Shown one piece after another: positions 1 through 64,000 of a stretch of DNA of 64,000 nt (its first letter is position 1; the number at the start of each line of letters is the position of its first letter). Below the pieces are notes generated by a model. The model was given only the letters and a program-made list of their open reading frames with translations, had not been told where the DNA came from and made no database searches. The stretch is from positions 1 to 64,000 of the forward strand of contig NIVC01000359.1 of NCBI GenBank assembly GCA_002269645.1. Reading direction: 5' to 3'. The stretch is from Macrostomum lignano (taxonomy: Eukaryota). A program made the position numbers and the translations under genes.

Positions 1-1179
1 TGAATTGAACGTTATTTATTTACATGGTGTTAGTCTATAATTCATAAAACCGAAGTTTAGTTATATAGATGTTGGTATTGCATGGTATTGTCCCTTGATA
101 AGCTTCCGATGCATGGCAGAAGCCTAGCATAATTGAATGTAATTATAATTTTATCATGAGCATCATAGCTCTTCCAATAAAAAGTATGTAACTTCCTAAA
201 ACTAAACCAAGCCACAAGAAGCCTAATGAAGCCAATTAAAGCCAATCTTGCATACGTATGAGCCAATTCGTATGATTCATAATAAAATACAAGCATCAAT
301 TTTCAACAATTGAACCGCAAGACCTCGTATTTGAATTGTAGAAATTCCAAGAAACACATGATGGTTCCTTAATACAAGGCAACGACTAATGTGACTGAGT
401 ATTGAGTAAGAGTAAGACGTATAAATAGGTAAATTAAATGATCCCATATTTTTTTTGTAAATATTTTACCAGCTTTTTATAAAGTTAACGTTACTTAATC
501 TCTTCCTTTAACCAGTTTATCCTTTAAACTATTTTTTAATGTGGCACCACAGTGAGGTGAGTAGTGACCAACTTTACTGGCACCCACTGTATCGATCTTT
601 TTAATAACATTTTTATTATCGGTTGGTTCATTGTATTAACATATTGAGCTAAAGGCCTAAAAACTGACTAGCAGCACTATGCTAATATATACAAAACCAA
701 TTTAACTTTATTCTTGAAGTCTTGCTTTAGTCTTTAGCTTTTAGCCTATTGCCTTTGCTTTAGCACCATGGGAGGGAATTGATTTTTTTCGCAGCTTTCA
801 GAAAAATTTGCAGGCAAATTTATTGTTATTTATATTCTAGTCATCATTTGCTAAGAGATAGAAATAGGCAGTTTTTTCTATTTATTTTTATGACAAATAC
901 TGAAATAGCTGCATAGTTCCCATAGTCTAGGTCATGCTGGGTGCATGACCAAACAAAAATTGAACAAATACAAATGCATGCCAATGCATGCCAAAAAAGT
1001 TTTGCATGCACGCTAGCTAATATTAAAAATATCTTTTACAATATTCTTGCCTAATGTTAATAATGCTTCCAGTTTTATACATGAGTATACCAAAGGAAGT
1101 TGAGAGAGAGAGTATTTTTAGTAGATAGTTTTAAAATAAGAAAAAATAAGACTTTTACATATTCCAGCCTATGCTATAT

Positions 1180-1878
1180 CAAGGTTGGCAAACTTTGGCT
1201 ACAAAGTCTCTCTATCTGGCCCTCTGAAACTTCATAATAGCAATTTGCCATAGTCCGGAAGGTGGCCTTTATGCTAGAAAATTCTGATATAACATGGTTG
1301 GCATACAAAAATAGCCAAGTTCAAGGCTAATGTAATTGTATAATTAAATATCAACAAACAAAAGCTCTTTTAAAAATAATCGGAAACTAAAATAAAAAAT
1401 ATTAATGCAATTTATGGGAAAAGCAAAGTTAAAACAAATAATATTAGTTTTCAGCAAAAAACAGCCATGCTAAGGTTTAGTAAAACTCTTTTATTTCAAA
1501 AAAAATATTTTTTTAAAAATTGGTATACAAACAACTCTGACCTTGGCATGAATTTCTTTTAATTTTATATTGGTATAAAATTGAAAAACATGAATTTTCT
1601 TTCTGGCATACACCTGCCATGATCCAGACTATGGGCAATCTGGCCTACGCAAGCTTGGCATCTCTTTTAAGTTCTCTCCTCTCTTTTCTCTGATCTCATC
1701 TCCTTATCTATCTTTTCCCCTCTTATATCTTCTCTCATCATGTCTTTTATCTCTTATCTTTTCTGTTATCTCTTTCTTCTCTCCTCCCATATTAACTTTT
1801 TTTCTATTCTCTTCTGGCCTGCAGCAATAATCTAGATTCCTTAACTGGCCCTTGAAGTAAAAAGTTTGCCAACCCATG
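1180..1878 (+). mobile_element. hAT-like non-autonomous element with CT-rich interior, interrupted by a MITE
   Basis: Left end CAAGGTTGGCAAACTT and right end ACTGGCCCTTGAAGTAAAAAGTTTGCCAACCCATG are imperfect inverted termini resembling hAT/Charlie-type ends. No clean TSD seen. A related left end occurs at 48853. Confidence 0.5.
1248..1634. mobile_element. 387-bp MITE, CCATAGTC-terminus family
   Basis: Imperfect TIRs CCATAGTCCGGAAGGTGGC / GCCATGATCCAGACTATGG, flanked by an 8-bp TSD GCAATTTG (1240-1247) / GCAATCTG (1635-1642). Confidence 0.75.
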
Positions 1879-1899
1879 GCGATGCTTATATATATGAAA

Positions 1900-4070
1900 G
1901 TAAAAAATCAAATAAAAATTGTTGATATATGGGCAGAGGGAGAATGCTTGCTTCCGCTTTTCAACAACCTTGCTAGTGTTGAGCTCTTTGCTGTGGATTG
2001 GAAAAAAAGGTTTTTAATGCTTTCAGACACCCTTGTCACTATCCCTGCTATAATATATTTTTGCTGCTTCATCTAGGAAGCACTTGCACAAGCTGCTGCC
2101 TAATGGTGGCAGCATCAATTTCAGCTAAAACGAGATTAGAAAAGATTAGGAGAGATAAAATGAGATTAAAATTTGTTTAACAATTTTTTCATAAAAAGTA
2201 TTCCTACCCAAGCCAACCCGATGTAGCACAAAATCAACACAGTGCACAGTGCATAGGCCTTCTGCCTAGCCAAGCTATAGACGCGTAGATCATTATAAAA
2301 TGATTGGTAGATGGCAGCTTCATCTACAATGGCAACAAACTACTTGCTGTCTCAAGTTTTGCCTGCTAGGCGCAGATTGAGATTGGCTAGATGCTGCAAA
2401 GGAGCGCACTTCAAACTAATGATCTCACTATAGACATCTGGACTTAGCCAACCCTTGTAGCCTTTTCCTGATAGGATGGTCTTGTGAACTGGAGTCAAAA
2501 CAAAGCTACATACACACGGTCATGCAGGTGCTCAAAACAGGAAGCCTGTTCAACAAGTTGGAGTGATGCAGCTGATGAAGTCAGCTCCTCAACATTGACA
2601 TCAACATCATTGGATGCCAAGATGCTGATAGCATTAGTGGCATCCATTGTCACGCAGTCCACCTTGTACTCACTCAGGCAATGCTGACTCGCGAGATGAA
2701 GCTCAATGCAGTTCATTGGCGAGATTGCAGATATCCACCTCAATATCCTATATGGGATTGGTTAAGGGAATAGTTATTAATTCAAACTTACAGTATTTTT
2801 TATGCAATACTGTAAGAGGCATAGCTTGCCACCTACCTGCTGTTTACGACAGTGCCAATGCACTAGACTGCCAGGACAACACTATCTGCCAGCAGCAGCT
2901 GCCAAAGCCTTACTGTCAGGAGCAACATTAATTAGCCAGCCCTCCAACAAGGTGATGCCATTGTATTCACCATCCAGTTTGATGTCATCAGCACATTTGT
3001 CGTACCGTGGGTAGTCTGACCTAATATTTTTTAATAAGTGGCAAAAGATTACCAGTTGATTTCATATTATAAAGTTGCATTATTCTCTATTCTTCCCATT
3101 TGTTATCAATCCTACCTTCAAAACATTTGCCTCAAATGTGCAAATTTTCAGCAACTGTTTCACAGTGAGTGGAAACCTTCCAATGTGGCAGATTGCTATC
3201 TTGCATGAGGGTCATAAAGGCATGTAGACGTGCAAACAGGTCCAGCAGGCACAGAAGCTCCATGACAAAATTGTTACCAAATAGCTTATATTGCAAGGTC
3301 TCGTTCACACTGCATTGTGGGTTTTCTGCACAGAATGCAGTGTGCAGCTTTCCATAAGAGGCAGCAATGGCATCCCACTGCTTGATGCTCAAACTTAAAA
3401 AGCGCTGCATTGCAAAGTTAGGTATAACTCGCATTGCACTGGAATCTTCTGACGCTTTCTGTAGAGTGGTAGACAATGACTGCTTAAATCTAACACACTT
3501 ATGAGCAAACTAAATTGAAAATGGTAGTAAACCCTATCTATCTCCAATGCAGCAAATCCATGGATATGCCAGAAAAGATGAGCAAAGTGATTTGCTTGCT
3601 TAATAAATACATGCAGCAACATACCTGCACTATCTTATACATTGGTCACGGTGACAAAATGGGCAGCATCCCAGAGAATTGGTACATGGACAACAGTGTT
3701 TCCGCAGGCAGCCAGAATTTCTTGGATTGCAGCTTTGAAAGGCTCAAAAGATTTTTTCTTCACTTCACTTTTCTTCACTTTCTAGTCATAGGCACATGCT
3801 TGGCACAATAAAAATAGTGGTTTATACTAGTAATAAAATTGTCAAACTTTATAATGTTCAACTTTATATAAACTCAATAGCACTTATTTTACTGTTTTAT
3901 TGCTCACTTAATAGTAGTTGATCTTGCTCTGATTTTTTTGGAGGTTTTGCTTCAAATCTAGAGGCTTTGATGGCAACATCTTTCTCTTCTTGCTGAGCTT
4001 GTTGCAGCTTGTCTAGGGCTCTTTGAACTTCCTGCTTGGCCTGGATACAACCAGCTTGAGCCTCCTTTTT
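1900..4070 (-). pseudogene. Degenerate DNA transposase remnant, probably hAT-like
   Basis: Several interrupted - strand frames (3132-3476 RVIPNFAMQRFLSLSIKQWDAIAASYGKL...NFVMELLCLLDLF; ~2900-3010 YPRYDKCADDIKLDGEYNGITLLEGWLI; 2495-2743) read as one protein broken by stops and frameshifts in AT-rich DNA. Family call from remembered resemblance only. Confidence 0.4.
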
Positions 4071-4321
4071 ATTCTGTATATCTTGCCTACTAAATTAATC
4101 AACTCTAGCTATTGCAGTTCCAAATGTTGAGTAGCATCTTACATATAAGAGTCACTTCTTTCCTATTTTACTTGTGTTACATGCAATGACTCTGGGGTGA
4201 CACAAGTGACGCTTCTTGGCCTAGGTATCGTTTTCATTGGGAAATTAAACAAATACAAAACAATTTATTGCCTTATAAATAAAGCAAGGCAAAGACTTTA
4301 CTATATGACATCAATGTACTA

Positions 4322-4931
4322 TACTGTCCATCAAAAGTTCCGGAACCCTTGCTACGATGTCTTCTAGCGGACATAATTTCAGTCCATTTCAATTGTAACT
4401 TGATTCAAATGAAAGCTGTGGATCTCAGCTCCATGATGTGGTCAAGAAAAAGTTTATTCGAAGGAGCGCGTGTGAACAGGCCAGTGTTATGTACATAAAG
4501 GTTAGAGAAAAAAAAGTGAGGAAAAGACAAACAAGCAATTGTCTATGGTTGCTGAGTCTATGGAGCAAACACACATGGGAAGGAATCGGTTTGCGCGCAG
4601 TGTTCAGCCTGGCTAACATTAGTCTATGGCCAAAACTTGTGTTGAAATCAACAGGCTCTTATGGATTCTTGTGCAGTCAGCTTTCATGGGAGAGTAAAAA
4701 AGAGTAAAAAACAATTGCTTGTTTGTCTTTTTCTCACTTTTTTTTCTCTAACCTTTATGTACATAACACTGGCCTGTTCACACGCGCTCCTTCGAATAAA
4801 CTTTTTCTTGACCACATCATGGAGCTGAGATCCACAGCTTTCATTTGAATCAAGTTACAATTGAAATGGACTGAAATTATGTCCGCTAGAAGACATCGTA
4901 GCAAGGGTTCCGGAACTTTTGACGGACAGTA
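4322..4931. mobile_element. 610-bp Tc1/mariner-type MITE with 221-bp TIRs
   Basis: 4322-4542 is the near-perfect reverse complement of 4711-4931. TA dinucleotides flank both ends (4320-4321, 4932-4933). Confidence 0.9.
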
Positions 4932-5001
4932 TATTAGGAATTTGTGCCTATATTTTAGGGCTTTGTACTGTTAAATTTACAAACAAACATACAAATTGCA
5001 G

Positions 5002-16049
<11,048 letters not shown>

Positions 16050-16428
16050 AACCCCCGTTGCCGCCAGCGGAGTCAGCGGGGCTGGCCATAGACTATCGAT
16101 TTTGTGCACAGCTGTATTGGACATTGCCTACTAGCTGGATTGACCAGCTTGCCTTGCTATATAAAAGTCTACACCTGTCTCCAAGTGCGGTCAGCGCTTA
16201 TACTCTTGTGGCTTATCCTGTGATCAGCCTTGCTAGCCTCGTAGACTACAAAAGTTATTTTATCGGCTGTTAGGAAGGCTTTTAAACTGCGTGCTATACT
16301 GGTGGCCGGTGCCGATTGACTTATAAATCAATTATAATTAACTTTAACTGTTTAGAATTTGGGCTTATGAATTCAATAAAACTGCGGCATGATCCAGCAT
16401 TGTGTCAATTGTATTACAGCGTACCCTT

Positions 16429-17200
<772 letters not shown>

Positions 17201-17889
17201 TGTCTGTCTGTCCGTCTCTATTTATCTTTCTCTATCTTCATCTACTTATCTTTGTATTTCTCTACATAGATACATCCACATATATATAGACACAATGCAA
17301 ATTCACCCCACTTTCAGTTGTATATGTCAAATTTTATCGCTATGCCGCGATTTTGTCTTGTCCGATTTCCTTTTTAAAAGGCCTTCCAATTATTAACATT
17401 ATTCTGAAAATTAGATCAGTAAAACTGTCTTTCTAACTATCTTATTTTTGCTTTATTCAGCTATTTTAGCAGATGCCACTTAGATTTCTACTGTTAGTAG
17501 CGCTTTAAGCGCGTGAAATCGATCAAGAGGACCAACTTATCACTTATTATTATTATTGCGTTGCAGTATCCAATTAACTGGGGTATGTTATTAAATAGTT
17601 AATGTCGACAACATTGCTCAAGTTTAACCCTGGTAAAATAGTGTAGTCTCAGATACTTATGGTTAAATTGTTATCAATACTGCTCCAGTATTTAATTCAA
17701 TTATTTTTTTCTCATAGTAGCCAAAAAATTTATCGTCAATGTTGTAAGTAATTACTTTTATTAATTACAAGCTGTTGTGTTGAGAACTGTGCCAAGCACA
17801 AATAGCGGACACAATGTGTTTGTCTACCAAATTCCTGTTTTTTATTGCCTGCCAGATTGAAGTATTGATAGCGTCACGAATAATTAATT

Positions 17890-19265
17890 TGGTCCCCAGA
17901 CCGCTTAGAGAATAGTCTCCAGACCGCTTAGAGACTAGTTTCCAGACCGCGTAGAGACTAGTTTCCAGACCGCTTAGAGACTAGTTTCCAGACCGCTTAG
18001 AGAATAGTCTCCAGACCGCTTAGAGACTAGTTTCCAGACCGCTTAGAGAATAGTCTCCAGACCGCTTAGAGACTAGTTTCCAGACCGCTTAGAGAATAGT
18101 CTCCAGACCGCTTAGAGAATAGTCTCCAGACCGCTTAGAGACTAGTTTCCAGACCGCTTAGAGAATAGTCTCCAGACCGCTTAGAGACTAGTTTCCAGAC
18201 CGCTTAGAGAATAGTCTCCAGACCGCTTAGAGACTAGTTTCCAGACCGCTTAGAGACTAGTTTCCAGACCGCTTAGAGAATAGTCTCCAGACCGCTTAGA
18301 GAATAGTCTCCAGACCGCTTAGAGACTAGTTTCCAGACCGCTTAGAGAATAGTCTCCAGACCGCTTAGAGACTAGTTTCCAGACCGCTTAGAGACTAGTT
18401 TCCAGACCGCTTAGAGAATAGTCTCCAGACCGCTTAGAGACTAGTCTCCAGACCGCTTAGAGAATAGTCTCCAGACCGCTTAGAGAATAGTCTCCAGACC
18501 GCTTAGAGACTAGTCTCCAGACCGCTTAGAGAATAGTCTCCAGACCGCTTAGAGACTAGTCTCCAGACTGCTTAGAGAATAGTCTCCAGACCGCTTAGAG
18601 ACTAGTCTCCAGACTGCTTAGAGAATAGTCTCCAGACCGCTTAGAGACTAGTCTCCAGACCGCTTAGAGACTAGTCTCCAGACTGCTTAGAGAATGATCC
18701 CCAGACCGCTTAGAGAATAGTCCCCAGACCGCTTAGACAAAGGTCCCCAGACTGCTTAGAGAATGATCCCCAGACCATTCTGACCGCTTGCAGAATTGTC
18801 CCTAGACCACTTGCATAATGGTCCCCAGAACGCTTAGAAATGGTTCCCAGACCGCTTACAGAATGGTCCCTAGACCGCTTACAGAATGGTCCCTAGATCG
18901 TTACAGAATGGTCCCTAGACCGCTTACAGAATGGTCCCTAGACCGCTTACAGAATGGTCCCTAGATCGTTGCAGAATGGTCCCTAGATCGTTACAGAATG
19001 GTCCCTAGATCGTTACAGAATGGTCCCTAGATCGTTACAGAATGGTCCCTAGACCGCTTACAGAATGGTCCCTAGACCGCTTACAGAATGGTCCCTAAAT
19101 CGCTTACAGAATGGTCCCTAAATCGTTACAGAATGGTTCCTAGACCACTTACAGAATGGTCCCTAGACCGCTTACAGAATGGTCCCTAGATCGTTACAGA
19201 ATGGTCCCTAGATCGTTACAGAATGGTCCCTAGATCGTTACAGAATTGTCCCTAGACCGCCTAGA
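17890..19265. repeat. 22-23-bp minisatellite with a polar gradient (CCAGACCGCTTAGAGAATAGTCT to CCCTAGACCGCTTACAGAATGGT)
   Basis: Tandem units whose consensus changes along the array. Confidence 0.95.
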
Positions 19266-19342
19266 GAATCTTGGATCGCTGTAAGGTCGATCCGCATGAG
19301 GCATAAGGCTGCCACAATGACACAATCCTGTACAATTTTCAG

Positions 19343-22300
19343 GCTCAGCAGCAGGTGCAAAATTTCTACCTGCAATTCTCCGGCCTAAGCGCCACCTCGG
19401 AGGCGTCGCTGGCCGGCCTGCCGCATTCCTACAGCGGCCTGCAGCTGGAGCTCACCGTCTGCTGCGGCAACTGTCGCCATTCCATTCGGCTGCTGGAAGC
19501 CACTCAATTCGGCATCCAAATTTCCATGTGTCTGCCGCCAGGCGGATGGGATTATTCTCTGCGCTATCGGCATCCCAGATTCCCGCATCGGACTGTCGTC
19601 ACCCGGGTCAGGCCGCTGACGCCGAGCCATCATTTTCACTTGTTGAGCACTTCGGTTAAAGACGAATCCGCGCTTCTCTGCGTCTCAGCCGCTGCCACCG
19701 ACGGTCGCTGGTCGGACTTCTGCAGCCAGCTGCTGGCCGGCTGCCGGCTGGCTGTCAACGCCGAGGGACTCGGCGAGTCGCTTCTTCACTTAGCGCTCGA
19801 CCTTCAATCGTCCTCGCCTTCGCCGTCGCCTCAATTGCCGCGCTTTCTTCGCTTGAAAGATCGCCAGCCAGCCTTGGCCACACTGTTTTTCTCCGCCATT
19901 CAGCCAAACCAACTCGGCATCCTTGCGGACACGGTCTGCAGCCTGGTCCAGCGTGCCAATATTGTTGTGGTGTTCGAAGCCAGCCATCTTGCTTCGGCAA
20001 TTCAAATTCTGACCGATAAAAATGCCAACAGGGATGCTGTCTGTCTGAAGCTGGTCCGGTTCGGCGTCGAATGGCTCGACTGGAGCGATGAAGCCTATGC
20101 GGATTCTGGATTGGCTAGCTTTGCAACCAGTGCAGCCTCAGTGCTGGCTGAGGCTGCTAATGTAACTGCCAACACTGGCAGCATTGACAATCCTTCAGCG
20201 TTATTGAATCACCTTCTGTCTCGGCTGGCCCAACGCTGGGGTCCCGTTTTGGCTGCGTACGATGCTGAGAATGCTAGCGGCATTGGCTGGGATGATGAAC
20301 CGCGATTGAGACCGCTGCGGAGTGTCTTTAATAGCCTACCTGACTTGTGAGCTCTGCTCTGTGCACTGATTAGGGAGTTAGTGCATCTCTTCACTCTGGA
20401 ACAGGCATCTCTTCACTCTGGAACAGGCATCTCTTCACTCTGGAACAGGCATCTCTTCACTCTGGAACAGGCATCTCTTCACTCTGGAACAGGCATCTTT
20501 TCACTCTGGAACAAGCATCTCTTCACTCTGGAAAAGGCATCTCTTCACTCTGGAACAGACAGCCAGTCTCGAACAGTCTGTTCCCTATTTTTCCCACCTA
20601 TTTGCAGCCGCATCCAAGTCAACTCCGGCGGTCGCTTGAACAGCTATCCAATTCTCAGCTACCGCAACCTTCTGCGCGCCTCGCTGCTCTCGCAAGTGTT
20701 CGCCCGCCACTTCCCGGATCTGTGGCGCCAAGGCGGCTCCCCAATGCAGCTTCTGCCCCGCCTGCTGTCTCTGTCCGAGCTGTGGCAGCCGCTGGACGAC
20801 TGTCTTCACTTCCGCGACCAGCTCGGAGCCGAATACGTGGATCAGCTGGCCGAGTTCTCTCGCCGTCTCGCCGATGGACTCCTGGAGCGGACGCTGAGCC
20901 TCGCCGAGTTCTGGCAACTGCGGGACAGCCTGAGTGGCCGCAGCTGGCCGGAACTGTGCCGCCTGCTGTCCTTCTTTGCCTGCCGCTCCAAGCCGCTGCC
21001 TGCTGACGCATCGGACAGAATCGGACAGCTGGACGCGCTGATGTCCGACCGACTGGCCGAGGACGAGGCCGCCTGCCGGTTGCTGCGGCGACTCGCCTTC
21101 GAGCCTCGGTGGCCAGTGGCTGGCGACCGCGGCGGTGACTGGGACCTACAGGCAGCCCTGGACGGCTGGCTGAACTCCCGGCCGAGAGTGGTCCTTGGCG
21201 AGCTGTGCAGCTTCAGCCTGCTCGAGGCTGTGACTGGCCAGCCTCTGCCAGACGGCTTGAAGCATCTTCTGGCCTCGCGTCTGTTCTTTGCTGTTGCCAG
21301 GCGACAGCTGCGGCAGGTGGGCAGCGACGGCTGCGGCGGCGGACTTCTCGGTCTTCTCACCCGAGCTCTGCGAGACTTCCAGGCCACTTTTGGAGCCGGT
21401 AAGATACTTTGAGGAAATAATAATCTCCTAGCTTTGATATAGGCTTACACCGTCTGTAGCTGGTGTTACAGTTCCATCTGTAGCTGGTGTTACAGTTCCG
21501 TCTGTAGCTGGTGTTACAGTTCCGTCTGTAGCTGGTGTTACAGTGCCGTCTGTAACTGGTGTTACAGTGCCGTCTGTAGCTGGTGTTACAGTGCCCTCTG
21601 TAGCTGGTGTTACAGTGCCCTCTGTAGCTGGTGTTACAGTGCTGTCTGTAGCTGGTGTTACAGTGCCCTCTGTAGCTGGTGTTACAGTTCCGTCTGTAGC
21701 TGGTGTTACAGTGCTGTCTGTAGCTGGTGTTACAGTGCCCTCTGTAGCTGGTGTTACAGTGCCGTCTGTAGCTGATGTTACAGTGCCGTCTGTAGCTGGT
21801 GTTACAGTGCCCTCTGTAGCTGGTGTTACAGTGCCGTCTGTAGCTGGTGTTACAGTGCCGTCTGTAGCTGGTGTTACAGTGCCCTCTGTAGCTGGTGTTA
21901 CAGTGCCCTCTGTAGCTGGTGTTACAGTGCCGTCTGTAGCTGGTGTTACAGTTCCGTCTGTAGCTGGTGTTACAGTGCCGTCTGTAGCTGGTGTTACAGT
22001 GCCGTCTGTAGCTGGTGTTACAGTGCCCTCTGTAGCTGGTGTTACAGTGCCGTCTGTAGCTGGTGTTACAGTGCCGTCTGTAGCTGGTATTATGAGAGCA
22101 TGGTAATCGTAACATCAAATCGTTGTTACCGTGTACTTTAAATTTTTATTGCACAATTATCACAAAGGCCTGCTGAACGCTCGCCTAAGCGCAAATGGCG
22201 ACGGCGACACCAACGGCGACGCCGCTGCGGAGGCCTGCGTCGAAGCTCTGGGCGGAGGCGCCGACGCAGACGCCGGCTGGTCGGCTGCTGTCGAGGAGGT

Positions 22301-25300
22301 CCGGCTGTGCAGGCTGTCGGTGGAGACGTCGCTTACGCCGCATCTGCTAACCAGGTGAACTTGCTGTTCTCGTGTGTTGAATGGGGGGGGTTAAGCTACC
22401 AGGCAGTTTTGATTTTGTCTTGAAGATTAGATTCGTTATTAAGATTTTTAGCGCGGGGGGCTTCGAAACAAAGGATTGATCTTATTTTATTTGAAATTGG
22501 AATTTAGTGGAAATTGTAGATTGGAGAATTTTATTTCGGGAATTGGGTTTTGGCAGCCGGGATTATTCTGGTTGGGATTTGGGCAATCGAAGTTATTGGA
22601 AGCAGGATTTTTAGTATCGGGATTTTGGGAATCGGGATTTTTGGAATCGGGATTTTTGGAATCGGGACTTTTGGAATTAGGATTTTTGGAATTGGGATTT
22701 TGGGAATTGAGATTTTTGGAATAGGGATTTTGGGAATTGGGATTTAGGGAATTGGGATTTAGGGAATTGGGATTTTGGAAATTGGAACTTTGGAAATTAG
22801 GATTTTTGGAATTACATGTAGGATTTTGGGAATCGGGACTTTTGGAATTGGGATTTTGGGAAAATGGGATTTCAGGATTTGGGATTTCAGGAATTGGGAT
22901 TTTGGGAATTGGGATTTGTGTATTGGGGTCTCGGAAACGGGGCTTCAAAAATGCAGTGTCTAATTTCCCAAATTTTTATCTAGTCAATTCAAGTGTTACA
23001 ATTGGTTAAGCGTCTAAAAATCAAAGGCCGTTTCTCCCGCCCCCGCTCTCACAGGCTAGCCCGCCACCGGCTCTGGCGCCAATTCGCCCGCCGCCTGTCC
23101 GACTGGCCCTGCCTGCCCGGCCCGGCCAGAGCCCCGGCCGAGGAGCTGGCCGGCAGTCCACCGGACGGCCTGACGATTCGCCAGTTCGACCGTCTGGTGG
23201 CCCGCCTGCTGCTGGGGCTCGGCTTCCTGGGCCCGGCTGGCTGGCGGCAGGCGCGCCAACTGCTGGTGCCGCCGCCGCTGCCCGCTGGCTTGGACGACTT
23301 CTTCGATAAGTGGATCAATCCGGAGGAAATGTGAGTAGCCTTAAACCTGCCTATAGTAGTATTGTCAATTGCGGGAGGGCTGCAGGCAACACCTTCCCGT
23401 AACCAGCCAGTGAGGCAATTCTGCCCATTTCTCTGACTCCTGAGAGCACACAAGCGCGCCAATACTGTACGCAGGCACTCATGCACACGCTCACACAGGG
23501 TGTACAGCGGACACTGACTTTCTAATCGTCAGGCATGGGGTTGGCCCATTTGAGCGGCTGTGAATCGCACGATAACCCACCGGTCAATTTACAAGTACTT
23601 AAGTCCCAGATTAATAAAATCGAACTAGGGATCGTACGAGGCTGCTATGCGGAAGCTGATAACTCGCTTTCCCTCGCACTTCAGCCTGGAGCCAGTCGAG
23701 CTCGAGCACAAGATCTCATTCAGACGATTGTCTCACTGCGTCAGCTGCGTACTGCTAATTGACTCGGTGAGTTTGCCAAACTCTGCTTTTGTTTTATTGG
23801 TAACCAATGTTTGTGCTTGCGTCTGATATTTAATCCCAATCAATGAAGTTGGTTTTCTCAAATTAACTACTTTTAGTGCTACCGTATTTTTCTATCAAAG
23901 TTTTTGAGCATGCACTTTAGCGAGTATTTGAGCGTGCACTTTAGCGAGTATTTGAGCGTGCACTTTAGCGAGTATTCAAGCATGCACTTTAGCGAGTATT
24001 TGAGCGTGCACTTTAGCGAGTATTTGAGCGTGCACTTTAGCGAGTATTTGAGCGAGCACTTTAGCGAGTATTTGAGCGTGCACCTTAGCGAGTATTTGGG
24101 CGTGCACTTTAGCGAGTATTTGAGCGAGCACTTTAGCGAGTATTTGAGCGTGACCTCTCATTCCATCTCCCTCAAAAAATCATTTGTACAGTGGGAGAAA
24201 AACAACACGGAGAGTCGTAGTTGCGTCTTGGAAGCAAAACTGGGCCAGTTTGGCCTGATTATGAAGACGCGGCCAGCTGCCAGCGCCAGCAGCGACAGCG
24301 GAGACGGCACGGCGCGGTTCGTGCTGCAGCTGAGCAACCTGGACGACTTGTTCCACGCCGAGCAGGACTGGAGCTTCCGCGTCCGCTGCCGTTTCGTCCT
24401 GCCGGGCGCCGAGATTTTCCCGGAGCCGCCGGCCGGCCCGCCCACCTCCTGCCGGCCGGACTGTCCGGTCCGCCGCCTGCCGCCCGGCGCATTCCAAGAC
24501 GGCGTCCTCGACCGCCTGGCGCCGTCCGACTGGCTGAGGCTGAGCCGCTCCTGCGTATGCTTTCGCCGGCTCGTTTCCTGGCGACCGCGGCTCGGCCTGC
24601 GACTTCGCCAGCTGGACTTTGCCGACAGCGGCGACTCCCTTGACGACAGCGGCGAGCGGCAGCAGGAGGAAGACGAGCTGCAGCAGTTCCTGCGCTGTCT
24701 GGGCTCTGCGTCTGACCTCCGCAGCCTGTCAGTTACCAAGGCAACGCCGCCCGGCCTGAGCCTGGCGCTGTCGCGCATCGCCCGCTGCCTGCCAGCGCTG
24801 ACGGAGCTGCGCCTGCCGGTGTGTCCGTCGCCTCTCGACTGCCTGCTGGCTGGCGACAGTCTGCGGTGCCTGACGGTGCTGCACTTGGCTGACCCCGACA
24901 GCCGGCTGCCCAGGGGCTGGCGGAGAAGCTCGCGGCAGGCCGTCAAGCGGTTCAACGACCAGGTGAGTTAGAGACGCGCTGCTGTGATACACAGTCAGAA
25001 AGATACTCGGTGTCCGTCTTGGGGTATGGACATCCTGTTAGCTACAGACATCCTGTTAGCTACAGACATCCGGTTAGCTACAGACATCCGGTTAGCTACA
25101 GACATCCTGTTAGCTACAGAAATCCGGTTAGCTACAGACATCCTGTTAGCTACAGACATCCGGTTAGCTACAGACATCCTGTTAGCTACAGACATCCTGT
25201 TAGCTACAGACATCCGGTTAGCTACAGACATCCTGTTAGCTACAGACATCCTGTTAGCTACAGACATCCGGTTAGCTACAGACATCCGGTTAGCTACAGA

Positions 25301-28300
25301 CATCCTGTTAGCTACAGACATCCTGTTAGCTACAGAAATCCGGTTAGCTACAGACATCCGGTTAGCTACAGACATCCTGTTAGCTACAGACATCCGGTTA
25401 GCTACAGACATCCTGTTAGCTACAGACATCCGGTTAGCTACAGACATCCTGTTAGCTACAGACATCCTGTTAGCTACAGAAATGCTGTTAGCTACAGACA
25501 TCCTGTTAGCTACAGACATCCTGTTAGCTACAGACATCCTGTTAGCTACAGAAATGCTGTTAGCTACAGACATCCTGTTAGCTACAGACATCCTGTTAGC
25601 TACAGACATCCTGTTATCGTGTTAGTGCTGTGCAAAAGTTCACTTTACCCACCCCAGGCCCTCTGGCTGCTCATGCGGGGCTGCGGCCGTCACCTGGAGC
25701 AGCTCAGCCTGCCAGCCCAGCAGCTGCGCAAAGCCGAGGCCTTCTGCTTCATCGCCGACTGCCGACTTCGCCAGCTAACGCTGACCAACGTGGCGAACGA
25801 GACTGTCGTGACGGCCGCAGCTGAGGCCTGCGGCTCCGGCCTGGTGTCGCTTCGGCTGACGCTGGCGAGGCAGCTTGAGCGGCTCGGCGACCGAGTCGGA
25901 TGGGAGAAGCTGGAGAAGCTGGAGGAGCTGCGCATCGAGCGGGTAACACTCCCTATCAATACACAATACCCCAAATATCCATGCCCCCAATACTCAAATG
26001 CTAAAACGCAATAATACCCCAATACCCCAATATCAATACCCCAGTATCAATACCCCAGTGCCCAAATATCAATACCCCAGTGCCCAAATATCAATACCCC
26101 AGTGCCCAAATATCAATACCCCAGTATCAATACCCCAGTGCCCAGATATCAATACCCCAGTATCAAGGCTAATACCCCAATACCCTAATACCCTAATATC
26201 AATGCCCCAATACCAATACCCCAGTATCAATACCCCACTACCCAAGAAACCCGTTCGCCTCCCCCCTCAGTCGAAGGATGTCGCACTCTTCGAGGACTGG
26301 ACTCGCTGGCCGATGATCCGAGAAGGCAGCGCCGCAGCCGCCGAAGCCTCCTGGCAGCTGAACGGCTGCAGCCTCCGGGCGCTCCATCTCGGCAGGGCCG
26401 ACCTGACCGGCGGCTGCCTTCGCCGCCTCGCCGCCCGCCTGCCGCAGCTTCGCCGACTCGACCTGCCGGACTGTGCCGGCCTCGCTAACGAAGACTTCGC
26501 CTCGCTGAAGGGCCTCGGCCGCCTGAGCTTCCTAGACGCGTCCGGCACCGCCTTTGACGGACGACAGCCGCCGCCGCCAGAGCTGCAGGTGAGCAAAAAG
26601 CTTAGGAATCAGTTTTAATAGTTTAGTTCGTGTGCTGATTTCCCGTGTCTTGATTTCCATCAGTGTGATTTCCAGTGTGATTTCCATTATTCGTGTGATT
26701 TTTATTAGTCTGATTTTCATTAGTGTGATTTCCATTAGTGTGATTTCCATTAGTGTGATTTCCCTTCCTGTGATTTCCATTAGTGTGATTTCCATTAGTG
26801 TGATTTCCATTCGTGTGATTTCCACTAGTGTGATTTCCATTAGTGTGATTTTCATTGGTGTGATTTCCCTTCGTGTGATTTCCCTTCGTGTGATTTCCCT
26901 TCGTGTGATTTACATTAGTGTGATTTTCATTAGTGTGATTTCCCTTCGTGTGATTTCCATTAGTGTGATTTCCATTAGTGTGATTTCCCTTCGTGTGATT
27001 TCCATTAGTGTGATTTTCATTAGTGTGATTTCCCTTCGTGTGATTTTCATTGGTGTGATTTCCATTAGTGTGATTTCCATTAGTGTGATTTCCATTCGTG
27101 TGATTTTCATTAGTGTGATTTCCATTCGTGTGATTTTCATTAGTGTGATTTTCATTAGTGTGATTTCCCTTCGTGTGATTTTCATTGGTGTGATTTCCAT
27201 TAGTGTGATTTTCATTGGTGTGATTTCCATTAGTGTGATTTCCATTAGTGTGATTTCCATTCGTGTGATTTCCATTCGTGTGATTTCCCTTCGTGTGATT
27301 TCCATTAGTGTGATTTCCCTTCCTGTGATTTCCATTCGTGTGATTTTTATTAGTGTGATTTTCATTAGTGTGATTTTCATTAGTGTGATTTCCCTTCGTG
27401 TGATTTCCCTTGTGTGATTTTCATTAGTGTGATTTCCCTTCGTGTGAATTCCATTCGTGTGATTTTCATTGGTGTGATTTCCATTAGTGTGATTTCCATT
27501 AGTGTGATTTCCATTAGTGTGATTTCCATTAGTGTGATTTCCCTTCGTGTGATTTTCCTTCGTGTGATTTACATTAGTGTGATTTTCATTAGTGTGATTT
27601 CCCTTCGTGTGATTTCCCTTCGTGTGATTTCCATTAGTGTGATCTCCATTAGTGTGATTTCCATTAGTGTGATTTTCAGTCACAAGTGATTTCCATTCAC
27701 AAATGATTTCCAGTCACAAGTGATTTCCAGTCACAAAAGATTCCAGTCACAAGTGATTTCCAGTCACAAATGATTTCCAGTCACAAGTGATTTCCAGTCG
27801 CACGATTTCGCAATACTTGAGCCCCTACTCAAATGCATAATAGTTCTGCTTGATCTCCGAGCGCACGCTTCATTGTTTGCCCGCTCAACCACCACCGCAG
27901 GAGCTGCTGGCAGCCCGCTGCCCGATGCTCGGCCCCGGCGGCCTGGCGCCCCTGCTGGCCAACTGTCGGCGTCTCGTCAGCCTAGACCTGACCAGGTGTC
28001 CGGGTTTGGCCAGGCCCGGCCAGCTGGCTACCGCTCTGGCCAGGCGAACCGCTCTGTCGGACGGCTTCGACCGGTTCCCGAAACTCCGCCTGCGGATCAG
28101 CGGCAGCGGCGGTGGCGGCAGCAGAAGCAGTGACTCGGAGGAGGACGAAGAAGCCGAAGCTGGGGGAGGCGATGGGGATGCGGATGCATCTCTGGCGCTG
28201 TCAGAGCGTCTTGCTCGGCTTCGCCTAGGCTTCGGAGTTGAAGTTGTCGAAACTGCCAGCCCCGCCGCTGCCTCTGTCGGTGATAACGACGACCGTGACT

Positions 28301-28563
28301 CGTCGGCGGAGGAGGAACACGACAGCGACGAATCCGAGGCAGGCAATCTATTCATGTTCGACTATGAGCACATGCCGCCCTGGCTTAGCGATGATGACGA
28401 GGACGAGTTCGATGAAGAAGAAGAGAATCTCAGCATGGACAGCGACGAGTTCTACGAACGGCAGATGCTCGAGGACATTAACGGCTTCGGCTCGTCCGAT
28501 GCGGACAGCAACAGCAGCTCCGAGGACAACGACCACGATTTGGATGATGATGATGATGATTGA
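19343..28563 (+). CDS. Large F-box/LRR protein, copy B (~1459 codons, 9 exons, no ATG in first exon)
   Basis: Exons 19343-20346, 20608-21398, 22168-22354, 23055-23330, 23685-23766, 24192-24962, 25658-25942, 26271-26588, 27901-28563. Same intron positions and phases as copy A; same F-box, LRRs and acidic tail. Confidence 0.72.
20382..20558. repeat. 22-bp minisatellite (CTCTTCACTCTGGAACAGGCAT)n, intron 1 of copy B
   Basis: About 8 units; a 1-nt-shorter homolog of the copy A 23-mer. Confidence 0.95.
21450..22088. repeat. 24-bp minisatellite (TCTGTAGCTGGTGTTACAGTGCCG)n, intron 2 of copy B
   Basis: About 26 units. Confidence 0.95.
22490..22925. repeat. Degenerate GGAATTGGGATTTT-type repeat, intron 3 of copy B
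   Basis: Low-complexity G/T/A tandem motif. Confidence 0.85.
23903..24151. repeat. 24-bp minisatellite (TTTGAGCGTGCACTTTAGCGAGTA)n, intron 5 of copy B
   Basis: About 10 units. Confidence 0.95.
25028..25618. repeat. 18-bp minisatellite (GACATCCTGTTAGCTACA)n, intron 6 of copy B
   Basis: About 32 units. Confidence 0.95.
25955..26240. repeat. Degenerate AATACCCC-type repeat, intron 7 of copy B
   Basis: Recurrent TCAATACCCCAG motif. Confidence 0.85.
26632..27800. repeat. 15-bp minisatellite (TAGTGTGATTTCCAT)n grading into a 17-bp CAGTCACAAGTGATTTC unit, intron 8 of copy B
   Basis: Direct reading. Confidence 0.95.
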
Positions 28564-28979
28564 TGATTAGAATGATGATTGATGATGATGATTGATGATT
28601 AGAATGATGATTGATGATGATGATTGATGATTAGAATGATGATTGATGATGATGATTGATGATGATTGACGATGATGATGATTGATGATGTTTATTTATA
28701 ATTGATTATGATGATTGATGATGTTTATTTATGATTGATTATGATGATTGATGATGATTGACGATGATGATGATTGATGATTGATGATGATAATGAAGAT
28801 TGGTGATGATAATGATGATTGATGATGATTGACGATGATGATGATGATGATGATGATTGATGATGATGATTATTATTATTATTGACGATGATGATGGTGA
28901 TGATTGATGGTGATTGATGATGATGATTATTATTATTATTATTATTGACGATGATGATGGTGATGATTGTTTATGATTG

Positions 28980-29011
<32 letters not shown>

Positions 29012-29075
29012 GATTGATCATGATTGATCATGATTGATCATGATGATGATGATGATTGACGATGATGATGGTTGA
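28543..29075. repeat. (GAT)n-based repeat starting in the poly-Asp tail of copy B
   Basis: Direct reading. Confidence 0.95.
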
Positions 29076-30033
29076 TTATTAAGACTTATAACCTCGACCC
29101 GTTGAAATCGTTACCGTAAACATAACTGCTTAGAAGTCGTTCCAAACAGCTCTCTAGCGACTCTTGTGACTTTCAAAGACTCAAAACGCATCTAATGCGA
29201 CTGAGAGGCGACTGTTGCAACACAAGCGCGTCACGTAAGTTGTTGAATCGTAAAAGAGTCGCGAAAGAGTCGTCCAAGAATCGTTATGTTGGCCCGCTTA
29301 ACTTTCTACTAACTCAGTAGGCTAGTTAGAGTGCAATTAGCGACGCACAAACTGAAAGTAGCTTAACTGAAGCTGGCCAAAAGTCAGCTTTTCTTTAATT
29401 AAATCACCTGTTTATTGCATTCAAATATGTGTACATGCAAATCTAATGAGATTCTTCAAAAAAGTGTCTCAAACTTGCTTTCTACTTATTTGTTCAGTAG
29501 TAAGTAAAGCGACTTATTGGCGCTAGTTGATGCAGATGGTTACCCCAGCTATTTTTTCTTTAATAAAACCAGTACACTATATTGTTTGATTTTGTAGCCA
29601 AAGTGGCCACTTTCAAAGGACCTTCGATAGCATTTATTAATTATCAATTTATTAGTTGGCATATATCCCCGCTCTTCTCTTATATTCAACTATCCTGTGT
29701 TTGCCTATTCAGCTAATAGCACCGGTTAAAACTAGATACTTTTGCTGAAAATTTTTCAGCCTTCCAATATCTTCTTTATTCGAGAGAGTGCAGCCGGAGC
29801 ATCACCGATATAAGCTTTCCCTGTATCACACTTCTGGGGCATTGTTGCCTGAGAATGAGTCTTTTATCAATTGTTTTTTTGTAATAAACTTGCTGTGGAG
29901 CAAATGCCTCTATTGTTTAATTGTTGATCTGCTGTAACTCACTGTCTTGCATTTTTTATTTGTGACTTTTTCACTGATTGGAAAACCTTTGACTAGACCC
30001 TGTATATCATCCTCGCTTATCCCTTCTCGTGTA

Positions 30034-30222
30034 GCATTCAGTGAACTTCTGCACTCTCACACAGCATCATTCAGTGAACTTCTGCACTCTCACACAGCAT
30101 CATTCAGTGAACTGCCGCACTCACACAGCATCATTCAGTGAACTGCCGCACTCTCACACAGCATCATTCAGTGAACTGCCGCACTCACACAGCATCATTC
30201 AGTGAACTGCCGCGCTCACACG
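30034..30222. repeat. 31-33-bp minisatellite just upstream of the DCTD acceptor
   Basis: About 6 units of CATTCAGTGAACT(TCT/GCC)GCACTC(TC)ACACAGCAT. Confidence 0.9.
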
Positions 30223-30239
30223 GCATTCTCCAATTCCAG

Positions 30240-30782
30240 GAGCCGGACAGCCAGAGCAGTGCCAATGGGGACACAGCCGGGCCCAGGCGTGACTACCTGA
30301 GCTGGGAGGACTACTTCATGGCCGTGGCCTGTCTGTCAGGTCAGCGCAGCAAGGACCCTGTCACCCAGGTTGGCTGCTGCATTGTGGACCAGCACAGGCG
30401 CATTGTGGCAGTTGGCTACAACGGCATGCCAACCGGTTGCCACGACGATCTGCTGCCCTGGGGCAAATCTAAAGATCCGACCTCCATGGATTCCAAGCAT
30501 TTGTACGTGTGCCACGCCGAAATGAACGCTATTGTGAATAAGAACTCAGCCACAGTTGCAGGTTGCACAATCTACGTGGCCTTGTTTCCGTGCAACGAGT
30601 GCGCCAAGTTGATAATCCAGTCAGGCATCAAGGAGGTGGTTTATCTGTCCGATAAGCATCGGACAAAGCCGGCCACCAAAGCAGCTAAGCGCATGCTGGC
30701 GAAGGCCGGCGTCTCTATGTGCCAATTTGAGTCTAAAAGAACTCAAATTACTGTAGACTTTGATGTTGACTTGATGGATTAA
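30240..30782 (+). CDS. DCTD: Deoxycytidylate (dCMP) deaminase, single coding exon beginning at an acceptor without ATG
   Basis: [37 protein letters not shown], the Zn-binding CHAE and PCNEC motifs, [11 protein letters not shown]; acceptor TTCTCCAATTCCAG ends at 30239. Confidence 0.95.
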
Positions 30783-30799
30783 AATGGCTGCTGGATTGA

Positions 30800-31145
30800 A
30801 AGGTCCTCGGCTCCCCTCTGGAGGAGTCTGGAAGAGGGTAGGTGGGGAAGAGGAGGGGAACAGACAGGTGAGAAGGAGAGGTGCGGAAGAGACAAGGGAA
30901 GGGAGATGTGGAGGAGGAGAGACACATGGGGAAGAATCGGAAGAAGAGACGGGTGTGGAAGAGACAGATGGGGAAGAGGCAGGTAGGGAAGAGACAGATG
31001 GGGAAGAGGCAGGTAGGGAAGAGACAGATGGGGAAGAGGCAGGTAGGGAAGAGACAGATGGGGAAGAGGCAGGTAGGGAAGAGACAGATGGGGAAGAGGC
31101 AGGTAGGGAAGAGACAGATGGGGAAGAGGCAGGTGAGGAAGAGAG
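30800..31145. repeat. Polypurine 30-bp minisatellite (GAAGAGACAGATGGGGAAGAGGCAGGTAGG)n
   Basis: About 6 near-perfect units at 30958-31135 with a degenerate 5' flank. Confidence 0.9.
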
Positions 31146-31562
31146 CTAGAACTATCGGATTTCATTTTTAGCATAGTGGATTTTCAATTTTTCTCGGTGC
31201 TTGAATTTATTATGAAAATTTTTTGGTGGAGCGCTTTTACCCTTTTTATTATTCATATTTTGATGCACAAGTTGGAGCCAATTAAGTTAGGCTTCAATAT
31301 TCTACGAGTATCAGGTTGTTAGAAATCACGTACCTGTAATCTGGTGATTTGCTTGGTTTTGGATTTTTCTTAAGCCAACAATGAATTGTTTAGTCGTGGC
31401 GGATTTTACTGCAGTAAATTTACGTAACTCACTACTACTTTAAAGCGTTTCTTGACTTTCTCGCTTGTTTTTATTGAAAAATAAAACTGTATTCTCATTT
31501 GCTTTGTTTTATTGATTTTTCAATTTAAAACAATCTCAATTGTTTTTACTTTACCGACAGTT

Positions 31563-32095
31563 GACCCTAGACCTGAGACAGACCCTAGATCTGAGACACA
31601 TACCCTAGACTTGAAACACATACCCTAGATCTGAGACACATACCCTAGATCTGAGACAGACCCTAGATCTGAGACACATACCCTAGACTTGAGACACATA
31701 CCCTATATCTGAGATACATACCCTAGATCTGAGACAGACCCTAGATCTGAGACACATACCCTAGACTTGAAACACATACCCTAGATCTGAGACACATACC
31801 CTAGATCTGAGACAGACCCTAGATCTGAGACACATACCCTAGACTTGAGACACATACCCTATATCTGAGATACATACCCTAGATCTGAGACAGACCCTAG
31901 ATCTGAGACAGACAATAGATCTGAGACACAGACCCTAGATCTGAGACAGACCCTAGACCTGAGACACAAACCCCTAGACCTGAGACACAAATTCTTAGAC
32001 CTGAGACACAGACCCCTAGACCTGAGACACAGACCCCTAGACCTGAGACACACATTCTTAGACCTGAGACACAGTTCTCTAGACCTTAGACACAT
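31563..32095. repeat. 18-21-bp minisatellite (CCCTAGATCTGAGACACATA)n
   Basis: Tandem units ending ~30 bp before the NEPRO-like ATG. Confidence 0.92.
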
Positions 32096-32124
32096 ACAGA
32101 ATTTCAACTAAATGAATTTCATTC

Positions 32125-34058
<1,934 letters not shown>

Positions 34059-35365
34059 TAGGACTTGACTGTGTGACTTGGCTAGTTTGTGCTTGTCAAC
34101 TTCAAGTGCATTAAGCATTATTCCCTATCTATTAAAGTCATATTATGTATTTTGTAATTTTATTTTTGTACTTTTTTTCTTTCAATGGTCTGAACTATTT
34201 GCAAATGTCTGATAAGTTCAATGCATTTTTGTGTTAGGAAAATACACGCTACAGAGTTTTGTGCCTAATCTGACAGTGCTGTCTTAAAGCGCAAACAATG
34301 CAAATAATTCTTAGTTGCTTGATTGTAGTTATATTTATAATTAAAGAGTTGCAGCCTAGTGGTTAAAGCGTTGGACTCACGACTGAAAGGTCCATGGTTT
34401 GGAATGCGTATTTGTCAATCAACCATCGGCAGTGTTAGCTCGTAGTGAGTGAGGCTTTCAACGAGCTTTATATAGCAAGGCTTTTTAGAGCCCTTAAATC
34501 TGTCCATCTCACTCAAGCAGCTCTCACCGCTCCAGCCTGCAGTACAGACTAGTTCAGATCCTACGTAGAAATTTAACGCCGGTATAATCTCGTCAAGTCG
34601 ATCGATGCAGGCTTGCTAGCAGACCTTTGAGCATACAGACGGATACTAACGGATACAGACACGGGTCCTAAATTTCTCATAGTCCATTCATGTACACTCT
34701 CCGAGCTCCAGGTGTCAAATTTCGTACACGAGGCCTGAATTAATGTGGCCGCGCATGGAATCGAGCCCAAGGTCTTTGGCTCAGTGTGCTCAACATTTAG
34801 GTACTTCTACCAGGCTCTGCAAGGTGCTCATTTGAATCTAGGACTCAAAAAGAATGTACTTTCTCTGTCTTGCAACTTTGAGCATAGAATTTGTCAATTC
34901 AAGCGTGCAATGTTCGAAAGCTAAATTTAGTCTCTATTGTTAGTATATCCTGAGGAAATGGTGTTAAAAGCAAAGAGCATCAGCCCTGAAAGCCAGCTAT
35001 CTAGTCTAAGTTGTCAGCATCCTCTGTGAGCGAGGTTGGCCTACCAACAGAATCCAACTGACCCTTGGTATCTCAGCTACCCCTTCCCCCCGATGAGCAG
35101 CAGCATTTCAGCAATCCCCTCATGAGTCTCGAAATCTCAGCTATTCCCCCGTTAGCCTTACTATCTCAGCAACTGGATCAAGAGCCACAGTATTTCAGCC
35201 ATCCCCCGTGAGCTCTGACGTTTCAGCAATTCACACCGGAATATTTGACATCTCAGCAATTCCATATGAGCCTTGAGCCACAGCATTTCGGGTATTTCTC
35301 CATGAGCCCCGAAAACTCAGCAGCCGCCCCCCCCCCCTCATGAGCCGATTCCCCAAGGAGTCTTT

Positions 35366-36067
35366 TATGTCTGACATGACGCTTCTTTTATGTTTGACAT
35401 GACGCTTCTTTTATGTTTGACATGACGCTTCTTTTATGTTCGACATGACGCTTCTTTTATGTTTGACATGACGCTTCTTTTATGTTTGACATGAAGTTTC
35501 TTTTATGTTTGACATGACGCTTCTTTTATGTTTGACATGACGCTTCTTTTATGTTTGACATGAAGTTTCTTTTATGTTTGAAATGACGCTTCTTTTATGT
35601 TTGACATGACGCTTCTTTTATGTTCGACATGAAGTTTCTTTTATGTTTGACATGACGCTTCTTTTATGTTTGACATGACGCTTCTTTTATGTTTGACATG
35701 ACGCTTCTTTTATATTTGACATGACGCTTCTTTTATATTTGACATGACGCTTCTTTTACGCTTGACATGACGCTTCTTTTACGCTTGACATGACGCTTCT
35801 TTTATATTTGACATGACGCTTCTTTTACGCTTGACATGACGCTTCTTTTACGCTTGACATGACGCTTCTTTTATATTTGACATGACGCTTCTTTTACGCT
35901 TGACATGGTGCTTCTTTTACGCTTGACATGGTGCTTCTTTTACGCTTGAATGGTGCTTCTTTTATGGTTGACATGCCGCTTCTTTCATGGTTGACATGCC
36001 GCTTCTTTCATGTTTGACATGCCGCTTCTTTCATGGTTGACATGCCGCTTCTTTTATGTTTGACATG
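35366..36067. repeat. 23-bp minisatellite (GACATGACGCTTCTTTTATGTTT)n
   Basis: About 30 units with progressive 3' divergence. Confidence 0.95.
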
Positions 36068-36313
36068 TTGCATCGTTACGTATTTTGCTAGCGTTTTAGC
36101 TTCGAAAATAGTTAACTTATCGCTTCGGCGTAACAAAATCCTAATTGAAAAATAACAGCCAAGGATCCATTTCGCAGAGTCGATCGATCCCTTAGTCGTC
36201 GTCGCTCAAGCCTTTGCCCACACTATAGAAATGCTATCATTTATTTCCATGTTTGCTCCCTCAATTGTGCTACAGCCAGCAGGAAGAGGTATCAAACCCG
36301 CTGGAGCATTAAA

Positions 36314-36591
36314 TTTTTTTATTAGAGGCAGGGGGTTGTGTGCACCCTGGCGCACTTTAAGCGACATAGGCACACAACCGGCGAGAACTACCCATTCCGC
36401 CGACTCCCCTGAGCAGGCATACAAGCGCGCGGATACGTACGCAGGCATGCACACACTCACACAGGAGTGCACGAGCAGAGCCAAGCCGAGATTCCAATTC
36501 AGCCCCAAATTAATGTGACTGCACTTGGAATCGAGCCTGGGTCGCTGGCACACCAGAGCAGCTGCGCTACCGCTGGGCTACGGCCCCCCTT
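36314..36591 (-). mobile_element. Full-length tRNA-derived SINE, family 2
   Basis: On the - strand: A box TAGCCCAGCGG, B box GGCTCGATTCC and an A-rich tail; 12-bp TSD TGGAGCATTAAA (36302-36313, 36592-36603). Probable partial relatives near 23400-23510, 34735-34800 and 41975-42035. Confidence 0.82.
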
Positions 36592-38449
36592 TGGAGCATT
36601 AAAAGAAAAGTCGTCGGAATTTCCCCTGGGGTTGGTAGGTTGCTACACGGATGCAATACATCTTATAGGAATATGAGCTAATGCAACAAAATAGTTTAGA
36701 ATGCCTTTTTCAGAATAGAAGAATATACTCAGCCACATCGAAAATTCGCCGTCACACAAGATTCCGTCTGTTGTCGCCACTTTTGAGAGTGCAGGTAAAG
36801 TCTCTCAATCTTGCGAGTGACGCAAATCAGGTACGCCGCGGCAGACTTGGGTTGAGGAATGAAGTGGGGGAGCGGTGTGCGAGGGTTTTGTTGGACGGAT
36901 TAAAGCTGCCCCGATCAGTTTTCTCGTATCTTTTGTTTCAGAATAGTCTCAGAGAAATTGCTCACTGGCGCATAGATTGGCAACTTTTCAATGTTGCTGA
37001 GTACACATGTTCCAAAATAGCAATGCAGTCATTGAGAGGGTACACGGATCGGTCTCATGAATTGCTGCAACAGTAAGCAGAGACAATTAAGCGCAGTGGT
37101 GCCTGACCCGAGGTAGCAGCTTTTATCATCTGGCTTAATCTGCAACAAAACAATGTGTGACATTTTAGCGCATTGACACTAAATGCATACAGAATTTATT
37201 ATTTTTCATTTTACATTCGGCATATGCCTATATATGCCTATAGTCAACAATTTCACCAAATAACTGATAATAAATAAAATTCCTGTTGTGATGCAATCTT
37301 TGTCAGAATCAGAATTCAGTCATTCTTTGCATTCGTTTTCGAAAATGCTGATTGACCTTTGCAAAAAGCTTGTTTTTCGAATATTTAATCCTTTTAGCAT
37401 TGAGCAATTTTTTTTATTCCCGACAAGTACTGTCACTGGAAAAATTCTGATCAAACGGTGCAAGTCTCAAGAAAATCGATTGAGCCATTTTTTCTGAAAT
37501 CCAGCACGAACCTAGATAGATAGCTACGGACAAACCATTTTTAGTATATGTAGCGAGCAACTCTAGCTGGTTGTTGCGAGTGTGAGTTAGCCACTCAAAA
37601 AGGTGGAGAAATAGAATGTGCCTGTGCCTGTATATTTATTGTCTGGTAGAACACAGATTTCCGGTTCATTGAGTGCGCGTTGGGATGTGCTCGAGCAGAG
37701 GGAAGTGGATAGGCTGGGTGGGGGTCACGGAGTGCAAACTAGGTGCCCGAACTGCCTGCCTACGCATGCTACAGTATAGTGGACTAGCAATCTGCGCCCC
37801 TCATTGGGGAATAAACTGCATGTAGCTTTTGACCTTGTACGGTTGCTATGGTAAGTATCCTACTAAGGAAAATGTTTAAAGCAAATGCTACTTTGTTTGC
37901 CTGCAGCAAGGGGCTGTAACTGTAATACTCAAGCCAAGAAGACCTTCGCCGCCTCGTGCGGGGTAGACTGCCAAGTAGAAAAGTTGCTTTTTGTGCCAAT
38001 ATTTGGTAGGAAACTGCAGCTAGAAAAACAGTGGTTTGAGTTTCCAGCAGCTCCATCTTACTTTGTATATGCTTACTCTACTGCGCAGGTTTTGAGTCGT
38101 ATACGGGCGAGCGCAGTTTAGCGGAAAAGTTGGCGAAGCAGCAGCGGTGCTTCCCATCGTATTCTTCCAGCCTATACTGGCCGGCAACGGAAGCGGCAAC
38201 TAGGCAAACACTGGAGTCCCCACCCTGCCGGGGCAGAGGGAGCTGAGAGTGCTTCTCTCTTGTGACTAACCGTTGCCATGGTAATCCAGAAGCACAAGAA
38301 GCTTTGCCCTGCTAAACCCCTTCTTGTTCTTCCCTTCGGCCAGCTTTTTGGTGTATAAAAATTCTGCCTCAAGTTAATCGACTGGAGGCTGAAAATCTCA
38401 TCTTCTGTTCTCTTTAGGCCTCTTTTACTCGTGTAAGAAACGACTGTCA

Positions 38450-41400
38450 ATGCTGCTTTTACTCTACCATTTAACGGCTGCTTTGCTGTGGCTCATAGGT
38501 GAGTGTTTTGACATTCGATTTTACCTGACTCTATTTACAGTGTTTTTACCTTGCGCCACCTTCGAGAGTAGATCGTTACAATTATGGCGACAGGTGGCCG
38601 AATTTTCAATGGTGTCAACTGAGTCTGTAAAGTTAAAAAATATCTACTTTGTACGTTAGCTTCTTACACAGTGCAAAATGTTATTTTAGTCTCACATAAT
38701 CGCCCTCGAGCTACCGCCGAAGATGCAGTTATCTGCGGCAACATTTTTTAATTGGCGACATCAACAACCAGCATAATGAGGCATTTCTATCATTTCCATT
38801 GAGTCCTGAGCACATAGTAGCCAATACGAGCTACTGTACGCTTACTATGTTATTTTGACGATCAAGTATTAATGTTGTGAACTTGGTGCCGTCCTCCTGG
38901 ACAGCGAGTTGGATGTTATGTCAAGTCTCTTAGTTCCCACAGGGAAAACTAAAACATCGTATACAGGAAGCGACACACGTTTCATGGAAAAAGGTTTTGA
39001 AGGCCACTTTACACCGAAAAATACACTACGTAGATACGAAGTTTTCATTTTTTCAACACAAAAATTGTTATTGCTTTTGAAAGGAGGCTGACCCAATGTT
39101 CATCTCTTTGATATGTTGTGCTTTTCTAATAGCTCTATTGATATTCATAAAGCTTTTCGTTTAGAAAATTAGAATTCTATGTTTCCTGTACCTAAAAATC
39201 ATTAAATACATGGCACAGCTCGAGTATGTGGTTTTATGAATCTATTTTATCCATCTCTGCTGTAAACACATATTGTTACACAGCTAAGAATGACAAAATA
39301 GATTCATAAAACCAATGAGCTGGCCGTGCCATTTTAAAGGTTTTTAGGCACAGGACATATGCAATTGTACGTAGGATAAGAAATTAACATAGAATTCTAA
39401 TTTTCTGAACAAAAAGCTTTATGAATATCGATAGAGCTATAAGAAAGGCACAGCATATCAAGAGATGAGCACTGGATCTGCCTCCTATCCAAAGCAACAA
39501 CGATTTTTGTGCTGAAAAAATGAAAACTTCGTATCTACGTAGTGTATTTTCGGTGTAAAGTGGCCTTTAAAACCTTTTTCCATAAATTTCGGGCGCTGCT
39601 TCCTTCTACTTTAGTAGTCCTTGAGTTCCTAAACTTAAGTTTCACTTCGGTGATTTACCTGCAGATTTCCAGTCTTCGGCCAATGCGATGCCGCCAGTGA
39701 ACGGTGCCACAGTGTGCTCAGGCTCTGAGTGGACCTACATGCCGGTGTCTGGCAAGTGCTACCAACGTCTCGGCAGCGTCTACGCTCCCGTCGGCCGAGA
39801 GACCGCGCGGCAACGATGCGCCACCGCTGGCGGCAGTCTGGCCAGAGTGGACGGAGATGCGAACGTATTCGACCTGTCGGCCTACTGCATGGCGGTGCTG
39901 TTCACCGGGGCGAGCATCTGGGCCGACGCGGTTGTGTCGCCCAAGAACGGTCGGTTGCTGCATGAGCGTTGTACCTTTTTGTCTAAACTGTAATGCGTGC
40001 AATGGATCTTTGCGTGAGTTTTCGTATGTCATTTGAATGCGTCCGAGAAAGTTCTTTCAAGTCTAATTCTGCCTCATGGATTCGATGATTGTTTTGGATT
40101 TCAGTGCCCTCTTTCAGTACAGTATAAGACTTAATGCTGCCACCCTCTGCAGACAGCGAATGGATCTGGCAGGCTACCAGTGCCTCTGTGGACAGCAAGT
40201 TCTGGTCCCCCGGCGGTTTGCCAGCGAGCCCGGCCGGTCGGAACTGCAGCCGGCTGATCATCGATGTGAGCGTCGCGTCTGCTAGCGGCTACTGGGCGCC
40301 CAGCTCGGGCCTTCGAGCCGAGAGCTGCACCAACAATTTTACCGTGGTCTGCGAGAAGCCAGGTGCGCTTTCTAACTGAAATCTGCGACAATTACTCGTA
40401 CTACTGAAGAGTAGTAGAATGTTTGGGTTTCACAATATGCTCCCCCCTCACACCAACGTCCCCAGCCAGCACATGCTCCGTGTCCCAGATCCGCGGCCTC
40501 AACCCTCTGACGATGGTCATGTCGAACATCAGCTATGGCCTGCACCTCGAGAATGTGCCTCATCACGGGCTGCTGTCCGACATCCGCTGTCGGCCCGGCT
40601 TCTACAGGAACAGCGACAGGCCGTTAGCGAAGACTCCGGCGGCGACGCCCACACCGGAGGGCCTGCTGCCGCATCAAGCGTTCTGCTTGGCTAATGGCAC
40701 CTTTGCCTACGGATCGATTGAGCCCTGCTATCGTGAGGCTGGGTTGCTTGTGTCATAATAGTTGGTTTTATGCTCTCTACAATAATGGGAGGTGGTTGTA
40801 GCCTTGTGATTAGAGCATTGGACTCACGAGTGAAAGGTTGGGGGTTCGATTCTCGATCATGCTGGAACAGTTGGTGTCCTTGAGCAACACACTCAACTCT
40901 GCATTATACTTCAATTCATCCGGCTGTAAAATGGGTACCAGCATTAGCTGGGGTCATTGAGGGTGTGTTTGTGGCGACCCCCCCCCTCCAGTCCTTGGAA
41001 TGGAGGAAATGGACTCAAGTGCGCGCTGCTGTCACCTTCGCGCTTGATGTTTTGTTTTGTTTTTGTTTGACTTGAAATAAAGTCATTTTATTATTTCAGC
41101 GATTCGCTGCAACGCCACCATCCTGAAGTCGGACATGCGCATTCCGCACGTGATGCCGTACGCCGACACTCTGGTGCACGAATTCTACAACTACACGCAT
41201 CAGTTCAGCGTCAACTGCAAGAAAGGCTACGTGTCCTACAAGAACAGCAGTGTGATTACTGGCGAGATCGCCTGCGACCAGAGCTTCAGGGATCCAACGC
41301 AGGGAGAATGGAGCCCGCCAGACCTCAACACTTGCACCGGTGCGTTTGCAATCAAGTGCAAATCTAAATGGGTTTAGAATTTAGGTGGTAGAAATCAGCA

Positions 41401-44400
41401 AGGATAGAAGTTGATCCTGAGGCTCATCGTTTTGTAATGTAAGAGTCGACTTGTCATGCCTTAAGGTTGGCCCTCTTGGGCGCGAATCTTACCTAAGGCC
41501 ACAGATGCTAGAGTAACTAGATGGGCCACTCAGTATATTTGCGTGTAAGCTACTTTCAGTTCAGTAGTACAGAAGAATTCGAATGTATTTTTAAGCCAAA
41601 GCTCATTTATTGGCTCTTAATACCACCCCGCCTAAACCCTCGAACCGCGCCTTTCCCCACTATGCTCCTCGCCCCTTCAATTTTTATTGCTTTTCTCGGA
41701 ATTCCAAGCCAAAGCTGCCATGTATAACATTCCAGTGGACTGGCCAATCTACATTACTGCTGAACCAATTAGCAAGTTGTTTACGCCTGCAAGCTTGGGC
41801 TTCTAAACTTATCAAAGAAATTTCAGCTGCCTTTATTTTTATAAAATAGCTTATGTATTCTTCTTTGCTACTGAACTGAAAGTAGACAGGTGTTTTACCA
41901 AGTATTTATGCCTGAGTGGCCCATCTAGCTATTTTAGTATCCGTGGCCCCGACAAATTTCTGTGCAAGAACACCAAATTAACGTGGCTGCTCGCGCAATC
42001 GAACCCTGATACTTTTGGCGCGAGAGTCCAATTCTAGTGATCTCCTTGAGTCTTAGGGTTTGGGTGTCCCGGTTGTGGGTTGCTTTCACAAACGCGAAAC
42101 TTCACAACCGCTAAATCACCTACTTTCATAAACGCGAAACTTCACAACCGCTAAATCACCTACTTTCATAAACGCGAAATTTCACAACCGCTAAATCACC
42201 TACTTTCATAAACGCTAAACTTCACAACCGCTAAATCACCTACTTTCATAAACGCGAAACTTCACAACCGCTAAATCACCTACTTTCATAAACGCGAAAT
42301 TTCACAACCGCTAAATCACCTACTTTCATAAACGCGAAACTTCACAACCGCTAAATCACCTACTTTCATAAACGCAAAACTTCACAACCGCTAAATCACC
42401 TACTTTCATAAACGCAAAACTTCACAACCGCTAAATCACCTACTTTCATAAACGCAAAACTTCACAACCGCTAAATCACCTACTTTCATAAACGCGAAAC
42501 TTCACAAACGCGAAACTTCACAACCGCTAAATGTTATCTTAATACCATTTACACAACCGCTACTCAAAACTTTCACAACCGCTAAAAAGACTTCGTATAT
42601 GAAAGTAAGTGCAAAAAATTTCGCGTTTGTGAAACCCATCCTTGGGTGTCTGGGGGTTTAAGTGGCTTTCTCGAATGATCTCGAATTTGGTCCGTTGGTT
42701 ACATCTGGTCAGAAATAAAATAAAATGATCACCTTTGCTATATTTGAGTGCAACTCTCCAATCCAATCCAGCCGTGAAATGCGACGACATCAGCACTGTG
42801 ATCAGCAGCCAGGCGGCTCCGTACAAGGCGGAGAATCGCGACGACCAGAAGAGCTACGGCGAATTTCAACAGTCGAGTTTCCCCTTCTATCCAAACCTGG
42901 TGTCCGTCAAGTGCCGTCAAATTGGCTACTTCTTCGAGGACCGCCAGTTTGAGAAGCTGCTCCGTTGCGGCCTAGCCAATGGCAGCCTCATCAAGGCGCA
43001 GTGGTACGGAGCGCAGGGTACGGATCTGCAACGGCTCAAAACTCTGCAGTGCACGCGTGAGTGAGCACTGTTGTGTATGCGGCTTGCCCGCCGCCTACAG
43101 TTCTTGCGTTCTGATTGGCTGGTGGTTTTGGCCACGCTGCCTCAAAGTACAACAAGCACTCTGAGCACTTTCACTCCCTGCTAACTGTTACTTCTGAGCA
43201 CAGGTTTCGCATCTTGAAAGATTTCGAATCATAAAAACCCAAGCGCAATAAACGTCTTTCGCAGTCTGACACTCAAGGATAATCACGTACGTCCTCTTCT
43301 TTCCTTGCCGCAACAGCCGTCAGCTGCCTCTCAGACAGAATCATCCGTCGGACAGCTGACGCCGCGGCCATCGTGAAGAACGCCCAGTACAAAGCCAAAA
43401 CCACGGTGAAGTACGGAAATGGCACAGTGGCCATTGTGCCCGCAATCGAGGTCAACCTACCTGAGACTTACCCCTACGCCACTGAGATCAGCTTCACGTG
43501 CGAGAATGGCACCGAGACTGGCGTCGGAGAGCCGGCTCTGTTCTGCAAAGCCGATGGCCAGTGGAATACCAGCGATCTGCCCGAGTGCATTAGTGAGGAG
43601 CCAGCGTCTTACGCCTCATTCACTGGGACTTTTGTTTCTTAGAAAATAGTCAGAGGCGAACAGGAAGGACTTTTGTTTCTTAGAAAATAGTCAGAGGCAA
43701 ACAGGAAGGACTTTTGTTTCTTAGAAAATAGTCAGAGGCAAACAGGAAGGACTTTTGTTTCTTAGAAAATAGTTAGAGGCGAACAGGAAGGACTTTTGTT
43801 TCTTAGAAAATAGTTAGAGTCGAACAGGAAGGACTTTTGTTTCTTAGAAAATAGTTAGAGTCGAACAGGAAGGACTTTTGCTTCTTAGAAAATAGTCAGA
43901 GGCGAACAGGAAGGACTTTTGCTTCTTAGAAAATAGTTAGAGTCGAACAGGAAGGACTTTTGTTTCTTAGAAAATAGTTAGAGTCGAACAGGAAGGACTT
44001 TTGTTTCTTAGAAAATAGTTAGAGTCGAACAGGAAGGACTTTTGTTTCTTAGAAAATAGTCAGAGGCGAACAGGAAGGACTTTTGTTTCTTAGAAAATAG
44101 TCAGAGGCGAACAGGAAGGACTTTTGTTTCTTAGAAAATAGTTAGAGGCGAACAGGAAGGACTTTTGTTTCTTAGAAAATAGTTAGAGTCGAACAGGAAG
44201 GACTTTTGTTTCTTAGAAAATAGTTAGAGTCAAACAGGAAGGACTTTTGTTTCTTAGAAAATAGTTAGAGTCGAACAGGAAGGACTTTTGTTTCTTAGAA
44301 AATAGTTAGAGTCGAACAGGAAGGACTTTTGTTTCTTAGAAAATAGTTAGAGTCGAACAGGAAGGACTTTTGTTTCTTAGAAAATAGTTAGAGTCGAACA

Positions 44401-44954
44401 GGAAGGACTTTTGCTTCTTAGAAAATAGTCAGAGGCGAACAGGAAGGACTTTTGTTTCTTAGAAAATAGTCAGAGGCGAACAGGAAGGACTTTCGTTTCT
44501 TAGAAAATAGTTAGAGGCGAACAGGAAGGACTTTTGTTTCTTAGAAAATAGTTAGAATCGAACAGTGAGAAATAGCCAGTGCCAAGCTGGAAAGAGGGAA
44601 GCGCGAGGGCTCGCAGGAAGAGATGTGGCTTGGCTGTATTAAACAGAAAAAGGAGAGGGCAGACAGAATTAAAAGATAATAGACTATCAATTATGTTCAT
44701 CGATCGTGAATGCCTTAATGCAACCTGTAATATCAACAGAGAAGTCGGAGGCACTCCAACTACAAGGCAACCAGAAGCACTACGTGCCCCCGGCTAAGGA
44801 GGCAGGCAACGCTGGAAGCGTTGGCGCCGTAGTCATCATGATCGTGGTGGTGTTCTGCGTCCTTGTTGTGATTCTTGACTTATCCACGTTGTCTCGCGAT
44901 ATCAACCTGCTGAAGACCAACCTGCGACGGCTGAGGCACTTCAAGCGGCACTAG
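38450..44954 (+). CDS. Type I membrane protein: signal peptide, C-type lectin domain, four sushi/CCP-like modules, TM, short tail (608 aa)
   Basis: Exons 38450-38498, 39665-39949, 40153-40362, 40466-40732, 41100-41339, 42772-43056, 43317-43592, 44740-44954; all introns phase 1, GT-AG. CTLD signs (C..EW.Y..SGKCY, A...C...GGSL, IW, C....VVCEK); modules with C...C...C...G.W...C; TM VGAVVIMIVVVFCVLVVIL. Confidence 0.82.
38940..39623. mobile_element. 684-bp MITE of the same family as 13301-13755
   Basis: Long imperfect TIRs sharing CACAAAAATTGTTATTGCTTTTGA; TSD AGTTCCCA (38932-38939) / AGTTCCTA (39624-39631). Confidence 0.8.
40791..41005 (+). mobile_element. tRNA-derived SINE, family 1
   Basis: Aligns by eye over its length with 9214-9420; B box GGTTCGATTCTC. 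Confidence 0.8.
42088..42530. repeat. 40-bp minisatellite (TAAACGCGAAACTTCACAACCGCTAAATCACCTACTTTCA)n
   Basis: About 10-11 units in a lectin gene intron. Confidence 0.95.
43627..44562. repeat. 41-bp minisatellite (GGACTTTTGTTTCTTAGAAAATAGTTAGAGTCGAACAGGAA)n
   Basis: About 23 units in the last intron of the lectin gene. Confidence 0.95.
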
Positions 44955-44984
44955 CCATTGACTGGTCTTTCTGGTTGAAGGGTG

Positions 44985-45955
44985 GAGGGTTAAGAGGTGG
45001 TTGAGGTGTTTGAGGGGTGGTTGAGGGGTGTTTGAGGGGTGGTTGGGGGTGTTTGAGGGGTGGTTGGGTAGTTGAGGGGTGGTTGGGTGGTTGAGGGGTG
45101 TTTGAGGGGTGGTTGGGGGTGTTTGAGGGGTGGTTGGGGGTGTTTGAGGGCTGGTTTAGGTGTGTTTGAGGGCTGGTTGGGTGGTTGAGGTGTGTTTGAG
45201 GGGGTGGTTGGGTGGTTGAGGGGTTGAAGTGTGGTTGGGTGGTTGAGGGGTGGTTGAGGGGTGGTGGAGGGGTGTTTGAGGGGTGGTTGGGTGGTTGAGG
45301 TGTGTTTGAGGGGGTGGTTGAGGGGTTGAGGGGTTGAAGTGTGGCTGGGTGGTTGAGGGGTGGTTGAGGGGTGGTTGAGGGGTGTTTGAGGGCTGGTTGG
45401 GTGGTTGAGGTGTGTTTGAGAGGGTGGTTGGGTGGTTGAGGTGTGTTTGAGGGGGTGGTTGGGTGGTTGAGGGGTTGAAGTGTGGTTGGGTGGTTGAGGG
45501 GTGGTTGAGGGGTGGTGGAGGGGTGTTTGAGGGGTGGTTGGGTGGTTGAGGTGTGTTTGAGGGGGTGGTTGAGGGGTTGAGGGGTTGAAGTGTGGCTGGG
45601 TGGTTGAGGGGTGGTTGAGGGGTGTTTGAGGGCTGGTTGGGTGGTTGAGGTGTGTTTGAGGGGGTGGTTGAGGGGTTGAGGGGTTGAAGTGTGGTTGGGT
45701 GGTTGAGGGGTGGTTGAGGGGTGTTTGAGGGCTGGTTGGGTGGTTGAGGTGTGTTTGAGAGGGTGGTTGGGTGGTTGAGGGGTGGTTGAGCGAGTGGTTT
45801 AGGGGTGTTTGAGGGGGTGGTTGGGTGGTTGAGGGGTGTTTGAGGGGGTGGTTGGGAGGTTGAGGGGTGTTTGGAAGGTTGAGGGGTGGTCGAATGGTTG
45901 AGGGGTGTTTGAGGTGTGGTTCTGGGGTGGCTGACGGATGGTTTTAGGGATGGTT
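44985..45955. repeat. G/T-rich degenerate repeat (GGGGTGGTTGA / GGGGTGTTTGA)
   Basis: Dense G3-G5 runs directly after the lectin gene stop codon. Confidence 0.92.
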
Positions 45956-46437
45956 GAGAAAATTTTGCATGGTTTGAAAAGTTAGAATATTTTTGATGTG
46001 ATTCAATGCTGTGAGCTTTTACAAGTGTATCAAAAAACAAGGCCATAAAATTCTCGTACTGTCTACTGAGCTCTATCTCGCTGCTACTCTTCTTATTTAC
46101 TAACTATCAACAACGGCGATAAAATAATTTTTAATGGTTGAAATTTAAAACGGAGGACTTGATGATTGTTACTAAAATAATGGTTGGTAATAATAATTGT
46201 TACTAAATATAGCTTTCCTGCTCCAATTCTGAATCTGAAACTCTTGCAAAAATAAAGCAAATAAATCAAACCGGCTTTTTATTTCCATTTTTGTCACTGC
46301 CCCCACTGCTCGGGAGCCAGCAAATCGGCAGTGTTGGGCAAACGAGACCCGCCCCTTCGGTGGCGGCATTGCCTATAAGTATTTGTTTGCCGATGCAGCG
46401 CACAGCATCCACTCCGTCTTAGCAGTCCTGCGCTCTC

Positions 46438-47831
46438 ATGAAGACATCAGCTTGGCTAGCAGCTATGCTGCTGCTGCTGCTGCTGCAAGTCCTGACGGCT
46501 CACGGGCTGCAGCGGCGCTATTGGCTCAGCAGCGCCGTCCCACTTTCACTCAACCAGCGGCAGCTCCGCCATCGAATGCGGAAGTCGCTGCACTGAACGA
46601 AGCGGCTGCTTCGGCTTCGCCTTCGTCCGAGAGCTGTGCCGGCTGTTCGCATTCGACGCGTTCTTCGGCAGCTGGACGGTCTCGGAGCCGGACACCGCCG
46701 TCTTCACTCGGCCACTCAGTGAGTCTACCTGCGTACTATGGGGGGGGGGGGCTCAGAAACCTAAATGATAGGCTTTTAACTTCATAATACGAGCGTACCA
46801 ATACTTTATAAGCCTCTTAATACTAAAACTGGTGCGATGTTTGTCTGTATGTATGTGTGTTGCAATTTTTCTCCTAGACTACTGGCAAGTCAGCGTTGAA
46901 ACTTATATGGGAAAACTGCAAATAAATAAATAAGGGAGTAGGGGTAGAGATGAGACGAGAGAGAGGAGAGAGAAGAGAGTCACGATAATAGCGAAGAGGG
47001 GAGAGAGGAGATATGAGAGACGTGAGAGTCTTTGAGCTATGGTCTTTGAAAGGTTTTGTAAAGAATTTGGAGACGATTTGGAAGATAGGGTTCAAGAAAT
47101 GGAATTTCAGTTGATGGATACTTCAGGGAATAGAATTCTGGTGATGGGAGTTCTTCCCCTTTCTCCTCCGAAGGAGGAGTTCCACTCCTATTTCATAAAA
47201 ATCAAAACTAGTGGCTGCACAAGCCCTCAACTTAGCAAGACTTTAAAAGCATTGCTTTCAAAGATGTTTGTTTTAGGCCTTGTGAAACGCCTATAAAAGT
47301 GGATGCTAGTCTTTTTGGCATATGTAGAATTTACGGAATTTGTGAAAGCGCCCTTCCCAAATCCATCGCAGCCCGAATCAGGCCTCTAGTAGTTGTTCTG
47401 TTTTCCTGCTAACTTTAGAGATGGAGCGACTGCAGCTGCAAAACTGCTCGCAGTCCACACTGTACAAGAATGCATCGTGCTCCAATGCGATTGATGGCAA
47501 CACGGATCAAAACTTTAAAAACGGGTACTGCTGCATGCACACCGGCTGCGGGTCTGGTCGACAGGAATGGTGGACAGCCAGCCTCCCTGCTGCATCCTTT
47601 GTCTCGGACTTGATCATCTATAACCGGCTGGACAACAACCAGGCAAAGAGGTTAAACGTGTTCTCAATCCAGTTGGACGGAGTCACCTGCGTTGAAAGGA
47701 ACGAAACGTTTCCGTTTGCAATCGGCAATTTCAGCTGCAGCAGATTCGGCAGCCAGCTGACTGTCATCAATGACTTTGACCAGTGCCTCAGCATCTGCGA
47801 GATTCAGGTCTTCGGATTCAGCTATCCGTGA
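46438..47831 (+). CDS. Secreted PAN/apple + F-type lectin (F5/8C, fucolectin-like) protein with a 1-nt frameshift in exon 1; possible pseudogene or assembly error
   Basis: Signal peptide MKTSAWLAAMLLLLLLQVLTAHG from 46438. PAN motif SAIECGSRCTERSGCFGFAFVRELCRLF lies in the +1 frame. Donor after 46718; exon 47419-47831 encodes SQSTLY...SNAIDGNTD...HT...WW...IYNR...RL...LSICEIQVFG. Confidence 0.7.
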
Positions 47832-48852
47832 TCAATGAGTTCATAGCTACATCAGACAGAATAACAACTTGATGAACAGGTTTTCCCAATGCGCCACAGT
47901 CTGACATTAAGAAACCAACTGCATGCTCAGTTTCTGACAGATCCGAATTTCTTTATTGCAGAAACTATTCAAGTGACTAAACATCATTCCCTTCTGAACT
48001 GGTTTATAGGAAATGCTTTTTATTTAATTGTCATTCCAATTTGGGCAAAAATTCCCAGACGAATTCTTATGATCTCAACCGAGCTAACAAAAATCGAGGA
48101 TAACAAAATGTCACACTTCACAAAAGAATCAATGATTTCTACTGCAAATTATTTTTTTATTAACGCCAAAACAATTGAAAATTGACGGCAGACTAATTCA
48201 ACTTTTAATCAAGGCGGTTACCATCAAACGGTCCCTAATGCAGTCAATTTGCAAGACTGCTGCAGTTGGCTTTATCAGAGTGCCGCTAACTGGCTTTTAA
48301 TAAAATGAAGACTAAATTTACAATTTATTAGAATTAATTTGAAAGCCTCAATTTGCTTCAAAATTCGTCAACAAGATGGGAACCATCGAAACGCTTTGCT
48401 CAGTGAAATCATAAAATGAAATGGGTTTTCCCAACTGATAAATAATACTCGGACAGGAACAATGAGTCGGGAAAAATCCTTTTATAAAAAATAAACTGGA
48501 GAGATAGGAAGAGGCTTTAGTTGTGCTTGAATTTTCTCTGAAGTCGATACCTTGTTAAACAACGTCGTCGCAACGCAGGCACGCGAAATTTCAGAACTAC
48601 AATTTTTGTTTTGCGCCTTCCCAAACAGGAGTCAAGTCGCAGGACCTCCAGACAGACCGACGAGATATTCAACGATTCTGTCAGAAGGTTGAATTTTTTC
48701 TGTATGTGACTAGTGCATTCAGAAGATCCCTGTAGTCCTCGGACAGGGAGTCCAATTTCGCTGATCAAGCATAAACAATAAACAAACCTCAAATGATGGA
48801 CACGACAATGGACAGTCTGTCATCAATAGTAATAAGATCCGAGCCTCTAATC

Positions 48853-48957
48853 CAGGGGTCAGCCAACTCCGGCCACTGGCCACTCTATCCGGCGAAGCCT
48901 CTCTATCCGGCCCTCGGGTCCTTTGAAATTTTGCAATAGCAATCCGGCCCGCTCAAG
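48853..48957 (+). mobile_element. hAT/Charlie-like left end preceding a CT-rich array
   Basis: CAGGGGTCAGCCAACTCCGGCC...CTCTCTATCCGGCCCTC...AATAGCAATCCGGCC resembles the element at 1180; right end not identified. Confidence 0.5.
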
Positions 48958-48961
48958 GTTT

Positions 48962-49700
48962 GTGTCTCTTCTCAGCTCTCTTCTATCTTTTCTTCTCTAA
49001 TCTTCTCTATTCTTTCCCCTCTTCCCTCTCCCCTCTCCCCCTCTCTTCTCTCCCTCCTCTCCCCTCTCCCTTCTCTCCCCTCTCCCCTCTCCCCCCTCTC
49101 CCTCTCCCCCTCTCCCTCTCCCCCTCTCTTCTCTCCCTCCTCTCCCTCTCCCCCCTCTCCCCTCTCCCTTCTCTCCCCTCTCCCCTCTCCCCCCTCTCCC
49201 TCTCCCCCCTCTCCCCTCTCCCTCCTCTCCCTCCTCTCTTCTCTCCCTCCTCTCCCTCTCCCCTCTCCCCCCTCTCCCCCTCTCTTCTCTCCCTCCTCTC
49301 CCCTCTCCCTTCTCTCCCCTCTCCCCTCTCCCCCCTCTCCCCTCTCCCCCCTCTTCCTCCTCTCTTCTCTCCCTCCTCTCCCCTCTCCCCCCTCTCCCCT
49401 CCCCCCTCTCTTCTCTCCCTCCTCTCCCCTCTCCCCCTCTCCCCTCTCCCTTCTCTCCCCTCTCCCCTCTCCCCCCCTCTCCCCTCTCCCCCCTCTCCCC
49501 TCTCCCTCCTCTCCCTCCTCTCTTCTCTCCCTCCTCTCCCCTCTCCCCTCTCCCCCCTCTCCCCCCTCTCTTCTCTCCCTCCTCTCCCCTCTCCCTTCTC
49601 TCCCCTCTCCCCTCTCCCCCCTCTCCTCTCTCCTTCCTCTCCTCTCTCCCTCCTCTCCTTTCTCCCTCCTCTCTTTTCTCCCCTCTCTCCTCCCTCTTCT
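48962..49700. repeat. Polypyrimidine (CT-rich) low-complexity array
   Basis: Direct reading. Confidence 0.97.
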
Positions 49701-50014
49701 TCATTCAGATGTCTTCAGTCACCAGACGCTATTCCCAGCATTGAAGGTTGCCGTCTATTAAGGTCAATGCCGCTCTATGCTTGAAAAGCGAACAAGCAAT
49801 GATAAAATTATACACTGAGTCGAAGTAGGAGAGCAACTTTATTGCATTTGACCTACAGACTCAAAAGAAAGCAGTTGCTCGTGATGGTCATTGCGAAAAC
49901 AGAAAAAAACAACTTGCCGAAAAACGTGCCGAGTTTCTCTGCATAAATACGAGACCCCTGCGAGAGCAGAACTCAACCAACAGCAAACGAGATATCTCTT
50001 AGCTATCTCGTTAG

Positions 50015-50236
50015 GCCGTCGCCAGACCCAGCAGCAAGGAGATGTCGGAGGAGGACGCGGAGTCGATGGCGGCTCTGGAGGCTCTGGCCGACATGGACGA
50101 GCTGGAGATGACGGACGAGAAGGCCGCCGAGCTGCAGAAGAAGTGGCGCATCAGACTCCGCCGCATCAGGTGGAGGAAGGTGTACCGCTACGCCAGGGCC
50201 GCCTACAGGATCTACCGCCACCTGCACGGCAAGTAG
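50015..50236 (+). CDS. Candidate cationic antimicrobial peptide precursor (acidic propiece plus Arg-rich amphipathic peptide)
   Basis: GC-rich frame AVARPSSKE-MSEEDAESMAALEALADMDELEMTDEKAAELQKK-WRIRLRRIRWRKVYRYARAAYRIYRHLHGK*, opening after a TAG acceptor at 50014. Signal peptide unresolved. Confidence 0.6.
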   Translation, partial: AVARPSSKEMSEEDAESMAALEALADMDELEMTDEKAAELQKKWRIRLRRIRWRKVYRYARAAYRIYRHLHGK

Positions 50237-50919
50237 GCCGCAGGCGCTCCGCTGCACCCATTGATCTCTGACGCGGACCGGACTCCCCCCCCCCGACTTG
50301 ATTTCTTGCCTAACTGAAAATTTCGATTTTTCCATCATGCATGTTTTGACCCTAATTTTGAAAAGTATTTTGTCTAGACTTGAGTACACCATAATTATGA
50401 ATGATTGAAGTTTTAATTTTCAAATTATAACTCAGATTTTGGGACTGATCCAGCTAGTCAATAATTAATTTACACACGCGACTTTCTCTGACCTCATTCA
50501 TTAGAAGTAGTATCTAATAGTTTATTTGTAATGTACAAATACATGTAATCACGGCATTTTGCGTATGTTTTCTCGGCCAATGCGTGCAGTACATTTAAAT
50601 CGCATGAGAAGAACGTCCCAGGCCAATTTTTGGTGCACGATCGATCCGAAAATGGCCCCAGGCACGAGAGTCTGAAGCAATTGGTACACATACACGTACT
50701 GCAACGCAAATTAAATATGCCCCCTGCAAGTCTAGCTGCATGACTCGACTCGAGTGTTGAAGTAAGATTCCATTGATTTGGTTTGATTTTAATGAAAGCT
50801 AGCTGTATTTTACCAGTACCTTGTACCTATGCCAAATTATGATTACCTACGCCAGATAGAAAAAAGTCCAATTCTCGCTTGCTTGGCTTGGCGTTCTAGA
50901 AAATGTTTAATTAGGATGG

Positions 50920-51400
50920 TTTTCGCCAAAAAAACACTTTAGAAAGTTAGATAGAAAGTTTTAATTTCTTGAGCACAAAAATTGTTATTGCTTCGATGGA
51001 GGCAGACCCAATGTTCATCTTTCGATATATTTTGACTGTCTTATCCTGTTATATATTATTTCCTGTCCTCTCTGCCTAAAAACACCCATTAAGTGGCACG
51101 GCTCGGCTCATTGGTTTGATGGGTCTATTTTATCATTCTTAGCTGGCGGGGGGGGGGGTCGCCACACACACCAATTTTACCCCAGCTAATGCTGGCACCC
51201 ATTTTAGAACTAAAGCAATGCATGTGTATAGTATGTGTAACAGAGATGATAAAATAGATTTATGAAATTAAACCATAAAGAGTTGAGCTGTGCCATTCCT
51301 TTTTTATTTTTAAGTACATGAAATGTACGTAGATTAAAAAATTAACATTGAATTCTAATTTTCCAGACGAACTACAATAATCTAATCTTCTAAACGAAAA
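50920..51400. mobile_element. Degenerate copy of the CAAGG MITE family, with an internal SINE fragment
   Basis: Shares GCACAAAAATTGTTATTGCTT...GGAGGCAGACCCAATGTTCATC and AATTAACATTGAATTCTAATTTT with 38940-39623; termini not resolved. Confidence 0.6.
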
Positions 51401-52522
51401 CATATATACTGTTTATGGCACATACAGCCGAATGCACTTAGAATCGAATTGCATGTTTCTAAATCTAAAAGCGTCGTCGTTGTAAAATTTCCTCAATATG
51501 TGAAGACAAATAGATAATTTAAGACCGTAACCTTCTAATTGTAGGATTTTACAGTTACTCGAATATTAGATGCTCCTCTAACCATGTGTCATTTCAAGTT
51601 ATAATGCTTAATATAAATAATATCCAGCTAATAATTTTAAGTTCAACTAGTAGAAATCCGCTTCTTAGCCATAGATCTTACTAAAAAGAAATTTTTTTGT
51701 TATAAATTACTGCTTGTATTGAATGTGTGATGCAACGAAACATAAATTCAAATTTTCTTTTCTTCATTGTTAATCGACTCTAGTATATATCCCTTCAAAA
51801 TTTAAGTTTTTAATCGGGTTAAATCCCCATTTAAAACATTTTAATCATGGCTTTCATTCATGGGCAAGCAACTTGCTAAGAAGCAGAAAATTTTTGCTGT
51901 TTTTGCAATTCCATTTCGCCCTGTGCCAGTCACTAACCAAGAAATACTATTCAACAAGCATCAAGTTGAAGCGGGGAGCCAAATCTACGAAGTAAATAAT
52001 TTCTTCGGTGACTCGAGTCACGCGTCTCTCGGCCCTCATTTTGTACGAGTAAGTATTCCTGTGTATAATCTAAAACCTTAGATCATGTTCTATCAATTTG
52101 TAATATTTGTAAGGAACAAATTTCAATAGGCCTAATAAGCAAAGGCCTAGGCTTTACCTACTATATTATAGAACTCTAATGTTACTAATGTTAGGGCCTT
52201 CAGTGAGATTTTTTATTTAAAAAATAGGCCCTTTAGAATATTTGTATTTAATCATATAGATCTTGTTGAGAGGTTTTAAAAATGTTTAGTTCATAAAAAT
52301 CAGTCTAAGTTAAGAATAAAAAAGTTAAAACCATTTGGCATTTTCCAAGATTTTTTTGATTTTGTAGTGTATTTTTCCTAGGCCCTATAAGCCTGAGGGA
52401 CTGGGATCTGTTAAGGTAAACTAAATTAAAATATTTGTATATTATTATTACTGCCTATCACATAATCTTTATATTTTTTGCTTTTTATATAGGCCTATTT
52501 ACTACTAATGTCCCATAGGCCA

Positions 52523-54534
52523 CCATAGTCAGGAAGGTGGCACAGTGTGCGCTGGAATAATTTTTTGGGACGATTTGTGTGCCGTCTATGTGCCATTTGT
52601 GCACTGTCTGTGCGCCACTCTTCATGAGTAGAGTTTTCTAAGAAAGGCCTTCATACGAAAAGCCTTTTTAAAATGTTACGCATATTTTCATTTTAAACAA
52701 ACTTAAATTATACCTACAAATAGAGTAATGCCAAATTGACATTTTTAGCAATAATTCATACTAATTTTATTTATTGTTAATTTTAAAGAAGCAAAAAGTT
52801 TATCACTGACTTTCTAGACTATATAAATTTATTTAGTCTAGTTTTTTATTTTATGTGAAATTGTTAATTTGCATTAAAATTTTCATGCATGTCAGGGACC
52901 TTATGCGCCGCAATTATGCGCTGCATGCGCTAGGGACTTCAGTATGTGCCATGATTGTGCACCAAGTGCGCCAAGGACCCTTTGTGTGTGTTGCACTTAT
53001 GCGCCAATGTGCACTGAGACCCTTTGTGTACGTGGGAAATTTCCCCCTCAGAGTAGGGGGCGACCGGGATGGCCAAAGTCGGGCACGGGTCGGGCCTGGG
53101 AATGAGGACTTGGGCCCGGGTCGGGCCTTGGGAATTCGGGACAAGATCTTTAGGACAGCTCAATAATTGGAAAAAAATCATAATAAATCTTAATACTTTT
53201 AGCATATGTGGATTACTTTTAAATATATAATAAATATATGAATATATTAAATCTAATATAATATATTAAATGTGTAATAAATATATGATAAACATTAAAT
53301 ATATTATAATTTATAAATATATTAAATATATAATAATATATAAATATAATAAATATAATATATTATATTAAGTATATATTAAATATATAATAAATATTAT
53401 TATTATTTAATACATTAGTTAAGACTTCAGAATAGATAAGAGTTACATTAAAAGACTTAATACTCAAATATCAATATATACAATAGTTTAAATTCAGTGT
53501 CACTATGTGGCACAAGTACTGTGTGTGTGCCAGTGACAGTGACATTAACAGGCAGTGAGGTAGGCAAGCAGGCACTGCGGCAGTGCGGCTGGCACTGGCA
53601 GTGGCAGTAAGCAAAAAGAAAAAAAGCTGAAGCATTAAGTGTAAGGCACTTGGCATTGGAAGCAGTAAGGAAGTAAGAACCAAATCAATTGATTGATTCT
53701 TTTATTTGAATTTTTAGTTCCTTTACATAGCTTCAATGTAAAGAGCCATGTACACAGTCAGTATTCAGTAAGACAACAAGACAAGACAACAGAACAGAAC
53801 ACAAGTGAAGTGACAACACAACACAACACTCAACTGTCTCAACAGAACAGGCAAACAGACAATGGAAATACAAGTAATTAGCTGATACCTGCCTACCTGC
53901 TCACCTACCAACCTAAACGAATATGATTACGAATACGATACTATGAGTCTACGACTACGACTACCTACGAATACGATACAAATATGAACACAATTACAAA
54001 CTCTGATAGATAGCAAACTTCTTGGAAAAATGGTTGCCTTGGCCCTTAATAGGTACTTCTTGGAATGTAAATAGGAAATGTTATTTACAAAAGCTTAAAA
54101 ATGACAAATCAACTTTTTAAAGAATCATATTTTTGCTTTTAGGCTGCAGCCTGCAGCGTGTAAAGTGGAATCAATATTGCAAAAAAGTTTTGCAAAACTA
54201 TGTTTTAATTTTATCTTCCTGGAAAAAATCCGATCTTCCTGGAAAGTGGAAACTGGCTGTGGCTGACGCTCACAGTTGCAGACAGTTGCAGTTGCAGTTG
54301 CATTTTCCTGGGGCTGGAATTAAAGGTAAATTAGTGTGAATGTGTTGAAAAATAATTTTATTCTTATTCGCACGCGGTTAGTGCCTTTAAGGAAAAAAGA
54401 CTTGTCCCGATTTCCCGACTTTTTTAGGGTTGGGCCCGGGCCCAGGTTGGGCCACGATTTTGGTCGGGATTCCCGACTTTTTGGGCCCGGGACTGGGTCG
54501 CCCCCTACCTCAGAGGCCACCTTCCTGACTATAG
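52523..54534. mobile_element. ~550-bp CCATAGTC-family MITE (outer element) carrying a nested hAT
   Basis: 19-bp TIR CCATAGTCAGGAAGGTGGC / GCCACCTTCCTGACTATAG; perfect 8-bp TSD ATAGGCCA (52515-52522, 54535-54542). Confidence 0.88.
53054..54507. mobile_element. 1454-bp non-autonomous hAT element (inner)
   Basis: TIR TAGGGGGCGACC / GGTCGCCCCCTA with GC-rich subterminal motifs; perfect 8-bp TSD CCTCAGAG (53046-53053, 54508-54515). Confidence 0.92.
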
Positions 54535-56067
54535 ATAGGCCATAGGCCATAGTTAGGAGGTGACATGTATGATGTATGCCACACTCCAGATCATATAGTA
54601 TATGCCCAAAAATTTGGATGTGCATTGGCCTTGCACACCAAAAGTAGACATATACAAATGGTGTGTATCACTCCTAAGAATATAGTAAGTGTGCATACCT
54701 AGCATGTACTTCATAGAATCACATAGAAAAGTTATTGTGAAGTAGAAAAGTGATAAAAAAGTTCATTTTTAAGCATAAATTTCAAGCTTTCCCGTTTTTT
54801 AAGCTTGTAATTAAACATTTAAACAATATTTGCATGTATTGATTTTCAAATATAAAAATATCATTGAAAAAGTAGAAAAAATTAACTAAATAATTTGCCA
54901 AGAAGGGTCTATTATGCAATTCAGAAAAGGTCATTTATTGTTGCAACACTTGCATAGTTTTGAGAATTGGCATGCATTTAATTTTTTCTGCATGCTGCAT
55001 GGTCTCATAGTTAAGCATATAGACATATATGCTAGGATTTCGTAGTATACAACAAGGGCACTTGCTATTTTTAGCATACATAAGCATATATCCCAGCATA
55101 CATGACAGTAAAAATTTTTTGGCTTAGATCTATGGCATATTTGCATATATGTGGATCAAATGGATCAAATAAAGTGACCTTATATAAAATATGCTACATA
55201 CAACACTATCAACATATATTCATGAAACAAGAAAAAAATTTAAACTTTGTACTCTAAAAAAACTAATTTTTTTCTCAATTTTTAGCAAATAATAATATTT
55301 AAAGTACTTCTTTTATAATTATCTTTTCTCAATGCATGTTGCATAAGTGTATACTTTTTTAGTTTGTTACTTTGCAATCTGCATGAAAAATAAATTCAAG
55401 AATGAAAAAAAACTGTATGCCCTACAACTTTGGCATATATTAGTTTAAAGCTTTTTAAGTCCTGGCATACAAATGTGGTCCTATACTTCCCCTATCAGAC
55501 TTAGCATACAATAATACACAATCCAAACTATTCCTAATGTCTAATGATTTTTTGGTATAATTTTAATTTGTTGTATTAAAATATTAAAAAACTAAATATT
55601 AAAAATAAAGAAAAAAACTAATAAAATTTAATGTAGGCCTAGTCAAAAATCAATAATACTCATAGTAGGCAACCCAGTATATAAATTTGCCAAATGATTT
55701 CTCTAGGAAAAGATAGTATTAAAGATACTTATTCAGATAAGTTTCAAACAATGCATTATTGTTTCACACACCATAATCAAGATCATGGCATGTATATGCT
55801 GGAACAAATCTGATAAAAAAAGTTTGATTGACCTGTGCGCTGGAACAAATCCTATCAAAAAATTTGCTTGTGCCATGCACAAGAACTACTTCTAACAAAA
55901 AAGTTTGCTCACACAATATATTGCTACTTTTTGAAAAATGCAAAAATCAGTAATTTTCTATTTAAAAAATATAGGTAAAGCTTATAATGTTAATGTATAT
56001 TAATTAAGAAAACATCAATACACTGGCAAAAAAGTGCTAGTAAAAAGAATAGCATGCTAATTTTCTG

Positions 56068-56390
56068 TCATAGAAAATATTGTCTTGGCAAATGTTTTGT
56101 TTTGCACCAGATTGTGCCATTTTTTGTCTTGCGCCATACTATGCCAGATTTTTCTCCCTTTCCTACTGTTGCAATGGAATGTGCTGGTGTGGTGCACATC
56201 CAGCTCCCTTTTGTGCCAGAATTTTCCATGAAAAAGGCCATCTTCCTGACTATGTATGGGTCATACATCCTCTGGAATTTGTCCTTCACATGTGCTGAAA
56301 ATCCTTCAATGGTATTAGTGCTCTCAGTATTATTGTTGGGGTCCACATAGTGCAGGCAGCCAGCCACCTGTCAAAATTCACCAGTTAGGC
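56068..56390 (-). pseudogene. Merlin / IS1595 (ISXO2-like) transposase fragment
   Basis: LHYVDPNNNTESTNTIEGFSAHVKDKFQRMY matches the remembered H.FVDP.TG.HTNTIEG.W..VK motif of IS1595-family transposases. Confidence 0.6.
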
Positions 56391-57432
56391 TAAAAGTGAA
56401 GAAAAATTATTAAAATAATTTATTGTAGCAAACAAGAACTATGCTGATTTTTTCTCTATTTTACTTTTTTAGTCTTATATTATGGGACCACTATAGGCTA
56501 TAATAAATGATGAAATTGATTTCATACCTATCAATAAACCATTTTTTGTCGTATTAACAAAAAATTTACTTAATAACAATAAATTTACTTAAAAATTCTT
56601 TTTAGTTAAAATATATATTTGAATTTATTGGTAGGTATTAAAGAATTGCCAGTTTTTTAAAGCACAAAGTACATAAATTTTAAAAAAATTATCTATTATA
56701 AAAAATCCATAAATTTAGTTTTCATTTCTTCTTCTATAAATAGCCGAGCTGCTGAACAACTAGAAGTTTATTGTTATTAGTAGTTGATTTGCAATATAAA
56801 GGCTTTGTTATATTTAAATTTCAATCGAAGCATAAATGTATACCATATATTAATATACACATGTAAGGCTCATATATTATTGTATTATAGTCTTCTATTG
56901 TATAACTAACCCCTTGCCATAATGCATGGCTATTGCCATGAACAAAAACTTACATCTGTTAGAAAAAATCACATCAGCATTGAAGCTTATTTTAATATTT
57001 TTTACCTGGTTAATTCAATACTTAAATACAATTCTAAAATTATTTTACTGTTATTTTTATTGCACCTGCAGCTCCGCCAACTCAGTAGCCACCTGTGCAG
57101 CACCCAGCACTGGTCCCAAGCCGAGGCAGAAGCTGGCCAAGAGGCGCAGTGCCATCATCTCAATAACAGCAAGCGCCAGCAACAGCAGCTATTGCCGCAG
57201 CAGCAGCCTCAGAAGCAGCCGCAGCAGCAAAAGCAACTAGAAGCAGCAACATGCATACTGCCTGTTAACCTAGCAGCTGTCGAATTTTCGACAGACCGCC
57301 AATATTTTGGCAGCAAGCCAAAGTTCGCGGAACAGCAACTCGAACAGAAGAGTATTAATCAACATCGAATATTAATCCGACGAATTCTGCTCTATTATCA
57401 TTATCTGCTTTCGGAAGCAGCAATTAACAACA

Positions 57433-59217
57433 ATGACAGATTGTGTGGATACCGCCGCTGCCACAGAAGCGGCCGCCGAGCACGAATCCGCAGGCTGGTT
57501 CGGCGCCTGCCCGCCCGAGCTGCTGCTTCGAATCCTGGGCCGCCTGGACCTGCTCTCCCTGCTGCGCCTTGGCAACACCTGCCGGCTGCTCCAGCGCCAC
57601 TGCCGCGACCCCCTGCTGTACACGGAGCTCCGGCTTCGCCCGCACTCCATCCGGGTGTGCGACGCCAGCCTGTCTGTGCTGGAGCATCGCACCGGCTGCC
57701 TGACTGGACTTGACATGTCCTGGTGCGGCACTGACGGCGCCATCAGCCCCGGCTCCTTCTGCCGCCTGTTGCTAGGCACCTGTTTGCTCACCGATTTGCG
57801 TTTGGCCAATTGTAAATTTCTTGACGACGCCTGCCTAGCCGCTATCGGGTCGCACTGTCGCTCTCTGACTGGTAAGCTTTTTGTGAAGCTGTTTTGCTTT
57901 TGATGCGTTCTGCTTTAAGTAGATAAGAAGGAAAGTAAGTAGGCTTGTGGCCAAGTTGGTTGGGTTTTAAACCGAAATATTCGCTGCTATAACCCTAGAA
58001 AATCAATATTTAAAAGTGGGTTACGGCGCGAGTAACTATTTATGTATTTAAATAGTGCGATGCCTCGCCATCTTATTAGTTTCTGCAATCACTCCGTTTA
58101 TCCCCCACCCAGATTTGGATCTCTCGGGCTGCGCCTCGCCGGCCACCGAGTCCGGCTTCGCCTCTCTGTCTGTCGGCCTCACTCGCCTTGAACGACTCGA
58201 CCTGAGCCGCTCCGGTGTTGGCCAGGCCGCCCTGCTCGATATTATCGCTGCTAATCCTGGCCTACTGCGTCTCCGCCTGAGCTCCTGCGCTCGCGTAGCC
58301 GACTTCAATCCGGTGGCCGAGGCGCTGGCCCGCCATTGTCCGAATCTGCGATCCGTGGACTTCTGGCGCAGCGGCAGTTTAAGCAGCCGCGGACTCCTGC
58401 AGCTGGCCGAGGGCTGCGCTATGCTGGAGGAGCTCGACCTGGGCTGGTGCTCCCGGGTGGAGTCCAGCTCCGGCTGCTTCCTGCGCCTCGCCAGCCAGTG
58501 CTGCAATCTGCGCAAGCTTTTTCTCACCGCTAATAGGTCAGTCTTGCTGAACTGCGTCTCTGTTAGTTTCTCCTTTGTTTTTATCTACCCTTCTCTCCCC
58601 AGATCTCACCCTACCCGCCCTTATTCTCTCCCCAGATCTCACCCTACCCGCCCTTATTCTCTCCCCAAATCTCATCCTACCCGCCCTTATTCTCTCCCCA
58701 AATCTCACCCTACCCGCCCCTTTTCTCTCCCCAGATCTCACCCTACCCGCCCTTATTCTCTCCCCAAATCTCACCCTACCCGCCCCTTTTCTCTCCCCAG
58801 ATCTCACCCTACCCGCCCTTATTCTCTCCCCAAATCTCACCCTACCCGCCCTTATTCTCTCCCTAAATCTCACCCTACCCGCCCCTTTTCTCTCCCCAGA
58901 TCTCACCCTACCCGCCCTTATTCTCTCCCCAGATCTCAGCCATCCGCCCTACTCTCCGCAGAACGGTATGCGACACGGACCTGAAGGCCATAGCCCTGCA
59001 CTGCAAGCAGCTGCAGCAGCTGGACATTCTCGGCACCAACCAGGTGACATTCAACATCCTGATCGAGGTGCTGCAGTCCTGCCCGAAGCTGGAGCTGTTC
59101 GACGTCAGTTTCTGCGCGGGCATCAACAAGGACAAGGTGCACCAGATGCGGCATTCGTTTCCGCACTGCTCAATCCAGATGAGCTTTCAGGCCGAGAGCT
59201 GCATGGTTCGGGCCTAG
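57433..59217 (+). CDS. FBXL4: F-box/LRR protein 4 ortholog, 372 aa, 3 exons (57433-57871, 58113-58536, 58962-59217)
   Basis: GWFGACPPELLLRIL...CRDPLLY, LDMSWCG..G.IS, LEELDLGWC....SSSGCF.RLA, LRKLFLTANR.VCDTD, LQQLDILGT, LFDVSFC and a terminal I.MSF, all colinear with FBXL4 as remembered. Confidence 0.9.
58591..58935. repeat. 33-bp minisatellite (CTCTCCCCAGATCTCACCCTACCCGCCCTTATT)n, FBXL4 intron 2
   Basis: About 10 units. Confidence 0.95.
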
Positions 59218-60309
59218 GGTTTTGGGGGCCGATTCAGTGTATCTGGTGTAGGGACAAATTTGCCCATTTGATATAAACAAATTAGTTTTTAAAAAGTAAA
59301 AAATGGTAAGTAGAATTCGAATACTTTCCAGGCGTCTTGAACAATAACATTTTTCCTTGTTTATCCAGTTTGAAATACGAGCTACAAGACAGAATATACA
59401 CTTAATGCTCAATAATGGTTTATACTACAAAAAGAATTAAAATTCACACAGCCTACTTGCTCTGTGAAATCTCTCAGTAGTTCCTGACGGCTATGCCTAA
59501 TTAATGTTTTCTTCAAGATGAGGATAGCTACTAGTTAAAAACATAATTAGTATGCAAAAAGGCAATATTGAGCGTTCTGAGTATATTCTGTTGGATATAA
59601 AATTCTCATTGTAAAGGCGTGTTTCCACAAGTAGCAACTGATGACTGATGACTTTATCAGCGGATAAACTGGCTATATATAGATGCGCATTATTTTCCCC
59701 CTAATATATATGTTTTTTGTTTGAAATTTAGTTCTAACAACATCAAACTCTTCTCGGTAGAAATGTTTGCATAGCCATTACAAAACATAGATAACTTGAT
59801 TAACCTTTTTGTGTTTTATTACACAATTAGCAACCCTCTAGTGGTACACAAGATAAATAAACAAATTTCATCAAGGCTTTTTTTCTTCTGTTCCTATAGT
59901 TTAACACCTTTCTTGGTTCCAACAGTTTTTGTCATTTCTATCTTATAGTTACTACGATATAGTTTATGTAGTTGCAAAAGGGACGGATACAGACGCAAAA
60001 AGTGCATTTTTATCTTTTAAAAGAATCTGAGAAATTTTTTGGACACAAATCACAGCTCATGGTGATAAAAATTTCGAATAGAATAATAGAGCAAAGTATT
60101 TTGAGTACAGGAACAGAGGAATGCTTGTTCAATGTTGAAAATGTTCACAATCTGTGCATAACATCGTAAAAACATTGAGAAAATGTGCAGACAAAGTAAA
60201 TTTGATCAACCTGTTTCGCCTTGGGATTTCTTATAAAAGTATCCGTTGTTACTACAGAGCAAAATTTTTTTTTTCCATTGTAAGAGTTCCCGGTAAATTG
60301 GGCGTTTAG

Positions 60310-61412
60310 GGAGGCTTAGACTAAGACGGGCTCTTTATTGAGGCTTAGACAGGCTCTTCAGGGAGGCCTAGACAGGTTCTTCAATGAGGCTTAGACAGGC
60401 TCTTCAGGGAGGCCTAGACAGGTTCTTCAATGAGGCTTAGACAGGCTCTTCAGGGAGGCCTAGACAGGTTCTTCAATGAGGCTTAGACAGGCTCTTCAGG
60501 GAGGCCTAGACAGGTTCTTCAATGAGGCTTAGACAGGCTCTTCAGGGAGGCCTAGACAGGTTCTTCAAGGAGGCTTAGACAGGCTCTTCAATGAGGCTTA
60601 GACAGGCTCTTCAATGAGGCTAGACAGGCTCTTCAATGAGGCTTAGACAGGCTCTTCAATGAGGCTTAGACAGGCTCTTCAATGAGGCTTAGACAGGCTC
60701 TTCAATGAGGCTTAGACAGGCTCTTCAAGGAGGCTTAAACAGGCTCTTCAAGGAGGCTTAGACAGGCTCTTCAATGAGGCTTAGACAGGCTCTTCAATGA
60801 GGCTTAGACAGGCTCTTCAATGAGGCTTAGACAGGCTCTTCAATGAGGCTTAGACAGGCTCTTCAATGAGGCTTAGACTAAGACGGGCTCTTTATTGAGG
60901 CTTAGACAGGCTCTTCAGGGAGGCCTAGACAGGTTCTTCAATGAGGCTTAGACAGGCTCTTCAATGAGGCTTAGACAGGCTCTTCAATGAGGCTTAGACA
61001 GGCTCTTCAATGAGGCTTAGACAGGCTCTTCAATGAGGCTTGGACAGGCTCTTCAAGGAGGCTTAGACAGGCTCTTCAAGGAGGCTTAGACAGGCTCTTC
61101 AAGGAGGCTTAGACAGGCTCTTCAAGGAGGCTTAGACAGGCTCTTCAATGAGGCTTAGACAGGCTCTTCAAGGAGGCTTAGACAGGCTCTTCAAGGAGGC
61201 TTAGACAGGCTCTTCAATGAGGCTTAGACAGGCTCTTCAATGAGGCTTAGACAGGCTCTTCAATGAGGCTTAGACAGGCTCTTCAAGGAGGCTTAGACAG
61301 GCTCTTCAATGAGGCTTAGACAGGCTCTTCAAGGAGGCTTAGACAGGCTCTTCAATGAGGCTTAGACAGGCTCTTCAAGGAGGCTTAGACAGGCTCTTCG
61401 GGAGGCTTAGAC
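60310..61412. repeat. 23-bp minisatellite (AGGCTTAGACAGGCTCTTCAATG)n between FBXL4 and BBS1
   Basis: About 47 units, with alternating 46-bp higher-order pairs at the 5' end. Confidence 0.95.
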
Positions 61413-61526
61413 AGTTTGGATAAAAGGGTGTACACGTAGACCATATGTTCGGACGGCCTATCAGGAAGGAAGGGTTCAGCCAATGTAAAAAAACTCGAGT
61501 ACAGTTTAAACTCCGCCGCCGGTCGG

Positions 61527-63588
61527 TCACACAACAAATGACTCGCTGACCGGCATATTGACAACGCCAGTGACTAGCGGCGAATCGTTGTCCCGCTTCA
61601 ATATGTACACCTTGATTGCGTCAGCTATGCCTTTGTCTGTCAGGCATTCCACTATGGTTGAGAAGTTGTAGGTTAATCCGGGCACCAGGTAGGGTACCTG
61701 AAACAGTTTTCGGCAGCGTTCGGTGAGACACTTGATTGGGAATTCAGTTTCTTGTAGACTAGTGAGAGTTCTAATGAGAATTTTAAAGACAATAATGCAC
61801 TCAAGATTATTTAAGATACTCAACAACTAATGAGACTCTAGGGCTACTTGTGAGATACTTAAGGACTATTCGGGATAAACTCGAGGACTCTTTATAGAAT
61901 ACTCAGACTATTAGGAGATACTCAAGTACTACACAGGAGATAGTCAATGGCTACTTATGACATACTTAGGGACAGCTAAGGAGATACTCGGGTGCTACAC
62001 AGGAAGGACACACTCAGGCAGAGAGCTCACAGGAATGTAGACCTTCTCCAGCCTATACAGCAGTCCATCGTAGGCAAACGAGATGCCCAGCCCGGCAATA
62101 GCGGTGGTGAGGCTGGCATTCTGCAGGCCAACAGTCAGCCTGAACACGGGGCCGACGCCTTGCACAGTGCAAGCCAGCTTAACCGGGTCCTCCTTGCTGG
62201 CGCTGATTGGCGTGGCCTTGGTCTCCAACGCCTGCACGTAGTTCTCTGCCGTCATCAGCCGCAGCCTGTAGAGGTCGTGCAGAAATTGTCGATGCATCGA
62301 CACGGCGCAGTCGCGTTCGCGCAGCGTCTGATCAACGAATAGGCGAGTCTTCTTGGGCAGCGGCAGCCGGCTGAACTGCTTGGCTGGCGGGCCGCCCACT
62401 CCGCCGGCGCCATCAACGAATTTGGCGCTGCGCTTCAGAATGTAGATTGCCAAGCCGCCGGATCTGCCCACGGTAACTAGGGTGGCCTCTTCGCGTCCGT
62501 AGCGACCGAATCGAATCCCCGTGACAACGTCCTCGGTGACTAATCTGTCTACCTCGAGTTTGTCCTTGTACACACACACGGTATTGTTATCCATGGCTAC
62601 TAAAGCAGCGTTGAAGCCTTTGGATGGCAGGCTGAGCGGCGCCAGGGCGGTGACACCGGCGGGCAGGGCGGCGCGCCAGAGCTCTTTGCCCTTGGTTGAG
62701 TAGCCCGATAGCTGCCTGTCCATGGTGGCCACGACTATGTGCTTGTCAACCCTGATCATGCCTACGGCTGAGGCGCGCAGTCTGATGCCTGGGGCACGGG
62801 TATCAGAGAGGGGGTGTTCGTTACTATGCAATTACGCTCGTAACTTGCCCAACAAAGATTCCCAAGGCTGTCAATAAGGATTCCCGGGCTGCCAACAAAG
62901 ATCCTCTGGCTGCCAACAAAGATTGCCCTGGCTGCCAACAAAGATTCCCCAGACTGCCAACAAAGATTCCTCTGGCTGCCAACAAAGATTCCTCTGGCTA
63001 CCAACAAAGATTCCCCGGACTGCCAACAAAGATTCCTCTGGTTGCCAACAAAGATTCCCATGGCTACCAACAGATTCCCCAAGCCAGATTTCCCAGGCCA
63101 GCATACCCTGTGTGGCCTCCTTGGCGCCCCGCCGCAGCTGATAGATGACGCCGTCCCGGCAGGCGGCCACAATCCGATAGTCCACATCAAACAGGCCAGA
63201 TGAGCACAGAAACACGGGAGGCGAGGGCAGCTGCATTTTAGCCAGCACAGTGAAGGCCTGCGGATCCAGCACCTGCACCTGGCAGGCCTCAGTGCCCATC
63301 ACCAAGCAGCTGATCGCGTCCTCCTCGCTGTGCGACTTCTTTAACGTGTCCAAGGCGGTCACCACGCTCAGCCGGCGGAGAGGGGCGGTTTTGTAGGCCT
63401 CAACGAATTCCTGCAGCTGGTCGGGGTGCAGTGCTAGCAGCCGCTGCGACCTACCCGTGATGCTGGCGCCCTGGTTTCGAAGATCTTCGATGATGCCGCG
63501 CACCTGGACGGCGGAGGCGCGACCTTCCCGGGCCGCCGCCCAGATCTCCTCCTCCAGGGGGTGCAGATCCAGTGGCGGTAGGGTGAAC
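61527..63588 (-). CDS. BBS1: Bardet-Biedl syndrome 1 protein, last three exons (63588-63107, 62788-62031, 61697-61527); 5' exons outside the window
   Basis: TLKKSHSEEDAISCLVMGTE, LDPQAFTVLAKMQLPSPPVFL, RFGRYGREEATL, KKTRLFVDQTLRER, VPYLVPGLTY, NMPVSE; phase-consistent GT-AG introns. Confidence 0.96.
62847..63075. repeat. 22-bp minisatellite (CTGCCAACAAAGATTCCTCTGG)n, BBS1 intron
   Basis: About 10 units. Confidence 0.93.
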
Positions 63589-63679
63589 CTGCCGGGATGT
63601 TGATGTAGAAATTCATCAACCAAAACCACTCAAAGTTACAGGCTTTTTAATTTTCGACTGAGCTTGTTCATTTAGAGTA

Positions 63680-64000
63680 AGCCTCAGCCTTCCCCACTGG
63701 GCCTTAACTAAGCCGCAGCCTTCCCCACTGGGCCTAAACTAAGCTTAAGCCTGCCCCCTAAACTAAGCCTCAGCCTCCCCCTTAAACTAAACCTCAGCCT
63801 GCCCCCTAAACTAAACCTCAGCCTGTCCCCCTAAACTAAGCCTCAGCCTCTGCCCTAAACTAAACTTCAGCCTGTCCCCCTAAACTAAGCCTCAGCCACT
63901 CCCCTAAACTAAGCCTCAGCCTCTGCCCTAAACTAAACCTCAGCCTGTCCCCCTAAACTAAGCCTCAGCCACTCCCCTAAACTAAGCCTCAGCCTCTGCC
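63680..64000. repeat. 24-25-bp minisatellite (CCTCAGCCTCTGCCCTAAACTAAG)n, BBS1 intron, running off the window
   Basis: Direct reading. Confidence 0.92.

What the first reader, a model, noticed from the sequence alone, without database searches (positions are those of the whole stretch)
30226..30782. dCMP deaminase has no start codon, but a spliced-leader AUG would complete it exactly
Seen: the frame opens at acceptor TTCTCCAATTCCAG|GAG CCG (phase 0). The first in-frame ATG lies inside the conserved YFMAVA motif, and I found no compatible upstream coding exon in 28563-30239. Established: flatworm spliced leaders end in a conserved AUG that can act as the initiator Met. Inference: SL-AUG + [22 protein letters not shown]... 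gives a 181-aa protein, the typical size of animal DCTD, so translation would depend on trans-splicing.
Basis: partly seen in the sequence, partly recalled or inferred. Interest (0 to 1): 0.75.

Follow-up and report, generated by a model that had tools for sequence, protein, structure and literature searches.

The report
Flatworm dCMP deaminase started by spliced-leader AUG
This is the dCMP deaminase gene of the flatworm Macrostomum lignano, which has no start codon of its own and almost certainly gets one from the AUG at the end of the trans-spliced leader, a mechanism already described in flatworms, so it is a correct but fairly ordinary find.

Summary
Window 30240-30782 is an intact, intronless dCMP deaminase ORF (Pfam PF00383, 7e-27; human DCTD 2W4L, 1.2e-61). 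It opens directly after TTCTCCAATTCCAG. Its first genomic in-frame ATG is codon 27, inside YFMAVA and downstream of invariant residues.

The window is Macrostomum lignano. Two public paralogous gene models are 99% identical and both are 5'-partial with no upstream exon. One starts exactly at the homologous acceptor.

The published M. lignano spliced leader is 35 nt and ends in ATG. The acceptor fits the published trans-splice motif [T/C]TNCAG. A published table flags the M. lignano DCTD genes as TRANSSPLICED and neoblast-enriched.

The only upstream ATG...GTAAGT exon candidate is frameshifted in one paralog.

Leader AUG plus this ORF gives a 181-aa protein in a good initiation context (GCAAUGG). 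I saw no junction reads, and translation from the leader AUG is inferred.

The mechanism has been known since Cheng et al. 2006 in Schistosoma, so this is a new member of a known kind, of low to moderate interest.

In passing: the next gene downstream carries ATG in two copies and a CAG acceptor at the same three bases in the third.

The parts
30226..30239 (+). Pyrimidine-rich tract and AG acceptor (TTCTCCAATTCCAG). Proposed spliced-leader trans-splice acceptor, with the cut between 30239 and 30240.
   Evidence: Sequence. TTCCAG fits the published trans-splice motif [T/C]TNCAG, which occurs only twice in 28566-30400. It is conserved in L001 and L002, and the NCBI model in L002 starts at the first base after it.
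30240..30782 (+). Codons 2-181 of dCMP deaminase (DCTD) in a single exon. The initiator codon is absent from the genome.
   Evidence: Translation. PF00383 7e-27. Human DCTD 2W4L 1.2e-61. 99% identity to the M. lignano proteins P0001 and P0121.
30783..30785 (+). Stop codon TAA.
30318..30320 (+). First genomic in-frame ATG (Met of YFMAVA). It lies too far in to be the natural start.
   Evidence: Invariant R16 and W22 and near-invariant Y19, Y25 and F26 lie upstream of it. These residues align with residues 5-16 of the solved human enzyme.
30513..30521 (+). His-Ala-Glu catalytic and zinc-binding motif (CHAEMNA).
   Evidence: Invariant H92, A93 and E94 in alignment A1. Read from the sequence.
30588..30602 (+). 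Pro-Cys-x-x-Cys zinc-binding motif (PCNEC).
   Evidence: Invariant P117, C118, N119, E120 and C121 in A1.
30035..30221 (+). 33-nt minisatellite in the outron, ending 18 nt before the acceptor. Not coding.
   Evidence: TRF gives 5.8 copies here, 4.8 in L001 and 58.8 in L002. A leader AUG joined at its internal AGs gives only short ORFs.
29071..30034 (+). AT-rich intergenic or outron sequence (GC 0.38), with AATAAA at 29562 and 29883. These may be the poly(A) signals of the upstream gene.
   Evidence: 96-97% identical in L001 and L002.
29446..29499 (+). Rejected candidate upstream coding exon (MRFFKKVSQTCFLLICSV|GTAAGT).
   Evidence: The only ATG...GT[AG]AG phase-0 candidate. It is frameshifted by a 1-nt A insertion in L002 and is absent from both public gene models.
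30786..31500 (+). Probable 3' UTR, with AATAAA at 31480. Contains a 30-nt minisatellite at 30943-31144.
   Evidence: The extent is inferred.

Best explanation
The locus is one of at least three near-identical copies of the Macrostomum lignano dCMP deaminase (DCTD) gene. The genome encodes codons 2-181 in one exon that begins directly after a trans-splice acceptor.

The pre-mRNA comes either from the gene's own promoter or from a polycistronic transcript shared with the upstream gene. It is trans-spliced at 30239|30240 to the 35-nt spliced leader CGGTCTCTTACTGCGAAGACTCAATTTATTGCATG. The leader's terminal AUG then sits in frame, in the context GCA-AUG-G, directly before GAG CCG GAC. It serves as the initiator and gives MEPDSQSS..., 181 aa.

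RNA that is not trans-spliced has no usable in-frame AUG, so making the enzyme depends on trans-splicing.

Shown: the ORF, the missing ATG, the acceptor, the species, the leader sequence (literature) and the 5'-partial public models. Indirect: trans-splicing of this gene, from a published flag and a gene-model boundary. Inferred: initiation at the leader AUG.
For: The ORF and acceptor read as described.

The species is M. lignano. P0001 (PAA63238.1, 'partial') and P0121 are 99% identical.

The NCBI model in L002 starts at the first base after the homologous CCAG, and neither model has an upstream exon.

The leader ends in ATG and the trans-splice acceptor motif is [T/C]TNCAG (PMC8629364). The site reads TTCCAG, and that motif occurs only twice in 1.8 kb.

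The M. lignano DCTD genes Mlig008437.g9 and g17 are flagged TRANSSPLICED and stringent-neoblast (PMC5816591 supplement 2).

The annotation pipeline trims the leader and then calls ORFs with TransDecoder. That explains the 'partial' label (PMC5730564).

Invariant R16 and W22 lie upstream of the first genomic Met, and the N-terminal length matches homologs.

N-terminal codons 1-15 have GC3 of 0.80, against outron GC of 0.38.

The three copies keep the ORF intact. Window versus L002 shows 3 synonymous changes and 1 conservative change, while the flanks are 2-3.5% diverged and the minisatellite ranges from 5 to 59 copies.

The mechanism is established in Schistosoma: the leader AUG is in frame in 28% of trans-spliced mRNAs and required by more than 40 cDNAs (Cheng et al. 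2006, as cited in PMC9851317). It is also acknowledged for Macrostomum (PMC10468722).
Against: I saw no leader-junction read, cDNA or peptide. The exact protein MEPDSQ... is not in the 15-billion-protein collection.

The link between the published v3 gene names (Mlig008437.g9 and g17) and this locus rests on their being the only M. lignano DCTD cluster found. It is not a coordinate match.

The NCBI model in L001 starts 9 nt downstream of the acceptor, at a site not preceded by AG. Model boundaries are therefore not always exact.

Three other in-frame AG sites exist (exon starts at 30243, 30255 and 30309), so the exact junction is not proven.

A leader AUG is in frame one time in three by chance.
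Confidence: 0.85

Rival explanations
1. A cis-spliced upstream exon supplies the ATG, for example 29446-29499 (MRFFKKVSQTCFLLICSV) joined from its GTAAGT donor to the 30240 acceptor. The public models would then simply be 5'-incomplete.
For: One phase-0 ATG...GTAAGT candidate exists and is identical in L001. In parasitic flatworms, acceptors are often shared between cis- and trans-splicing (PMC12582326).
Against: A 1-nt insertion in L002 puts the donor out of phase, while the DCTD ORF itself is conserved. The peptide is hydrophobic and unlike any DCTD N-terminus. Neither RNA-seq-guided model has such an exon. The gene is flagged TRANSSPLICED.
Confidence: 0.05
2. Translation starts at the first genomic AUG (Met27, 30318) and gives a 154-aa N-terminally truncated enzyme. 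The leader AUG would be skipped.
For: It is the first AUG encoded in the gene. Leader AUGs that are out of frame in other mRNAs must sometimes be bypassed.
Against: This start would remove invariant R16 and W22 and near-invariant Y19, Y25 and F26, which align with structured residues of human DCTD. The leader AUG lies upstream, in frame, with G at -3 and G at +4. The 26 upstream codons are stop-free, GC3-rich and conserved in all copies.
Confidence: 0.04
3. Near-cognate (GTG or CTG) initiation occurs inside the outron on RNA that is not trans-spliced, reading through the minisatellite into the DCTD frame.
For: The frame is open from 30111 and holds in-frame GTG (30138, 30171) and CTG (30207) codons.
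Against: That stretch is a minisatellite with 5 to 59 copies among paralogs, so it is not under coding constraint. It is removed if the RNA is trans-spliced.
Confidence: 0.02
4. The locus is a non-functional or untranslated copy (a retrocopy or pseudogene), and its missing start codon simply reflects decay.
For: The gene is intronless and lacks an ATG. The L001 copy carries Y25H at a near-invariant position.
Against: All three copies have intact ORFs with all catalytic and zinc-binding residues. Substitutions are mostly synonymous. No other M. lignano DCTD appeared among the best 120 hits listed, the only ones inspected. The DCTD genes are reported as expressed and enriched in proliferating cells.
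Confidence: 0.03

Closest known systems
[quoted passage not shown]
   Same: The leader ends in AUG. The acceptor sits at codon 2 of a conserved ORF. There is no genomic in-frame AUG upstream of the conserved domain. The leader AUG is in frame with no intervening stop.
   Different: The species is the free-living macrostomorph M. lignano rather than Schistosoma mansoni. The gene is DCTD. Use of the AUG is inferred here, not shown by translation assays. All three homeologous copies share the dependence.
Animal deoxycytidylate deaminase (DCTD; human structure 2W4L)
   Same: 59-66% identity to animal DCTDs. The HAE and PCxxC zinc motifs are present, the length is similar (181 vs 178 aa), and the N-terminal RxDYLxWxxYFM is conserved.
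   Different: The start codon is not encoded in the gene. The CDS is intronless. The variable N-terminal tail is 15 residues, compared with about 4 in human.
Spliced-leader trans-spliced genes of M. lignano in general (Wudarski 2017; Ustyantsev and Berezikov 2021)
   Same: It has a [T/C]TNCAG acceptor, is a conserved gene enriched in stem cells, and may have an operon-like position downstream of another gene.
   Different: Most trans-spliced genes carry their own AUG downstream of the leader. This one does not.

Membership tests
mRNAs dependent on the spliced-leader AUG (flatworm slORF class) | The organism has a spliced leader whose last three bases are AUG. | tested here: met
   The species is identified as M. 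lignano. The published leader is CGGTCTCTTACTGCGAAGACTCAATTTATTGCATG (PMC8629364). The leader gene itself is not in the window.
mRNAs dependent on the spliced-leader AUG (flatworm slORF class) | The mRNA is trans-spliced to the leader at an acceptor at the 5' edge of the ORF. | tested here: met
   The evidence is indirect. M. lignano DCTD genes are flagged TRANSSPLICED. The NCBI model in L002 begins at the first base after the acceptor. TTCCAG fits the published motif. No junction reads were seen.
mRNAs dependent on the spliced-leader AUG (flatworm slORF class) | The leader AUG is in frame with the conserved ORF, with no stop between. | tested here: met
   ATG joined to 30240 onward gives a 181-codon ORF.
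mRNAs dependent on the spliced-leader AUG (flatworm slORF class) | No genomic in-frame AUG can give the full conserved protein. | tested here: met
   The first in-frame ATG is codon 27, past invariant residues. There is no ATG in the upstream open stretch. The only consensus-donor upstream exon candidate is frameshifted in L002.
mRNAs dependent on the spliced-leader AUG (flatworm slORF class) | Translation actually initiates at the leader AUG. | not testable with these tools
   This needs ribosome profiling, N-terminal proteomics or a reporter assay.
dCMP deaminase (DCTD, PF00383) | Match to the cytidine/deoxycytidylate deaminase zinc-binding domain above the curated cut-off. | tested here: met
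   PF00383 scores 93.7 bits against a cut-off of 25.
dCMP deaminase (DCTD, PF00383) | Catalytic H-A-E and P-C-x-x-C zinc ligands are present. | tested here: met
   H92, A93, E94 and P117, C118, C121 are invariant in A1.
dCMP deaminase (DCTD, PF00383) | Full-length similarity to an experimentally characterised DCTD. | tested here: met
   Human DCTD 2W4L scores E 1.2e-61, aligning query 15-175 to chain 5-164.
dCMP deaminase (DCTD, PF00383) | dCMP to dUMP deamination activity. | not testable with these tools
   An enzyme assay is needed.

The most novel reading that the evidence does not exclude
In M. lignano, genomic start codons and leader-supplied start codons may be freely and recently interchangeable. 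All three DCTD copies have no genomic AUG at all. In the very next gene, the same three bases are ATG in two copies (window 32125-32127 and L002) and a CAG trans-splice acceptor in the third (L001), where the public model starts right after it.

If this is general, many of the '5'-partial' gene models of this genome are really complete. Trans-splicing would then be an obligatory gate for translation of a set of genes enriched in stem cells.
Probability: 0.4. Interest if true: 0.45.

Novelty: new member of a known kind. Interest (0 to 1): 0.25.

Why it matters
For annotation: the public M. lignano models of this gene are labelled 'partial', although adding the leader AUG most likely completes the protein. 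The same is probably true of many other trans-spliced genes in this genome.

For biology: a nucleotide-metabolism enzyme enriched in proliferating stem cells would be translatable only after trans-splicing. M. lignano is the one flatworm with routine transgenesis, so the requirement could be tested directly.

It does not change what is known about the mechanism itself.

Tried and rejected
1. Exact look-up of MEPDSQ... (two variants) and of three alternative N-termini in the 15-billion-protein collection. None is present, so no transcript-derived ORF was available.

2. Search for the leader sequence in the window and the loci, in case an SL RNA gene or a cis-encoded leader sat nearby. No match with up to 3 mismatches.

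3. Idea that the downstream gene's start (AATTTCATTCATG) is a relic of a retroposed leader. A Smith-Waterman scan of the leader against the whole window showed this site is not among the best chance matches, so I rejected it.

4. The upstream exon candidate 29446-29499. Rejected because of the frameshift in L002.

5. Supplements of PMC5730564 and PMC8629364 searched for the gene name. Nothing was held. 'Mlig017547' occurs in no full text.

6. Cheng et al. 2006 itself is not in the library. Its results are cited second-hand from PMC9851317, PMC12582326 and PMC5832876.

7. Rfam reports a weak tRNA at 9214-9283 (36.4 bits). ARAGORN does not confirm it.

8. Pfam on the neighbouring ORFs gave no family.

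Full report
**What is in the sequence**

Window 30226-30239 reads TTCTCCAATTCCAG. GAG CCG GAC follows from 30240. That frame runs without a stop to GAT at 30780-30782, followed by TAA at 30783-30785.

Upstream, the frame stays open only to a stop at 30108-30110, and those 43 codons contain no ATG. The first in-frame ATG is 30318-30320, codon 27, the Met of YFMAVA. No ATG occurs in any frame between 29905 and 30239.

**What the ORF encodes**

The 180 encoded residues match the cytidine/deoxycytidylate deaminase zinc-binding domain PF00383 (93.7 bits, cut-off 25). They also match human DCTD structure 2W4L (E 1.2e-61, query 15-175 on chain 5-164 of 178). Identity to DCTDs from fish, arthropods, molluscs and cnidarians is 59-66%.

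In a 23-sequence alignment, the HAE and PCNEC zinc motifs are invariant. So are R16 and W22, and Y19, Y25 and F26 are nearly so. All five of those residues lie upstream of the first genomic Met.

Homologs start 8 to 45 residues before that conserved Arg, and this ORF has 15. Nothing conserved is missing except the initiator codon. A start at Met27 would remove conserved, structured residues.

**Which organism**

The best hit is NCBI PAA63238.1, 'hypothetical protein BOX15_Mlig017547g2, partial [Macrostomum lignano]', at 99% identity. Its 90% cluster holds a second M. lignano protein, P0121.

I fetched both loci: L001 (contig NIVC01001861) and L002 (contig NIVC01001325), from assembly GCA_002269645.1. 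They are collinear with the window over about 20 kb, at roughly 91-99% identity outside the tandem-repeat arrays. The window is therefore a third homeologous or duplicated copy, as expected for this neopolyploid genome.

**Comparison of the three copies**

- The window and L001 coding sequences differ at one base (Y25H in L001).
- The window and L002 differ at four bases: three synonymous, and one E-to-D change at the first codon.
- The acceptor is conserved in all three copies.
- The 33-nt minisatellite just upstream has 5.8 copies in the window, 4.8 in L001 and 58.8 in L002.

Sequence constraint therefore begins at the acceptor. The first 15 codons have GC3 of 0.80, like the rest of the CDS (0.66) and unlike the outron (GC 0.38).

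**Public gene models**

Both NCBI models are single-exon and 5'-partial. In L002 the CDS begins at the first base after CCAG. In L001 it begins 9 nt further in, at a position not preceded by AG, so model boundaries are not perfectly reliable.

The annotation was built by trimming spliced-leader sequence from RNA-seq reads and mapping them. Transcripts were then cut at those signals (TBONE), and ORFs were called with TransDecoder (PMC5730564). A gene whose AUG comes from the leader must appear '5'-partial' under that procedure.

**Trans-splicing evidence from the literature**

- The M. lignano spliced leader is the 35-mer CGGTCTCTTACTGCGAAGACTCAATTTATTGCATG (PMC8629364).
- The top motif at its trans-splice acceptors is [T/C]TNCAG. 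The site here reads TTCCAG, and the motif occurs only twice in 28566-30400.
- In the supplementary expression table of Grudniewska et al. 2018, the M. lignano DCTD genes Mlig008437.g9 and g17 are both flagged TRANSSPLICED. They are classed as irradiation-sensitive, S/G2/M and 'Neoblast, stringent' (PMC5816591).
- Those names come from a later transcriptome version. Equating them with this gene family rests on there being a single M. lignano DCTD cluster among the hits.

**The resulting mRNA**

Joining the leader to 30240 gives ...UUGC-AUG-GAG-CCG-GAC..., with G at -3 and G at +4. The ORF is 181 codons: [23 protein letters not shown]....

Other AG sites that would also be in frame have exon starts at 30243, 30255 and 30309. 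The AGs inside the minisatellite give ORFs of 1 to 36 codons.

**Rivals**

I enumerated every ATG...|GT phase-0 exon candidate between the upstream stop and the acceptor. There are 38. Most lie in the GAT microsatellite and have poor donors. One has a consensus donor: 29446-29499, MRFFKKVSQTCFLLICSV|GTAAGT. In L002 an extra A in its A-run shifts the donor out of phase, while the DCTD ORF stays intact. It is also in neither public model.

The other rivals are weaker still:
- Internal initiation at Met27 would delete invariant residues.
- Near-cognate initiation in the outron would read through a copy-number-variable repeat.
- A pseudogene is hard to square with three intact, mostly synonymously diverged copies and reported expression in proliferating cells.

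**Comparison with what is known**

Use of the flatworm leader's terminal AUG as initiator was described by Cheng et al. 2006. [quoted passage not shown] I found no paper naming DCTD as such a case. This is therefore a new member of a known kind, and a specialist would not be surprised.

**Limits**

I saw no junction read, cDNA or peptide. The exact predicted protein is not in the large protein collection. Initiation at the leader AUG is inferred.

Whether the gene has its own promoter is open. It may instead be the downstream member of an operon with the upstream ORF, which ends at 28563. AATAAA lies at 29562 and 29883. The distance is about 1.68 kb, of which about 0.7 kb is simple repeat.

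**Side observation**

The next gene downstream starts with a genomic ATG in the window (32125-32127, CATT-CATG-CAA) and in L002 (CATT-GATG-CAG). In L001 the same three bases are CAG (CATT-GCAG|CAA), and the public CDS starts immediately after them, 5'-partial.

A start codon and a trans-splice acceptor thus occupy the same position in copies that differ by about 1-4% in the directly flanking sequence. This suggests that genomic and leader-supplied AUGs are readily exchanged. I tested whether this site is a relic of a retroposed leader and rejected that.

Noticed in passing
window 32120-32130; L001 11716-11730; L002 11566-11582: The start of the next gene downstream (274-aa first ORF in the window, no Pfam match) differs between copies. 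The window has CATT-CATG-CAA and L002 has CATT-GATG-CAG, both with a genomic ATG. L001 has CATT-GCAG|CAA: the ATG is replaced by a CAG acceptor that fits [T/C]TNCAG, and the NCBI CDS starts right after it with no ATG. An ATG and a trans-splice acceptor therefore occupy the same three bases in near-identical paralogs.
   Followed up: partly
window 30035-30221; L001 9818-9973; L002 8085-9982: A 33-nt minisatellite (CATTCAGTGAACTGCCGCACTCTCACACAGCAT) ends 18 nt before the DCTD acceptor. It has 5.8, 4.8 and 58.8 copies in the three paralogs. Each unit carries two AG dinucleotides that could act as decoy acceptors, but these give only very short leader-AUG ORFs.
   Followed up: yes
window 28543-29070: A GAT-based microsatellite of about 530 bp begins inside the last codons of the upstream ORF. 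It forms that ORF's poly-Asp tail (DDDDDD*) and continues past the stop. It is much shorter in L001 (about 200 bp).
   Followed up: no
window 27850-28563; L001 about 7900-8657: An acidic C-terminal ORF (237 codons, no Pfam hit) lies just upstream of DCTD. No NCBI gene model covers it in L001 or L002, where the upstream model ends about 2.7 kb (L001) or more (L002) before it. It resembles an ORF at window 15462-16046 (ELLA.RC...LVSLDLT.CP.LARPG).
   Followed up: partly
window about 5000-16050 and about 19340-28563: This looks like a tandem duplication of a large multi-exon gene. Matching ORF starts are at 5002/19343 (..QVQ.FYL.FSGL..), 11482/24330 (identical [16 protein letters not shown]...) and 15462/27850.
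   Followed up: no
L001 10064-10066 (window 30312-30314): The L001 paralog has His in place of the near-invariant Tyr25 (EDHFMAVA vs EDYFMAVA). This may be a slightly impaired copy or an assembly error.
   Followed up: no
L001 9992-10001: The NCBI CDS of PAA63238.1 starts 9 nt downstream of the acceptor, at a position not preceded by AG. The paralog model in L002 starts exactly at the acceptor. Some 5' ends of the public models are therefore imprecise.
   Followed up: partly
window 30943-31144 and 31564-32097: Two more minisatellites lie between DCTD and the next gene, one of 30 nt (6.7 copies) and one of 20/78 nt (27 copies). The first is in the probable DCTD 3' UTR.
   Followed up: no
window 9214-9283: Rfam reports a tRNA-like match (36.4 bits, E 5e-4), but ARAGORN finds no tRNA. 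It may be a degenerate tRNA or a tRNA-derived repeat.
   Followed up: partly
window 6300-8700, minus strand: A long array of 23-nt-periodic repeats gives open frames of the form [23 protein letters not shown]. It showed up as many overlapping ORFs in the acceptor-motif scan.
   Followed up: no

What the first reader, a model, noticed from the sequence alone, without database searches (positions are those of the whole stretch)
49940..50236. Candidate new antimicrobial peptide: charge-balanced propiece, dibasic site and amidation signal
Seen: a 34-aa segment with 12 D/E residues ends in KK and is followed by WRIRLRRIRWRKVYRYARAAYRIYRHLHGK* (30 aa, 10 R + 2 K, no acidic residues, rich in W/Y/I). 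Established: an acidic propiece, dibasic cleavage and C-terminal G-K amidation signal are hallmarks of cationic host-defence peptide precursors. The 5' end is odd: TATA-like CATAAATA at 49942, then ACG-AGA-TAT-CTC-TTA-GCT-ATC-TCG-TTA (RYLLAISL, 49987) one base out of frame with AVA-RP. This could be a decayed signal peptide, a missing upstream exon, or an assembly error.
Basis: partly seen in the sequence, partly recalled or inferred. Interest (0 to 1): 0.7.

Follow-up and report, generated by a model that had tools for sequence, protein, structure and literature searches.

The report
Leaderless copy of flatworm defence-peptide gene
The sequence is a real member of a previously undescribed, Macrostomum-only gene family that encodes secreted precursors of arginine-rich, probably antimicrobial peptides, but this particular copy has lost its start codon and signal peptide through a 74-base deletion and is most likely a dead or at least non-secreted relic.

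Summary
The ORF at 50042-50236 (+) encodes a 34-aa acidic block ending in KK, then a 28-aa Arg-rich peptide, then G-K-stop. A TATA box sits at 49942. This charge pattern occurs nowhere else in the window.

The window is Macrostomum lignano (flatworm). The ORF belongs to a clustered multigene family of single-exon genes found only in Macrostomum (8 hits among 1.84 billion representative proteins). Intact paralogues encode a signal peptide (MRWQFVLGLLLCAALAAA|RP), a conserved acidic propiece, KK, a variable cationic amphipathic peptide of 8-34 aa, and G-K or G-K-R. The architecture resembles frog dermaseptin/temporin precursors and Hydra arminins, without sequence homology to either.

The odd 5' end is a deletion. 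Paralogues have 82-83 nt where the window has 9 nt. The loss removes the ATG and 15 of 18 signal-peptide codons. Eight of the 9 filler bases are an inverted copy of the adjacent 5'UTR, which points to a repair scar rather than an assembly error.

A UniProt model (A0A1I8JEL3) attaches this exon to an upstream Sushi/PAN/F5-8C gene, but it looks over-merged.

A 2023 helminth AMP screen flagged two relatives computationally and then filtered them out. Nothing has been tested experimentally. Verdict: new member of a known kind; this copy is probably a pseudogene.

The parts
49762..50004 (+). Promoter and 5'UTR block homologous to the paralogues (about 81-90 % nt identity)
   Evidence: blastn of the window against M. 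lignano loci. All hits break at 50009/50014. Alignments A1 and A3.
49919..49949 (+). Family core promoter GAAAAACGTG-N14-ATAAATA. The TATA box CATAAATA is at 49942-49949. The window has C where six paralogues have G immediately 5' of the motif.
   Evidence: One match in the window against 0 expected. Present at the same position in the paralogues of L001-L005 and aligned in L006.
49976..50004 (+). Remnant of the 5'UTR. The transcript start is predicted near 49972-49977, about 30 nt after the TATA box.
   Evidence: The transcript-derived, 5'-partial model P0002 starts at the equivalent of window 49976 (PTANEISLS). The GenBank models are RNA-seq based. No ATG lies between 49966 and 50041.
50005..50013 (+). 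Deletion junction. The 9-nt filler ATCTCGTTA replaces 82-83 nt of 5'UTR + ATG + 15 signal-peptide codons. Eight of the nine nt are the reverse complement of AACGAGAT at 49986-49993.
   Evidence: Anchored comparison with 6 paralogue copies. Inverted repeat I1. Alignments.
50015..50023 (+). Last three signal-peptide codons (A-V-A), i.e. the AxA signal-peptidase site remnant, preceded by an in-frame TAG at 50012-50014
   Evidence: Aligns with ...AAA|RP and ...AVA|RP of the intact paralogues.
50024..50143 (+). Acidic propiece RPSSKEMSEEDAESMAALEALADMDELEMTDEKAAELQKK (40 aa, 13 D/E, net -8). The KK processing site is at 50138-50143.
   Evidence: K57 and K58 are invariant. Pooled dN/dS 0.28 and 84 % aa identity among copies.
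50042..50236 (+). The only complete ORF left: 64 aa from the internal Met, with no signal peptide
   Evidence: The Met is shared with paralogues as an internal residue (...KEMSEED...).
50144..50227 (+). Predicted mature peptide WRIRLRRIRWRKVYRYARAAYRIYRHLH (28 aa, +11, 2 His). It has an alternating Arg/hydrophobic N-terminal part and an amphipathic C-terminal 18-mer.
   Evidence: Maximum 18-mer hydrophobic moment 0.84, p=0.023 against shuffles. The homologous segment of P0001 is predicted helical at pLDDT about 80.
50228..50236 (+). Gly-Lys-stop: Gly is the amide donor and Lys is removed by a carboxypeptidase (inferred)
   Evidence: G88 and K89 are invariant in the subfamily (GK or GKR) while the preceding residues vary: HLH, LPI, IIC, FP, PL, LL.
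50237..50304 (+). 3'UTR block conserved with the paralogues
   Evidence: blastn hits reach 50290-50304. Alignments A1 and A3.
47397..47831 (+). Last exon of the upstream gene (F5/8-type-C domain). It ends ...EIQVFGFSYP and then TGA at 47829-47831. It is not part of the peptide gene, but the database model P0006 joins it to 50026.
   Evidence: The donor cc|GTGATC at 47828-47829 overlaps the natural stop codon.

Best explanation
The locus is one copy of a Macrostomum-restricted, clustered, single-exon gene family. Each gene has its own TATA promoter.

**What intact members encode.** Intact members encode small prepropeptides.
1. An 18-aa signal peptide (MRWQFVLGLLLCAALAAA|RP) directs the product into the secretory pathway.
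2. A conserved helical acidic propiece (net -8 to -9) neutralises the cationic tail.
3. A proprotein convertase cuts after the invariant KK.
4. A carboxypeptidase removes the terminal K or KR.
5. Peptidylglycine alpha-amidating monooxygenase converts the terminal Gly into a C-terminal amide.

The product is an 18-34-aa peptide of charge +6 to +16, rich in Arg, Trp, Tyr and Ile. It is amphipathic and helical. It most likely acts as a membrane-active host-defence (antimicrobial) peptide, functionally like Hydra arminins and frog dermaseptins/temporins.

**What happened to the window copy.** An 82-83-nt stretch holding the end of the 5'UTR, the ATG and 15 of 18 signal-peptide codons was replaced by a 9-nt filler, a net loss of 74 nt. 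The filler is templated, which is an end-joining repair scar. Anything translated would start at Met-50042 and stay in the cytosol, unprocessed. This copy is therefore most likely a young pseudogene in a birth-and-death family.

**Shown here:** the homology, the signal peptide in paralogues, the deletion and its scar, promoter conservation, the invariant KK and GK, and constraint on the reading frame.
**Inferred:** every processing step, the helical membrane-active mode of action, and antimicrobial function.

**How sure, by component:** family membership with a deleted signal peptide about 0.95; secreted, KK-processed, amidated products in intact members about 0.7; antimicrobial function about 0.55; window copy non-functional about 0.75.
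For: **Family membership**
- E-values of 1e-19 to 1e-55 to M. lignano hypothetical proteins.
- Only 8 hits at E<=0.001 among 1.84 billion representative proteins: seven traced (the six looked up plus P0002) are M. lignano, P0007 comes from an SRA-run contig (SRR31628392) of unknown organism, and the weakest hit (P0012, E=2.8e-4) is a repetitive protein unlike the family, whose source was not looked up.

**Architecture of intact copies**
- Sequences.
- SP = Y for two members in the SignalP-based table of PMC10414684.
- AF2 predicts helices at 3-17, 26-41 and 49-84.

**Gene organisation**
- No intron, and a conserved promoter.
- A 27-kb cluster holds at least 7 copies: 3 intact and 4 decayed.
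- The paralogue models are RNA-seq derived.

**The deletion**.

**History as a coding gene**
- Window versus paralogues: omega 0.15-0.91 in the propiece and 0.38-1.30 in the mature part.
- All three indels against the closest copy are in frame: +3, -6, -6.

**AMP-like evolution**
- Propiece 84 % aa identity and omega 0.28. Mature peptide 65 % and omega 0.58, with length varying from 8 to 34 aa.
- Amphipathicity: maximum 18-mer moment 0.73-0.97 in the five long subfamily peptides and 0.66 in the 18-aa P0004 peptide, p 0.008-0.1.

**Independent AMP predictions on relatives**: 11/11 and 9/11 tools.

**Analogous architectures on record**: dermaseptin superfamily (PMC3742671); Hydra AMPs and arminin (PMC10945409 and PMC6217004).
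Against: - No peptide of this family has been isolated or assayed. Tissue of expression and inducibility are unknown.
- Omega stays below 1 in the mature region, so diversifying selection is not demonstrated.
- The mature region contains internal RR/RK pairs that convertases could also cut, so the real peptide boundaries are uncertain.
- A more distant branch (P0013/14) has EK instead of KK and no terminal Gly, and P0007 ends in SKK. The amidation signal therefore holds in the window's subfamily, not in the whole family.
- For the pseudogene call: the remaining 73 codons carry no stop or frameshift, the TATA promoter is intact, and the first AUG of the predicted transcript opens the 64-aa ORF. 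A leaderless product is not excluded.
- I could not confirm the deletion in an independent assembly or in reads.
Confidence: 0.6

Rival explanations
1. The peptide-coding stretch is the last exon of the upstream Sushi/PAN/F5-8C gene, as in the UniProt model A0A1I8JEL3 (P0006). The cationic peptide would then be a C-terminal tail of a larger lectin-like protein: exon capture after loss of its own start codon.
For: - P0006 (634 aa) ends with 69 residues identical to the window and maps to 40533-50233 in 9 tblastn segments (about eight exons, the first split by a frameshift).
- A GT at 47828 and an AG at 50024-50025 give an in-frame junction.
- With its own ATG lost, the exon is free to be captured.
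Against: - The donor cc|GTGATC is weak and overlaps the natural TGA, which follows directly after the end of the F5/8-type-C domain (...EIQVFGFSYP*).
- The 2.2-kb 'intron' would contain a 750-bp CT microsatellite and the peptide gene's own conserved TATA promoter and 5'UTR.
- The same AG acceptor sequence exists in all stand-alone paralogues.
- The model places extracellular-type domains on both sides of a TM helix (Sushi-TM-PAN-F5/8C), which is typical of merged genes.
- Its accession range and the ML2 'maker-...-snap' gene IDs in PMC10414684 S5 suggest an ab initio (MAKER) prediction on the ML2 assembly; that is my inference. The paralogues are transcript-supported stand-alone genes.
Confidence: 0.06
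2. The family is real and secreted, but the peptides are not antimicrobial. They could be signalling peptides (neuropeptide or hormone), reproductive or seminal-fluid factors, or deterrent or toxin-like secretions.
For: - Signal peptide, dibasic site and amidation signal are equally the hallmarks of neuropeptide precursors, and amidated neuropeptides are known from Macrostomum (PMC3503879).
- Rapidly evolving, lineage-restricted secreted peptides are also typical of reproductive proteins.
- No functional data exist.
Against: - Neuropeptide families conserve the amidated C-terminus and usually diverge in the spacer. Here it is the reverse: the propiece is conserved (84 %), while the mature peptide varies in length (8-34 aa) and C-terminus (HLH, LPI, IIC, FP, PL, LL, IRL, VHI).
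- A charge of +10 to +16, with Arg/Trp/Tyr content and amphipathicity, is extreme for a receptor ligand and typical of membrane-active peptides.
- One member has a Pro/Arg-rich (PRVRL)n tail like PR-type AMPs.
- 9-11 of 11 AMP predictors call the relatives AMPs.
- The tandem clusters with many decayed copies match the Hydra AMP families.
Confidence: 0.25
3. The leaderless copy is still functional. It would be transcribed from its intact TATA promoter and translated from Met-50042 into a 64-aa cytosolic protein in which the acidic half masks the basic half, giving a new intracellular role.
For: - The promoter motif and TATA box are retained.
- There is no upstream ATG in the predicted leader, and the purine at -3 is acceptable.
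- The ORF is free of stops and frameshifts, and all indels are in frame.
Against: - The invariant G 5' of the promoter motif is mutated to C in this copy only.
- The exact 64-aa product is on record nowhere in the gene-position index.
- It is absent from the transcript-based GenBank annotation retrieved here.
- Intactness of only 73 codons is expected for a young pseudogene.
- 4 of the 7 or more copies in the M. lignano cluster are decayed, and the window copy is another, so decay is the family norm.
Confidence: 0.1
4. The deletion is an assembly artefact, and the real locus carries an intact signal peptide.
For: - M. lignano assemblies are repeat-rich, redundant and built from error-prone long reads.
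- One paralogue (P0002) differs by a 1-nt indel that could be such an error.
- The locus could not be checked in a second assembly.
Against: - Long-read errors are 1-2-nt indels, not an 83-nt loss.
- The junction carries an 8-nt inverted copy of sequence 12 nt upstream. That is a templated insertion typical of end-joining repair, and an assembler would not invent it.
- The flanks on both sides align colinearly with the paralogues.
Confidence: 0.07

Closest known systems
Unnamed M. lignano 'hypothetical proteins' BOX15_Mlig030644g1, Mlig001477g4, Mlig025003g1 and Mlig001660g1 (closest); Mlig024774g1-3, Mlig026085g1/2, Mlig010792g3, Mlig020420g1 and Mlig015087g2 (distant branch)
   Same: True homologues with 65-83 % aa identity. 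They share the promoter, 5'UTR, propiece, KK, cationic tail, G-K(R) and 3'UTR.
   Different: They keep the ATG and signal peptide, which the window copy has lost to an 83-nt deletion. The mature peptides differ in length and sequence.
fAMP-LP-142 and entry 544 of Irvine et al. 2023 (PLoS Pathog, PMC10414684, S5 File)
   Same: These are members of this same family (Mlig024774g1/g2 and Mlig001477g4). They were computationally called AMP-like by 11/11 and 9/11 predictors.
   Different: They were listed only in a supplement and filtered out as 'Same genome' or 'Ungrouped'. The peptides were cut at every dibasic pair (FRWRKAIRIAGKVAKAVL, VVRTAYRIYRHLPFPGK). They were not recognised as one family, not discussed and not tested. 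The window copy is not in that table.
Hydra arminins (arminin 1a-C, KPWRFRRAIRRVRWRKVAPYIPFVVKTVGKK-NH2)
   Same: - Signal peptide, anionic N-terminal half and a highly cationic C-terminal peptide of about 30 aa that is amidated.
- Genus-restricted, clustered paralogues.
- Even an R(I/V)RWRKV heptad is shared.
   Different: There is no detectable homology: BLASTP E=2.8, and no arminin appears in the profile search. Arminin's antibacterial activity is reported in the literature (PMC6217004); here nothing is tested.
Frog-skin dermaseptin superfamily and temporin precursors
   Same: Same module order: signal peptide, 24-26-aa acidic propiece ending in a dibasic pair, a single C-terminal mature peptide, and a Gly amide donor. 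The prepro region is conserved while the mature peptide is variable (PMC3742671).
   Different: They are unrelated in sequence. The processing pair is KK, not KR. The signal peptide ends A-x-A, not in Cys. The mature peptides here are far more Arg-rich (+10 to +16 against +1 to +4). The genes are single-exon.
Flatworm AMPs described so far (mesco-2 of Mesocestoides corti; fAMP-LP-5 of Taenia; SmDLP; trematode HDMs)
   Same: Linear cationic helical peptides from secreted precursors of Platyhelminthes, found by genome mining.
   Different: There is no sequence relationship, and all of those come from parasites. None has the conserved acidic propiece/KK/GK layout or a tandem gene cluster as seen here.

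Membership tests
Macrostomum MRWQFVLGLLLC-type prepropeptide family (unnamed) | Significant sequence homology across the propiece and the cationic tail | tested here: met
   E=1.2e-19 and 3e-14 with the single sequence. Profile hits of 1e-28 to 1e-55 and 4e-43 to 3e-5.
Macrostomum MRWQFVLGLLLC-type prepropeptide family (unnamed) | Own core promoter GAAAAACGTG-N14-ATAAATA and an intron-less gene | tested here: met
   The motif is at 49919-49949 and in the paralogues of L001-L005. Colinear DNA alignments show no intron.
Macrostomum MRWQFVLGLLLC-type prepropeptide family (unnamed) | N-terminal signal peptide M[RK][WY]Q[FLI][VA]LGLLLC..A.A | tested here: not met
   Deleted in the window copy. Only A-V-A remains, behind an in-frame TAG. 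No substitute exon exists in the window. The copy is therefore a truncated or decayed member.
Macrostomum MRWQFVLGLLLC-type prepropeptide family (unnamed) | Invariant KK before the cationic peptide, and C-terminal G-K(R) | tested here: met
   K57, K58, G88 and K89 are invariant in alignment A4. In the window, KK is at 50138-50143 and GK at 50228-50233.
Gene-encoded cationic antimicrobial (host-defence) peptides in general | Direct antimicrobial or membrane-permeabilising activity of the mature peptide | not testable with these tools
   Only proxies are available: charge +11, a hydrophobic moment of 0.84 in the C-terminal 18-mer, a predicted helix, and third-party predictor scores on relatives.
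Gene-encoded cationic antimicrobial (host-defence) peptides in general | Secretion and proteolytic release from a charge-neutralising precursor | tested here: inconclusive
   The architecture is present in the paralogues. Processing has not been observed. The window copy lacks the signal peptide.
Dermaseptin superfamily (Anura) | Homologous, conserved preproregion (22-aa signal peptide ending in Cys, acidic propiece ending in KR) | tested here: not met
   No frog precursor appears among all hits of the exhaustive profile search. The signal peptide ends A-x-A and the processing pair is KK. The signature is taken from PMC3742671.
Hydra arminins | Sequence homology to arminin precursors | tested here: not met
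   BLASTP of the mature peptides gives E=2.8. There is no cnidarian hit.
Neuropeptide/prohormone precursors of flatworms | A conserved amidated C-terminal motif across paralogues and species, with the peptide more conserved than the spacer | tested here: not met
   The C-termini vary (HLH, LPI, IIC, FP, PL, LL). The mature part shows 65 % identity against 84 % for the propiece. No homologue is found outside Macrostomum.
Cathelicidins | Cathelin-like proregion (Pfam Cathelicidins) | tested here: not met
   No Pfam family is found for the window ORF or the paralogues at E<=1 to 10.
Terminal exon of the Sushi/PAN/F5-8C gene (model A0A1I8JEL3) | A credible splice junction 47827|50026 and a coherent domain architecture | tested here: inconclusive
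   GT and AG are present, but the donor is weak and overlaps the natural stop codon. The intron would contain the family promoter. The architecture is implausible. RNA evidence is not available here.

The most novel reading that the evidence does not exclude
The leaderless copy is not dead. One possibility is that it has been captured as the C-terminal exon of the upstream PAN/F5-8C lectin-like gene, as the database model proposes, which would fuse a carbohydrate-recognition module to a cationic killing peptide. The other is that it is expressed from its own promoter as a cytosolic 64-aa self-neutralised acid/base helical hairpin with a new intracellular role. Either case would catch a secreted defence-peptide gene in the act of being repurposed.
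Probability: 0.08. Interest if true: 0.65.

Novelty: new member of a known kind. Interest (0 to 1): 0.45.

Why it matters
Free-living flatworms are almost blank on the antimicrobial-peptide map. A 2025 review states that flatworm AMP research is at an early stage and that canonical families are missing.

This family gives Macrostomum lignano a concrete candidate effector family. M. lignano is a regeneration model with working transgenesis and annotated promoters. The family offers:
- a conserved 250-bp promoter that could drive a reporter;
- a conserved propiece suited to pan-family RNAi;
- a natural series of 8-34-aa Arg-rich amidated peptides, including a Pro/Arg-repeat variant, for structure-activity work.

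The family also parallels the genus-restricted, clustered arminins of Hydra, which in that animal shape the microbiome. That adds a second, independent case of convergent acidic-propiece/cationic-tail design in an early-branching bilaterian lineage.

The window copy itself documents how such families turn over. Here the cause was a single end-joining deletion. Elsewhere in the family the causes were minisatellite invasion, a frameshift and loss of the start codon.

It also shows two annotation problems. Single-genome filters in AMP screens discard lineage-specific families. Ab initio models (A0A1I8JEL3) and even transcript-based ones (Mlig001477g4) can fuse such small genes to their neighbours.

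Tried and rejected
- **Pfam.** Nothing found for the window ORF, both overlapping alternative ORFs (126 aa in another frame, 129 aa antisense) or three paralogues.
- **PDB sequence searches.** The profile and the mature peptide gave only E>1 noise.
- **Upstream signal-peptide exon in the window.** tblastn with MRWQFVLGLLLCAALAAARP gave a best E of 0.62, downstream and unconvincing. Rejected.
- **'RYLLAISL' as a decayed signal peptide.** Rejected. It is the conserved 5'UTR plus the palindromic filler.
- **Transposable-element origin of the ~540-bp unit.** There are no terminal inverted or direct repeats beyond short chance matches. Homology covers exactly promoter to 3'UTR. Rejected in favour of gene duplication.
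- **Synteny or allele search.**
  - Flanks of the window do not align with any of the five M. lignano loci beyond the gene unit and dispersed repeats.
  - The BBS1 neighbour found only a 50 %-identical mollusc protein, so no syntenic contig could be fetched.
- **Exact-product look-ups.** The 64-aa ORF and the antisense ORF spanning the junction are not on record. There is therefore no independent confirmation of the junction and no RNA contig.
- **Homology to arminin.** Rejected.
- **Positive selection on the mature peptide.** Not shown: pooled omega is 0.58, below 1, from few short and non-independent pairs.
- **Literature.** Six searches aimed at the family, by locus tags, peptide strings and topic, found no description of it apart from the supplement of PMC10414684.
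Full report
**1. What is in the sequence**

The window is eukaryotic: it has CT microsatellites and GC-rich coding islands in AT-rich DNA. The finding's coordinates hold a complete ORF at 50042-50236 (+), 64 aa: MSEEDAESMAALEALADMDELEMTDEKAAELQKK-WRIRLRRIRWRKVYRYARAAYRIYRHLH-GK*.

The acidic-then-basic pattern occurs at this one site among 21,466 windows of 64 aa in all six frames. No Pfam family matches the ORF or the two overlapping alternative ORFs.

**2. It belongs to a gene family of the flatworm Macrostomum lignano**

- A search of 5.8 billion proteins returned only two M. lignano hypothetical proteins. A profile search added two more.
- An exhaustive HMM scan of 1.84 billion cluster representatives found 8 hits at E<=0.001. 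Seven traced (the six looked up plus P0002) are M. lignano, P0007 comes from a genomic contig of an SRA run of unknown organism, and the weakest hit (P0012, E=2.8e-4) is a repetitive protein unlike the family whose source was not looked up.
- One of the hits, UniProt A0A1I8JEL3, ends with 69 residues identical to the window. This identifies the window as M. lignano.

Intact members read, for example:
- MRWQFVLGLLLCAALAAA|RPNSQENSQEDAEAMAALEALADMDEPEMTDEKAAELQKK|WLLRRIRIRWRRVLRVASRVYRIYRYLPI-GK (P0001)
- ...KK|FRIRIRWGRVARNVLRLL-GK (P0004)
- ...KK|WRVRLRRIRIRWRRVYRVARRVYRAYRKYRRIIC-GKR (L005 18340)

More distant members keep the signal peptide and acidic propiece but carry quite different tails: a (PRVRL)n Pro/Arg repeat, FVRVRARIRL-G, IFRVRVHI-G, and a two-Cys peptide.

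**3. Gene organisation**

DNA alignments show single-exon genes. About 250 bp of promoter and 5'UTR and about 70 bp of 3'UTR are conserved. The motif GAAAAACGTG-N14-ATAAATA occurs once in the window (0 expected), at the same position in the paralogues of L001-L005, and is aligned in the SRA contig L006.

The 5'-partial, transcript-derived model P0002 starts at the equivalent of window 49976, about 30 nt after the TATA box. The GenBank BOX15_Mlig models come from a genome-guided RNA-seq transcriptome (PMC5730564). The paralogues are therefore expressed genes.

One 27-kb stretch of contig NIVC01001664.1 holds at least seven copies in both orientations. Three are intact. One has ATG changed to TTG plus a stop and a frameshift. 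One has a 1-nt deletion in the signal peptide. Two are promoter+MRWQFVLGL stubs cut off by a (GGCACAGACA)n minisatellite. This is birth-and-death evolution.

**4. The odd 5' end is a deletion**

Between the anchors GATATCTCTYAGCT and GGCCRYCGCCAG, six paralogue copies have 82-83 nt: the rest of the 5'UTR, the ATG and 15 signal-peptide codons. The window has 9 nt, ATCTCGTTA. All blastn hits break at 50009/50014.

Eight of the nine filler bases are the reverse complement of AACGAGAT, which lies 12 nt upstream. That is a templated insertion of the kind left by end-joining repair. It argues for a real mutation rather than an assembly error (my inference). It also explains the palindromic 'RYLLAISL' string.

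What remains of the signal peptide is A-V-A|R-P (50015-50029), behind a stop codon. tblastn finds no substitute signal-peptide exon anywhere in the window.

**5. The 'larger protein' model**

A0A1I8JEL3 (634 aa) maps to 40533-50233 in 9 tblastn segments (about eight exons, the first split by a frameshift). Its last junction uses a donor cc|GTGATC at 47828-47829. That donor overlaps the natural TGA (47829-47831), which directly follows the end of the F5/8-type-C domain (...EIQVFGFSYP*). The acceptor is at 50024-50025.

Several points count against the model:
- The 2.2-kb 'intron' would contain a 750-bp CT microsatellite and the peptide gene's own promoter.
- The architecture Sushi-TM-PAN-F5/8C-peptide places extracellular-type domains on both sides of a membrane helix.
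- Its accession range and the ML2 'maker-...-snap' gene IDs seen in PMC10414684 S5 suggest an ab initio (MAKER) prediction on the older ML2 assembly; that is my inference.

I judge it an over-merged model, but only RNA data can settle this.

**6. How the family most likely works**

Shown:
- The n/h/c signal-peptide layout with A-x-A. SP = Y for two members in a SignalP-based table.
- A propiece net charge of -8 to -9.
- Invariant K-K, and invariant terminal G-K(R) next to variable residues.
- AF2 on a 5-sequence alignment (mean pLDDT 67) gives three helices. The third (residues 49-84, pLDDT about 80) runs through KK and the whole cationic peptide.
- The C-terminal 18-mers have hydrophobic moments of 0.73-0.97 in the five long subfamily peptides and 0.66 in the 18-aa P0004 peptide, p 0.008-0.1 against shuffles. 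The N-terminal part alternates Arg with W/I/L.
- Pooled Nei-Gojobori estimates give omega 0.28 for the propiece and 0.58 for the mature part. Amino-acid identity is 84 % against 65 %. Mature length ranges from 8 to 34 aa.

Inferred from established knowledge of secretory peptide processing:
- signal peptidase cleavage after A-x-A;
- convertase cleavage after KK;
- carboxypeptidase trimming of K or KR;
- amidation by PAM with Gly as the donor;
- membrane-active killing.

The pattern of a conserved prepro region and a variable cationic payload is that of host-defence peptides. It is the opposite of neuropeptide precursors.

**7. Status of the window copy**

Against its closest paralogues, its divergence is that of a coding sequence: omega 0.15-0.23 in the propiece and 0.38-0.64 in the mature part. 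All indels are in frame (+3, -6, -6). The deletion is therefore probably recent.

Without a signal peptide the product cannot reach the compartments where KK cleavage and amidation occur. The predicted transcript would have Met-50042 as its first AUG, so a leaderless 64-aa product is conceivable. Three points argue against expression:
- The G that is invariant just 5' of the promoter motif is a C in this copy only.
- The product is not on record in the gene-position index.
- The copy is not among the transcript-based GenBank proteins retrieved.

**8. Comparison with what is known**

- *Dermaseptin superfamily.* The architecture matches: a 22-aa signal peptide, a 24-26-aa acidic propiece ending in KR, a single C-terminal peptide and a Gly amide donor (PMC3742671).
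- *Hydra AMPs.* They share the bipartite charge, clustered paralogues and genus restriction (PMC10945409). Arminin 1a-C (+13, amidated) even shares R(I/V)RWRKV (PMC6217004).
- *Homology.* None is detectable to either group or to anything in the PDB.

*Prior art.* The supplement of Irvine et al. 2023 (PMC10414684) lists Mlig024774g1/g2 (fAMP-LP-142, 11/11 predictors) and Mlig001477g4 (entry 544, 9/11 predictors). Both were removed because the pipeline discarded ungrouped peptides and groups from a single genome assembly. They were not treated as one family, not discussed and not tested. No paper in the library prints these sequences or locus tags. Reviews describe free-living flatworm AMPs as largely unexplored.

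**9. Verdict**

The window holds a signal-peptide-deleted, probably non-functional member of a new, Macrostomum-restricted family of candidate amidated cationic host-defence peptides.
- Novelty: new member of a known kind.
- Interest is moderate. The family is a good and very testable lead in a tractable model. The design is a familiar one, activity is unproven, and relatives were already flagged computationally.

Noticed in passing
window 6638-12583 vs 20649-25938: A segmental duplication at 99-100 % identity, seen in three sampled 300-nt blocks with offsets of 14011, 12848 and 13355 nt. The two copies therefore differ by internal indels, probably in their minisatellites.
   Followed up: no
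window 5878-8700, 10138-11400, 13810-15180, 17758-18900, 21306-22230, 26539-27700, 43503-44700, 60196-61400: Very dense minisatellite arrays with periods of 8, 15, 23, 24, 37 and 41 nt, each 0.7-1.5 kb long. Many of the long 'ORFs' in the window are just translations of these arrays.
   Followed up: partly
window 48960-49700: A ~750-bp CT-rich microsatellite lies directly upstream of the peptide gene's promoter block. It produces the spurious 274-aa and 235-aa ORFs on the two strands.
   Followed up: no
window 40533-47831 (+): Upstream gene or genes with Sushi, a TM helix, PAN and F5/8-type-C domains. UniProt model A0A1I8JEL3 merges them, and the peptide exon, into one 634-aa protein. Extracellular-type domains on both sides of the TM helix suggest at least two genes.
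   Followed up: partly
window 57376-58981 (+); 61998-63629 (-); 15426-16046 and 27844-28560 (+): Ordinary metazoan neighbours: an F-box/LRR gene and BBS1 (BBSome subunit 1) exons. Two further LRR-like ORFs (…[17 protein letters not shown]…) lie in or near the duplicated blocks. BBS1's best database hit was only 50 % identical (the mollusc Mya arenaria), so the M. lignano orthologue seems absent from the searched protein set.
   Followed up: partly
window 49918 (and L001-L006 promoters): The family promoter motif reads GGAAAAACGTG in six paralogues but CGAAAAACGTG in the window copy. The factor that binds this invariant element about 14 nt upstream of the TATA box is unknown.
   Followed up: no
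L003 ~1258 and ~2900 (= L005 ~33-35 kb): Two family copies keep the promoter, 5'UTR and MRWQFVLGL and then run straight into a (GGCACAGACA)n minisatellite of more than 300 nt. This is gene destruction by minisatellite invasion, and the event was itself duplicated.
   Followed up: partly
L005 10001-37330: GenBank model BOX15_Mlig001477g4 (P0003, 139 aa) joins the first 31 codons of one family copy to a complete second copy 27 kb away. It includes translated 5'UTR (YLSASQLHQATQLNQAS), so it is a fused transcript model rather than a real protein.
   Followed up: partly
L006 541-813 (Logan contig SRR31628392_42504): A family member whose tail is a Pro/Arg repeat, FLRVRLPRVRMPRVRLPRVRLPRLRVRFRWSKK. 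It resembles PR-type antimicrobial peptides and has no Gly amide donor. The organism of the run could not be determined here.
   Followed up: no
window 4319-4933: A dispersed repeat 97.8 % identical to L005 8483-8944, in inverted orientation. It is consistent with the window and the Mlig_3_7 contigs being the same species.
   Followed up: no
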